Source of the DNA: Trichodelitschia bisporula
Lineage: Eukaryota
Direction: 5' to 3'
NCBI GenBank assembly: GCA_010356995.1
Contig: ML996688.1
Span: forward strand, 992,001-1,056,000
DNA: 64,000 nucleotides
Positions 1 to 64,000 of this stretch are shown here, in pieces (position 1 is the stretch's first letter; every line of letters begins with the position of its first letter). Made by a program: the position numbers and the translations under genes. Under the pieces are notes generated by a model. That model had not been told where the DNA came from and made no database searches. It saw only the letters and a list, made by a program, of their open reading frames with translations.

Positions 1-2017
1 GCTGCTTCTCCAAATCCGTATCCCCGGCGGCTTCTTCCCTTATCAGGGCGCTAGCCCTCTTACTCGCATAACTCGCCCTCTTCTCCGCGACACCCTGGAA
101 CGCATCATTTACCCTATCGCGGAAATAGGATTGCAGGTGAGCTTGTGCTTGGGTTGTGGGGCCGGTCATACGGTGCGTCGTCCCCGCGCGCGCAGTAGGC
201 TTGGGCAGGCGCTTCGCCGCCGTGATGAAGAACTGGCAGCGCACGGATTCAGGGGGTGCGCACTCGCGGCATATGCGCAGCTCTTCTTTGAACCATTCTA
301 GGGTCTCGGGACGCTTGAGCGCCCATATGACCTGCACGTCGCGGGTCACGGCCTTGGCGTCGCGCATTCGCTTAATCAGGTCGAGGAGTTGTGATACAAG
401 CGCTGTGACGCCGCTCCCGCCGGCGATCAGGATGACTTTGTCGAAGGACTCGAGCCGGCGGCGCATGCCGCCGTACGGCCCATCTAGGAAGGCGCGGTAG
501 GTTTGCCATGGCCCCCGATCTAATGCGAGATCGAGGACCTTTTTGGTGAAGCCGCCGAAGGGGCGGAAGACGAGGATCATGTCCCTGTAGCCTTCGCCGT
601 ATTCGCTGGGAAAGTCTTCGGAGCACAGTGAGGCGATGGTGAAGGGGTGGTTTTGGAAGACGGCGATGCCGGGCATGCGGATGTAGACGTATTGGCCCGG
701 ACGCCATTTTACCTGCGTCGGGACGGTGATTTTAACGGCGTTTTCGGGGAGGACGGTGATTGCGGATTCGTCGCCGACGAGCCAGGAGAGGCGGAAGGGG
801 TTGGTCCAATTTAGGAAGAAGAGGCGTGCGCAGTAGGAGGTTAGCCAGATGGCGAGGGTGGCGAAGAGGTAGTGCCAGGAGGTCAGGTAGTTGTGGCAGT
901 GCCAGAAGAGCATGCCGAGATACACGATGGAGGCGGGGACGTGCAAGATGAGGAAGAGTTCGTAGGCGAGGCGCCGGAATACGGGGAGGGAATGGACGCA
1001 GAGGAAGATGAGGGGGACGAGGGCCGCAATACCTAGACTGGTCAGCAAGAAAAACCCTTACTTGCTCGTCAAGCACTTACCGGTTCCGTAAACGTAAAAA
1101 TGCTGGTTCTGAAACAGGGCGTTGAACGTCGCCTTCCCATCATGGTCCCACACCGGCGTCACATAGAACGGAATCGTATGGATCAGGCTCAAAATAAGGC
1201 AAATATAGGCCCCCCAGCGGTGCAACACATTGAGTCGCTCATGCCCGATTCCCGTCAGCAGCGACACGATATTCGCCTTCATCGCCATAGCCACGATCCA
1301 CGGCATCATCGCCACAGCCAGCATGCCGGCGCGGATGGCCAGCGGCGGCGCACCGTAGGCGATGGAGTCGTAGTACCACGGCTGGGGCACGAAGGTGTAC
1401 AGGAGGGAGAAGGCGAGGCCGGCGAAGACGATGACGCAGACGCTGAGGGAGGGGAAGCCGATGGGTGTCCATTTTTTGCGGAGGCGGATGTCAGGGATGG
1501 GGCGGTAGAAGATGAAGCGGAAGAGGGCGACGAGTTTGTTCACGGGCTTGAAGCCGACGGACATGAAGTCAGGCGCGAATTTCTCTTCTTTTTGCGAGGG
1601 GAGCGGGCCGTGCGGTGGGAAAAACTTGTTCGTTGACTTGTCGGTTGGAAACGCTGTTAACTCGTAGTCGTTGATCGGCGAGGACGTCTGCGACGATTTC
1701 CGGATCTCCTCTTCGTGGATGGCCGCCCGTATGCGATCGGTAAAAGCATGGTAGGCGTGCAGCACCGACGTGACGACCAGCAGAATGATGGCGAAATACA
1801 CCCATCCCAACGCATATTTCCCGCTCTTTCCCCACGGATCCTGCTTCGACGCAGCCACCAGTCCGGGCGCACTGCTCGCATTGACGGGGATGTAGACGCG
1901 CTCGACGAGCGTATGGAGTGCGAAATCCAGTCCTCGATGTACCGGCTGCCAGGCGTGGTCCAGTTGTTGGAATGCCTCCTCTGCTCGCCTCTTCACGATT
2001 TCTGATATTACGGGCAT
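1..2017 (-). CDS. Ferric/cupric reductase-like transmembrane flavocytochrome (FRE/NOX family), 3' end runs off the window. Exons 2017-1081 and 1032-<1
   Basis: Heme-ligand His region (HERLNVLHRW...LIHT) and TM segments in exon 1. Intron 1080-1033 (GTAAGT...CTGAC...CTAG). Exon 2 has the FAD-binding HPFT motif (FQNHPFTIASL), LDGPYGG and the NADPH-binding LIAGGSGVT. The ORF-track start at 2101 is TTG; the first in-frame ATG is 2017. Confidence 0.9.
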
Positions 2018-5000
2018 TTCTGCGCTGTGCGGTGTGAAGTTTCGAATGGGGGCGATGGGCGGCGGTCGAATCGGGTCCAGCCAGCTGGATGATGCGGTCA
2101 ATGGAGCATGAGAGGAGTCTATAATCGGAGTGACATCAATCTGGTGCGATTATGGCGGCTATTCGGGGCGATGCGCGCAGCGCAGTGAATACTCGCAAAT
2201 TGGTTATGTTGGTGGTCGGTGGTGGTTGGTGGGTGGCGCGAGGCTGGGGCGGGCGAGGTCGGATGGGTTGCTATCGTCAAAGGACCATTGAGCAAGAGTT
2301 AAAAAGAGGGGAAAGGGAAAGAGAGAAGATAATCGTCGGTAGCACAACTTAAGTCAACGACCGCGATAACGGAGCAAAGAAGACCGGAGTTCAGCGCGCG
2401 CCCGCGCAGGCAGTATACATAGTATTGGATGTCGGGAGGGGGGATCGCTGGCAGATGGACTGCCAACCTCTCAATCACCTCTTCCTGGCCCCGCGGCGTC
2501 GTTTCCGACCGGGGCTATACGCAAGGTCCAGAGGAGCGACGGCCTATCGCATGCTTCGGCTGAAAGATGCGCCTGCGCACCCACCGATGGAGGGGCGGGG
2601 GTGCCATTGGCCGGACCGAGAGCCACTCCGGGGGGCTGCCCATTGCCTATGTGATGGGAACTGGCAGTGAGCCCGTTTTCGAGCCTGCTCATAGGGTGAG
2701 CTGTACGAGCTGGTGCGGGCCATGCGCTTCCTGGCAATGGGTGTGGATTCAAACACACCCTTCCCCTTCGATAGTGCCCCTCTTGCGTTCAACGGTCTCC
2801 AGACACTGCGCACACTTGCCCTCACTTTGCTACTGCACATCTTTGCGTGAACTGCACAGTGCAGAAAGTGTAAAAGCTTGCCGACGCATCCCGGTTCAAC
2901 GCCGCTCGGTTTATGGACTGGGATGTCGCTTGTTGGCGTGGCTTTGGGCGGCACTGAGGCCATGGACATTGGCCATTGCGGCCACAGGCTGTGGCGTTTT
3001 AGGCATGGCCTGTGGGACAGTTGAGTCCGGCAGGAAGCCGGCAGTGATCGCACTGCAGACGAGCAGCGCGCAATCATGCTCCATCCCCGGACTTTAGAGG
3101 AAGGAGACCCGAGAAGCGATCGTCCCTCCCCGTCTCCGTTGAACCCGCTTCGTCGTGTTTCAAGCCGAGCAGGTCAACCGAACATCAACAAGCAGCACTC
3201 AAGCACGCGGCTAGCCACGCAGCGCATTGCTTGCTGTCCACATGCCGATGCTTCAGTTGGTTATGTGTCAGTGCGGGAGGCCGATTTACAGACCCACTGC
3301 AAGACTCGAGTTCGAAGCATGCCCGCATCACCGGACCTCGCCGTTGGCCACAGCATTCACCGCATGCAAATCCTCCGCAGAGACGGGGGGGGCTGGTGGG
3401 GGAGCAAAAGTGGCGGGGTGTGGCCGTTCGGGGCGTGAGGGGATAGTGCCCGTCGATGGGCCGCGCGGGCGCCAAAACACAAATCGACCAGTCAAGATCC
3501 CGCACGGAGCGCAGCGTGCGCAGGCAGGCCTGGCCCATCCGCCGCTGCCCGCACCGAAGCATTCACATCCTAACCCGCTTCCGGCCAAGCGCATCGCGAT
3601 TTGAATGCAACACGGCGCAGGCGGTCCGCCGTGTGGCTTCTGTCGTGCTTTGCGCGTGGCGGCCGTTCCCTGCCATTCGCTGCAGAGGCGGGGACTGTCC
3701 CGGTCGAAATACGGGCGGGCGCGCAGGCGGGGACTTGCCGCGGGTTTTGCGTGGGTGCGGGCAGGGAAAGACCCGTGGGTCACCCGCTTAAGCGCTGGCG
3801 CTATTGTTGATCGAGGGGTGCGATGGCACACGCCGCGGGCTGCACATATCCTACCCATCCCCCACACTATCGCCACCTTTCTTTTTTATCTCGTCTGGAC
3901 GACGTCGATTGTCGAGGCCTGCGGATTATCATGATGAATATATAGCTGCTGTGACTTGTACTTCTATTCGCAAAGGGAAATGGTGGACGCGAAGATGCAG
4001 TCGTGGAGGGCCATGGCCTCGCACCGGTTGCTCAAGATGAATATGTTAAGCAATAACGGCTTCACCGCTCTCTCTTCCCGTCTTCTTCATCTCCTCAAGC
4101 GCTTCGTCGACTCGACGTTATCTTCGCAAGCGCCCGTGACGAAAGATGATGCACTCCATGGCGTGCAGTCTGCCATGCGTCAGAAGCGCCGGCAGTACGG
4201 GGCACGGGAGGATCACAACAACGCTCAGTCTCACACCCACGAGCCTCCCCCACATCAGCCCTACACTCGTCCTCTGGCGACAGCCCACACGCGCTGACCA
4301 TCCGCTTTGGGACGTGTGATATTCAGGCCACCACGGAGCCTAGGGTGCGCAACCCCTAATGCCCTGCGGAAGCCTTCATGTACCCCTCATCCCCCCTCTG
4401 CCGACACGGCTAGACCACATAACCTGGCGGCTATCAGTGCGAGTGCGCGAGTTCGCGAACCGACTGAGTCGTTGTCCTTGGTCGGCATGCCGTGATGCCG
4501 GGGACTAGACTGCAGCGGGGAGAGCTGCTGCCCCGCATGTGAACGCTTACAGTTCTAAAAGACCTCGATTCAATGACGACGGTCTCCCACTAGCCTCGAA
4601 AGCGCAGGTGCCGACACCCTCCGCATATCGACACTAGAACTAGCACTTGATATCGCGAACACTCCACCATCACATACGCCGCGAAGCGAGCCCCCATCTC
4701 GCCCCGCGATTGGCAGCACCGATTTCCCAATCCAGCTAATGGCGAGAGCGAAGTGGGGTACACACGCCCAGGACCAAGCACTAGGCGAAGAAGTCATGAC
4801 CCGCATCTCCCACCTCTTTTCCTGAGCGATACGCAAAGCATACCGGGGTATGGCAGCCATGACTTTCGCTCAGCCCTGGCCACACCTCCGGAGAATTATC
4901 CTCCGCCCGCAGCCCTCCTCCCTCCTCACCAGAGCTTCACAGCCTGTCCCCGCGAACCTAACTCAGATGGCAGGTGCAGGTGGCAACACGCCGCAACCGC

Positions 5001-5995
5001 GACTCGCACGCACCTGCCCGGCGCAGCCGCTCGCCAGCTGCTCCTTCAATAAGGTACCCCGCATCAGCCAAACTCCTCGCCCCAGGTCTCTCCCGTTTGG
5101 CCGTAGCCAGCTGCAACAACTTTCCTCCTAACCCTGACCTCGGCACCCGCGCCGATCGCGCGTATCTGCTCACTGACACGGAGTCCCTTGGCCAATGACG
5201 TCCGCACGACGTTCCGGGCCCGAACCCGAGCGTCCGTTTTGCCCTGTCTGCTGCGCGCGGAGGGCGAGCCGGATGCGGCGCGGTCTGCGTATGATGGTGA
5301 GCGGCGCGGTAAGGGAGGGAGAGCCAGTACCCGCGGGGTAAGGGTGTGATTTGGAAGGGTCACGTGGGGCAGGGACAAGGCTGAGATGGATATGTGGGTT
5401 GGGATGAGGACGGTAAGGCTGAGAAGCTTTGTTGAATGCAGTCATGGTGGAGATGGGCGTACGGTGGAGCGGAGGGTGCGTGTTGGAGCTCGGTTGGAGG
5501 TTTGGATCGGCGGGGATGAAGTGTCGACAACGGAAGCGGCGAGAATGGCGAACGACTCACCTGGGTTAGAGTTGGATGAGGTTGTTTGGGTTTTGAGGGC
5601 ACTGGATTTGATTCAGTGTTGTGTTGTGCTTTGGACAAAGACTGACTTACCAGGTAGACAGCGGATAGTCCAAAGTCGAGCGGCAGTACGAAGGATTACA
5701 GTGGAGTAGACAGCAAAGTCACAATCCTACTTCTGCACTATTCACCACTATCCCTCTATCGTCCGGTCCGTCGAGCATTCTTCAGGATTCAGAAGTCTGT
5801 TATCACTTTCACACCTCAGCGTCAGCCGAGCCATATATCACAGTAGCATATGTCACGAGCTCCGACTTCTGGATCATCACCAGATTCAGTTTCACAATTC
5901 CATTAATCACACCTAACAACATGCGAGCAGCAACCCGGGGTACACCATTGATGCCGACAATTCAAATTCCCGAATCAAGCCGTCTCCACCCCACC

Positions 5996-6832
5996 TCAAT
6001 TACGAGTATTTCTTTGCCCCCCCTTGTCCATGTCGAAGCCTGGGACAATGTAGCAGTTCATAGGAGCATAGACCGCCCACGGAGTGTCGAGAATGCTGGT
6101 ATCGATGAACCCGTTGTTGAAGGGATGACCGGCGACTTGGCTGCCATTGTACGTGCTGGCACTGGCCGAGCCGCCATTGAACGTACCGGTTCCGACATAA
6201 CCAGTCGCGGGACCACCGGCAGGAGCCCAAGGGGGTGGCGCGCTGGCAGTGAGGCCACTGGCCGAAGGTGCGATGGGATAGGTGTACGAGGGCTGCCAAC
6301 CGCCAGTAGGGAATATGCCCGGACGGTTGATACCGACATACTCCCATCCGGAACTTGGTGGGGCAGTCTGAAGCGTGCTGGCACCAAATCCGGTAACGGG
6401 CGCACCCGCGTTGAGTATGCCGGCACTGAGGGTACTAGTCCCGACAGTTCCCAATACCCCCGGGCGATTACTGAGCACCCCGGGAGCACTGTTGACGTTC
6501 CCGGCTGGCTGCTTTACCGTCTTCCGGCGCTTGACTCCCGAAGCCGGCCCGTCGTCTTTGGCCTCCTTTCGCGGTCTCTTCCGCCCCACCGCACCATAGC
6601 GCTCTGCGCACAGTTCACATACTTCCATGCACTCTCCCTCTGAGGCACTCCAGGCACGCTGTACCTGTAACCCTTTTTCGGTGTTATAGTCGATGAAGCC
6701 CCCGAGGTTGAGCCATCTCCGGCACTTGTGGCACCGGTTTTGGCCGTCGCCGCGCGACTGGTTGTCGTTGGGCCTGTTAAAGAGAAGTTGGGAAGGAGTC
6801 TCCGAGGGCCTGGTGGGAAGCATTGATGCCAT
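5996..6832 (-). CDS. Array copy A1: unknown 4-Cys putative zinc-finger/NLS protein, 278 aa
   Basis: QSRGDGQNRCHKCRRWLNLG...VQRAW...VCELC, then RKRPRK and VKRRKTV. Clearly homologous to the neighbouring copies. Confidence 0.75.
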   Translation of the reverse strand: MASMLPTRPSETPSQLLFNRPNDNQSRGDGQNRCHKCRRWLNLGGFIDYNTEKGLQVQRAWSASEGECMEVCELCAERYGAVGRKRPRKEAKDDGPASGVKRRKTVKQPAGNVNSAPGVLSNRPGVLGTVGTSTLSAGILNAGAPVTGFGASTLQTAPPSSGWEYVGINRPGIFPTGGWQPSYTYPIAPSASGLTASAPPPWAPAGGPATGYVGTGTFNGGSASASTYNGSQVAGHPFNNGFIDTSILDTPWAVYAPMNCYIVPGFDMDKGGQRNTRN

Positions 6833-7483
6833 TTCGCCCTCCTTGGTTATGTGCGTGAAGGCAAGAGTGGCGGAACGCCGAGGGAGGCTGGCAAACGGAG
6901 AACTGGCAGATGCCAGGATTGAATGACGCCTGGCTGGATGAGGCTGTTAGCTCATATACTAGAGAATCATATCGCGAGTGGAAAGGGAGAGCGGGAAGTG
7001 AATACCAGGTAGCCGGGAGTGTAGATCGCAAGATCTTGAAGTGTATCGCGGGAACTTCGAGTAAACGGTGAGAATTTTCGAATGAGAGTTGCAGGCTTTG
7101 AGTGCAGACTGGAGAATGATGGTGGAACGTTGTGCTGCGGATGGCTGGAGGTCGGCGATTCCACTGTGATGCTAGGTAGTCGACTATCGATCGCTGGTGA
7201 ATGATCTTCGGAATATCTCGACATGTATACACAGCTCTAGCGCCGGCGGCGGTTCCGGGGCTGCAGCTTCTATGCGTAAGTCGATGAAGTGTAGAATGCC
7301 AGGGAGGTTCTACTTGGCAACTGTAGTTCTGTAGGTAATGGTTAGCGATGAAAGCTCTCGGAGTACCTCGTCGAATATATGTGGCTCTCAAGTCTTGGCA
7401 AGGTGTGCCTTCTCCGCTCACAAATCCTTCAAACGAACGTAGCTGTGACTCGGTAGTTGACACTCATCTTCCGAACAGAAGCC

Positions 7484-7583
7484 AAACGCGAAGTTGAGAG
7501 TGTTCATCAGGCTGAATGCCCCGGATTGGCCAAACACCTCAGCCTTATTATAACCTCCGCCAGGTCACAACGTCGATAAGCCA
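7484..7583. promoter_or_regulatory. Conserved upstream block, copy 1 (AAACGCGAAGTTGA ... GGATTGGCC = CCAAT on minus ... CGATAAGCC), upstream of A1
   Basis: The same block recurs at ~10476, ~15364 and ~18444. Regulatory function is inferred. Confidence 0.6.
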
Positions 7584-8143
7584 GCTGCAACAGTACAATC
7601 CAATGCTTGGTTGACGTTGGGAGATTAAACGAATTTCTGTAATTGTAAGGACGTTGATGATAGAAGAAGAGAGGAGAAGAGCAAACGCAAAACTGAATTA
7701 CAGCATGGACCCTCCACATTCGTTCCTTCCTTCATTACTTCTTGGCGTACGCCATCTACACAGAAATCCTTGCCTCCATACTGTAGTAATCCCTGCCATG
7801 CTGAGCGGCTTCACGCGAGCACCACCAGCCATATCAGCAATAATTATCTTCAGTTCCATCAGTTGTTCAATCTGTCTAACATTCAGAGCATGCTTAGGCA
7901 GTCACTTATGCCACTTATGTCACTTTTACACCTTGGATCTATATATCACAGCATTAATGTTCACACGTTTCACTTTCAACTACCATCAGATCCCAGGATA
8001 AAATTTTCCATTCGTGTTTTAAGGACAAACTCAAGAACAGTGATCCAGATCGAAACCTCGCTACCGCGACTCAGCTACCCTTACCGCGAGTCTCGGCATC
8101 ACCGTGAGCCTTCCCCTTCGTCGAGTCACCCTGGTTTGTCAAA

Positions 8144-8664
8144 TTATGGGTTCTCGGCGAGCCATCTCAAGAGAACCTCGGCAGTCTCCTCATCGGTGAG
8201 CCCCCGCGGCTCAGCCAGAGTCTCTTCCGTACCCGAAGGTTCTGGCGGACCAGGGGCCATGGTACCAGGCGCGCTGTCACCCACCACTCCCGGAAAGCTG
8301 CTCGCGCCCGTAGCCGAAGGAGTACCATAGACGGTCTTCCGCCTCTTCAGGCCCGTGTCCGGGCCCTCGGCCTTCCGCTTCTTAGGCTTTTCAGCGAGCT
8401 CATCTCCGCCGGTGGCCTTCGGCTTTGCGCGGGAGGGCCTGTTTGCTATCCGGACGGTGCATTGCTCACAGCAACAGTACCAGCGACTCTTCTTCCATGT
8501 GCGGGGAACATGCTCGCCGCGCTCTAAGGGGTTAACCAGTCCTTCTCCTAAGTAGAACCATTTTCGGCACTTTTGCATTTTTCGCGGCCATCAAAGCGCG
8601 ACTGGCTGTCTGGTGGGCGCTCTCCAGGAGCATGCGGTGGGCTCGGGGGGTTTGAGGGTTTCAT
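8144..8664 (-). pseudogene. Array copy A2: frameshifted paralog (1-nt deletion inside the first CxxC)
   Basis: ATG at 8664 gives MKPSNPPSPPHAPGERPPDSQSRFDGREKCK. The sequence TGC-AAAAG-TGC (around 8567-8577) is one base short of C-x2-C. The other frame continues CRKWFYLG...RTW...RWYCCCEQC...LKRRKTV. Confidence 0.7.
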
Positions 8665-8757
8665 CCCTGAGTAATGGAAGGGTTGTCGGTGGGGAGAAGG
8701 AAGGCCGTGTGGAAGGGGGTTCGGCTTATAAGTTAGGGATCCATGTCGGAAGTGAAA

Positions 8758-8880
8758 GGCGAGAGCTGGGGAGTGAAGAATGGAGAGCTAGGATGTGAAG
8801 CACGGAGAGCTGAGAGTAAACAGTGGAGAGCTGATAGTGAATTGTGGAGAACCTATAGTAAGTGGTGAAGAACCTGTTGA
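8758..8880. repeat. Imperfect ~21-23 bp tandem repeat (GGAGAGCTG...AGTGAA-like), about 6 units, upstream of A2
   Basis: Recurring gagagctg / gagagcta / gagaaccta cores at regular spacing. Confidence 0.55.
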
Positions 8881-9315
8881 CAAAGAGTGCTCTATAGGCA
8901 GCTTCAGTGAGCCTCGAGTGAACGTTGTATAATCATGTGGTACATGAAGTAAGGTTTGGAGAGCGATGAGAAATAGCTATAACCTTCGATTCCTCAACGA
9001 GAACCCAATTCTGTTTGAAGGTTAATGCTAATGCTAGGTACAAAGATGAAAGCCTAAGACCGCAAGAGTCAGGCATAGAGACCTGCATAGGAGACGCAGT
9101 AGCAGACGTAGCACGAGCCGAGGGCAATCCCATCTCCACATCCCCATCACCCGCCTTCACCTGCTTAACCGCAGACCGAACCGAAGGCGAACTCATCTCA
9201 ACATCCGCATCGCGCCATCCGAATCAAGGCATGTCTGCAGCACCGTACTTATCCTCCTTCTTGTCCTCAGTTTTGGCGAGGTCCTTCGGAGCAGAATCTG
9301 TCAAGAGCGGATCGA

Positions 9316-10038
9316 TCAAAGCGGCGTCCACCGGATAGCAGAGGAATGGCGGCCGTTGAGGGTGTCGGCATCGGGGGTACGTGCATCAGGTTCGGTGGCA
9401 CCGAAGGTCTCCGTCCACGGCGCGTCAGCAGCAAAGGTGCTCGCGGGGAGTGTCCAGGTACCGGTGATGTAAGGGAGAGATGTACCGGCCGGGAGTGTCT
9501 CCGGACGGAGTTTACCGGGGTAGTACCAGCCGGAACTAGACGTTTCAGTAACCAGCGGGCCCATACCAACCTCGCCAGTAGCGACCACCTCGGGAGTACT
9601 CGTGACTTCCCCGGCCGGCATCTTTACCGTTTTACGGCGCTTGACTTCCTGGACCGGCTCGTTACCGTTGTTCTCCTCGGGTCGCAAATCCTCCTTTGGT
9701 CTTGAGTTCCTCTTTCGGCGCGAGGTCTCCTTTGGGGGTGAGTTCTCCTTTGGTGGAGACTCTTTCCGCGAGTTCTCTTTTAGCCGCGCCCCCTTCCGCT
9801 TGCGCTTCCTGCCAATATTATACTCCCTGCATTGCTCGCACCTACTCATCCAGTACCCATCCCAGGCGCGCTGGACGTACGGCTCCTTCTCGGCGGGGTT
9901 GGTGGGCTGGCCCGGGCCGAGGTAGAACCATCTATTGCATCTACCGCACCGGGGGCGCCCGTCGCTCCTGCTTTGGCTTTCGGGAGGCCGGTCTGAGGGG
10001 GGCTGAGAGGGGGGCGGCGGGGGGTTGGAAGGAAGCAT
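9316..10038 (-). CDS. Array copy A3: unknown 4-Cys putative zinc-finger/NLS protein, 240 aa (tail probably frameshifted; alternative-frame stop at 9224)
   Basis: QSRSDGRPRCGRCNRWFYLGPG...VQRAWDGYWMSRCEQC, RKRKRK, short KENSPP-type repeats, VKRRKTV. Confidence 0.75.
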   Translation of the reverse strand: MLPSNPPPPPSQPPSDRPPESQSRSDGRPRCGRCNRWFYLGPGQPTNPAEKEPYVQRAWDGYWMSRCEQCREYNIGRKRKRKGARLKENSRKESPPKENSPPKETSRRKRNSRPKEDLRPEENNGNEPVQEVKRRKTVKMPAGEVTSTPEVVATGEVGMGPLVTETSSSGWYYPGKLRPETLPAGTSLPYITGTWTLPASTFAADAPWTETFGATEPDARTPDADTLNGRHSSAIRWTPL

Positions 10039-10475
10039 CGTTGCCGTCTTCAGTTTTGCGTCCGAGTGTGAGAGACGTACGGTTCCGAGGAGCTTGACCG
10101 GTGAGGAAGTTGTTAGAGGATAGGATTGTTGGATGCATCCTCGTTGGATGAGTGGCTTGTTAGCTTATACTGAAGTTGAGTCGGGAGGAACTGGTGCAGA
10201 GCCTACAAATGAGGAAGTGCCTTTCAGTGTCGGCTTTGATGAGATTGGAGTAAATTCTGAGTAACGGTGTAGTATCCGGCAGTCAATACTTTGGAGAGCA
10301 ATGCCGTGGAGTGGAGATATCAACAGTCAGAGGAAGGTATACATGGTGACCGATGGATGGCTTGGCAATTTTTGCTGGTTGATGCGCTAGGCATACATAC
10401 TTTATCAAGACTTGCGTCCGGAAGTTGGAGCTGTATATGCATCACAAGATATTCCGAAAGCTGCTGACAGGAGAT

Positions 10476-10580
10476 AAACGCGACGTTGATACATTTGTGA
10501 AGCGCCCATCAGGCTGAACACCCCGGATTGGCCAAACGCCACAGCCTTAAGCCCTGCCAAGCCACGCCAGGGGAAAGCCA
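10476..10580. promoter_or_regulatory. Conserved upstream block, copy 2, upstream of A3
   Basis: aaacgcgacgttgata ... caggctgaacaccccggattggccaaacgccacagcctt; the GATAAG part is degenerate here. Confidence 0.6.
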
Positions 10581-11013
10581 ACCGTTATTAATAAAACCTA
10601 AAAGTAACGATCCGAGTCACATCAGCATCTACGGAAGGTAGTAATTGAGATGTGGGTGGATCAAGGCAAAGGCAGAAGGAGAGAAAAGAGGTTGATTGCA
10701 TTGCACATGGGGAGTTCAGGTGAGAATCTAATCACTCAATGAAGCGTCGACTGTCAAGGGTCACTGGTGACAACGGGAGGTTGCAGAATGACGTTCGTTG
10801 AAGGCGATGTGATGATTAAGAATTCTGGCTAGTCCAGAATTCGCTAAATGCACAGGTCCACCAAGCTAATCCACGCGTCCTAAGGCCACGTGATGTCAGC
10901 GGGGTCTGACTATGCATGTGCTCCATAACATTCACCTAGAGATGGAAGATTGCGGTCAATGGCCAGTTTTCTCGTGATCAACGGACGCTCAGGATGTCGA
11001 CACTTCCGGATTC

Positions 11014-11799
11014 CTAGAGTATGCCCGTCCATTCAACACCATCCGAGCTGACTAATCTCATCGGTCCCCAATTGGCATTGCTTGATATCCTCGGGTTCGG
11101 ATCCTCCGTGGGGTCCTGGAGGCCCGGATCGACCACCGAGTTGTTGACGGTGTGAGTAAGGGTATGACTGTCAGCCGGGTCCTGAGTGCTGGGTGTAATG
11201 GGGCCAGGCACACCGGCACCCAGTGAAACTGCAGGGAATCCATTGGCATCGAGAGTTCGAGCCGCCTGAGTACTCCGAGCGAGGATCCCAGTGAGAAGCC
11301 CAGGGTTGTCCAAGGCATACGGCAGGCTCGTTGTCCTAGCGGGTTGAGACTCGGGATAGGGCGCTCCGAAGTAGTGCTCGCTCGCACCGAGCGTGCTAGG
11401 AGCAAACGGAGAGATGCCGACGGGCCCTGCGTAGCTTGAACTGAGCATACCAACACCGACGGCCGCAGCATTGGACGTGGCTATGGTGTTCCCGGTTACG
11501 TTGGCGGTCTTGAGGCGCTTGGTGGCTTTCGTGTTGCTGGCAGGACCTTGCGTTTTGGACCCCTTCCGTTTCCGATTGTTCTTCTTATATCGATCACAAC
11601 TGGCGGTGCATGCCTCACACTGCGACAGCCAGAGGCCGTTCCTCCACATGCGACGGACGGCGCGACCGGTAGTGCTGGAAGCGCCACCTGAAGAGAATAA
11701 CTTCCGGCACTTGCTGCAGAACGGTGACAGCTCTTTCCCGGATTCGCTGTTAGAGGGACGAACCGGGTCAGGGCTTGGGGCGGCGCCTGAAGATTCCAT
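11014..11799 (-). CDS. Array copy A4: diverged 4-Cys putative zinc-finger/NLS protein (an upstream in-frame ATG exists at 11910)
   Basis: FCSKCRKLFSSGG...VRRMWRNGLWLSQCEAC, RKRK, TKRLKT and VVDPGL near the C-terminus. Start 11799 chosen to match the leader length of the paralogs. Confidence 0.7.
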   Translation of the reverse strand: MESSGAAPSPDPVRPSNSESGKELSPFCSKCRKLFSSGGASSTTGRAVRRMWRNGLWLSQCEACTASCDRYKKNNRKRKGSKTQGPASNTKATKRLKTANVTGNTIATSNAAAVGVGMLSSSYAGPVGISPFAPSTLGASEHYFGAPYPESQPARTTSLPYALDNPGLLTGILARSTQAARTLDANGFPAVSLGAGVPGPITPSTQDPADSHTLTHTVNNSVVDPGLQDPTEDPNPRISSNANWGPMRLVSSDGVEWTGIL

Positions 11800-12616
11800 T
11801 GCTGCAAGTCCGCTCTGCTCAGCTTTCGGTCGGAGGAGTGAAAATGGAGCACGAATATGTGGAGAGAAGGGAGGAGTGGTGATAATAGGTGCTGTAAACA
11901 ATAGAGACATCCTAAAGAAGTTGCTGATAGTAAGAAAAAATGTTGGGGGTGCACAGGAGAAAGCTGGGAAATAAATGGTGGAGAACCTACGGACGAGCTA
12001 ATACCAGAAGTCTGGAACTGACTTTGGGGAGCGAGGTATCTTGTTGAGTATGGTGGGGGGGGAGGGCGGTTTGCGAAGTGGAGAAATCGATGGTAAAAGT
12101 GTGGACGCAATGGAAGTGATAGTGAACCATTGCGGCCTCCGGGTCCACTTCTTGGCGATATATAGAATGCTACAGAGGCATTCTGCCACTTGTGTGTTGA
12201 CGAGGTGATGGTTTGTGACCGAAGGTTCTGGCTTGGCAGTTGTCAGTCTCGGGTTGTTTGATAGTATAGAGTTTGACTCACTGGCAAGAACATATACAGC
12301 CGAGCTAGAGATTAAAGTAGCTGATCTCCGCAGGTCAGAGAGCGACTCTCAGCCCTGCCTCCGCGGCATGTATGTAGTATCCCTTGCTCTTCCGGTCCAG
12401 CCATATTATATCAGTTTCGTACCTTAGAAAGTCAGCGAAGCCATATATCAATAGGAAATAGTTAGCAGTTTTGATTCCCCGACGAGTACGAGATTCCAGT
12501 TTCGAGCTTTTTGATTCGTAAGTAGACTAGAAGCTATCCGGATCGGCCACCTCACATTGCGCCTCACTTCCCCTCAACCTCATCCTCGGCATCGGAGTTC
12601 AAAAGAGCGGGATCTA

Positions 12617-13330
12617 TCATATCCTCGGGAGAGCATGGCAACCAGAGTCAGGTGTACTAGCACCGCCAGCGCCGAGTGAAGCAGCATCAGATGGACCGGC
12701 ACCGCCAACGCCAAGTGAACCAGCATTAGATTGACCGGCACCGAACGTTAGAGCCGACGACACACTCGCTGTGAGGGTGTTGGTATCGAAGATGGAACGA
12801 AAGACTGGACCCGCGGTCCGTGCCTCAAGTGTAGAGATCTCGGCATAGCGGGTGCTGGAACCAGGTATGTCGGGAGCTAGAGCGCCAGTACCGGCCAGTC
12901 CGGCATCAGTTGTACGAGAAGTGAGCGCGCCGGCACGAACCGTATCAGTACCGATAATCCCCACAGAGTTCCCGGTGTCTATGGCCGTATTATGCTTCGT
13001 CTCCTTCGTCTGCTTCGCGTTCTCCCTCTCCGGTCCCTTCGCGCCCTTGGTAGGCACCTTGCCGTCCTTGCCGACGCGTCTCGACTTCTTTTGTTCCCGG
13101 TAGCGCACCGTGCGGGCGCCGCATTGCTCGCACATCTTGAGCCACCGCCCCTCCTTCCACAACCGCCGGTTTTGCGGCCCGGGCTCAGCGGGATCTTGCG
13201 GACCTGGACCTAGGGAGAAGCGCCTGCCGCAACTGTTGCACCTCACACGCCCGTCGTCGCGGCTTTGGCTGTCGGGAGGACGACCAGAGGGAGGGTTTGG
13301 AGGAGGCTGCGGGGAACCTGCTGGAAGCAT
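12617..13330 (-). CDS. Array copy A5: unknown 4-Cys putative zinc-finger/NLS protein, 237 aa (tail probably frameshifted; alternative-frame stop at 12564)
   Basis: QSRDDGRVRCNSCGRRFSLGPGPQDP...RRLWKEGRWLKMCEQC followed by KKSRR. Confidence 0.75.
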   Translation of the reverse strand: MLPAGSPQPPPNPPSGRPPDSQSRDDGRVRCNSCGRRFSLGPGPQDPAEPGPQNRRLWKEGRWLKMCEQCGARTVRYREQKKSRRVGKDGKVPTKGAKGPERENAKQTKETKHNTAIDTGNSVGIIGTDTVRAGALTSRTTDAGLAGTGALAPDIPGSSTRYAEISTLEARTAGPVFRSIFDTNTLTASVSSALTFGAGQSNAGSLGVGGAGPSDAASLGAGGASTPDSGCHALPRI

Positions 13331-14192
13331 TGCGGCTATGCGGTGAAATTGGATCTCTGCTCAAGGATTAGAAGAAGTCCCAGGCTGGAGGAGATATGAA
13401 GACGGGCTGTAAGGACGAGGTGAAGTAGTGCTAAGGGGGTTTGTGTTATATAGTAGAGATTCCAGTCGGAAGTGAATAAGAGCCGGGAGAAGCGAATGAG
13501 GAAGAGCTGGGAGTAGACCAAAGAGGGGCAATTAAAGAAGTAAATGTCAGAGAGCAAGGAATCATTAGTGGGGACTTACAAGTAAACAGCAGAGCGCTGG
13601 AGTGAGCTTTCGCTGAACGGTGGGTAGAATATTGAAAAGATGATTGTGTCCTGGAGGTAACAGTAAATGGAAGAAGATATGAAGTGAGTGGCACGTTGCC
13701 ATTGAGGTTCTCGGCACATTATAAATACTGTGTGGTGCTCCGTGATGGAAGTAATTGTGTTGGGATTTCGGCTTGGCAATTGATACTGGGTGATTGTCCG
13801 TGATGGAAGTATTTGTCTGGGCACTTCGGTCCTGGTTGTTTGTGAGGGGTACGGGGAATTGAATTACTGGTAAGGACTTGTATTATCGGGTTAGAGATCA
13901 GAGGAGCTGATCACCGCAGACCGAAGCGAGTATCAGTCCCGCTTCCGCGGTGGCTACATAACAGTTCCGCTCGTCTGTGCCATCTAACATTCTCCACAGG
14001 CTTCAGCAGTTTCATGTATCACTTTAGCACCTTGAGCAGTTAGCGAAGTTACATATCAGCAGCAGATACTGACAAGTCTCGATGTCTCGTGGGCACCAGA
14101 TTTTATTTTAACAATTTTCATTAATAACAAGTACCGATGGAAGAACAACTGTGCGTACCGGTGGAAGAACACTATGCGCACGGAGCTATTCC

Positions 14193-14858
14193 TTAATTCT
14201 CTTCATCCTCACCTTCGGCAGACTCCCTCAGGCGGGGATCGATGACAGCGTCGTCCAGAGGACGGCGCCTCGGGGCCATTCTACGCCTAGAAGCCGTCTT
14301 ACCCAAGAGCGTACTAGTATCGGGCGTGGGAGCTGACCTTGCACTGGTGCCGGGGGTGTAAGGAGACGGCCCGGGAGGGAAGTACGGACTAGAAGGGGGT
14401 AAGCCAGAACCGGGGCCGTCAGGATAACGCCTACCAAAGTCGTAACCACTACGAGTAGGCGTGCTAGAACTAGTGTCGACTACTTCAGCAGCGGGCGTAC
14501 CCGAGCCGAGCGTGCCGGCACTGTGACCCTTGGCCGTCTTGCGGCGCTTCGGAGTCTTCGCCGGCTTGTCATCCTGAGCATCCTCCGCGGCTTGCTCCTT
14601 CGGCTCCTTGGCCGGCGCATCGTCAGTCCCACATTCAGTCCTTTTCCTCTTTTTTTTCTTGCCAATACGCTACACTCTTGTCCTTGCACCCCTCACATTT
14701 TGCGAGCCAACGGCTGCCGTTCCAGGCGTGGCGAACGTAGTCTCCGGGCTCCGTGGTGGGATTCTAACCCAGACCCAGCAGGAAATGGCGATTGCATGCG
14801 CAGCATTCACGCGATCGTCAGGCCGCGGAAGAGCGTCAGAAGGGCGTGGGAGCGACAT
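14193..14858 (-). pseudogene. Array copy A6: pseudogene with two frameshifts and a nonsense codon in the domain
   Basis: The ATG frame gives MSLPRPSDALPRPDDRV. A shifted frame gives CCACNRHFLLGLG*NPTTEPGDYVRHAWNGSRWLAKCEGC (TAG at 14766-14764). The ATG frame resumes with KKKKRKR...PKRRKTA...VIDPRL...EEN* (stop 14193). It is absent as a single ORF from the track. Confidence 0.8.
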
Positions 14859-15363
14859 AACTGCAGTTCCCGTTCGGTGCGTGAAGAGCGAGGGGAGAAG
14901 TACTGTTTGGTATTGAGGGGAGCTGTTAGCTTATATACTGCAGAATCATGTTGGAAGTGAACGGGAGAGCCTACGAGTGGGACAGAATGCTTTTCATAGT
15001 GAGTTTCGGCGGAGCATATGATGTCGGGATATCAAGGTAAAGAGCGATGGTGAGGAGTGAAGATATTAACAGTAAGAGGTACCACCCCGTAAACGATCGA
15101 ACACTTGGCAATCACCGACAGTTCAAGCTTTTGGAGTATCTTGTAATGTACATATGGCTCCGGCTTCTGGTCACCAGGTTCGGGAAGATAGATTGCCATC
15201 GAGGTGCTCGGTAACTGGGTGAAGGCCCGCAAGGGAAGCTCTCAGAGTATCTCGTAGTACTTATACGGCTCACAATCTCAAGTCTTAGCAAGGTCTCCAA
15301 TCACAAATCCTTCAAACAAACCTGCTTATGACCAATTAAGCGTAACTCTTACGAACAAAAGTC

Positions 15364-15462
15364 AAACGCGAAGTTGATAGACTCGCCTAGCTAAGGCGGA
15401 ATGCCACAGATTGGCCAAACCCATCAGCCCTGAGCCCAGATCAGCATGCTATCGATAAGCCA
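15364..15462. promoter_or_regulatory. Conserved upstream block, copy 3, upstream of A6
   Basis: aaacgcgaagttgata ... aaggcggaatgccacagattggccaaacccatcagccct ... cgataagcc. Confidence 0.6.
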
Positions 15463-16190
15463 AGCCAACCCCAGCTGTCGTATTGAGAGGCAAGTATTTG
15501 ATGCGAGCAGATCTTAGGTCCAGGCAGATGAAGAGAGATGTAAGTAATTCAATTGAGTTGAGAAAAGTAGACTCAATAATGTGTCGACTGGGAGTGGTGT
15601 AGCAGCAGAGAAGGTAGGTAATAAGGCCAACATTGATATTATATGACTGAATAAGACATGGAAGGTACGATATAGAACAGTATAACGCGACTAAAGGATG
15701 AAGGAAGGTGCGAAGTAAGGACGCACGGTATTTTATATATAGACTTAAGGGGCCTCGGGCTCCTCTTCTCCTCTTCGTCTTTTAATTAATTTCGCAATAA
15801 CCACATTGTACCCACGTGCCGTGAGCCCGTCCTTACAGCAGAGAGTGGGAAAGCCGGCTTCGGAGGCCGGAAGAACGTCCTCCCAAGTCATATGCACCGG
15901 AAAGAGAGTTATCACAACACGTCGCGCAGTAAAACACCAAACCGCATAATCATGACCACCATGACCGTCCTTCAACACTCTCCAAACAGCAATCAAAACC
16001 TGGTGAATGGTCAGGGAGGTTGAGGGAAAAGCTTTGAAACAATGCAATCGGCTAACGATCATCTGTATCAATAAGTTATTTGAGAGGGTACATGAGACAA
16101 GGCAGTTAGCGGAGCCATATCATATCAAGCAATGGCATGTTCCAACTTGGAGGCATGAAGCGCGTATTCGAGAAGCGTCAAGTACGAAGC

Positions 16191-17936
16191 TCAGCTTCCA
16201 AAGCGCCAATCCTTTATATCCCCCATACACTGGTCCTCCTCGGCATCTTCCTCATCATCTGCATCCTCCGCACGCTCAGTATCCTCCGCACGCTTAGTAT
16301 TTCTCTGCCTATGATTCAGCGGCTCCTCATCATCGGCGACATGCTCGCCCATGCACATATCTTTGTGACAAATAGGGATGTCGCATGTCAAGCAACCCCA
16401 TGTAGTACTTGGGGCACGCACTCGCCGTTGTCCCTGCCGGATACTTTGCACGCTCAGCTCCGTCAGCGCCTTCCTCCACGAAATTCTGTGCTGGCGGAGG
16501 CGACCGGCACGCACACAATACCGGCAGCGTTGGAACTTCCTCTTACCAAAGACGTGTTCAGACCATCCCCTAAGGATGAGGGGCATCTGATTTGAAGGAC
16601 GGCCCGGATTTTTAAAACTCCCCGCGGCTGTGGTAGGCGTACCCGAGCCGAGCGTGCCGTTAACGGAAGTCCAGACCGGCGGCTTGATAGTGGTCGGCGC
16701 ATCGACTGGCGATGCGCTAACCTCAGAGGTGTCGGACAAATCTGATGAAAAGCGAGGGACGCTAGAAGCGGATATGGAAGAAGGGTGATCACTGAAACCT
16801 CGCGCCGCGGTAGTAGGCGTACCCGAGCTGAGCGTGCCGTTAACGGAAGTCCAGACCGGCGGTTTGATAGTGGTCGGCGCATCGACTGAGGATGCACTAA
16901 CCTCAGAGGTGTCGGACAAATGTGATGAAAAGCGAGGAACGCTAGCAGCGGATATGGAAGAAGAGCGATCACCGAAACCCCGCGCTGTGGTAGTGGGCGT
17001 ACCCAAGCCGAGCGTGCCGTTAACAGAAGTCCAGACCGGCGGCTTCATAGTGGCCGGCGTATCGACTGGGGACGCGCAAGTCCGAGAGGTAGAGGTGTGA
17101 CGAAGGGCTGGGAAAGGAGGGAGAACGCCAGGAGAAAGCATAGGAGCATTAGGAGCACCAGGAGCGAGGATAGGAGCTCCAGGAGCGTGTAAAGGAGGGC
17201 TCGGGGCGAACGAAGAAGAATGGCGGCCACCGAAACCTCGAGCGGCTGCAGGAGATGTACCTGAGCCGTGTGCGGCAGCAGGCGCGGCAGCGCAGGCTAG
17301 CGAGGTATCAGACGTACCTGAGCCTAGCAGGCTTGCGTCGCTCGTGGCATTTACTGACTTATGGCGTATCACTCCTTTAGGCGGCTCGTTGTCACCTTCA
17401 TCCTCCCTTTCCCGCTTTTTATCATTGTCGGCCGGCAGCTCGTCGTATTTAGCCTCCCGTTTCCTCCTCATGTAGTCCTTGTTTCGGTCCCTGCACGACT
17501 CACACATTAGGAGCCAACGGCCCATCAAGCCATCCCACGCGCGTTGAACATGCCTCGCAGTCTCGTTCGGGTCATGTGGGCCTGGACCTAGAGAGAACCA
17601 CCCGCAACATCTTTTACACCGGCTCAGACCACCTTCGCGTGATCTGAGGTCTGAAGGGCGGGCTTCATCTTCCTCCTGCCCCTTCTTCCGCCTTGTCCAC
17701 TTTGCGTATCGTTCATTTCGTCGGTTTCTGCACGCCTCACAATTTTGGAGCCAACGTTTGTTCCACGCGCGTCGAACAAGCTTGGCGCTCTCGACCGGGT
17801 CGTGTAGGCCCGGGCCTAGATAGAACCACCCACCACAACCAGTGCACTGGGGCTGATTGTCTTTGCGTGATTGGAGGTCTGGAGGACGGTCTGGTGGTTG
17901 ATTTGGGAGAAGATCAGGGGGGTCGGAGGAAGCCAT
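16191..17936 (-). CDS. Array copy A7: chimeric 581-aa protein with two family zinc fingers, ~2.5 x 60-aa repeats and a C-terminal piggyBac-transposase-like Cys-rich domain
   Basis: CTGCGGWFYLGPG...RRAW...RWLQNCEAC and CKRCCGWFSLGPG...QRAW...RWLLMCESC. KPPVWTSVNGTL occurs three times. The C-terminus reads EHVFGKRKFQRCRYC...TTWGCLTCDIPICHKDMCMGEH. Confidence 0.75.
   Translation of the reverse strand: MASSDPPDLLPNQPPDRPPDLQSRKDNQPQCTGCGGWFYLGPGLHDPVESAKLVRRAWNKRWLQNCEACRNRRNERYAKWTRRKKGQEEDEARPSDLRSREGGLSRCKRCCGWFSLGPGPHDPNETARHVQRAWDGLMGRWLLMCESCRDRNKDYMRRKREAKYDELPADNDKKREREDEGDNEPPKGVIRHKSVNATSDASLLGSGTSDTSLACAAAPAAAHGSGTSPAAARGFGGRHSSSFAPSPPLHAPGAPILAPGAPNAPMLSPGVLPPFPALRHTSTSRTCASPVDTPATMKPPVWTSVNGTLGLGTPTTTARGFGDRSSSISAASVPRFSSHLSDTSEVSASSVDAPTTIKPPVWTSVNGTLSSGTPTTAARGFSDHPSSISASSVPRFSSDLSDTSEVSASPVDAPTTIKPPVWTSVNGTLGSGTPTTAAGSFKNPGRPSNQMPLILRGWSEHVFGKRKFQRCRYCVRAGRLRQHRISWRKALTELSVQSIRQGQRRVRAPSTTWGCLTCDIPICHKDMCMGEHVADDEEPLNHRQRNTKRAEDTERAEDADDEEDAEEDQCMGDIKDWRFGS
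16340..16615 (-). mobile_element. Probable piggyBac-family transposase C-terminal fragment (Cys-rich zinc-binding domain) fused in frame to A7
   Basis: Pattern H-x9-CxxC-x(n)-TxxxCxxCxxxIC-x4-C-x3-H matches my recollection of the piggyBac CRD. No DDD catalytic core is visible nearby. Confidence 0.55.
16621..17090. repeat. Coding tandem repeat, 180-bp period, ~2.6 units
   Basis: Near-identical blocks begin at 16621, 16801 and 16981 (ggcgtacccRagcYgagcgtgccgttaacRgaagtccagaccggc). Confidence 0.95.
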
Positions 17937-18443
17937 AATTCCTGATGAGGTCTGGCCGGCTCTGCCCGTGAGGATGAGCGGAAGTCGGAGGACCCGAGGA
18001 AATATAAAGAAGTGAGGTGTGAAAATATGGAGGGATATGATGCTGACGGGGATCAGTTATATGCTAGAGAATTCATGCCGAAAGCAAATGGTCAAGAGAC
18101 GGGAGCGTATACCTTAGAACGATGTGATGTTGTTAAGCCAATTGTGGAGAGTGATGTCGTGGATTCGAGAGCGACGCGGCGAGCTGTCGCTTGGGGACTG
18201 GTGCTCATTAACTGAAGCCGTCTGCGTATGTCATCGTATAGATGTAGCTCCGGGTCTTACTCCTAAGTTCTGACGAGGTACAAATGTCATAGAGGTGCTG
18301 CTAGGAAAAGCTGATGCTCCCTAGCTGATGTACCATGATCGGCTCGCACTCGCAAACCATGGTAAGTTGCACAGTCTCCACTAACATATCTGTCAGAAGA
18401 AAGTGATGACCAAATAATCGTTACTTCCCTATGAACTGAAGCC

Positions 18444-18549
18444 AAACGGGAAGTCGATACCCCCACAGCTCCCAAGGCTGAACCCCCCGGATTGGCCGAA
18501 GCTCTCAGCCTTAACCCGACGCCAAGGCCACTACCCGTATCGATAAGCC
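18444..18549. promoter_or_regulatory. Conserved upstream block, copy 4, in the divergent A7/RRP43 intergenic region
   Basis: aaacgggaagtcgata ... aaggctgaaccccccggattggccgaagctctcagcctt ... cgataagcc, ending ~105 bp before the RRP43 ATG. Confidence 0.65.
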
Positions 18550-18654
18550 CACCCCAGTCGGCGCGCAGAAAACACCAAACCGCATCTTCACCACCACAAC
18601 CTCTCCCCTCAACAATAACCCTCCAAACAACCGCACAACCACACAACCACAACA

Positions 18655-19680
18655 ATGGCAACAAAAACCGCCCCTCCAAACCCCCACCAAACCCCCCTCT
18701 CCTTCCCCGCCCCCGTATTCGCAGCCTTCACCCCCTCCGCCTTCCTCCTCGCACACCTCCAACCCACAACCTCCACCCCACCCTCCCGGCCCAACACCCG
18801 CACGCCCCAGCAACCCCGCCCGCTCGCACTCAACACCTCCGCCCTCACCCACAGCAGCGGCAGCTCCGTCGCGCGCCTAGGCGGCACCGCGGCCGTAGCA
18901 GGCATTCGGGCCGAAATCTTGCACGCGCGGAACATACCCGAGCCGCCCGCTATCGACCTCGACGCACCAGACACCGACGACCCGAGCGCGCCGCTGGAGC
19001 CGGATTTTGCCCTCCCCATTGTCGTTCCGAATATCGAAATCGCAGGCGCGGCGCCAGGATTGGTCGCGGGCCAGGCCCCGAGCAGCCGCGCACAAGCTCT
19101 CGCCGCACGTGTCCTCAGCTTACTCCACCTTACGCGGGTGATCCGCGCGAGCGACTTGCGTATAACACGAAAAGCGGTGAACGAGGATGGGGAAGAGGAG
19201 GAGGTGCTCGCGGGATACTGGGTGCTGTACATCGACGTACACGTCATATCCGCGGACGGGAACGTATTCGACGCGATCTGGTTCGCCATCCTCGGCGCGC
19301 TGCGTAACGCGCGCTTACCCCGTGCTGCCTGGAACTCGGACAGCGAAAGTGTTATCTGTGATGCGGATCCAGCGTCTCTTCGGCCGTTGCGCCTGCGGGG
19401 TAACCCGGTCGCGGCTTCATTTGCAGTTTTCGAGCCTGCGCTGGAGAAGGGGTTGCGCGACGAGAAGGGCGTTTGGGTGCTGAATGATCCGGATGGGTTT
19501 GAGGAAGGGGTTTGTAATGGGCAAGGTGTGACAGTAGTCGTGGATAATGGTGTTGTGAGACGGGTTGAGGGGGTGGGTGTACAAGGCTTAGGGGAGGGGT
19601 GGGTTGAGGAGGTTGTGAGGTTAGCGGTGGAGAGGTGGTCTGAATGGATAGGGGCCGTTGGGGTGGGTGGAGGGGAGTAA
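18655..19680 (+). CDS. RRP43: Exosome complex component Rrp43 (RNase PH-like), 341 aa
   Basis: AFLLAHL...R...LNTSALTHSSGSSVARLGGTAAVAGIRAE, YWVLYIDVHVISADGNVFDA and DPDGFEE are typical of fungal Rrp43. Confidence 0.85.
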   Translation: MATKTAPPNPHQTPLSFPAPVFAAFTPSAFLLAHLQPTTSTPPSRPNTRTPQQPRPLALNTSALTHSSGSSVARLGGTAAVAGIRAEILHARNIPEPPAIDLDAPDTDDPSAPLEPDFALPIVVPNIEIAGAAPGLVAGQAPSSRAQALAARVLSLLHLTRVIRASDLRITRKAVNEDGEEEEVLAGYWVLYIDVHVISADGNVFDAIWFAILGALRNARLPRAAWNSDSESVICDADPASLRPLRLRGNPVAASFAVFEPALEKGLRDEKGVWVLNDPDGFEEGVCNGQGVTVVVDNGVVRRVEGVGVQGLGEGWVEEVVRLAVERWSEWIGAVGVGGGE

Positions 19681-20273
19681 GTGATGTGGTGGAGATACAG
19701 CCCGGCTTACAGCTCCTACAGACAGCGGCGGAGAGAGTAGATTTCAGGCGCTCTGCGGCGGATGCGGTGCGTCAGAGGAATCTAGAACTAATGTTTTCCG
19801 CCGTACATCGGGCTTTGCGGGCTCGATTATGATCCTCTTGCCGTATTTCGATACGCCCCCCGGATGTCTGCCTGCCGCCTTGAACTTCACCATGCTGAGT
19901 ATTTCCACTTGCTCGACTATTTGACCGCTTTTCTCTTCGAGCACCGCTTTGACATCTAGACTGAGGTTGAAGTAGCTGATTTGGATGGGCTGCGGAAGAG
20001 GGATTCGGTCTGTGAGGCGTATCCCCATACGTCATACGCCCATATAAATCAGGAGCGATGGGCTTTCAGTCAAATCAGCACCTCTGCGGCGTATCAGGAA
20101 AAGGAATCACACTCGACAGCACAGCACAGCATCAAGAGCACGACCCAGAGCAAGCAATCTATTCCATGGCTACATGCACACATATCCTAACCCGCCCCGT
20201 CGCTAAAACGAAGCGCGGTCCCTAAGACTCCAGATACCTTTTCTCCAACCCCCTCCCCAAACCAAGCTCTTGC

Positions 20274-22033
20274 TTAGTTCTTAATATACAAATCGACATA
20301 CTTGTCAATCTCCATGTTCTCCAGCGTCTTCGCATCAGACGCCAGCTTGGTCAGCTTCTCGATGCGCGAGGCATCGAAGTGCGGGGCTGTAAGACATTAG
20401 CCAGGGTCCAGCTCCAAACCGCTGAAGCGAAACTCACCGATGTGCTCCTTGTACTTCTTCAGAATCTCGGGCTTGGCCTCGTCACGGCGCAAGCGGTGGC
20501 CGAGAGGTGCCTCGACAACCTCCTCCTCAAGGACGGTGCCGTCCTTCAGCGTGACGGTCAGAGCGTTCGCAATGGTACGCTTAGCCGGGTCATGGTAATC
20601 GGCTGTGAACTGCGGGTCCTCGACACAGCTAATCTTCTGGCGCAAGCTCTCAACCAGCGGGCTAGTCGCCGCCTCCGAGCCATCCGAGTAGTCCGTCGCA
20701 ACCAGACGATCAAAGACGAACATAGTCGCAACCATGTACTGAACGCAATGATCGCGATCAGCAAAGTTATCCATCGCCTTAAACTGCTTATCAATAATCC
20801 GAATGCAAGCCTCATGCGTGCGGTTAACCACAGACTCAATATCCGCCGCCGTCTTGCCCATCTCACGAAGCTTAACGTTCAGCCGCTTCGCCGCCTCGAT
20901 GGCGGTCTGCGAGTGGAACTCAGCGGGCCAGGACACCTTGAACAGCACGTTCTCCATGACGTAGCTGCCGTACGCGCGCTGGAACTTGAACGGCTTGCCG
21001 CCGAAGTTGACGTCGTAGAAGCCCCAGGTGGGAGTGGAGAGCACGGTCGGGAGACCCGCTTCGCCGCGCTGCACCTTGAGGACCAGGTTGACGGCCTTCT
21101 CGCAGGCGTCGCCGGCGGCCCACGACTTGCGGGACATGGTGTTGGGCGAGTGGCGGTAAGTACGCATGGACTGGCCGTCGACCCAAGCCTGGCTCACAGC
21201 ATCGCGGGTCTGGGCTTCGGTAAGGCCGAGCATGCCCGCCACGACGGCGGTGGACGCAACCTTGACAAGCACAACGTGATCGAGGCCAACCTTGTTGAAG
21301 CTATTCTCCAGCGCCATGCAGCCCTGAATCTCATGCGCCTTGATCATGCCCTCAAGCACATCCCGCACGGTGAAGATCTTGCCATTAGCCAGATTGCCCC
21401 CAGCGCGGTTGGTGCGGTTGACCCAGTCGGCGACGGCGAGGATGGCGCCCAGGTTGTCCGAAGGATGGCCCCACTCGGCGGCCAGCCAGCAGTCGTTGAA
21501 GTCCAGCCAGCGGATCATGGCGCCGATGTTGAAGGCGCCGAGGACAGGGTCCAGCTGGTAGTTTGTGCCGGGGACGCGGGTGCCGTTGGGGACGACGGTG
21601 CCGGGGACGACGGGGCCGAGGATGTTCTTGCATTGCTCGAATTCGAGGGCCTTGAGGCCGCAGCCGAGGGTGTCGAGGAAGACCCAGCGGGCGGTGTCGA
21701 ACTATAGTACACCAGTTAGAGAGGCTCGAAAAGAAGCCAGGAGGGACAAAAGCTTACGGCAACCTCGGAATCGATCTTATACTTGTGGATGTACTCGGCC
21801 ACATCCGTGATCTCCTTGTCCCACGTCTGCGGGACGGCCGGCGGCGGGGCACCGCTACGGAGAGCAGAGCCGGTGGTGAAAGAGGCGCTCATTGTGGCTG
21901 CGGGTGCGTAGGACACACGCTTGAGCCCAGCGGCAACGGGACGGACGAGGCGGGCGGAGTTCCGGACAGAGAGAGCTTCACGACGGATCGACGTCGATGC
22001 GAACCTGCAAGCGCTGCGACTGAAGGCCGACAT
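20274..22033 (-). CDS. prpD: 2-methylcitrate dehydratase (MmgE/PrpD family), mitochondrial. Exons 22033-21758, 21701-20438, 20386-20274
   Basis: Arg/Ser-rich transit peptide, IRWLDFNDCWLAAEWGHPSDN, YRHSPNTMSRKSWAAGDA, PAEFHSQTA, ADRDHC, and two canonical introns. Confidence 0.95.
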
Positions 22034-22374
22034 GGTCAAATGCTGAACCAATTGGACGACTTTGCAGCGTCAATTGACCAAGGAGGGGAAGTTCCAAAAA
22101 CGCACCGGAGAACTTTGGAAGGAAGAGAGGGGAGAGGAGAGGATATGTAGTTTTGTGGGATGTGGGGAGGTGGGGGAGCGGCGGAGTTTTGTGGAAGAGC
22201 TTCGGCGGCGTGGGCGGGTAGCTGAGGGAGGAACGGCTCGGGTATGCTAGAACTAGTGCTAGAGAAATTGAAGCGGTTGGAGAGATGTTCGCACACAAAT
22301 CTCACTATCCAGTGCTCCAAAGCTCGAAGGCGGGGCGGATGAAGAAGCCGAAGCCAGGCCGTGACGTCTGCAGT

Positions 22375-22399
22375 GCCCGAGGTGAGAAGCCCGAGGTGA
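22375..22399. promoter_or_regulatory. Tandem GCCCGAGGTGA repeat containing two CCGAGG/CCTCGG cores (candidate FarA/FarB-type sites) upstream of prpD
   Basis: CCGAGG at 22377-22382 and 22391-22396, ~350 bp upstream of the ATG. Confidence 0.5.
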
Positions 22400-23264
22400 C
22401 CCGTCGACCCGTGAGAGAGCCGGAGCGATCAGCCAGTGTAAAGCCACTTTTCTGCTGCCACTGGCTGCTGCAAAGGAACTGCTTCTCCTGCGTCGAAGCC
22501 ACACGCTCGTGACACTCTGCTCCTCCCGATCTGCACGCAAGCCACACCACTCCTGTCAATCCCGAAGCCGACTCAACGACTCGCCCTCGCCCCGGTTTGT
22601 ACCGCTCATCAACTTCCTCTCGGCCGAGCGGCGAGAAGAGCTCCTCACGGGGGTCGCCGGGGTAAGGTTAGAACGCGGGGCCAAAGTCACGGGAATATGG
22701 ACAACACCGGCCAAAGTCACGAGAATGTGGGGAGAAAAGATACGGCGCCGACACCGCAGCTGCTTGAACTAGCTTCCCTTGTCCGTCCACCAACCCGCAG
22801 TCCCGCAGCGCAAAATGACCCCACATACCGCAAGTTCAGCGTGACCTTGTGTTTGCTGGCGGTTCATGCTGGTTCTCAAGGTGCTTTGCTACGAATGTTG
22901 GGTTGCTGACGAGATCTTTTTGTGCAGTATACGTACTTGTACATCAAAAGATACATCCAGAGGTACTGTGGTGTCGGTACATTCAGAGGTACATTGATTG
23001 ATGCAAGGGAAAGGATCCTTCGCTGGCATAAAAAGGACCTTCACATCACCACCACTCCAATTAGATGCCCAAGGCTGGAGCTACCCACCCCCCTCCCCCT
23101 CTCTCCTTCCCTCCAACACAATGTGTCTCTCACCGTCTCAGAGGCAAATCACATCCTCGCATTCCTCTCTCCACACAAGAATTCCTCCCTCCACCCTCTT
23201 TCTCTCCCATTCTCCACCTCCTCAGCTGCACGCTGCATAGCTGCATGACTTACATAAAGCCAGC

Positions 23265-24375
23265 TCACTCTCCCAGCGCCGACGTATTTACCTTCACCAA
23301 ATAGCCATCGTCGACAAGCCCACCCACAGCCTTCAGCATCTGGAACTGGACCCCCATGGCAGGCTGGCCAAACCACGGCGCAATAGGCCCCGCCAGCACC
23401 ACGAGCGGACGCGCGACGGCATACACGTGGTAGTTGAAAGGGTATGCGGCACCGGACGCAGCGTTGAGATTGGTGGGCGGCAGCGCACGCTGGGCGTAGG
23501 GTGCGCCCGCGGGGCTCATAAAACTGCCGTACTCGGACCCGAAGCGGTCGAGCAGCGTGCCCGCGGACAGCGTTAGGTTGCCCGCCATTGGCCGGCCCGC
23601 CGTGTCGAGTGCGAACCCGCTTGACCCCGGGTAGACGTACAGCCCGTCGAACCCCGTCCACTTGGCAAGATAGTCCCCTGGACACAGACCGCCGAAACGG
23701 TGGTACGTGCTGGCACTGCCTGCGACCGCGGCCAGTGGGATGCCTGTCGGAAGAGCTACCGGTCCAAGTCTGGGGTCGCCGCAGACGAATTGCGTGACAT
23801 CGCCGCTGCGAGTGGTGCCAGCGCAAAAGTCGGGGCAGCGGGAGGGGTTGAGGTCCGTCTGTCACGTGTCAGATATGGAGTCTTCTTTCGGGGATGCCCG
23901 TTGGGGGAGGGTGGAGTGGACGTGGGAGTGGAGGCGTCTAGGGCGTCACGGCGTCTAGCCACCTCAAGGGCCCAGCCCTACACTCTCCTCCAAGGGGCAC
24001 GAGCTGCCGCAGAACGACAAGCCAGCACTAGCATGAGGGATCAGGCGGAATGCGGATGACGAGCCGTGGAGCGGCAAGCTGTCTGTCTGCCCTTGTCCGC
24101 CTCCACAGGTATACATCCCCAACAGTCCGGGAGCAGAGGTATATTGGCCCTCGATAGAGACAGCACACACTACAAGGAGACCAACACGTTTAGAAAAGGC
24201 CTGTCATATCTGCAAACTACCCACCGGGACCGTGCTATTTTGGGGGAGAGTAAAAAGGCTGAAGGGGTGAGAAGCAAAAACAATAACCTACATCACGCTT
24301 GTCCAGCCGACCCATTGGCGCCGCATTCACCAACGATAGCAAGAAGAGTGTCTGCGTAAGAGCAAAGGCATACAT
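23265..24375 (-). CDS. Secreted/cell-surface TNT-domain NAD(P)+ glycohydrolase (fungal NADase), ~225 aa. Exons 24375-24292 and 23858-23265
   Basis: Signal peptide MYAFALTQTLFLLSLVNA with a KR site. A phase-0 intron (GTAGGT...CTGAC...CAG) joins it to CPDFCAGT...CGDPRLGP...RFGGLCP...LDRFGSEYGSF...RALPP...YHVY...IAPWFGQPAMGVQF. Extra micro-exons inside the long intron are not excluded. Confidence 0.85.
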
Positions 24376-26198
24376 CTTGGGAGGAATGGATGGACGAGAT
24401 TCAGTTGAGAGCTGCGGGAGAGAACGGAGTGAGAAATTGAAGTAGCTGAGAGCAAGCGACGCGGTCACAGATTTGAAGGAAAGCGCCGACCGTCTTTACG
24501 CCCAGCGGTATGCCGCCGCAGTCGGCGCCCTGCGATATACTGTACCACCATGCCCACGCTCCGTTCAAGCTGAGCTCGCACGGCCTCACTTTGCTCGTGC
24601 TGAGAGTGCGGGGACAGGCTGCTGTGCCTCTTTCGAATGTCGCGAACGCTCTCGAGTCACAATTGGCGGTGCCGGACCCGAGGGATCCAAGGCGATGGGC
24701 TGCCAAAAAACCCAACGCGCCCAATGTAGCAGCCAAAAAGGGCGTTCGAAGTGGACGATCAGCTGGGGAAAGAGGGCGGGAAGGCCCGCGCTGGAGGGAC
24801 CATGCAGACAAAGTTAGCCAATTGAAGTGCGGTTGGTAACCCATTACGATCGGAGGCGGGCACGGCGGCAGAGGGGCTGGCGGTCCGTGACCATCAAATT
24901 GTGAGATGCGCGGAGGCCATGCATGCGCCATGAGCTGGGCCGGTTTAGCACCGGCGCACAGAGGACCATGCAGTACGACATGTTGAAGGCAGCAGCCAGC
25001 ACACCCCGCAAATGGGCCGATCGCACGACATCGGCAAGACTAGGGAAGGGGAAATAGGTGAGTGAAATTGAATGACTGGAAGCGAAAGAACAACAAGAAC
25101 AAGCAGTGAAGAAGCAATGCATACTGTGAACTGCCTATGAAACTAGCGAGAAGCTTGTCTGTGCAGTGGAAAGATTGCTGCAAGGAGGGGTATCGTGGAC
25201 AGCTCTCACGTCCACTTCCGAGCTCTTTACATGCAGATGCGCCGCATGTCGGTGCATGATGCTCTCGGGAGGCGCAGCTGGCCAGAGGAATTGTTGAATT
25301 CGACTGGGGAGGGAGGGTCGAGAAGGAGTTTGAGAGGAAGCAGCTATGAGTACCGGCAGGATATGAGGAAAGTTGGTGGTTTGGTTGGTATCCCAGAAGC
25401 GCTGGTTGTCTGTCGTCTGTAGTCAGTTGTTTGGTGATGGTGTGTAGATTTCTCTCCACTCCAGTCGATTTACCACAACTCCAGTCGATTCAGCCGCGTT
25501 TGCCGGACAATTGTGAGTGGCAGGTTCGCCCGGACGACAGATGCAACCGTGGCTACGTAGGTACAAAGTACTTGCATCACAGCAGACCACAAGTGGAGAT
25601 CGGCAGGTGGAGAACAAAGTGTACGACAACGATACCGGGCGTATGTTGGCTTATCGCGAACCGATGAGATTAGATAGGCCCTCAAACGATTGTCTCCCAG
25701 TATTTCCTAGAATCATGTACTTAGGTAGAGCTGTTACCGAGCCATATCCTTCCCGCATCACCCGTCGCCCATCATCCCTAGTTCTCAATCCCTACTTCAT
25801 CCCTACTCAACCTCTAGTGCATCGTCGTCTCTATCCATCCATTCTCTCTCCCACCCCTCCATCTCACTTCTCACATCCCTCCCCCCCCTCCTCATCATCT
25901 TCCACCTCCCACCCACCGCCCCAGCCAAACCCAAGAAGCCCCACATGCGCCCTGCCTGAACACTAGAGTCTCACTAGTTCCAAGGGAACTGCAGCAAGCC
26001 CAGCAAGCCCACGATATCCTAATCATCGTGCTACCCCCCTCCAAAAGAAAAAGGACCAGTAACCTTCCTTGCCGAGCTGCATTTTCTTCGTTCTCCTCCC
26101 ATCTGCCCAAAACGAAAAAAAATTAAGTATACTATCAGTCGTCCAGTTGCACCATCAAACGCCGTACATCACCACAAATGGTTACTGTTTCCTCTTTC

Positions 26199-28723
26199 AT
26201 GGCCGATACTATCACTATACCCTCGCCGTCCGTGTTCTTGACGTCTCCGCTTATCGAGCATGCAAGCCCCCCAAAAGCACAGACACCAGCCCGCAGGAGA
26301 GCTCCTTCCTCAACAACCACATCCAAACATAACCCTCAAGCACCTTTCCCCGCTCATGGATCCAAGGACGGCGTCATTAAGCAAAAGCAGTCGAAGAGCA
26401 GAAATGGCACGTCTCGTTTCGCCGCTGCCGACCTTCGCTAACATGCCGAACAAACAGGCTGCGTTACATGCAAAGCCAAGCGCCTGAAGTGTGACGAGAC
26501 GAAGCCTACGTGCCAGCAATGCTCACGGCGGAATGTTGAATGCGGTGGGTACAAGAAAGACTACAAGTGGAGAACGTTCGCCGAGATCAACTACTGCGAG
26601 GCGAAACCGCCCGGCGGCGCGGGCAAGAAGAGTCCCCCCCAGAAGAAACCGAAGACGAAACAGTTGACGTCATCGTCAAATGGCTCAACTCCGGAGATTG
26701 CGGGTGGTAGTCCAATTGGAAGTTCAACGGGCAATGGAGTCCAGCCTTCCTTTCCTGTCAGGGAGTCTCCTGAGCAAGAGCTCAACATGTCTCCCGGCAA
26801 CGGAATGACGACCTTCATGGACTTTTGCAGCTTCGGCAGCGCTTCCACTCCGCTGATGTCCCCGCTGGGGACTCCCAGGTCTCCTTTGGATGGTATTCTG
26901 TCGACCTCTGTTGGGTCTGTACTGCCGACTCCCATTCGTACCTCCCCGCTTTCGACTGGTCTGGCTCATACGCCCCCCTATCTGGAATTCAGCCCGACGA
27001 TGTCAGACTTTAGCCCGACTATTTCTTCTGCGGCACTGTTTACCCCGAACACAGAGCAAATGGATGACTCCGAAGTGGAGGGGGTGATACGGACTGGATA
27101 TGCCGCGCTCGCTGAGCCATGGACACCGCCTATGTCGGTCCTCTGTTCTCCCAAAGTGTCTCCCAGTTTCAACTCGCTCAGCTTCGACATGGACTCATTC
27201 CCAATTTACCGCCAACTAACACCACTGACTGACAGCCCCGAGCAACTTTGTCTCCGTTTCGATCGGCAAACCTGTGGCATTCTGTCCATGAAAGACGGTC
27301 CGACGGAGAATCCCTGGCGGACGCTTATCTGGCCTTTGGCCCATGAAAGTTCAGCACTATATCACGCCATTGCCTCCATGACCAGCTTTCACACATCGAA
27401 GAACCAGCCGCAGCTGCGCGTTCATGGCATCGACCATATGCGCTCGAGCGTGGAAGAGTTAGCGAGGGGCATTGCTGACATGAACTACGACACGGCAATT
27501 GCAACGACATTGGCGCTTGCCTTTGCCGAGTCCTGGGACCAACACATCTCGACTGGTATCAACCACATCAAGGGAGCCAAAATCCTCGTCAGTCAGGCCA
27601 TTGCGTGGCACAAGCAAACCCCCTTTTCCGGCTACAAACTGGAGCGTCTCAAATTCCTGACGAACGCATGGGTCTACATGGTACGTCCGCCTGCTCCTTT
27701 AGTCCCATCACTGACAGTGTAGGACGTGATCGCACGGCTCACATCGATGGACAAAGACGAATCCGAGGACTTTGACGCCGTGTACTCGCAGCTCTACAAC
27801 CTCTACGGCCACCACTCCCCAACCGCATCCGTTGACCCCCTTATGGGCGCCGCAGCATCTCTCTTCCCCGTCATTGGGCGCGTCGCTAACCTAGTCCGCC
27901 GCGTCCGGCGCGAGACTTGCAACTCGCCGGCCATGATTTCGCGCGCCATGCAACTCAAGGCAGCACTAGAGAACTGGGAACCGCCTACGCTCTCCGAAGT
28001 CCCCCAGGACCCAACCACAAACGTGCAGCACAGCCTGCAAACGGCCGAAGCCTACCGTTGGGCCACGTTACTGTACCTACACCAGGCTGTTCCCGAGATC
28101 CCGTCGGAGAGCAGCGCTGAGCTTGCGAAGCGCGTCATGTGCTTCCTGGCCACGGTGCCGCTATCCAGTCGCACGGTTATTGTGCATATTTACCCCCTTA
28201 TAGCGGCGGGGTGCGAGGCTCAAGGGGCTGAGGATAGGGGGTGGGTACGGGGGCGGTGGGAGGCGATGGCGGCGCGCATGAAGATTGGGGTTATTGATCG
28301 GTGTCTTGAGGTGGTGAAGGAGGTTTGGAACAGGCGGGATGCTTATGAGGCACGAGGCAGAGCGGAGGGGAGTCCAGTCCCTGTGAAGCGCGCGTTTAGC
28401 TTTGATGAAGAGGATTTTGATCGCAAGGTTGTGATGGGGTTGGACGGGGATGAGTGGGCGGTTGCGGAGGAGGGGTATGAGGGAAGGAAGCGGAGGGTGC
28501 TGGGTGTGGAGGAGGAGGATGAGTATGGCTTTCCTCGCGTGGTGAAGATCAGTCGTAAACGTAAGACGAGCCGCGATGCGATTACGGGAGATTTAGATGT
28601 GGAGTTTACGGTTAAGGGGAGTTTGCATTGGCTGGGGGTTATGAAGGACTGGAATTGGGAAGGTATGTTCGCTTTTCATGGCTTTTTGGACATCGGCTAA
28701 TGGGGACAGTGCTTCTGGGGTAA
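26199..28723 (+). CDS. Zn(II)2Cys6 transcription factor with a Fungal_trans_2-type C-terminal domain. Exons 26199-26406, 26458-27680, 27723-28662, 28710-28723
   Basis: KSRNG|CVTCKAKRLKCDETKPTCQQCSRRNVECGGY, NPWRTLIWP, DPLMG, AEAYR and C-terminal HWLGVMKDWNWEVLLG. The first intron is GC-AG. Confidence 0.9.
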
Positions 28724-30300
28724 ATTGACTACCATTGTACGGTTCCTGGTTGCTGGGGTTTGGGTGATGGGTTCAACCCTACGAAATTGGCGAGCTTAGC
28801 ATGGCGTCTGGGGGCTGCAGAGGACTAATTGAGGGATCAGGAGGTCATAAGAGAGAGGTTTACTTGCTGTACTACGACTTCAGGGACTGGGGACGAGAAA
28901 AATGTCTGAGCTTTAGGCGAGCTTTTTGGACATGATACCGACTGAATGGGATATTTTTGGAACTGTAGCAGTTTGAAGCACGGTCACTTTGGGCATGGCA
29001 TCATTCGGGCTTCGGGACATCAACTGCCAGCGAACTGGTGCTCTTTTCCTTCGGACAGCAAATGGATTACGGGTAATGGGAACGCTTGATCGAGGGATGT
29101 GATGATCTCAATTCTCGCCATGTATGCGGGGGCAAATTGCTTCACCGGGTCCTTCTCCTCATCTCCCCGTCCTCCGTAATCCCGAACAAGCCCGACCCTC
29201 CCATTCTCGGTCTACGATAACTCCGCCCCGCGATATCAATCCACACGATAAGCCAGGAGTCGTTCCCGCTGCCAACTTTAACCTACCGTACAGTAGCCCC
29301 GCATGCAACGCGCCAACCTTCCGCCCTTAGCGGCGCCGAGCCTCCGTCATGTCAGTGCCGTATGCAGCTCATATTCAAGGAACCAGCATAAACCGTTCGC
29401 TTCGCTTCGCCGTCCCGTAAGCTTGTTCTCCGCTCGTGGGCTATCCGCCGTTAACCCATCCGTCACTAGCCCCTCATAGCCAGGCCCCACATCAGCCCTA
29501 CACCGCACATACACAGGCAGACACATACCGGCGGGGGGTGGAGCGCTAAGGCGCGGGGGCTCAGTGTAGTGCAAACTTTTACTTGCCGAGAGCGGGGACG
29601 GGATTCTTCGGGCCGGACCGGGAGGTGGGGCGTAAGGTTTCGGCTGCGGGGGGCGGGAGGGTAGATTGCAGGGTGTGCTCGATTAGGAAATTTTTTCCCG
29701 TTGATTGCGGGCCTGAGGGGTTCAGGCTTGGAACTGGGAGGAAGGTCGGGGGGAGGGACGGAGAGGGGTGGGTGGTACAGTGAAGGGAGAGGTTGTGGGG
29801 TTTGTGATTGTACGACGGGTTCGTGATTCGTGCTTCGGTGGGTTGTGCGGTGGTGGTGGGGAGGGGAAGGGGCGAGGGAAGGTGCGGGGCAGGCGTCTTG
29901 GACGGGGGCGAGGGATGTTGATATCGCCTGTCTTTGCGGATGATGAACCTCGACATCGCTTTCAGCATGCGGAATCCTATCCCTTCCCCGCCAGCATCTC
30001 TGCCTCCTACCAGTTGTACCTCGCCCACCCATCGCCCATTCCATCCCAGCAAACCCTCTCAGCCTCGCCCTTCCCCATCCAGCAAAACAATCCAGAGCAC
30101 GCCTTCCTTCACCCATTCCAAATGACATATATCCCCCCTCTCCGCGCGCGTGTAACTCCTAATCATCAGGCCTCCCTCCCCTCCCCCACATTACCTCCTC
30201 CAACCGCTGTTAGCCGCGGTACGTACCGTCCCGATCCCGCCCCCACCATGTCCGTCATCGCTAACTCAGCCTCGCTCAGCCCTAAATCCACCCCAGCACA

Positions 30301-30800
30301 ATGTCCGACTCCACCACCGCCCCAGTAGCAATGTCCTTCTACCCCAACGCCTCCAGCGAAGGCACCAAAAGTCTGCCCCTAATCGCGCATGAGAACCACT
30401 TCCTCGGCGACGTATCCACCAGGTGCCTCAACCCCCACCGTCCCTCCTTCTCCCAAGCCCTAACCCACCCTAACCCACCCCCAGCTCCGACCCAGACAAA
30501 CCCATCTCCGCCGGCTTCTACCGCCTGCAGCCCGGGCCAGCCCTAACATACACCTACACGTACCATGAGCAGAAGATCGTGCTCGAGGGGACGATCCGCG
30601 TAGCCGATGAGGCTGGCAACGTGCACGAGGCGAAGGCGGGGGATGTGCTGTACTTCCCCAAGGGCTCGACGATCACGTTTAGTACTGAGGGCGGGGCTTT
30701 GGCTTTTTTCGTAAGCGATGATCCCGGGATAAAGGAAGGGTGATGATGAGGGCTAATGATGAATGTGTAGGTCGGGCAAAGGGCCAAGGGCGCGATATAA
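30301..30800 (+). CDS. EutQ-like cupin protein. Exons 30301-30422, 30485-30710, 30771-30800
   Basis: Spliced product ...FLGDVSTSSDPDKPISAGFYRLQPGPALTYTYTYHEQKIVLEG...AKAGDVLYFPKGSTITF...FFVGQR, with canonical introns. Confidence 0.85.
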
Positions 30801-31030
30801 ACGGGCATGATGGCAAGTGCAGGTGGCATTAGATCGAGCTACGAGAGGAAATTACAGTAGGCCGTACGTGGAAACTGAAATCACCTTTGCCCAAACTCCC
30901 ATCCTATTACCAAGTTTCACTGAACTCCTGTCCCATCCCATGTGTCCGCACATCCGTATCTCGCACGAGTCTAGCACCATTCATCTTCTAATGCCATCCC
31001 TCGTCAGCCGCAGTTCTCCTTCCCGAGCAG

Positions 31031-32257
31031 TCAACGCCACTTACCACCCCTGACGATGCCCCAAAACTCCACCCGGCGAGTATGCAGCGGGTGACCACGC
31101 GCAAACGACTCTCCAGGCTTGGCCCAGTACTCCGATTCCACGACCTTGATCGGCACGCCAGCACGGTTGATACGGTGAGCGAGCGTGAGGAAGGGAGCCG
31201 TAATGCGGGTGCGGCGCTCGATAGCCACTTCATCGCACTTGGTATCCATCCACTGAATTGTGAGAAGCTCGAGATTATCCGCCCCCGCAGCAATTGTGTT
31301 GTAAGCCGCCTGCGAGCGACACTGAAGCACCGAATCCAGCATGTCCGTGTTCGGGGCATTCACGGCGTCGAGGAAAACGCCATCCCAAGTGAAACGCACG
31401 AAAATCTTGCGCACCTTCCTGAGCGGAGAGTGGGGCTGCTTCTGGATCATATCAAGCATGTCTTCGAAGAAGCTCAGATGCGAAAAGCCCTGGCAGACGT
31501 TGAGGAATAGCGTAGTGCGCGCGTAGTGCCACTGAACTGCCTCGGCGTACAGCTGCCGGTTGATGAGGAGGAGCTTGACGGGCGGCGGCCAGTCCGAGAG
31601 CTTCATGATCGGCAGCATGTGCTGGTACTTGGTCCGGCGCCCGATGGACGTAATGCTCAGATTGCGCAGCTTTATAATTTGGCGGAGGTAGAAACGCATT
31701 TGACGCTTCTCACCATCATGCAGCCAGCGCAACGCAGGCGTGTCCGCGCAAACGAAAATATTGTAGTCGCGCTGATTTAGTTCTGCGCCGTCTGGAGCGA
31801 TGCCGTGGGGACCCACAACGGCCTTCAAGGTGGCCTCGAGGTTCGCAAGCTCGGCCGCGTCGGCCTCGTCGTCCGCGTCGCTCGCGGCAGCTCCGTTCGC
31901 CTTGTTCGCAGCAGCTGCGCCGTTGAGGGCAAGGCCGAGGCCGTCAAAGTCATCAGGCTCGCCCATGTCCCCGGCTGGGTGGTGGTAATCTGGGTTAGGA
32001 ACGTACACGTTGCCGATCATTTTCTTGAAGTCGTGCTTCGGGTCGTCGCCCTCGAGCAAGTAAAAGTGCTGCCAAAGCCACTGGTTCTGCCCCGGGAAAG
32101 GATAACGTGTGGCTGGTTTAGGTCGAGGCACGCTAGGGTCGACTTCCTCCAACCACTTCTTCAGCCGCAGGTCAGGGCCATCCTTGGTGACGGAGACGAA
32201 CTCGAAGATGAGCTGGCGGATCTCCAGAGGCAGAGTGAGCAGGGTGAGGGGAGCCAT
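31031..32257 (-). CDS. Hypothetical protein, 408 aa, with an F-box-like N-terminal motif
   Basis: Long ORF with GC3-biased codons. LLTLPLEIRQLIFEFV and LLLINRQLYAEA are motifs common in fungal F-box-like hypothetical proteins. Confidence 0.7.
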   Translation of the reverse strand: MAPLTLLTLPLEIRQLIFEFVSVTKDGPDLRLKKWLEEVDPSVPRPKPATRYPFPGQNQWLWQHFYLLEGDDPKHDFKKMIGNVYVPNPDYHHPAGDMGEPDDFDGLGLALNGAAAANKANGAAASDADDEADAAELANLEATLKAVVGPHGIAPDGAELNQRDYNIFVCADTPALRWLHDGEKRQMRFYLRQIIKLRNLSITSIGRRTKYQHMLPIMKLSDWPPPVKLLLINRQLYAEAVQWHYARTTLFLNVCQGFSHLSFFEDMLDMIQKQPHSPLRKVRKIFVRFTWDGVFLDAVNAPNTDMLDSVLQCRSQAAYNTIAAGADNLELLTIQWMDTKCDEVAIERRTRITAPFLTLAHRINRAGVPIKVVESEYWAKPGESFARGHPLHTRRVEFWGIVRGGKWR

Positions 32258-33546
32258 GACGAGATGGTGGTTGGATGCGAGAGGGTGGATTGTCGGGGAA
32301 CTTGACGATGAGGCTCAGTCAAGGTTGCGGGGAGGAGAGGGGGAGTTGCTCGGAGCTGGACGATTGGCGGCAAGGCTGACAGTCAGTGGATGCCTGCTGC
32401 TTGGCGCGACCGGAGACACTCTGCTGCTGTGTCTAGAACTAGCTGTGAGGAAGAAACCAGGCAATCATCGAAGGTAATAGAGGATGTAGTAATTTGCTAG
32501 ATAGTGATAGAGGTGCTCTAGTAGGTGAATCTCGAGCCGCACGTGCGATGTCGGAGGAACGGAGAAGGTTGTAGAGAAGGAGGACGATGGAGAAGCAGAG
32601 GAACGGAGAGTGGGAGACGAGGAGGAACAAGAGAAGGAGGTGAATACTTGACTACGCCGAGCCATCAGCTATTGTTGCATTGAAGATGGTGAGTCTCCAT
32701 TATTACGTCTGTTCTCTTGGGTAAGGGGTTGGGACAAGCAAAAGGCAATCGTGACCCCACCGGGCGAGAGGCATCTGTGGCGTCGCGGGGTCAGCCTGGA
32801 ACTTGAGAGGGGAAGGTGGGGCTGATTCTGTTCCCAGAAGGGTTTAGGCTCTGAGGTGATCGCGTCGCCCGCGACTTCACCACCCGTCAAGCTTTATCCT
32901 CTCCATCACCTTGTCTCTGTGCCTCTGTTCATGAACCCTCGTGCAATGCCATAAAACAGGAGCCTAATAGGGTGCTTCATTGTCAGGTATCCCGATAACG
33001 CACTCAAGACCTGTCCATCAATCTCTAGTTTTAGGCCTAAACACGTTAAGCAACTTTCAACTGCTTCGCAGTCTCACGAACTTCAACCTACCAACAAGAA
33101 CCCAAAACGCGCATTAACTATGGTCTCCCTCTCTCCTACATCCCTCTTGTAGCTCGCACTAACCTTCTAGAAGCCAGACGTCCCTCACAAGCCCCCATTT
33201 TCCCACCACTCCCCTCCAGCCCTCAATCTGACGCCCCCCCCTGCCCGTTCATCAACCCTCCATCTGCCATGGCAGACAACCTCCGTAGTGCGCTCAATGC
33301 ACATCCCCACGAGGCCCGCGGGCTAGCTCGATGGAGCGAGGCGACGCGGGGCTGTCTCTATCGGGATATACACGGCGGGAGCAATTAATCCCGAAAAAAA
33401 TGCCCCGTATATCTATTGCCGTCGGTCGTCATCGCACTCTCGGATTCAACCTCACTCCTTTCCCTATTACCACTGGTCGTGGTCACACTCTCTGATCCGA
33501 CCTCACACACTTTCCCTACAGCTAAGGCCTTGAAGCTACCAGCACA

Positions 33547-34614
33547 ATGGGCGTCCGCTCCTTCCTCGTCCTCGCGCTCGCCTCTGCGGCGTTCGCAGCC
33601 CCGCTCTCGCTCACAGCTAATGAGGAGGATAGCGCCGCGGCGGGCAAATTCCAGTTCTTCGGCATCAACGAGAGTGGCCCCGAGTTTGGTGAGAAGAAGT
33701 TCCCTGGGATCAAGAACAAGGATGTATGTGGCTTTGACTGAGAAAGCAGAGCAGAGCAGAGCTGATGGACGCAGTACGTATGGCCAGAGCTGAGCACCAT
33801 CGACACCTTCCTCAAGAAAGGCATGAACACAATCCGCGTCAACTTCCTAATGGAGCGTCTGGTGCCCAACCAGCTCACGGGCAAAATGGACGAAGTCTAC
33901 CTCAAAGACCTCAAAACCACCGTCGACTACATAACCCGCAAAAACGCCTACGCAATGATAGTCCCCCACAACTACGGGCGCTACTACGAAAAAATCATCA
34001 CCTCCCCCTCCGACTTCGAAACCTACTGGCGCACCACCGCCACGCCCTTCAAGGGAGACGACAAAGTAATCTTCGACACCAACAACGAATACCACGACAT
34101 GGACCAATCCCTCGTACAACAACTCAACCAAGCCGCGATCAATGGCATCCGGGCCGCGGGCGCAAATACGCAGTACATAAATGCGGAGGGGAATTCGTGG
34201 AGTGGCGCGTGGACGTGGGTGTCCAGCGGGAATGGCGCTAGTCTGGTGAGCTTGCGCGATCCGGCGAATAAACTCATGTACCAGATGCACCAGTATCTGG
34301 ACCAAGACGGCAGTGGGTCACACGCCGAGTGCGTGAGCAGCACCATCGGAGTCGAGCGCCTCAAGGCGGCCACGGCGTGGCTGAAGCAGAACAAGAAAAT
34401 GGGCGTGTTGGGCGAGTTTGCCGGGGGTGATAACCCGCAGTGCAAGACTGCGGTCAAGGGGATGCTGGAGTATATGAAGCAGAATAGCGATGTGTGGAAG
34501 GGGGCGATTTGGTGGGCTGCTGGGCCGTGGTGGGCGGATTATATGTTCAGCCTTGAGCCGGGGAAGGGGAAGGCTGTTGGGCCGTATTTGGATTTGATCA
34601 GTTCGTATGCGTAG
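33547..34614 (+). CDS. Secreted GH5 endo-beta-1,4-glucanase (GH5_5-like, no CBM1). Exons 33547-33723 and 33775-34614
   Basis: Signal peptide, FGINESGPEFG, PHNYGRY, FDTNNEYHD (acid/base Glu), MHQYLD, LGEF (nucleophile) and WWAAGPWW. Confidence 0.95.
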
Positions 34615-34930
34615 GGTGTGGTGGGTTAGGGGAATGAATGGTTGTGGGGGTTCGTGAAAGCTTCATTTCTTGCTTCTGACGGTGGTCGTCTCCTGCTAGA
34701 GACACCGACTCAATGATGCCCGCTAATATACAGCGCCGAAAACACAGGTAAAGTCCTCCTAATCGTGCAAAAAAAGGTATGAAGCACAACTGTAAAAGTC
34801 ATAAGCGCGCCATCCAAAAGCAAGGACAAAAACACCGCCCTTCCAGCCTGCCCAGCCAGCCAGCCGTGTATCATATCAAACCCAAAAGTATCGTATCATC
34901 ATCCGTCCACAAACGCCCATAGACCCCCCA

Positions 34931-37624
34931 TTACTTATCTGCAAAAACAATCGGCACACCAATACTCTTCCTCAGCTCCTCGCGGCGCTTATCCCTCCTC
35001 TTCTCCCTGATATGCTTCCTCAACCCACCGACACCCACATACTCCACCCTAACGCCAAACGCATGCCACACGCGTGCCGCACGGCTTTCCCCGCTCTCGC
35101 GCCGCTCCTTGCGCAGCTTACGCAGCTGCTTCGGACTCGGGCTCTCCCCAACGGACCGCGGCTCATCCGCCATGACGTCGAGCGTACCGGACTTGCGCGC
35201 CGCGCCATTCGCCATAATCCCCTCCCCAGCACCACTCAGACTCCCACTCCCACTCGCCCTCCTCCTCACCACCTGCCCACCCCGAATAATCCTCCTTCCA
35301 ACAGGCAAATTAACAAAATGTTTCTTCCCTAAACTCCCCACCCTCTCAATCCCTAACGAATTCCCAATCAAAAAGCCCCCACTCCTCTGCAGGACCCTCT
35401 TCAAGCTCCCCACCCGTCCCAAGTCAACCTCACTCGTATCCCCCCCAGGCGGCAAGCGCGCCCCACCCAGCCGCGCAAACTCCTCATCCGCAACCTCCTC
35501 CTCGACCTCCTCGTCGTCCTCGACCTGCGCCCAGAAGCGCTGCGGGTGCCAGAAGGGATGCAAGTTCCCGTGCCTATCCTGTTCGCGGCGCCGCGCGGCG
35601 TAGGACGAGCCCGCCATAGTACTCTCCCAGTGCTGGGGCGGTCGGAGGAGGGACTCGGAGTAGCGCCTTGCCTTCGCAGCGAGCGATTCGCGGCGCTGCA
35701 GTGTAGGACGGGGGGCGGGCGACGAGTGACGGGAAGGCGGGCGCACGGCGTCCAGCGGGCTCTCCTTGACTTCGTCGTTGGGAGTCGCGGGGTGGATGTT
35801 GATAGCCGGAGGAACGAGGAGGGCGGGGGGCTCAGGGGGGGTGCGCGGGTGCTTGAGCGGGGAGTCGAAGGCGGGCGGTGAGGAGACGCGGCGCTGGAGC
35901 TGCTGCGTGGGGGTGCCGGGGATGGTGGGAAGGGAGGTGCGCAGCGACTCGGCTGGCGCGGAGGTGTCGGTTGAGATGGTGACGGCGCCGGTGAGGCTGT
36001 GGCGCCGGCTGCCAGTTGCGCTGGCGATTTGCTGCACGACGAGGAGGCTGCGGTTGGTGTGCGGGAAGATGCTGATGGCGGTCGCTTCGCTGACGATGCC
36101 CTCGCTCACCACGCCTTCGGAAAAGACGGACAGTGGGGAGGTCTGCGCAAAGACGTGCCGCGCTACCGCGTGCTCTTCCCCTAACGTGCCAGGGGCGGCG
36201 GAGCGGAAGGTTGAGTAGGAGATTATGCTGCGGCGGTCGGAGAGTTCGAGACTGGGGTGGTCGGAGACGAGAGAGGCGCGAATATTGGGGTTAGGTTGGC
36301 TGGGCTCTGGGGTGTGCAGAGCGATGGAGGGGATGATAGACTGTTCGGGGACAGCAGGGAGGGGTTTGTCGAGGTTGGATGCCGTGGACTCTCGCTTCGC
36401 GCCAGCTTTGGCGTCCGCTGTGATGTCCAGAACTTCGCCAGCGGGCAAGCTCATAACCCGCTCCAGCGCCTTCTGTGTCGCAGCGCGCGTGGGGTCGTGG
36501 AAGCGGTGCGTCGTGTGGCGCATCGAGTACTTGGGTGACGTAGGCAGAAGGGCGCCGGCAGACGAATCGCTCGAGTCTGAAATGCGCTTCTCGCGCTTCT
36601 CGTTGAGACCCAGCGGGACAGGAACGGGCCGCGACCGAGCGAGATCCAGCGGGAGCGACACGGCGCGTAGCCCCGACTGTCGCGATAGCCCCAGGGCCTC
36701 GGACCTCAGGGACGGACTATCCTTTTGATGCTTGAGAACACGAGCAGCCGATGGCGACTTGGTGCGGAACTCCGCAGCATGGCTACTGGTGTCGAAAGTG
36801 GAAGCGCCTAGGCGGACGCCGCCCACGGGTGAAGAACTAGTTGAGGAGTTGCTACGGAGCGAAAGATTCTTGCTGACATGGCGCAAAGTCCGCTGGCGCT
36901 GCGGCGGCGTGGAGATGACGACGGCTTCGATGATGGTGGATGACGTCGACATAGCCGAATGACGGCGGGAGTCCGACTCCATGTCGTAAGGACGGTCAGT
37001 GCGACTCGACCACCTCGACGGCGAATAGCCGGTAGGAATTTCCGTTGCGCTGCTCGACGTCGGCGTCGAGGGAGGGTTCGCCTGTCTCGCGGGAGTTTCC
37101 GCATGCTTCCTGTCTCTCTTGCGACGCACTGTCACATTCCGCATCAAGTTTGTGTCCCATTCACGGTTTGGAATGCCATCGACCCACGAGGCTGTTGGAG
37201 TTATGTCCGCGTCGTCGCGTTCGAACTCGAGACCCAACCCGGGGTCGTCGGTGATGTCTAGTGATGCGCGATTGCGACTAGGCTGGTCGCCGTCCGACGA
37301 AGCTTCTTCCCGTGCCGTCTGGAAAGATTGCGACAAGGACGCAGGCGGCGTAGTATCCGGAGTGGGTGGCGACCGCTGCTGCTGCACTTGAATCGGCGTG
37401 TTGCCCGACGACTTGTGAGGTGAGCGCATTTCGCCGTCGCGCGTGTTCGATGGAGGAGTGGGTGGAAGGGAAGCATCGCGGTCAGCGCTGTTAGCGAGAA
37501 AGGGGGAGAGCGCTGGCAGTGCTGGAGGTTGCACGGCGCCTGGGGATGCAGCGACAGGTCCGTGTCGCGGCAGGGCCTTGTGCGATCGAAAATTCGGAGC
37601 GGTTCTGAGGTCGGCGGCCGGCAT
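34931..37624 (-). CDS. Large Ser/Pro/Arg-rich hypothetical protein (~897 aa)
   Basis: Uninterrupted ORF with conserved-looking islands (REWDTNLMRNVTVRR, SEATAISIFPHTNRSLLVVQQ, LHPFWHPQRFW, GGFLIGNSLG). The track start at 37696 is TTG; the first ATG is 37624. Confidence 0.8.
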   Translation of the reverse strand: MPAADLRTAPNFRSHKALPRHGPVAASPGAVQPPALPALSPFLANSADRDASLPPTPPSNTRDGEMRSPHKSSGNTPIQVQQQRSPPTPDTTPPASLSQSFQTAREEASSDGDQPSRNRASLDITDDPGLGLEFERDDADITPTASWVDGIPNREWDTNLMRNVTVRRKRDRKHAETPARQANPPSTPTSSSATEIPTGYSPSRWSSRTDRPYDMESDSRRHSAMSTSSTIIEAVVISTPPQRQRTLRHVSKNLSLRSNSSTSSSPVGGVRLGASTFDTSSHAAEFRTKSPSAARVLKHQKDSPSLRSEALGLSRQSGLRAVSLPLDLARSRPVPVPLGLNEKREKRISDSSDSSAGALLPTSPKYSMRHTTHRFHDPTRAATQKALERVMSLPAGEVLDITADAKAGAKRESTASNLDKPLPAVPEQSIIPSIALHTPEPSQPNPNIRASLVSDHPSLELSDRRSIISYSTFRSAAPGTLGEEHAVARHVFAQTSPLSVFSEGVVSEGIVSEATAISIFPHTNRSLLVVQQIASATGSRRHSLTGAVTISTDTSAPAESLRTSLPTIPGTPTQQLQRRVSSPPAFDSPLKHPRTPPEPPALLVPPAINIHPATPNDEVKESPLDAVRPPSRHSSPAPRPTLQRRESLAAKARRYSESLLRPPQHWESTMAGSSYAARRREQDRHGNLHPFWHPQRFWAQVEDDEEVEEEVADEEFARLGGARLPPGGDTSEVDLGRVGSLKRVLQRSGGFLIGNSLGIERVGSLGKKHFVNLPVGRRIIRGGQVVRRRASGSGSLSGAGEGIMANGAARKSGTLDVMADEPRSVGESPSPKQLRKLRKERRESGESRAARVWHAFGVRVEYVGVGGLRKHIREKRRDKRREELRKSIGVPIVFADK

Positions 37625-37973
37625 GATGGCTACTGGGCTAAAGGGGAGTGGTGGTGATGGGTGGTGGTCACAGAGCTTGCTGGGCCCTTGACGCAACCTT
37701 GATTGCGCATGGGCACCGGCAGTGGATGCGAGGGAGTGAGTGAGTGAAGTTGAGCGAGAGTGGGTGGCGAGAGAGGGATGGTGTGTATGCGGCTCTTGGT
37801 TTTGGGTTTAAAGGAGGATGAGGGTTGACGACACGATGAGCAGCTTTGGATGGGGACTTGGAAGGCCAATGGAAGCAAAAGAGGAACGGAGGGAGATGAG
37901 AGGTTGAGAGTGCTGATTCTGCGACGGGTGTGCAGCTACGTCGTGTGGGACTGGCTGGGGGGTTTGGGGGCTG

Positions 37974-38213
37974 NNNNNNNNNNNNNNNNNNNNNNNNNNN
38001 NNNNNNNNNNNNNNNNNNNNNNNNNNNNNNNNNNNNNNNNNNNNNNNNNNNNNNNNNNNNNNNNNNNNNNNNNNNNNNNNNNNNNNNNNNNNNNNNNNNN
38101 NNNNNNNNNNNNNNNNNNNNNNNNNNNNNNNNNNNNNNNNNNNNNNNNNNNNNNNNNNNNNNNNNNNNNNNNNNNNNNNNNNNNNNNNNNNNNNNNNNNN
38201 NNNNNNNNNNNNN
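37974..38213. other. Assembly gap (240 N)
   Basis: Run of N. Confidence 1.
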
Positions 38214-38363
38214 GACGGGAAGTTGGTGTGGGCGCGTCCTTGCGTTTGACTGGGTGGGAAGGGGACGAGCCAGCTGGAAGGGGAGAGACGGAAGTGACTG
38301 GGATGTTGAAGAGGAAGAAGAGACTCTCAGGTGACGAAGGAGGCGGCCGTCAACTTGGCGCTC

Positions 38364-38394
<31 letters not shown>

Positions 38395-38450
38395 GGAGTT
38401 GGAGTTGGTGAGGGTGAGGGTGAGGGTGAGGGGTGTCTTTGGGGGGGGGG
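38364..38450. repeat. Microsatellites (GA)n, (GAGTTG)n, (GAGGGT)n and poly-G
   Basis: Directly visible. Confidence 0.95.
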
Positions 38451-38852
38451 GAGGACGATGTGAGAGACAGAGAGAGGCGAACGGCAGAGAAGTGAGGGGA
38501 AGAAGCTGAACTGCTTGAGGGCCGCGTAGGGCAGACCTCATAGGGCTCATCATTTGCTACTTCACCAACGCCCATTCCTGCGACCCAACTCATGCTTCCT
38601 TTCCCGTTCGACGCAACGTTGACAGTGTTGCTTAGCGCTGAGATGCTGTAGAGTAGCGCCGTTGCATGTTGGTTCCCTGTGCAGCGGGAGTGAAGTGGTG
38701 AAGAGGGGTGGATTGATGCATATCTGGTTGCCGAGTACAACCCACAGCGGTAGCATTTGCCCCCTCTCTTCTTTGCTGCCGTGGGAGCATCGGTGATCGG
38801 ATTGCCGCCACTCCATTCGGCGATGTCGGTCTCTTCTTTCTTCCGTACCATG

Positions 38853-38854
<2 letters not shown>

Positions 38855-38922
<68 letters not shown>

Positions 38923-39045
38923 TACGGTACACTCTCTCGTGGTCGTTGGTGTGTCGTCCGTCGTCTGTCTGCAACCCCTCTCTTCCCCTCTCTTCCCCTC
39001 TCTTCCCCTCTCTTCCCCTCTCTTCCCCTCTCCTCCCCTCTCCCC
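38855..39045. repeat. (CT)n microsatellite followed by a 10-bp (TCTTCCCCTC)n tandem repeat
   Basis: Directly visible at 38855-38921 and ~38976-39045. Confidence 0.95.
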
Positions 39046-39687
39046 ACATGTCGTCCTTGCTCATCTCTGGACCCTACCACGCACACCTTCCACGCAACAG
39101 TACCCCACTTAGCGATAATGCCGGCTAATTTGCCGTCATTCGCACGATAAGGCGCGTGTCTAAAAAGACGGCAAAAGATTAAGTTGCATCTGATGCAAAT
39201 GTCAGGCATGAAAAGGCAGACAGTCCACTACTTGCGGCGCAGCCAGCCACTCGGCAGCGCCTAGTCCTGCCGAGTGATTAGTGCGCGCGCGCAAGCGGAA
39301 GGGACAAGCTTGTGTTCTGGCGCGTCGGAGATGTATGGGGGACATTTTGAAGCTTTTCCCTTAGCAAACAGGGCTGGTTAATGGCCTGGCACTGTACCCT
39401 GCCGTTTGTTCGTAGCGACAGCGGCAACCTAACAGCGCAAACCGTCTCCGCATGTGAAAGTGAGGGAGAATCAAGCATATTTCGCTGATAAATGGCAGGA
39501 AGGCTGGGCATGTATCAAGAGAGCCAGGCCCATCACCGAGGCGAAATCCAGACTGTCAAGTAAAGAAAAAAGGCACACTCGCTCTTGCCCGTTTCAGCTG
39601 AGGGGCCGCGGAGGAGGGCGTGCACGGACTTGGGGTGACCTGGACCGGTGGGGGGGCACTGGGGGAAAGGGTGGCCTAAGCGCAGAT

Positions 39688-39780
39688 GGAGAGAGGCGAG
39701 GGAAGAGAGAGAGAGAGGGGGGGGGGGCAGAGAGGGAGAGAGAGGAGAGAGAGGCGAGAGAGGGAGAGAGAGGGAGAGAT
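39688..39780. repeat. Polypurine GA-rich low-complexity tract
   Basis: Directly visible. Confidence 0.85.
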
Positions 39781-40305
39781 GACATGAGGATTGAGTGTAC
39801 GAGCAATGAGTTAGTAACAGTAATAAAAGCGTCGATAGAAGACAGTACAAAGTGTCAAATAAGAAGAGAAGAAACGAGCAATCCTCCATCACAGAGAGAG
39901 CAGGCGCGAGTGACAAGTGACAAGCGTGGCCGATCGAAAAGTGACAACCTCGAATCTGCTCCACCAACACTCTCCCCCTCCCTCACCCTAGGCTTGCTCA
40001 CCTACTCCCTTGCTCCCTCACTGCTTCCTCATTCCCTAAACCTCTTCTCTACAAACTCCACCCCGCCCGATTCCCCATCATCACCACGTACAACTTCACC
40101 TCCAATTGCACTGTAGGCCTGCACCCATTGGATTCCATCCCCAGAATCACAATCCCCCTCTTTCGTAGTCACTTCTATTTCCCCCAGAATCCCCCGCATC
40201 CTCCTCCGCATCCTCCTCCGCATCCCCGCCTGCGCATGGCCCAGCCACCGGCTACAACTACCGCGCACTCGCACTCGCTCCGCCCGCTGACCGTAGCAAT
40301 ACAGC

Positions 40306-43300
40306 ATGTCCAAGTTCCTCAGCAAAGGCAAGGACCGATGGAGGTCGAAGCCCGCTGCCACCCCGCAGGAAGCGCCCAATTTCCAGCTTAACGACGATGT
40401 CGTCGATTTCCTCAAGCCTTCCACCCAGCGCGTGCAGCCAGTATCGCCCAAGATCCCTAAAGCGCCGCGGATAGACATCGGTGCTGCGCAGCGCTGGGCG
40501 GCGGATGCGTCCAACATCGCGGTTACAACCCCAAGCTCGTTTGTGAAGAAGGACCGGCCGCGTCGCGCACTCGGACTACAGGTTGCGTTTGCCGTTACAG
40601 TACCTGAAATCATCGGCGAGGGCGGCGAAGAGGCAGAAGATCCGTGCATCGAGATATCGCGCCGCAAGAGGGAACGCAACTTGCCCGCTGCCGTCGCCCA
40701 GGACCCCGCCCTCGATCCAGCTAACCGAGTTTCGCCAGGGCGTCTCCGTGCTGGGACCAGTTTTGAGCGTCCTAACATCCCTCTGGAAGGCGTCAGTACT
40801 GCTTCTGCTGCTCCTGCTGGTCACCCTGGGCCTCCGCATCAGTACCCCGCTGGCGAGGGGCCAGTGGATGACAGTCGCCGCCAATTGGCCGGAGGGAATG
40901 CTCGTCCACGAAGCAGTGAAACTGATCACGGGGAGAAGGTTTTTAGGCCGCGGCCGCTTTCCAGAGCACCCACGGCTTACAATAACAATCCCCACCTGAT
41001 AGACCCGGACGACCCGGACTACGCTGAACCAGACAGCGCTGCTCCAAGCTCGGCAAGCAGCACCATGATGCACCCAAGCTTTCCCCCGCCCAGCGCTTCA
41101 TATCAGGATGCTAGTCCCATGGGCACATCTCCCAAGGAGTTTGAGTCCCGCCACAGTCCCTCCTACGGCTCGCACAGCCGAGAACCCAGCCTGCGGCAAA
41201 AGATCCATAAGATGCGCGCCGAGGAGGGCAAGGTGCTGCATCAGGCGTTGAGCAACAATAACCCCTTCGCGGATCCAGACGAGCCTACAAATGCTCGTCA
41301 CTCCACGTCCACGCTGGAATCTCCTCCCGACGCAACCTCAGGTTTCGAAGTTGAGAAACAGCAGGGTCAGAGACGGCCCCCACAAAGCACCGCGCATTCT
41401 TTCCACTCTCAGCTGGCCACACCGTCCCCAAACAGCTTTCCCACTCCAGACATACAGCCCCAAAAAGTGCTTCCTCTGAGAAAGCCAGAGCCTTCTCCAC
41501 TGCACCTTACCGGACAATCTCTGCTCCAAGGCCAGACACCATCGCAGCGTCCTTCTCCGTCTCCGTTGGCCATTCCCCCAAATAATCAGGGTTATTTTTA
41601 CACCCAGCACTCGGAGCACGGACAGCCATCCCCGAAGCCTCCACAGCGCTACGAGCCGTACACACCCTCCTCTGCGGAACAGTCTTCCACGCTTCCCACG
41701 CCCCGGTACGAATCGTACAATCCCCCATCCGCGTCCTCCATCCAGCAGCCTTTCAAACCTCCCACCTCCGCGAAGCCTGTATCTACTTCCCAACCGGCAC
41801 CTCCATCAGCCTCTCAAGCCGCACTCGCCGATTTCGCCGACCGTTGTGAACACATGCGTGGCATTTTCCGCCTCCAGTCCGAGTTCGAGCGCCCATCTGG
41901 AGAAGTTACGCCCATGACATGGATCCGTGCCGCGGTGTGGTGGTTCCTGAAGGGTCGTTCCGGCATGGAGGCTATCATTCGGCGCCGTCCTCGCGGGGAC
42001 GATGGTAGACCGAGCATGGACTCGGATCGTGGTTCTACGAGCGAACAGCTTCTGTGCCAACCGCATGTTGATCTAGCCAAGGCGTGGTGGATCCTCGTCG
42101 AGGTGCTTCCGGGACTCAAGGAGCTGGGCGGGCGTGGTGATTACGATGAGAGCGTTCTTGACCCGAGGTTTGCGGAGCGGTGCCAGCGGGAGCGTGACGT
42201 CGGCAACGGCGAGGTTGCGGAGGTGTTCGAAACCGCAGATCTGCTCATCGGATGGTTGAGGGTGCTTCTTGCTTCGATGAGTCGCAACCGGGTTATGCCG
42301 CCATCGCACGCCCTTATCCAAGGCCAAGACCAAACAATCTGGGTTCGCCACGAAACCCTCAGTCCCGAACTAGCCCACATCCTCTCCGGCCGCGGCCCAG
42401 CAAACGGCACAACTCGTAAACCAAACCCGCTCTCCCTCATGGCCGTAGCCGACACAAAGGCCGACTTCGCCTACAACCGGATCTTCGTCAAAGCCGCGGT
42501 GGGCCGCGAATCCAACCCGGCTGAATCCCTCTCCCTCCCCGTCCTTGTCTCCATAATGCGAGTCAGAAACGAGTGGCATCCGAAGCTGACAGTCTGCACC
42601 CAAAAACCCGCCCTCTCCATCGTTGTCACGGGCGAGCGCCGCTTGGGCCCTAGCTGGGAAGATGTTCGCTGGAACGAAGCTACTTGCGCGCTGCACATTT
42701 CCATCCCGGCGGGGTACCTCCTCGTGCTCCAGCTTGCTGAGCCTGAGTTCCGCCAGCTGTGGAGTGTGTATAATCACTCCTACCGCGTACAGGCTAGCCT
42801 CCTCCCTCGCGCGGGCGAGACGTGCGTAGCCGAAGTGTCGCTGCGGGAAGCGAAATTCACGCCTGCCGACCCGCGCCGCACGGCGGATTTTCCGACTGAG
42901 CGGGTTAAGCGCGTGCGGGTGCGTGTTTTTCGGAGGGTGCTGATGGATCAGGAGCGCGAGCAGGCGGATCGGCGGCGGGATGCCTTTCACAGCTTTCGCT
43001 TTCTTGCGGTTGTTAGTCCGAAGAATCGGGTGCTGGGAAGCGTGTCCTGGGAACTCGGTCGCGGAAAAGCAATTGTTCTAGAAACAGTCGCGGAGATGGG
43101 ATCTGAGGGCCCCGTGCGTAGGCTGGATGTCCGCGATGAAGGGAGTCTGCTTATGGTTTTCGCGGACCGGACGGACGTCGAGAGTCTCGTGGCCGCGCTT
43201 ATCGAAACCCCCCTCGCGAACGACGAAACCCGGTACGCGAACGTCAACCTCCGCTCTTTCGAGCTCCTCGCCGAAAACGGCAGCGACATCGCCGGCACCG

Positions 43301-44280
43301 ACGCCCTCCGGCGCCTCCGCTGGACAAGCGCGGAGGTATTAAACAAAGACCCCGAGAACCCAGACATGGACGTCGGATCCACAGTCCTAAGCAACCGGCT
43401 ACGCGTCGTGCTCCGCGCCGCAAGCGACGGCGTCACCGTCACCGACCGAATCAACGAGCGTAAGCCCCCCCCCTCAAACAACTAGTCATGACGCGGAATA
43501 ACTGCTAATGGATTTGATAGCGCCTGGTGGTCTCTCCCTCCGCGCCGCCCCCTCAGGCGAACACGCATTGACACTGCTCCGCCCCCCACAATCCGACCTC
43601 ACGGTCCTGGTCGATCCGTGTCCGTCGTCTGGCCTGCCCGCGCAGGTTGCGACTAGCCTTGTGCAAGCCGCGCTGCAGGAGGCCACGCAGCGGAGCTATG
43701 CTTTTGCGAATCTGGTAGACATGCACGCCTTCCAGTCCGCGGTCACGGGGTACAGCGTGTTGTACGACAGCACCGTGCGCAGCTTCGGGGCCACGCGCCG
43801 GCGTTCAGCCGGTTTAGGGGGGCGGAAGAAAGTCGTCGAGGCTGCGCGGGCGCGCGTGCAAGTCTTTGGTGAGAACGGGGCGCGGGGGAGTGTTGTCGTT
43901 GTCGCTTTCTGCGACGGGTGGGCGCTGGGCGAGAGCGTGGCCTTCGTCGTGCGGTCTGGGGACACGTGCGAGCGCGTGGATGGCAAGGACAAGGGATGTG
44001 GGGTGCGCCTGCTGGAGGCGAAGTTTGGGATTAGGGAGGGAGGGGGGGGGGCGTTTGTTTGCCTTGATGTGCTGGAGTATCCGGGGGAGTGTGAGGATTT
44101 GTGGCTTGGGTTTGAGGGGGATGGCGGTGAGTGCTCTCGAGAGGATGCATGTGATGGTGGGGATGGTGGCTAATGTGTTGTGTTCTTGCAGAGCGAGACC
44201 GGTTCCTTGATGCGCTCCCCTGCGCAGCGACGACGGCGCAGCCGGTGAGTAGGGGGATGACGCTGCGGCGGAAGGGCTAG
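40306..44280 (+). CDS. Large hypothetical protein (~1280 aa) with a disordered N-half and globular C-terminal domains. Exons 40306-43459, 43521-44126, 44192-44280
   Basis: The 1059-aa ORF joins the downstream ORF in frame through canonical introns (GTAAGC...CTAAT...TAG and GTGAGT...CTAAT...CAG). Confidence 0.8.
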
Positions 44281-44865
44281 TCCCTCTTTACGACAACTGC
44301 ACACGAAAAACACGATGACGGGTTACGGAAGCACGAATATGGTTTTTAGGGATGTGGTGGACGAAGCGAGCGAGCGAGCGTGTGTTTTCTTTTTTCTCAA
44401 GCTGGTACGAAAGGCGCCTCAATCGGGTGGCTATGGACTTTCTTGAGATTGTGGATGCTGGGTAAACACGTGGGGACCATAGGGATGGACGAATTGATGC
44501 GCGGCGTTAGGGGGCCGGGATGGAATGGTGTGGATTCGGAATGCGCGGTGTTATGCAAGCGAAACAGTATGGTGTTCAGTCGGTTAGGTAGAATTCGATA
44601 CGTTGCTTCCTGTGGCTGCGTATTTGTTGCGTCGTGATTTTCCTGGAATGGAGGGAAAGGAGGTTGATATCGAATCACACCTTCCGATGACGGGTTACCT
44701 GTCTCATTCAAGAACCCCCCTTTCCTCCGCTCTCACTCCACTACTAAACTCCCTCCTCCGAATAGCAGCCCGCACATCAATATATGCCCGGCGTTAAGGA
44801 AGCGGATGAGCTATGCGAAGAGGGAGCTTAATATTGCAACGACTCGTTGACGACGGCCAACTATC

Positions 44866-46674
44866 TCACTCCTCCTTCTCCCCTTCTTTCTCTAATGTCT
44901 CAACCTCCAACTCCCTCCTCCTGATCAAAACCCTAACATCCCCAGCCGGCAACGCCACTCCCGCCGCCTCTACAGCGTCGGGAACCATAACAGCATCCCC
45001 ACCCACCCCCTCTAATTCATACAGCGCCAAAAACCCGGCCACAAACTCCAAGCCCAGCATCTCACCAACCTCCTCCTCCCCCATACTATACACGCCCGCT
45101 TCCCCCCTCACCCCCACAACGTACAACATGTGGTCCTCTTCCATCGGTACAAGAAAACGCTTCACCAACCACCGTCCTGGATCCGTCCACCAAGCGGGAT
45201 CAGAATTTACCAGTCCACACGGCACGTGTACGCTCTCGCCCTGCCCCAGCGCCCACTCGGACCCGGGACGCAACGCCGTCTCCCGGCGCGTCTGCACCGC
45301 GCTATCCCGCTTCAACTGCTTAACATGCCATCCCCGCCCATACACGCGCGTAGTCTCAGTCCACGCAGCCCTCAGCACGGCACACCAGCTCAACGCATCC
45401 GCATCAATGACTAAACGCGGGGGCGTCGCATAGCCCATGAGCTGCTCCGGTTGAGTCGCTTTCACAGCCTTGCGTATTTCCGCCCTGACCTTAGCAAGGA
45501 GCGGGGGCGAAGCGTGCAGATTAAGCAGGAGCCAGAATGCGAGTACGTGGCGTGCGTGGAAGGCTGTGAGCAGGGCAGCGGTGTCAGCGACACGCATCGA
45601 GGGGTGCGGGAGGAGGGCGTGGCGGGCGGCTAGCGTAGGGTTGAGGGCTTCGGCGTCAGTGAGGAGGTCTGCATGGAGGGTGTGCAGGTGGGAGAGGAGG
45701 GTGCGTCTGCTTGGGTTTGGGCGGAGGGCTGGATGGAGCGGGGTGGGTGGAAGCGCGGCGGTGAGCGTGGTGAGGAGGGGTGCTATGTCCGGCTGTTGCG
45801 CGAGGAGGGTGGGTGTGAGGAGGGTGTCGGTTACCAGGTGGGTCAGGAAGACGGTGAGCAAGGGGAACAGGCTGACTTCGGCCACGTTCCGGTCGTCGTC
45901 GAGCTCGATCCCGCTGAGCCGCTCCCAGGGCTCTTGGTCTATGAGCTGGGGGTTGAAGGTTAGTATGTCAGGGAGCCGCTCCTGCAGAGCGCGGGTTAGG
46001 GGTTTGGTAAGCGGGCCTAAGGTGGCGTGGGGGAAGAGCGTTTCGTCGAGGGCGGAGAGGGCGTCTTCGTACGCTGCCGCGTCGGCGGGACGGAGGCCGA
46101 AGGTTGAGACGAGGAACGAGGTGCGGGCCGCGTAATTCTCACCTCTGGGATCATCGGTGAGGAAGGCACCAGCGAGTGACGAGGAGGCGATGATGTGGTA
46201 TTTGCGCCGGATGAGCGTGAGAGTGAAGATTCCAGTGGGGAAGGCTTTTCTGGGGTATGTCAGTGTTTGGTAGAGAGGGAGCGAGGGAAGGAGGGAGCGA
46301 GGGAGGGAGTAAGGCGGGGCGAGAGGGAAGGAGTGAAGAGGGCGCGAGGGAAGGCGTCAGGGAGGGCGCGAGGTAAGGCGTGAGGGGAAGGGGGTAGGGA
46401 GAGAGGAAGGGTGGGGGAACGCCTACCGTGCGTCTTGAAGGACACGGACTGGATTGAGGAGGAACTGGGGATAGCTGCCCAGAAATGGAATCCAGTAGGG
46501 TACCCGCGGAGGAGGACGAGAGCTTCCTGTGCCTGGAGCGTCGGTTTGCAGGCCGGTGATGAGGCGGGTAAGAAGGGCGAGGGCGACGAGGGCGGCTGGG
46601 ATGAGGGGGAGGATGCTGGATAGTGTCCATGGATATGGATCGGACATTTGGTAAGTCGGTTTAGCCTGGGCCAT
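44866..46674 (-). CDS. Cytochrome P450-fold protein lacking the heme-ligand Cys motif. Exons 46674-46427 and 46249-44866
   Basis: N-terminal TM anchor, PPPRVPYWIPFLG hinge, AFWLL...PPLLAKVRAEI, ExxR (ETTR) and a PERF-like PGRWLVKRF. No FxxGxxxCxG follows. Confidence 0.75.
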
Positions 46675-47054
46675 AGTGGTGATTATCAACAGCGCCTGTC
46701 AGAAGCTTTCATGCGTGGATGAAGTGCGAATTACGGATGGGATTGCGATGGCGGGTAGCCTGGTGGCGATCTTTAAGGACCTGCGGTGTTTGTTGAGCTG
46801 ATATTGAAGGCAAACGCGGAGCTTTGAATGAACGAGCAATGATGAAAGAGCGGAAACGTCAAGACTCCATGCGCCAGATGTCGATACGAAAGAGTTGCTT
46901 GTGGAACACTTCGATGGAAATCGTGGACAGACGCGATGGCGCTGACATGAGGTCGAGTTCAATGTCTTGGCTCTTGTCAGCTGTGGTGATAGGATCACGA
47001 TCTTTCGCAAAAAATCGAGACTGCACAACCACTATTAGTCACAGATCCTACCCG

Positions 47055-47828
47055 ATGGCGCCGCGACACTTGAACTTCATCACTGGAAATGCTAACAAGC
47101 TTTCCGAAGCCAGGGCCATACTCGGCGATATGATAGAGTTGAGGACTCAAAATATCGATTTGCCGGAGCTGCAGGGTACAATCGAGGAGATATCCCTCGA
47201 CAAGTGCAGACGCGCGGCTGATACGGTAGGCTTAGTTTTAAAAAGTGTCCTAACACCTTTCTCACGGAGGTCGTAGGTTGGCGGTCCAGTCTTGGTGGAG
47301 GACACATGCTTGAGCTTCAACGCAATGGGCGAGCTTCCCGGACCGTACATGTATGACTTCACAATGGCCTCATTATGCACAAAGTACTTCTTGACGCGTT
47401 CTACAGAAAATGGTTCCTAAAGGCCCTCGGCCCAGACAACCTCCACAAGATGCTCGCTGGATTCGACGACAAGTCTGCCCAGGCGATTTGCACCTTTGCA
47501 TACTGCGAAGGCCCGGGTCATGAGCCCATCATCTTCCAAGGACGCACCGATGTAACCATTCTCATCACCGTAGCTTTGAGTTCAGGATGCTGATGACCCC
47601 GACAGGGCCAAATCGTCGCCTCCAGAGGCCCGACGGTTTTCGGTAAGTCGGCCTCATTTCCTGTGTCCAAAACCATGCAAGCTGACAGTCGTGACAGGCT
47701 GGGACTCATGCTTCGAGTATGAGGGCCAGACATATGCGGAAATGCCAAAAGAGGAGAAGAACAAGATTTCCCACCGCGGCAAAGCGCTCGAAAAGCTCAA
47801 GACCTGGCTGGTGGAGCACGCAGACTGA
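47055..47828 (+). CDS. HAM1: Inosine triphosphate pyrophosphatase (Ham1/ITPA). Exons 47055-47225, 47277-47350, 47407-47551, 47606-47642, 47698-47828
   Basis: [40 protein letters not shown] and ISHR, with four canonical introns. Confidence 0.95.
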
Positions 47829-47872
47829 GTGTTGTAGGAGAGCAGAAGCACGCGCCCGCTTCCTTCAGAACC

Positions 47873-48478
47873 TCAGTGTCCGAATTGTTTATCCTTCTTC
47901 CATAAGCGAACCCACGCCTCCATCCGCCCCACGTTCTCGTCCAGATCCTCTAGCTTGTTACTCTGTATTTCGACGATCTGCTGCTCGTCGTATGCACCCC
48001 GCGCTTCCTCCAGCAGCACCTGCATGATTTCCGCATCCATGTTCTCCTCCAGCTTCTTCTTGTTGTACTTGCGTGCCGCCAGACGGTCATATAGAATATC
48101 AGAGTCGCAGCGAATAACGACCACGAGGTCGATCCAGGACTTGGGGAAGAGGTCGCATGCGTGCCAGTCGAGGATGTACCCGCCCTCGGGCACTTCCTTC
48201 TCAAGGGCATCCAGAAGCTGGGAGTGAGAAAAGCATCAGTACAATCTGCCTCGTAAAGCGCAAGCTCAAGCCCAAAACAACTCAGTGCAGCGCACCTTGT
48301 CTTCATCCACAATCCAGCTGCCCAGCTCCTCATCGCGCCCGTCGTAGCACCCATTCTCCTCCGCAAACTTGTTGATCTGTATGTGCTTGAGCCCGGTGGC
48401 TTCGGCGACGGCCTCGGCGTGGCTCGTCTTGCCGACGCCCGGCGTGCCCGTGATGATAATGTTGGGATTCGTCCGCAT
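47873..48478 (-). CDS. FAP7: Adenylate kinase 6 / Fap7. Exons 48478-48296 and 48217-47873
   Basis: PNIIITGTPGVGKT P-loop, GGYILDWHACDLFP, LYDRL and ENMDAEIM. Confidence 0.95.
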
Positions 48479-51400
48479 TTTGAGGTTCGTAGCGACTTGT
48501 GAGGTTGTGGCGTTGGGTCGCGGTTTCGAGTCGCCGAACTTTTTTCTTGTAGAGGCGGACCCTCCCGCAGCCACAAAACTTGGCATAGCGAGACGTGACG
48601 TTGACGTTTGTTTTCGAGGCCGAACGCACCACAATGTAGTGAAGGCGAAGCTAAATTCGAGGACTCAAAAGTCTAAACTACCGAAGCTAAGGAGGTGAGA
48701 GGACTAAAAGGTACCCATCATTCAGCGACTGTGGAGTGAAAGGCCACTGTGCATCCGTATATATGCAGGGCTTGGCGGGCGGAGCGGAGCGGGGAGGAGC
48801 GGAACTTCAGCCTTGAATGTAACAGTCGACACGATGCCATTAGAGCATTATTTCTCAATTACATGCTTATCTGCCAGCTACTAGACAAAAAAAGCCGTAA
48901 GTGAAGGAGCCGATTATGGCGCACATTCAAATCCTTAAGTCGCAGCCAAAAACAGAAGAGAATGCCACTAATACCCCGCCAGGAGTACCCTAACAGTTCT
49001 CCACCGACTTACCACACAGCAGTTGCTTACCGCTCGATCAGGCAGCTAAGGCAAGACTAGCATACAAAGTACACGGAGACTGATAAGAGAACGGTATCGA
49101 AGCTGCGAGAATATAAGCCAGTGAAGAACCCACCTTCAAGATTCACCTGACCTTCACTGCTCCGACGATACGCACAGCCCCTCAAAAAGACATCATGATG
49201 TCACGATGTATCGAAGATCACGGAAATATCTCAATTGCGGAAAAAGCACATGGCAGGGAACTCAAGCATTGCCACGAGGGTGGTCCGGTGAGTAGCGACA
49301 AGGCCAGATCGAACACCGGGCGCTTATCTCTGCAAACACCCTCCACCGCGGGGCGCTACCTCCGCGCTCAGACGCGCCGCTTTCACGCCCCGCGGCAATG
49401 CGTGGCAGGGTGCCCCGCAGCGGGGAGCGAGCGAGCGAGAGGGGGAGGCGAGGGGCTAGCTGGGTGTGCGAGCTGGCTGGAGGGAAGAGGAAGCTCGTGC
49501 GGTTAGGGCTTTGTGGGGAGCTTGGACCTGGAGCGCAGTGGTGGTGACTTGAACATGTGGGTGGCTGGGGGTTTCGGAGGTTGATACGCGATTTTTCGGG
49601 ACTGGAGGAGTGTGAGCGAGGCTGGGGCATGTGGTAGCTTGGGAGTGGGAAATCTGGTTCCGTTGCTTGGGCCAGCCCTCCACTTCGTCGTCTGGCGGGC
49701 GATGACTCCTGCTATCAACAGGAGAGAGGCACAATTATGGTGCCCAACACGCAGCGGAATATCCTGTGAAGTGGCATAGGACGATAGTTCGATCTGGCAG
49801 CAAAAACACTCATCAGTTAGCTCGTGGAAAGCGTGGCATCGCGACCCCAAGCTAACGGTAGCACCCACGTTAAGAAACGGCTCCCAATCTACGAGCCAAT
49901 GAGGCTGACAATCCGGAAAGCGGTAGCGAGGCCGGGACGAGACGAAGTGCTCAAGATATTCTTGCACCCCACCCTGTCGAGAGACCGGGCACCAACATAA
50001 ATTACCGAAAGCTGGTCCCCAGTCCCACATCACCAATCGCATCACGCCGCTGATGCGTGATCGAGATACGCCGTCCGCTGAAGCGGTCACAATGGTTCCG
50101 CCAAGCGCGGGCGGGAATCCATCCTGGCGCTCGTGTCCCCACATCAGGTCGGGTGTCGGCCAACATGATGAGGTTCTTGCCCGAAGAGGCAAGTTGTGTG
50201 AGCCAGCGGTGCTGACAGACATTGTCTTAGCCTTGCGAGTGGGAACGATAGGCTGTAGAATCTCCAAGAGCGCTGACCAGCAGCAAGCAGCCTTACCACA
50301 CCACAGCTTCTGAGCAAAGCACCTCCCTGATGAAGGTATTGTCAGAGACCGTGTTGTGTAGTGGGGAAATCAAATAATGGAGGTGAACCGTGGCAGTCCG
50401 CGGCCACTGCCGCTTAGATTGCGGATTGCGGAGAAACTTCCTGGGCCTTAGAACGTGCCGGCGGGGTTAATCCACTCTCCCCTACCGCCCGAGGTTCATC
50501 AGACCTTCATTATCGTCATCGTAACCTACATGCCGAATATGTCCAAAGAGTCGAATAAATCCTGCATGGCCCCGCTTGGCCGTTGGCTGAAGCGCGAGGC
50601 GTGCAGGATGCAGGATGCAGACGGGGCGGCACATCGCAGAGCTGTCGGGACGCGCAGGAAGCGGCGCAGGAACGCCTTATCGACAGTTTGTTCAACGCCT
50701 GGAACGGCAAAGTATGCTTACTCGATTCGGCAGTATGGTTAAAGGTAAGATGCTGGGCTTTCGTTAGTAACGGAGAGACTTCTGCAGGAGGATGCAGTGG
50801 AACGTCAAGGGACGTAACGGCGAGGGTACTGTGTAGCGTAGGACGATCACTTCACTCCGCATTTGTTCGATTATGACTGGCCAGTAACGCTCGTATTCAG
50901 TGGAGATTGGTGCAGATTATTTCTCATGCAAATTCGGTTGAAGATCTGGCTAGAATCTGTCGTGCTTTCAACAGCGACACGGTGAGCGATGAACGGCAGG
51001 GTCGGCAGGCGGCGTTCTTCAGTACTGATTCCCAATGTTGGTTTCCATAATGGATACCTGCGTCACAGCATGCACTAGCGTCGCCTTAAGGCGGCCTGTA
51101 CAGCCTTTGACATACGTTGCTAGCAACAGTCAGCTCGCGCGAGATCGCTGCACCGTCAGCAACAAAGGAGCATGGGAAGGATTCCTCTTGGCCTGCAATA
51201 CCATTCCCACGACTCCGAGCTGTCGGGTTGTCGGGAGGAGCGGGAGATTGCGTGGAAACTCAGAGTTCTCGAGAGCGCGAAGGCAGCCGCCCAATCCGTA
51301 AATGCCAACGCATGGCCATTGCCGAAGGACGCAATTGCTGTGCCGCTTTGGAGAGGCCGGAAAACTTATCATCAGCTCTTGCCCGTTTAATGGGGTCGAA

Positions 51401-54296
51401 AAGGTGAGGTAAATAATCGATACGGTGTGGCATAGTAGAGACGACATGGATCGCGGCTATAAAAGCTAGCGGTTATACGTACGACTTGCAAAAGAACAGC
51501 TCGACCGTCCCCGAAGCCTGGCAATAGCGAACATATCATAAGTTGAGCATTCAGCATCGTCGTTTGCCATCCATATCGCCTCCGCTTAACGAGTGGATAC
51601 CGTCCAAGATGGCAATGGGCATCCCATCTGCGAAGTCCTCCAGAGAAAGCATACGATGCGGGTGGCTGTGAGTAGCAAGAAGGCAACCATCAGCCGAAGA
51701 GGCGTCAACAAAACGGGCAGGCCGTTAAGATCGCCATAGTTGCGCCCTCTGGGTGCCCCATGTAGACTTTGACTTCGGAAGTGGTCCGGTCCAGAGCGAA
51801 GCCCTAAAAGGCGACCCCACGGGTACCTCGTTATTTTGGAGCGGCGAATCCTCTTACGCCCCACATGCCATCGGTACCAAAGTACGGCCAAATCACGTTG
51901 TCAGATGATGCTGGACGAGGAACGCGTGATACACAATGCGACAGACGGCTCCAGACACAAAGAGCTGCTAATGCCTAGATCACGGCCTGGACGTCGTAGG
52001 TAGACATGAACACGAAGTCCACGTGCTGCGCAACGCAGATCAAGTACTATCTACGTTGCCACCGGGCACAATAGACTTCGGAGTGTACAGCCGAACTAGT
52101 GCTGGTACGACACTCGATGGTGAAGAGTGACGGAACAATATGTCGCGTGGCTTGCCTCTTTGCGGCTTTAGAGAATGGAAGCATGGTCGAAAGTACAACT
52201 TCGGAAAGTGATTGGCCATGCGAGGTTGCGGGGAGAGTGGACGCTGCGGCCGTTGCTTATATTATACTTGATACGTTGCGGGGGTGAGCAGGTCTGGAGG
52301 CGGCCTCTGCCGCTGAGGATGTGCCGCCGCAGAGTGTGGATTGCGATCTGTGCCCAGGAAGCTGAGGCCAAAGGAGAAGAGCGCGGTCGCCATGCACGAA
52401 TCCAAAGCGTCGGTGGTTGATGAAGCAACATGATACATCCAAGCAGTACGAGGGTCGTCTCATCTGCTGGTACGGGATGTTAGCTGGCATCTGCCACGCG
52501 GGGGATAGCCGAAAGATGGCACACGACTCGCGGTAAACTCAAGAATGTGGGGCTCTCCTCTCTTCCCAAGCATGTGGCTCGGAGATTAACGATTTGTCCA
52601 TGTCAAAAGCGGGGGAAGAGAACGAGGATGAGGATATTGAGAAGAGATCCAATGGGAAGTGAAATGGACATGGTTGGAGGCTGGGGCTGGAAAGAGTTTA
52701 GGCAGAGCTTCGGTCCGCACACTCTACGGTCCGAGAATGGCCGCGAGGGAAGGGAACGGACCGCATTTGCACAACTTCTCCGCACTTTCTCCAGTTCGCC
52801 GTTTCTCTCCACATCTGCTTCATCAATCGCACATGCGTCATCCTCGCTATTTCGCCTCCACGCCCACTCGTTGGACATTACTACGTACCTACATTACTGT
52901 GTATGCAAGCCCCAAGGCAACGTTCGACAGGGTTGGACGCCGAATATGCGCCTCGATGCAAACTTCCGTTCGCTTCTCTCACCCTCCTCGCCCTTGCTCT
53001 GTTTTCGTCCCAAGCTGGCCTCTCTCTCCCTCCACGGCACCTGGCACGGCTTCGGCAGCCTCAAGCCGCCCATACCGCCCTCATGAGCCGTTACTGCACT
53101 ACATGCATTGTTGCAGAGACGTACAGCTCGGACATTCGACAGCCTTTCTCGAATCCTCATCCCCATGCAAAACGTCGTGGCGCCACGAAGTCATGGAATA
53201 GAGTGCCAGTCGAGCATGGAGAGCAACGATCGCCCTCTTGTCCCCAGACTTTGACTCGTCGTCTTCAGTTCTCTTATGTCTCATTTCGTTCATTCCCCTA
53301 CGCGTCAACATCCTCCTTGGGTGTTGCAAGGAAGTCTCGCGAATCCTCTGGCTTGGTAGCCATGGTTCAGTACTGCGGTACTGGTATAAGGTTACTCTCT
53401 TTGACTCCCAGCCTCTCTCCCTCACGTGCAGACCTACGAGAGTAGAAACCAAAACCCGTACGACCAGATAGAATGTCGAATCCCCCCATAGCTGACCAGG
53501 GCTCTGTCCCGAGGCAGGCTGGCAAAGCAGTCTTGATGCTCACACGCGCCACCACGCGACTTTATTGCTTGGGCAATCTATCAGAGTGAGCAGTAATCTG
53601 GGCCTTGATGCGTATTCCCTGCACATTCCAATATCGCCCGGACACAACACCTGTCTCTACTCGCTCCTGTGCTTCGCTGCAAAGCAGCTTCCTTGCGCTC
53701 ACTTCCCCTTCCTCCTAACCATTTTCAAGCTGGCATATCCCGACTAACAAACCTTCCTGCCACTCCCCAAGCTCCGCTGCCCAGTGGGACAGACCCTGCT
53801 GTGGTAGGATAAATCGTGTGTTTTCTATCTATATACAAAGTCCATACTCTACCTTGCCTTCTTCACACCCTTTCCATCTACATCAGTTAGCCTTTCCCTT
53901 GGCGAGCTGGCAGTCCCCCGAGAAAGGTGCCTCATCGTCTCACTCGACAGCCCTCCCCGCAACCCAACCCTTGTACTTTGCCTTCCCCATATTTCAGCCT
54001 ACTTGGGTGCCCAACAGCGCGGCTGGGTACTATATTGCATGCCGTCGGCAGCAAAGGCCTGGAGCACAGTCCTTTTGGCCCTTGGATCTTCGCCGCGTCG
54101 GCACCAGTCCTCTTGAATCCATCTTGCATCCCGGGGACCTTTGGGCACACGTCACAGTGGGCCTTAGTTGCCCTCCTGCCTCCCATTTTAATTGACAGTC
54201 AATGCCTCGCTCCGCTTACTTCTTTACTACGTACGAGCCCTCCCCGCTGCCGAACCGAGATTTTCTTTCCTTTTCGAACTCGCAAACAACAAGAAG

Positions 54297-54448
54297 GTGA
54301 GCTTCACTTTTTCTTCGCTTTATTAGATCTTCTTCGCGTTGGTTCTGGACGTGAGGTTATGGGATGCTGTTTTTTGGTCGGCTAGAATACTTGTCCACAT
54401 TTTTCGATCCACTTTGATCTCGTCACCACCACTAATCGCACTTCTCAG
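54297..54448 (+). other. Probable 5'-UTR intron of the CRIB-motif gene
   Basis: GTGAGC donor, CTAAT branch site (~54432) and TCTCAG acceptor. An in-frame stop lies between it and the ATG at 54598. Confidence 0.55.
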
Positions 54449-54597
54449 GCCGATCCTTCCATACGTCCATAGTCCACCCCGCTGTTTTGGTCGCGACCTA
54501 TAGCAACTGAAGCGAATGGTATCGCCGTCTTGAGGATAACGCGTAAATCTCGCGTCGAAGTCCCACGGCCGGGCGCAAGGCTGGCCGACCCGGCAAG

Positions 54598-57500
54598 ATG
54601 TTCCTCGACGACATCATGGCTTCTAAATGGAACCCAAACCTCCACCCCGCAACGGCGGCGCGGCAGCCCAGGTCCCCGCTTCGGCTGCCTCCGCAAGCCG
54701 ACATGCCGCGCCCAAGGGATGTATCTGCGTCATCGACGGAGCATAAGCGGAACTCCCGATTTGGAATGCGCCCAAAAAGCTCACAGGATGGTTATCGCTC
54801 TCGTACCCCTAGTGTTCCGCCAGCGGGAAGCAGTTCGCGCCGCTCGTCCATTGCGGAGGCTCCCGTGCAATCTATGCCTCCTGTTGAGCCAGAGGGTTTC
54901 CGAAGTTTGTTGCGGTTCCGTCGTAGTAAGAAGGGAAAGAGCTCGGGAAGCAATTTGCGCTCGTCGTCACCGGTGGGCGTTCGGGACGGCCAGCGTGCTG
55001 TGAGTGGGAAAGAACAGAGGCACGACGCGCATATGCGTACACCATCCCACGAAGACCGGGAGTTGATGGATATTTCGGCTCCCTACGGCTTCCAACATGT
55101 TGCGAAAATCGAGAAGGAACTGCGCCGACAACCACCGCCGCCTCCACCGCCCCCCGAACTGCCCGTTAACCAGGCGGATATCTTTGCGGAGTTTCATGCG
55201 TTCAAGCGAGGAAACCGCCGCGCTGGCCCTCCACCGTCCGACAATGCGCAGCCCCTGCAGTCCAAGAAACGGCCCCCACCACTGCGCCCAAAGAGATCGG
55301 ATGAGATGTTAGAAAACGATCTCCTTTCCCCTCCTCTCGCCTCGGTACCGTTATTGAGGAGCACTCGGTCAGCCGAAGTCGTCACGAATGCTAGGGCCAG
55401 GGCTCGGTCGGGAATACCTCTTCTACAGTCTACTCCCACTCCACCGCGGCGCTCCTCCCGCCGGCCTGTACCTCTGGAGCCCTTTTCGAATAACCCCTCC
55501 ATAGCTCAGCAGCTTCCGCGCGTGGCCGCTCAAAACGTGGTTGGAAATGAACTCACACTATCGGGTGAGTGGGATCACTTGCTTCCGCTCTACGATTCCC
55601 AATCTCCCCCGTTCAATCCAGCCAACTTGGGAACAGCTTCAAATACGCGCGGGGTCCAAGCACCCGAGAGCGCACCTTTGCCTCCAACTGCTCCCATCTT
55701 CAGTCCGCCGCTGGAGCAGGTACCGGAGGAGCCGGAGGGCACGCTTTCGCATCGCCAAAGCGCAGAGTATACATCACCGTCCATCCGGCACGCGAAGTCT
55801 ACGCCACTGTTGTCAAGATCTGGATCCAAAGTCAAAGGCCCACCGGCTCTGGCCGTCCAGCCGCCTCCTCTCCCCTCGCCAAGAACTGAACGACCCCTTT
55901 CTCAGGGTTCCGACACCCTGGGCGATCCGAACCGACGACCATTGAGTGCAAATTCCTTCGAGACTACCTTGATGGCGTACATTCCGATGAGCAGGCACCA
56001 GCACTCGAAATCCAGAGACACTGCGATTTCTTGGGAAGAGGATATCGATTACTGCTATGAAAATGCCGCCGAGGCGACCTGCGAGTTTGACTGGAGCAAT
56101 ATTTCTCACCTGGACGATGCAGATTCGGACGGCGACTTGTACAGCGCGGATGATATAGTACATGCGGTCAAGTCAGTCAAGGATAAGGATTCAAGGCGCA
56201 GACAGCAGAGCAACTCGTTGATCAGCACGTCCGGAAGTGAGGGCAGCGGCGCTCGCAGGCTCTCCGATCGCAAGAACTGTATTCCGGAACTCGACTACCG
56301 TTCCACCCATTCCGCGTCAACGAATAGTGTCGGAGCACTTACACCTCTGGACAAGTTCACGTTTCCTTCCAATGACATCTTGAGACCGTTGGGACCGACT
56401 CAAGCGAAGAAAGATGCAAACAGGAGTATAACTTCACCACAGCTGCTGCCTCTTGAACTGAAATTGGACCTCAATGCGGATCAGCTTTACGAAGAGCTGC
56501 TTGCAAAGCGATTTTCTGATGACCGGCCTCACCAGCTGTCGAACGACCGATTCGAGGCCCCCAGCAGGCCATCTCCCAAACTCGACATGCGGAGGTCAAT
56601 CGAAAATGCACGCCTCAGCCTCAGCAGAACGAAGACGAATGATAGCATGACCAGCCGGCCTCTGCCGCCTACTTCGGCTCCAGCCCCAACAACTCCGCCG
56701 TCTAGTTCGCGCGCTTTGGAGTCGCCTACATCGAGCCTCAAGACTCCCACGCCGTCAACTGGTCACCGATCCGACCTCTCAGTCAATACGATCATCACTC
56801 AACTGCGCAGCTCGACCATGCTCGACTCCCCTCCAACTGCGTTCCCTCCATCACCCTCCTTACCGCCTCCACCGCCGCCGCCGCCTAAATCGCCGCTTCC
56901 CCGCCATCCCATCGCGGGCCGTCCCCCACCACCACCAACCACCTCCCTCCCGCCCATCCCCTCCCTCCTCCCAGCCAAGGCCGCAGCCGGGAACCCTCCT
57001 ACCTCCCCTCGCGCCCCTCGTACCCCCAAAACCCCGAGCTCTCTCTCTCGCGGCCCGCGCACTCAACCCCCCTCGCGCTTCCCCGGCAACGAAGTCAAGC
57101 TGCACAGCTTGCCCTTCTCGCTCGACATCGACCACGACGACGATTTCAAGCCGCCGACGCCGCCAAAGACACCCGCGCAAATCTCCGCCTCCATCCCGCT
57201 GGCCTCTCTCCCCACACTCCCGGCAACACGGTATACACCCCCAAGCGCATCTGTCCCGCCCGCCCCGCCGGCCAACTCCCTCCCTCCACCGCCCCGCCTC
57301 GCTCCCCCGTCCCGCCCCGCCCACGCCGCCCACTCTCCCAGCGCAAGCTTCAGCTTCAGCCCTGCCACACGGCTAGCAGAGAGTCTGGGCGCACCCGCGC
57401 CCCGCCGGAAGGTCGTGTCCGAAGGTCACGACCGGCGTTTCGGGATCAAGGTCGACCAGGCTGTGGCTGGTGCCGCGCGTGGGACGACGACTCCGCCGGC

Positions 57501-57669
57501 AAGCCCGAGGGCGAAGGGGCCGCGGACGAGTTATACGCTTTTTCCGCCGGCGGCGCCGCCGGCGAAGCAGCGCGGGGGCATGGTACTCGGGGCGCCGATT
57601 ATGGGGTTGCCGTTGCCGCCGCCTCCGCCGCCGCCGCCAAAGGCTGCGGGACGGACGAGGTTTGCTTAG
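54598..57669 (+). CDS. Pro/Ser-rich protein, 1023 aa, with a CRIB-like motif (putative Cdc42/Rac effector)
   Basis: DISAPYGFQHV resembles the CRIB consensus ISxPxxFxH (second His absent). SWEEDIDYCYENAAEATCEFDW island and many polyproline runs. Confidence 0.75.
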   Translation: MFLDDIMASKWNPNLHPATAARQPRSPLRLPPQADMPRPRDVSASSTEHKRNSRFGMRPKSSQDGYRSRTPSVPPAGSSSRRSSIAEAPVQSMPPVEPEGFRSLLRFRRSKKGKSSGSNLRSSSPVGVRDGQRAVSGKEQRHDAHMRTPSHEDRELMDISAPYGFQHVAKIEKELRRQPPPPPPPPELPVNQADIFAEFHAFKRGNRRAGPPPSDNAQPLQSKKRPPPLRPKRSDEMLENDLLSPPLASVPLLRSTRSAEVVTNARARARSGIPLLQSTPTPPRRSSRRPVPLEPFSNNPSIAQQLPRVAAQNVVGNELTLSGEWDHLLPLYDSQSPPFNPANLGTASNTRGVQAPESAPLPPTAPIFSPPLEQVPEEPEGTLSHRQSAEYTSPSIRHAKSTPLLSRSGSKVKGPPALAVQPPPLPSPRTERPLSQGSDTLGDPNRRPLSANSFETTLMAYIPMSRHQHSKSRDTAISWEEDIDYCYENAAEATCEFDWSNISHLDDADSDGDLYSADDIVHAVKSVKDKDSRRRQQSNSLISTSGSEGSGARRLSDRKNCIPELDYRSTHSASTNSVGALTPLDKFTFPSNDILRPLGPTQAKKDANRSITSPQLLPLELKLDLNADQLYEELLAKRFSDDRPHQLSNDRFEAPSRPSPKLDMRRSIENARLSLSRTKTNDSMTSRPLPPTSAPAPTTPPSSSRALESPTSSLKTPTPSTGHRSDLSVNTIITQLRSSTMLDSPPTAFPPSPSLPPPPPPPPKSPLPRHPIAGRPPPPPTTSLPPIPSLLPAKAAAGNPPTSPRAPRTPKTPSSLSRGPRTQPPSRFPGNEVKLHSLPFSLDIDHDDDFKPPTPPKTPAQISASIPLASLPTLPATRYTPPSASVPPAPPANSLPPPPRLAPPSRPAHAAHSPSASFSFSPATRLAESLGAPAPRRKVVSEGHDRRFGIKVDQAVAGAARGTTTPPASPRAKGPRTSYTLFPPAAPPAKQRGGMVLGAPIMGLPLPPPPPPPPKAAGRTRFA

Positions 57670-58262
57670 GTGTGTTCGCTGTGGTTGGGTCGCTTTCTTC
57701 TTCTTCTTGCGCTGTTTAGTTATGAGTTGCCTTTCGCGCTTTTTGGCTTCGTGTTTCTCACGTCAAGCCTGCTTTACGATAACGGTGTTTTATGATGGGA
57801 GCATTTTTGTCTTTCTCTCACGGTCGTTTTTGAGGTGCTGATCCACAGTACATGGCATATGATGCGGGCATTGAACGGAGTCATTCGCTTTTTTGGAGAA
57901 ACATGATGGATGAACACGGGATTCATGTCGACATGGGAATGTAACACGAGACGTTCAAAAGTTTGGAGGGCGACGTGCTCAATGGAAAAGTCCTGTCTTT
58001 ATCAAAAGTGGAGGGTTGGAGAGAGAATACGATGCAAGGTCCCTTGCAAGATTGCAGCGATGGACCAATAGCTCCTTGTCCCAAATGTCGTTATATTGTG
58101 AACTGCAAATCTCGGAGGGGAGGACGATCTAATCCTTTCGCACTTAGTCAAACTTGGACAGACATGTGCCAGGATATCTATCACAATCACCAATGCAGCT
58201 TCTTCGCAAAACGCACTCCATTCGGTCTCATTATCTCCCATTCAACAAGTGAAAGCAGGGGA

Positions 58263-59567
58263 CTACAACTGGAACTTGGTCCGTATGCGATCCGTCTTGC
58301 CCTTCCATTCCCATTCCTGCCCACTTCGCCGCTGAATGCCCGTGTCCACACGCCGCAGTTTCATCGTGAACCGCGGACCCAGCTCCTGCAACCCTGCGCG
58401 GATGTCCTCCACTCCCTCGATCGGCTTCCCATCCGGACCAACAACACTCTTCTCTGTAGCGCGCTTGTCGCGGAACACGTAACGGTGCCGCCTGAAGAAT
58501 ATGTAATCGCGCTGATTATGCAGAGTGACTACCTGGCGACCCTCAAGTTCCGGAGCTGGCGGGAAGAGTGTGCGGAAAAGATGCGCAGTAAGCATACCAA
58601 GTGGGGTCCGGAAGTTGTTGAGGATCAACTCCGGGTAGTGGTTTGTGGCGTTTCCGTGGCCAGGGAGCTTCTTTCCCTCAATCCAGTTGCTGATGGAGAA
58701 GTGGAACATGGGGCCCTCTGGCAAGTGCACAATATCGATGCCACACGGCCGCTTCTGGTCCTCGTTGAGCACAATCAGTGTCGTGTAGTCGCGGTTGGAG
58801 GCGAAGGAGGCGATTTCTCTGACGGAGTACTTGTGGCCGAAGCGATGAGCTGAGCGGCGCACATACTTGCTGTTTGGGAACATGCCCGTCAACATGTCCG
58901 CCTGTTCGTGCAGGGTACTGTTTATGGAGGTTGTGATGAGGACTTTGGGGTCGCGGGGGGCGCCGAAAAGAGTAGGGAACCTCGAAGCGAGGGCTTCTGG
59001 AGTGAGATCGAGGCGGGTGCTTGCAGTTGAGGGGTTGGGGCTCGGTGCGCGCTGCTGAGTCTTTGCAGGCTTTTCGGTCTCTGATTCGGAGTCGAAATCG
59101 AGCATACTGTCGACGTCGCTATCATCGTCCGCCCGAGCTCTAGCCTTTCGTGTCTTTTTGGACGCAACACCCTCCCCGGTTTCTTCCTCATCTTCCTCGT
59201 CCTCTTCATCCTCAGCCTCATTGTCGTCTCCTGCCTCCGAATTCTCCGCCTCCGCTTCTTCAAGCTTCCGTCTTTTATTCAGCCTCTCCAAGTCAACCGC
59301 AAGCCCAAGCATATCCGCGCCGTCTTCCCCTTCAACCTCATCCCACTGTCTCTTAGAGTCGATCGTATGCGGTACATTGCGCGCGAGTCGTTCCTCTCGT
59401 AGTCTAGGATTGCGGTCCTCCTCCTTCCTGCGCTTGAATCGCTCCTGACGCTTGAGGGCATCTTTGGTCTTCTTTTGCTTGATGTGGAAGTCCTTTCTCC
59501 GATCCTTGTTGGCGGATTTGAAGGGAAGAGCGTGCCTGGTGGACACCTTACCTCTTTGAACACCCAT
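58263..59567 (-). CDS. RPF1: Brix-domain ribosome biogenesis protein Rpf1
   Basis: KVLITTS, HLPEGP, HYPELILNNFRTPLG, VVTLHNQRDYIFFRRHRY and LQELGPRFTMKL, with an Rpf1-type basic/acidic N-terminus. Confidence 0.9.
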   Translation of the reverse strand: MGVQRGKVSTRHALPFKSANKDRRKDFHIKQKKTKDALKRQERFKRRKEEDRNPRLREERLARNVPHTIDSKRQWDEVEGEDGADMLGLAVDLERLNKRRKLEEAEAENSEAGDDNEAEDEEDEEDEEETGEGVASKKTRKARARADDDSDVDSMLDFDSESETEKPAKTQQRAPSPNPSTASTRLDLTPEALASRFPTLFGAPRDPKVLITTSINSTLHEQADMLTGMFPNSKYVRRSAHRFGHKYSVREIASFASNRDYTTLIVLNEDQKRPCGIDIVHLPEGPMFHFSISNWIEGKKLPGHGNATNHYPELILNNFRTPLGMLTAHLFRTLFPPAPELEGRQVVTLHNQRDYIFFRRHRYVFRDKRATEKSVVGPDGKPIEGVEDIRAGLQELGPRFTMKLRRVDTGIQRRSGQEWEWKGKTDRIRTKFQL

Positions 59568-59948
59568 TGTGAAGTCTGGTGGGTGAAAGAAGCTCTGTGG
59601 AATGGCGAGGTGCGAGGTTGTCGTTCGAATATGTTGTCCGCCCAGAAAAAAGTTCACTTGAGGCGCGTCCACATTTTCCCCCACAGGATAAAGTTCTTCC
59701 GGGGCCGGTCGAAATCTTGGCCACCGCCTTGGGCAAAAATGTGGAGCACATCCCACCTTGCCGACCTGTCGACTCATCTACCATTTTTAGGGTTTCAGAT
59801 ACACCAAATCTCCCCGCAATCACAAGCTCTCAATTACCCTCCCTAACCCTTTCATTCCTGCTTCTGTTGCCCAGCTGTGACTCCGAGTGCATATTCGGGC
59901 AAGGCTGGCGACTCTAGCCTCCCCTACACCTTGTAGAACCCCACCTTG

Positions 59949-62267
59949 ATGCGCCAGCTTTTATCACTACTGCCGCTTTCCAACTTCGCTTCTACAACAA
60001 CTCTTTGCGTCAGACGTCTTCCTTGTCGGCAGTTTTCTTCGTCAAGCATCCACCTCCGCACAAAGCTTTACCTGCCTAAAACTTGTGAAAACATGGCTCC
60101 GACTACCACTACTAAGACTGGTCAGCCTTTCGACCGCTCGCAGCTGGATCAATTGCTGCGGCGGCGGATGTATGTAGCTGCCTACAATTAAAGGAGGATG
60201 TCTAAGTGTGCTAGGTTCTTCACGCAGTCCTTCGAGATCTATGGTGGTGTTGCGGGTCTCTTCGGTGCGCTCAAATCTACCCCATGTACCATCCGTCGCC
60301 TCTAACTCCCATGCTCAGACTATGGCCCACCGCTCTGCGCACTCCAAGCAAACTTCATCGACTTCTGGCGGAAGTTCTTCGTCATCGAAGAAGGCATGCT
60401 TGAGGTCGAGCCTACGATCCTGACCCCGCACGAGGTTCTCAAGACTAGCGGCCATGTTGACAAGTTTGCGGATTGGTGCTGCAAGGATCCCAAGACGGGC
60501 GAGATCTTCCGTGCGGACCATCTTGTAGAGGAAGTGCTCGAGGCCAGGTTGAAGGGCGATCTGGAAGCGCGTGGTCAAGCCATCAATGCCAACACTGGTG
60601 CGGAAGAGGATGCGAAGAAAAAGAAGAAGATCAAGGCCCAGGCCACTGCTGTTAAGCTGGACGATGCCACACGTGAAGAATATGAGAGCATTCTCGCGAA
60701 GATTGACAACTACGATGGACAGGGTCTTGGTGAGTCGCTTAGGAGACCAGAAGATGATCTGCTCACAAGCTCTAAGGGGAACTCATGACCAAACATAACA
60801 TCAAGAACCCGGCCACTGGCGGAGATTTGCTCCTCCCTGTCGCCTTCAACCTCATGTTCGAAACCAGCATCGGCCCCAGCGCTCAGCTTAAGGGCTACCT
60901 TCGCCCAGAGACCGCGCAGGGTCAATTCCTCAATTTTGCCAAGCTGCTCGATTTCAACAACCAACAAATGCCCTTTGCTAGCGCAAGCATCGGCAAGTCT
61001 TTCCGCAATGAAATCTCGCCCCGCGCTGGCTTGCTACGTGTCCGGGAGTTTCTGATGGCTGAGATCGAGCACTTTGTCGACCCCGAGGGTGGCAAGAAGC
61101 ATCCCCGCTTTGCCGAAGTAGCGGACGTGGAGCTCGAGCTCCTTGATCGTGATGTTCAACTGAGCGGCAAGACCACCACAACGCGTATGAAGATTGGAGA
61201 CGCGGTTGCACAGGGCATCGTCGACAATGAGACGCTCGGTTACTTCCTGGCTCGGATACAAGCTTTCCTGAAGTTCATTGGCGTGGACCAGACGAAGGTG
61301 CGCTTCCGGCAGCACATGGCCAACGAGATGGCCCATTATGCTGCTGACTGTTGGGACGCTGAACTCCTGACGAGCTATGGCTGGATCGAGTGCGTTGGCT
61401 GCGCTGACCGGAGCGCCTATGATCTGGACGTCCACAGCAAGGCAACCAAAACCCCGCTGCTCGTTCGTGAGACGCGTAAGGAGCCCCTCAAGGTCGAGGA
61501 GTGGGTTGCCGAAATTGAGAAGAAGAAATTCGGCCCCAAGTTCAAGAAGGACGGCAAGACGGTTGAAGCTGCGGTTGAAGCCCTAAGCCAAGAACTCCGG
61601 GAGAAGCTCTCCATTGACCTGAAAGAGAAGGGCAAGATTGAGATCCCTGTAGAGGGCGTCGGCAATGGCACGGTTGAGCTGCCCAAGGAACTCATCACTA
61701 TCGAGAAGCGGACGCGAGTTGAGAACACGCGCGAGTACACACCCAACGTTATTGAGCCGTCCTTCGGTATCGGTCGTATCCTGTACGCGCTCATCGAGCA
61801 CAATTTCTGGACTCGCGAGGGCGACGAGGCACGCGGTGTCATCTCATTCCCACCGATTGTCGCACCCACCAAGGTGCTCCTGGTCCCGCTTAGCAACCAT
61901 GCTGACTTCGAACCTCTGATCCAGCGGCTTGCGGCCAAGCTGCGGAGGTTGGGTATCAGCAATCGTCTGGATAATTCAGGCGCTAGCATTGGCAAGCGGT
62001 GAGTTTAGCCGAGAGTATAGATCTTCACGATACTGATATGACAGGTATTCCCGCAATGACGAGCTCGGCACGGCGCTTGGCATCACGGTCGATTTCCAAT
62101 CCGTCAAGGATAACACCTTCACGCTAAGAGATCGTGACACGACTAAGCAGGTCCGTGCCTCAGAGGACGAGGTCATTGCCGCTATTCAACGGTTATGTGA
62201 TGGCAGCGAGACGTGGGCGGATGTGGCCAAGCGTCTCCCGGCTTTCGAGGGCCAGGAGGTTGATTGA
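59949..62267 (+). CDS. GRS1: Glycyl-tRNA synthetase, likely mitochondrial (ATG 59949) and cytosolic (ATG 60093) isoforms. Exons 59949-60169, 60215-60264, 60319-60729, 60777-61998, 62045-62267
   Basis: TSGHVDKFAD, FNLMF, YLRPETAQG, SFRNEISPR...RVREF, ECVG, VIEPSFGIGR and SIGKRYSRNDE; the introns restore the frame. Confidence 0.97.
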
Positions 62268-62456
62268 GGCTATACACCGGAATAAAGTGGTAGGATAGAT
62301 TTACAAGGGATCAGATTTGTATCATAAAAGCAAATGCCACAGACGTCTCCTGAGTCTTGAAACCCCATGAAGCTATATCCTGCAACCGGTGCGGTCAGAT
62401 ATTTGTGCCCCTCCAATTATCTTTTGTGCACAACGCTTAGCCACTCCAATAGCACT

Positions 62457-63097
62457 TTACTTCCCCAGATCTCCCATATCTCGCCCTACAGCCCCCTCAC
62501 TCCCCACCCCAGGCGTGCCCTTCGCCTCAAACTCATCTTCATAACTCCGCAACTCAGCCTGATTGCGCTCAAACCGCTTCCGGTGTCTAACCAGCACCTC
62601 ATGCGCCCGCATACGCTTATCCGCCTCCACCATACCGCCAAAAGTCATTGCTGAAAACTGCAGAAATCTAGAAGCGCGATCGGAATGTCAGTTCTTGGCA
62701 CGCAAGCCAGGTATGATGTCACTGGTTCATAAATGAGAGGCGGGGTACCTCAGCAGCGTATAGTCATTGCGGCTGCGCGGTACTGGAATTGAAATGCTTA
62801 CACTTTGAATTGCGGTGTTAGACCACGGTATATTGGACTGTAGGCATAGCCAACGCCGCCCGCGACAGCGGCGATGAGGCCCCACTGTTTTGGGAAAAGT
62901 TAGCGCAGCGCGGGATTGAAGAATTGCACGGCGATAAGATTGGGGAAGACGGATTTGTGAGTACGGTAAAGGTTTGTTCGAAGGAAGAATTGGGTGTCGT
63001 GACCTACCGTTGCTGCGCCGGAAGCGGCGCCTCGTGCGGCTTCCCAGGAGGCTTCTTTGAGCTCGGGATCGTTGTCGAAGTCGACGATTCGGCGCAT
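62457..63097 (-). CDS. Small two-TM membrane protein, HIG1-domain-like. Exons 63097-63008, 62884-62802, 62667-62457
   Basis: Spliced product ...ARGAASGAATWGLIAAVAGGVGYAYSPIYRGLTPQFKVFLQFSAMTFGGMVEADKRMRAHE..., with canonical introns. Confidence 0.75.
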
Positions 63098-63532
63098 TGC
63101 AGTGATGGGTCGTTTGCGTGGGCGGGGAGGAAGGAACTGAAGGCAGTTTTTCGGTGGGTGTTCCGGTTGGACTGATGGTACGCCGGTGGACAAGTCAGTG
63201 AGAAATTCGGGTCATGGATGAGGGTTCGATAGCATGAGGCCAGGATGTTGGCGGCGAATCATATGAGGAAATGGCTCTGCGCTGGTTTACGATGGGGCAT
63301 CGCTTCGAACGACGAGGCGATAATAAGGCAGGTACGGGGGTAGCGAATGCTGAATCTCATGGCAATCATAGTATTTGAGTTTAATTCTTCTCATCACAAG
63401 ATTTGGGGTCTCCTCCATGGGAAAGTGAAGAGGTCTAAACTTGGTATCTATGCACAATGCAAACGAGCGCTGAAAGAACAGTTGACAAACTTCACCACAC
63501 AGCGTTCCCTTCAGGAGAAACAATCCTCAAGG

Positions 63533-64000
63533 CTACCTTCCATACTTCTTGGCCTCCTTCATGGTAAGTGCATCAGAGCTAGCTTCGGGGTTCGATGTAT
63601 TCGTCTCCGGTCGAGAGAGTTTGATACTAGACGGACTCGACATTTCCGGAAGCCATGACGATTCAGCATCAAACTTCTGACCTCCGAGAATGCTCGCTCT
63701 TGGTGTTTCGGCAGATGGATCCAATTCATCGAGATTCCCATCCGAAGTGAGCGGGCTCTCCCAAGCTGTGTCTGGCGCGAGCCCCGAGTCTGGCGTCACC
63801 AATCCTTCGCTACTATTCTCGGACCAGTCAAGCGGAACCTCGAATCCTGCTGCAATCATCTTGTTACGCTCGAGATACCGACGCAGTCTACGGTTCTCTT
63901 CCTCCCAGTCTCCTGAGGAGACCTTCGACAGTGCGGCGAGCTGCTCCTCGGGAGTGCCGGATGAAGTTTTCTTGAGCTTTGGCAGCTTGTCCCGCTTGGT
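63533..64000 (-). CDS. 3' end of an unidentified protein-coding gene (5' part beyond the window)
   Basis: Open frame from the window edge (...DWEEENRRLRRYLERNKMIAAGFEVPLDW...) to the stop at 63533. Confidence 0.6.
   Translation of the reverse strand, partial: TKRDKLPKLKKTSSGTPEEQLAALSKVSSGDWEEENRRLRRYLERNKMIAAGFEVPLDWSENSSEGLVTPDSGLAPDTAWESPLTSDGNLDELDPSAETPRASILGGQKFDAESSWLPEMSSPSSIKLSRPETNTSNPEASSDALTMKEAKKYGR

Follow-up and report, generated by a model that had tools for sequence, protein, structure and literature searches.

The window of the dung fungus Trichodelitschia bisporula (the whole 64-kb stretch of DNA that was analyzed, to which all positions refer) contains a tandem array of seven units, all on the minus strand, five intact and two broken, that carry a four-cysteine domain of ~65 residues. 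We predict, with a probability of roughly 45%, that the units encode basic, zinc-binding regulators, probably located in the nucleus, and form an old family shaped by birth-and-death turnover, lineage-specific as far as the data reach; we infer zinc binding and nuclear location from motifs. The four cysteines would hold one zinc in a knuckle-plus-helix module, the basic stretches would carry the protein into the nucleus, and module and basic helix may together bind nucleic acid, most probably DNA, with differing partners recruited through the variable tails; the paralogs would then be a diversified set of lineage-specific regulators. A CCAAT-centred upstream module may put four of the units under common control.

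If the regulator reading is true, the C4 zinc modules of the array are a sequence family that is new, and a small regulator gene multiplies in place with only its 65-residue core and a promoter/leader module kept as the rest drifts. Fungi commonly have such lineage-restricted families, and no open question depends on this one.

Layout of the array and its domain

The intact open reading frames (called ATG to stop, standard code) are A1, A3, A4, A5, and the two-domain A7; the broken units are A2 and A6. The neighbors of the array are a ferric reductase gene and an RNase PH (RRP43-like) gene that is divergent from A7. The units and their parts are as follows.

5996-6832, minus strand: A1, intact open reading frame, 278 aa, domain HMM 98.8 bits
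6572-6775, minus strand: A1 putative zinc domain (domain HMM)
6509-6535, minus strand: A1 KRRKT motif
8144-8664, minus strand: A2, pseudogene-like, one 1-nt frameshift, HMM match in two frames
8327-8350, minus strand: A2 KRRKT motif
9316-10038, minus strand: A3, intact open reading frame, 240 aa, identical to public protein P0001
9793-9990, minus strand: A3 putative zinc domain (domain HMM)
9619-9645, minus strand: A3 KRRKT motif
9691-9753, minus strand: A3 tandem repeat, 18 nt x3.5
11014-11799, minus strand: A4, intact, 261 aa, domain HMM 85.8 bits, identical to public protein P0003
11572-11760, minus strand: A4 putative zinc domain (domain HMM)
12617-13330, minus strand: A5, intact open reading frame, 237 aa, domain HMM 105.1 bits
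13085-13282, minus strand: A5 putative zinc domain (domain HMM)
12660-12743, minus strand: A5 tandem repeat, 39 nt x2.2
14193-14858, minus strand: A6, pseudogene (two frameshifts, in-frame TAG), HMM 32.4 bits on 14638-14763
14529-14552, minus strand: A6 KRRKT motif
16191-17936, minus strand: A7, intact open reading frame, 581 aa, two putative zinc domains (102.1 and 103.3 bits)
17694-17888 and 17457-17660, minus strand: A7 putative zinc domains (domain HMM)
17349-17372, minus strand: A7 VIRHKSV motif
16615-17072, minus strand: A7 tandem repeat, 180 nt x2.5
16341-16526, minus strand: A7 C-terminal Cys/His cluster

A domain HMM was built from the six intact copies and run over six frames of the window. 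The intact copies score 85.8-105.1 bits, A2 is matched in two frames (43.7 and 16.3 bits), and A6 reaches 32.4 bits; the next-best stretch scores only 10.7 bits (E 0.036). Because of this score gap, there are exactly eight domain copies, far above chance, all on the minus strand within 5996-17936 and none elsewhere in the window. A six-frame scan of the whole window for CxxC...C[EC]xC finds six intact motifs, also on the minus strand (6608-17846), two of them in A7. The ORF listing and the domain scan confirm the seven minus-strand units that the first-pass annotation had placed at these positions, and the HMM confirms its eight copies of one domain.

Eleven columns are invariant in the six intact copies (R1, P2, S7, C15, C18, G25, R41, W43, C51, E52, and C54), and the earlier consensus agrees with them. 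The cysteine pairs are 29 residues apart in A4, the most divergent copy, and 31-34 in the others (overall CxxC-x29-34-CExC). The A4 open reading frame spans 11014-11910, with an inner ATG at 11799 that gives the 261 aa protein.

With a pI of 8.9-9.9, the small proteins are basic, and each has, in this order, a Pro-rich leader, one module (two in A7), a Lys/Arg cluster, and a tail; five of the seven units also have a KRRKT[VA]-type motif between the cluster and the tail. RKRKRK-type runs directly follow the last cysteine, with a second KRRK run 10-50 residues further on. The KRRKT[VA] motif, which by common consensus rules may be a nuclear localization signal or kinase site, is found in A1, A2, A3, and A6, and appears as VIRHKSV in A7. 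G, S, T, P, and A make up 45-55% of the tail, which is probably disordered. The Pro-rich leader, basic patch, KRRKT[VA], and Gly/Ser/Thr/Pro-rich tail noted at first reading are thus all present, with KRRKT[VA] missing in A4 and A5. The A7 C-terminus has the pattern C-x2-C...C-x2-C-x3-C-x4-C-x3-H.

A2 and A6 are recently disabled, by lesions that the first reading overlooked. A2 has a 1-nt frameshift at ~8575, in an A-run between its first two cysteines (the first CxxC), and its cDNA-like contig (7824-8721) has the same sequence as the genome, with no gaps. A6 has frameshifts at ~14806 and within 14638-14660 and an in-frame TAG at 14764-14766. The array is also of value for annotation: A1 (the best-expressed copy) and A7 (the longest) are missing from the public protein collection as exact open reading frames and are not called in the public annotation, and public model P0002 (KAF2404461.1) is a fusion that joins A5 to pieces of pseudogene A6.

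The AlphaFold model of the domain is of low confidence (pLDDT 60.8); it places the first CxxC on a short hairpin and runs a helix (residues 36-65) through CExC into the basic run. Searched with this model, Foldseek returned four PDB rows at E 5 or worse (none at E ≤0.001), VIA gave a best Z of 4.8 among 48,161 chains, and BFVD returned 38 rows, all at E ≥0.65 and none of them E6. The comparison by AlphaFold and Foldseek that the first-pass annotation had proposed produced a low-confidence model and no structural match. For the A7 double domain a single-sequence model proved uninformative (pLDDT 50.4), and the Atlas model of A3 has a mean pLDDT of 0.45.

Relatives and family membership

No Pfam model reaches its cut-off for the five full-length proteins and the A2 ORF. 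Among the six single domains the best match is Zn_ribbon_TOP3B (20.3 bits against a cut-off of 27), and the rest score 8-16 bits and match the knuckle alone. A profile search across 1.84 billion representative proteins returned only the array's own gene models, and a word-indexed search likewise gave no relative outside the locus, which upholds the claim of an unrecognized family. This lack of relatives is expected because the order has a single sequenced genome, that of T. bisporula itself. The host is placed in the Phaeotrichales (Dothideomycetes). Among the papers found on T. bisporula, all of them taxonomy or genome surveys, and among those found on lineage-specific tandem zinc-finger duplicates in Dothideomycetes, nothing concerns the array family.

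Several candidate families were rejected. The domain is not of GATA, Zn2Cys6, or C2H2 type, as had been proposed; for the GATA finger (PF00320), the cysteine-pair spacing is 29-34 instead of 17-18, and one of the six copies alone gave a match, at 13 bits against a cut-off of 26.8. The suggested likeness to Stc1-type or transposon-associated fingers is unsupported: Stc1 (PF12898) has no Pfam match at E ≤10 in any of the six copies, in which only four cysteines are conserved. In the Protein Atlas, the best feature score (0.76) and that of the Stc1 cluster (0.75, which is noise) are both below lead level, and shuffled proteins often exceed 0.75; the Atlas structure rows (DksA/TraR, ferredoxins) are all under the bar. 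Med16_C (PF20719) matches the two-domain N-terminus of A7 below its 21-bit cut-off (18.3 bits, E 0.0029), with no match for either A7 domain alone and no Mediator chain among PDB sequence matches at E ≤10. Four metagenome loci found with the A3 N-terminus share only CGRCNRWF, with the rest of the domain absent (11.7-14.2 bits), and are attributed to chance. For the A7 C-terminus, Pfam gives only DUF4611 (E 0.3), the best PDB match is a B-box (TRIM63, E 0.41), none of 137 candidates is a relative at E ≤0.1, and there is no usable Atlas match.

The module could instead be a protein-protein scaffold or adaptor, as in papillomavirus E6 or RING/B-box-like proteins, with the tails or the module choosing targets, which we consider unlikely. 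The best solved-structure match of the profile is an E6 zinc domain (2m3l_A, E 0.014, 18.6 bits); the alignment covers positions 6-63 of the profile and keeps both CxxC pairs, LGP, and GRW..C aligned. That chain is also the top match when A5 is searched singly (E 0.12). PMC4999995 describes the zinc site of E6 as treble-clef-like. The second Cys/His cluster of A7 also weakly resembles the TRIM63 B-box. However, given how many searches were made, the E6 and B-box scores do not exceed chance, and a single E6 entry was matched, with the other E6 structures in the bank absent. The second A7 domain alone has no match, and the best matches of A3 are transaminases. Pfam E6 (PF00518) is not matched at E ≤10, and no E6 occurs among the 38 BFVD rows or four PDB rows, which come from a poor model that could miss an E6-like fold. 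A flank this strongly basic is more usual in proteins that bind nucleic acid.

Divergence, transcription, and the upstream module

Between domain pairs, pN is 0.31-0.52 and pS 0.56-0.83. The paralog tree is star-shaped; its terminal branches measure ~1 change per site, and none of its five inner branches is supported. The duplicates are old, because synonymous sites are saturated and the star tree has long terminal branches. Domain omega is 0.15-0.71, below 1 in all measurable pairs (dS was computable in 11 of 15) and as high as 0.6-0.7 in some. The tails have diverged beyond alignment (median identity 0.25, versus 0.38 for the domain). The five intact tails have no in-frame stops, versus 5.2-14.9 in shuffles and 0-31 in the other frames; the probability of being open by chance is 0.0005-0.0075 (for A7, 0 of 2000 shuffles). 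In the tails, GC content hardly varies by codon position (GC3 0.55-0.62, versus 0.70-0.78 in the ferric reductase and RRP43-like genes), as in genes under weak selection or with low expression.

Repeat-induced point mutation (RIP) was considered as a driver of the divergence and rejected. TpA/ApT is 0.82 in the array versus 0.57-0.68 in the flanks, and the usual RIP thresholds are reached only in the 1-kb bins 9000-9999 and 14000-14999. Transitions are not dominant between paralogs (transition/transversion ratios 0.47-1.17), and there is at most a mild, old trace.

Birth-and-death turnover, proposed at first reading, fits the two dead units of seven, the internal domain duplication in A7, and the tail repeats in A3, A5, and A7. 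The same annotation read this turnover as a sign of genetic conflict (genome defence, meiotic drive, or non-self recognition). Copy turnover, repeat expansion, unalignable tails, and the lack of relatives elsewhere would fit such a system, evolving fast in an arms race, but we judge it improbable and the claim unsupported: the copies are old by their pS, substitution ratios, and star tree, domain omega is below 1, and the units and flanks encode no HET, NLR, Spok-like, nuclease, or transposon domain, with no defence or drive gene beside the array. Missing relatives are in any case expected with one sequenced genome in the order.

Expression was read from contigs of two runs of one sample in one study. 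The RNA status of both runs is a guess ("RNA?"). The contigs, which are cDNA-like, cover A1, A2, part of A4 (10778-11314), and the start of A7 (bin 17525-18025). A5, the coding part of A6, the middle of A7, and most of A3 are without contig cover, which is uninformative on their expression. Some copies are transcribed and spliced. A splice joint was accepted with at least 31 letters on its shorter side, and the following introns were found.

6934-7005, minus strand: A1 leader intron, 72 nt, GT..AG, CTAAC branch site, joint in both runs, shorter side 255 letters
15277-15321, minus strand: intron upstream of A6, 45 nt, GT..AG, joint in both runs, shorter sides 118 and 66 letters
11802-11990, minus strand: probable A4 leader intron, 189 nt, GT..AG, ending 2 nt before the ATG, one joint at depth 2.3 with 30 letters (<31)

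The A1 contig joins 5885-6933 to 7006-7686, skipping the minus-strand GT..AG segment, and the contig upstream of A6 joins 15159-15276 to 15322-15445. Two plus-strand-looking joints (10717/10778 and 16008/16075) were discarded, with <31 letters on one side. The earlier statement that introns are absent stands for the coding regions but not for the leaders, given the introns upstream of A1 and A6 and the weaker A4 joint. The A1 leader contains upstream ATGs, and one of them, by eye, opens a 101-codon ORF whose end lies 16 nt short of the main ATG. Should the main mRNA have the long leader, these upstream ORFs would hamper A1 translation.

A module of ~130 nt with a CCAAT box lies upstream of A1, A3, A6, and A7 (nhmmer E 1e-32 to 1e-34) and was not found upstream of A2, A4, and A5.

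7464-7592, minus strand: module copy 1 (A1), nhmmer E 1.6e-34, core 7509-7544, inside the spliced A1 contig
10456-10589, minus strand: module copy 2 (A3), nhmmer E 2.6e-32, core 10511-10546
15344-15476, minus strand: module copy 3 (A6), nhmmer E 4.9e-33, core 15394-15429, covered by a spliced contig
18425-18559, minus strand: module copy 4 (A7), nhmmer E 5.1e-32, core 18475-18510, in the divergent gap before the RRP43-like gene

The contig of the RRP43-like gene begins at 18594. Copy 1 contains TTATCGA, the CCAAT core, and TCAACTTCGCGTTT. The 36-nt core has four exact pattern matches, versus 0 expected by chance, and 0 matches in a metagenome scan. Over a 41-nt core the copies are 71-90% identical, versus 43-59% for domain-coding DNA (67% between the two A7 domains). 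The module, new here, is thus conserved better than coding DNA and offers a handle for work on its binding factors and on a promoter versus a leader role.

The module includes a conserved, imperfect palindrome, AGGCTGA-N-CCAAT-N-TCAGCCT. RNAalifold places a hairpin around the CCAAT in the four sequences, with a covariation term of only -0.81 kcal/mol; single folds have z-scores of -1.9, -0.6, +0.3, and -2.9, and Rfam has 0 matches in 5000-19000. With no Rfam match, low covariation, and mixed z-scores, a structured RNA is unsupported. The bipartite CBC:HapX motif is CSAAT-N12-RWT (PMC7144946); the module does not match it, with GCC at the RWT position in an alignment by eye.

The units could also be weakly constrained, young-looking open reading frames in decay, transcribed into proteins that do little or nothing. 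Flat GC3, the two dead copies, omega up to 0.7, long leaders with upstream ORFs, and the absence of A1 and A7 from the public annotation point that way, but we think it improbable. The eleven invariant columns survive saturated synonymous divergence, five tails are open against 5-15 expected stops, and a non-coding module is conserved better than coding DNA. The first-pass annotation had named domain dN/dS near 1 and no expression as marks of decay; the domain has omega <1, and cDNA-like contigs lie on some copies.

A long shot is that the domain is an unseen DNA-binding zinc domain and that paired paralogs (compare the two domains of A7) bind their own palindrome, forming an auto- or cross-regulatory circuit possibly tied to lineage-specific recognition or conflict. 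A transposable-element origin, by local spread of a domesticated or mobile element protein, is very improbable: the A7 C-terminal pattern resembles the zinc ribbons at the ends of some transposases, but that C-terminus has no Pfam, sequence, or Atlas support (no profile matches a transposase-type zinc ribbon), the units are flanked by no terminal or long repeats when 5000-19000 is compared with itself, searches for a transposase, integrase, or reverse transcriptase gave nothing, and the domain is confined to the array within the window.

Comparison with known systems

Against the reading of the array as a family of zinc-binding regulators stand the lack of a homologue of known function to anchor it, the poor domain model (pLDDT 60.8) without structural match, the flat tail GC3 with omega to 0.6-0.7 and two of seven copies dead, and the A2, A4, and A5 units without the upstream module, along with the upstream ORFs in the A1 leader.

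In form, the predicted regulators are closest to proteins with a C4 finger of zinc-ribbon or treble-clef type and a basic C-terminal flank, such as the GATA finger, with which they share two CxxC pairs (one putative zinc), a helix that would run into a Lys/Arg stretch, small basic proteins, and tails that are probably disordered. In that structural class, a beta-hairpin knuckle carries the first ligand pair, a helix start or a further knuckle carries the second, and one zinc is bound. The array's invariant R-x-W, CExC glutamate, and RP..QSR leader have no counterpart in the GATA finger. Like E6 (2m3l, CxxC-x29-CxxC), A4 has a spacing of x29 and the other copies come close, and the HMMER alignment puts LGP after the first pair and R-aromatic...G-R-W-x2-C-x2-C in register; the array differs in its fungal host, in having one or two modules plus a long tail, and in that the match is sub-threshold. 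Stc1 is likewise a small Cys-rich fungal module, but its tandem, LIM-like finger has eight zinc ligands, in contrast to the four conserved cysteines here. Mammalian KRAB-ZNF clusters are tandem zinc-finger gene arrays. Their domain is unrelated in sequence, and the array has only seven units, which are old and have a conserved non-coding module at four; the two resemble each other in tandem paralogs with one small conserved zinc module (putative in the array), rapid divergence of the rest, and some dead copies.

The array and its protein family

Seven minus-strand units (A1 to A7) make up the array, and five of them are uninterrupted ORFs in the standard code:

5996-6832, minus: A1, 278 aa
9316-10038, minus: A3, 240 aa
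11014-11799, minus: A4, 261 aa, counted from an inner ATG
12617-13330, minus: A5, 237 aa
16191-17936, minus: A7, 581 aa

When all six frames of the 64-kb window were scanned for the pattern CxxC...C[EC]xC, six intact motifs came up, all within these ORFs and two of them in A7 (domains A7a and A7b). With an HMM of those six domains run against every frame of the window, the intact copies score 85.8-105.1 bits, the A6 domain scores 32.4 bits, and A2 gives two matches in different frames, of 43.7 and 16.3 bits. The best stretch outside the family reaches 10.7 bits, so the seven units and eight domains described in the first-pass annotation are not a product of chance. Eleven columns are invariant in the six aligned domains (R1, P2, S7, C15, C18, G25, R41, W43, C51, E52 and C54), and identity to A3 is 31-51%.

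The first-pass annotation placed A2 and A6 correctly and missed that both are broken. In A2 the frame is shifted by 1 nt at about 8575, within an A-run between the first two Cys; in A6 it is shifted twice and also interrupted by an in-frame TAG (14764-14766) where A3 has Gln. The A2 frameshift is unlikely to be an assembly error because the sequence recurs gap-free in a cDNA-like contig (7824-8721), although the genome and that run may derive from one strain.

In the full-length alignment (breaks written as X), a Pro-rich leader ending in RPPDSQSRxDG is followed by the zinc module, a Lys/Arg run that abuts its last Cys, a second basic motif and a tail. This second motif, [VLP]KRRKT[VA], is present in A1, A2, A3 and A6, is replaced by VIRHKSV in A7 and has been lost from A4 and A5. 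We take KRRK to agree with a classical monopartite nuclear import signal, and RRKT[VA] presumably agrees with the R-R-x-S/T-hydrophobic site of cAMP-dependent kinase. The tails are 45-55% G+S+T+P+A, with a weak SSGW.Y.G..RPE motif common to A1 and A3, and the predicted pI of the proteins is 8.9-9.9. The Protein Atlas's own model of A3 has a mean pLDDT of 0.45, in keeping with a protein that is largely disordered. A7 differs by its internal domain duplication, a repeat in its tail and a C-terminal Cys/His cluster absent from the other copies. A3 and A5 carry shorter repeats:

9691-9753, minus: A3 repeat, 18 nt, 3.5 copies
12660-12743, minus: A5 repeat, 39 nt, 2.2 copies
16341-16526, minus: A7 Cys/His cluster, C-x2-C ... 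C-x2-C-x3-C-x4-C-x3-H, then an acidic tail
16615-17072, minus: A7 tail tandem repeat, 180 nt (60 aa), 2.5 copies, 89% matching

The 180-nt copies differ by 23 transitions and 7 transversions. No relative of the Cys/His cluster was found in Pfam, sequence, PDB or Atlas searches; its best PDB match was the TRIM63 B-box (E 0.41).

Pfam gave nothing at its cut-off for full proteins or single domains, only generic knuckle matches of 8-20 bits. Med16_C scored 18.3 bits on the two A7 domains together, under its cut-off of 21, and matched neither domain singly; it was rejected. A word-indexed search with A3 recovered only A3 itself among 474 candidates. An exhaustive profile search of 1,835,955,588 representatives returned three proteins at E <=0.001, all of this locus, and in libraries of such size a 66-position profile misses relatives below about 40 bits. 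The same three proteins were returned from longer proteins (E <=10, among 2,394 candidates), and metagenome scans contained no genuine relatives. Within the collections searched, the claim that the family is unrecognised stands. PMC7082219 describes Trichodelitschia bisporula as a dung saprobe in its own order, Phaeotrichales.

An exact look-up finds A3 and A4 in the public protein collection; the ORFs of A1, A5 alone and A7 are absent from it. In the Trichodelitschia bisporula model KAF2404461.1 (P0002, 374 aa; 12617-14858, minus), pieces of the A6 pseudogene are joined to A5 by splicing. The locus needs re-annotation.

Transcription and a conserved upstream module

Contigs identical to the window were mapped on 5000-20000. 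They come from two small runs of one sample, whose type is a guess (RNA); their depth is unusable for ranking genes and transcript starts are not visible in them.

5885-6933 joined to 7006-7686, minus: A1 contig, 72 nt skipped, GT..AG ends, CTAAC branch site
7824-8721: A2 contig, unspliced
10778-11314: A4 contig, partial
11802-11990, minus: third joint, ending 2 nt 5' of the A4 ATG
15159-15276 joined to 15322-15445, minus: contig upstream of A6, 45 nt skipped, GT..AG ends
17525-18025 (bin): A7 contig, start of gene

Short GT..AG segments are skipped in A1 and the A6 leader as in spliced mRNA, so at least these two are transcribed from the minus strand. The third joint agrees with the public A4 model and is weak, with 30 letters behind it at depth 2.3. 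Two further weak joints (10717-10778 and 16008-16075; shorter sides of 26 and 29 letters at depth 2-5) have plus-strand GT..AG ends directly 3' of the A4 and A7 stop codons and may come from antisense or neighbouring transcripts. The long A1 leader has upstream ATGs (6848-7224, minus), including an ORF of 101 codons that runs from 7224 across the splice (7006|6933) and ends some 16 nt short of the A1 ATG; translational control is possible, as is a main start site further downstream.

The array family is real, partly expressed and unrecognised. Comparing the region with itself showed no repeats surrounding the units but did show short matches 470-715 nt 5' of the ATGs of A1, A3, A6 and A7. When aligned, these form a conserved module of about 130 nt, a new finding of this analysis, with three boxes: GGCTTATCGA; TAAGGCTGAGG-GTTTGGCCAATCCGGGGCATTCAGCCT, a CCAAT box centred in an imperfect inverted repeat; and TATCAACTTCGCGTTTGGCTTCTGTTCG. 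Its 36-nt core pattern occurs four times in the window against 0 expected, and an nhmmer profile recovers the four copies (E 1e-32 to 1e-34) and nothing else below E 0.9. Neither nhmmer nor self-comparison found it upstream of A2, A4 or A5. Identity between copies is 58-71% for the whole module and 71-90% for a 41-nt core, compared with 43-59% for domain-coding DNA. In A1 and A6 the module falls within the spliced minus-strand contigs, and the A7 copy is 35-170 nt away from where the contig of the divergent RRP43-like gene starts. The module may belong to a promoter or to a leader. RNA structure was not supported by Rfam, consensus fold or single folds. We prefer to read it as a putative protein-binding DNA site, with the CCAAT-binding complex the obvious candidate. 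A CBC:HapX site was rejected, as the module does not match the bipartite motif described in PMC7144946.

Our leading interpretation, at a probability of about 0.45, is that the units encode small basic zinc-binding proteins that would act in the nucleus on nucleic acid, with tails diversified among paralogs and an upstream module that would place units under shared control. No higher value is given, since the zinc binding, the location and the binding target are each predicted. That the proteins serve instead as a protein-interaction adaptor seems a good deal less probable.

Age, selection and turnover

Synonymous sites of the domain are saturated (Nei-Gojobori pS 0.56-0.83; for 4 of the 15 pairs dS could not be computed) and pN is 0.31-0.52. 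Transition/transversion ratios of 0.47-1.17 between copies likewise point to saturation, and the paralog tree is star-shaped, none of its 5 inner branches having support. The youngest pair is A7a/A7b (dS 0.57, omega 0.71). Median identity is 0.38 for the domain versus 0.25 for the compositionally biased tails. All five intact tails have 0 in-frame stops, compared with 5.2-14.9 in shuffles, and their other frames contain stops; the probability of staying open is 0.0005-0.0075 (0/2000 shuffles for A7). The family is old, with a constrained core, tails that are loosely constrained yet coding, and copies still being lost.

The birth-and-death turnover proposed in the first-pass annotation holds for these old copies and their continuing loss; a fast arms race does not, given the constrained core and saturated synonymous sites. 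The genetic conflict it suggested is unlikely: the copies are old, and no transposon, defence or incompatibility domain was found near the array. Near-neutral decay is about as improbable. GC3 is 0.55-0.62 in the tails versus 0.70-0.78 in neighbouring conserved genes, which counts against strong selection. Domain omega is 0.15-0.71 in the computable pairs. A transposon origin is very improbable, with no transposon domain nearby and no repeats around the units.

Around KRRKTV (A1 6465-6560, A3 9575-9670, minus), 13 of the 16 residues identical between A1 and A3 also have the same codon, compared with 14/30 in the zinc domain, and an 80-nt stretch of their DNA is 77.5% identical. The pattern suggests that a tract was converted locally or that the nucleotides themselves are constrained. 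RIP indices are mildly raised at 9000-9999 (over A3; TpA/ApT 1.00, (CpA+TpG)/(ApC+GpT) 0.96) and at 14000-14999 (over the A6 pseudogene; 1.15 and 1.01); TpA/ApT is 0.82 over the whole array versus 0.57-0.68 in the flanks.

The surroundings contain:

2-2149, minus: ferric reductase
18619-19677, plus: RNase PH-domain (RRP43-like) gene
26442-27719, plus: Zn2Cys6 transcription factor ORF (Zn_clus and Fungal_trans_2), 8 kb right of the array

The 3.7 kb or so between the reductase and A1 (2150-5900) has no recognisable protein gene and no Pfam match. It has many long GC-driven ORFs, and a cDNA-like contig (5000-5746) continues past 5000.

Fold and comparison with E6

For the zinc module of these putative nucleic acid-binding proteins, AlphaFold with a six-row alignment (pLDDT 60.8) predicts that the first CxxC sits at a short hairpin and that residues 36-65 form a helix through CExC into the basic stretch. 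Modelling the A7 double domain from its single sequence gave a poorer result, and fold searches with the domain model gave no match above noise.

The best profile match among solved structures is the papillomavirus E6 zinc domain 2m3l_A (E 0.014, 18.6 bits), which A5 by itself also matches (E 0.12). We regard an E6 relationship as a chance-level lead: the family profile matches no other E6 structure, A7b alone matches no solved structure, A3 matches transaminases instead, and neither Pfam nor the viral fold library supports the likeness. The alignment of 2m3l_A to the family profile is near full length and keeps the two Cys pairs, LGP and GRW in register. PMC4999995 calls the zinc site of E6 treble-clef-like, so E6 and this module share at most a common kind of zinc site.
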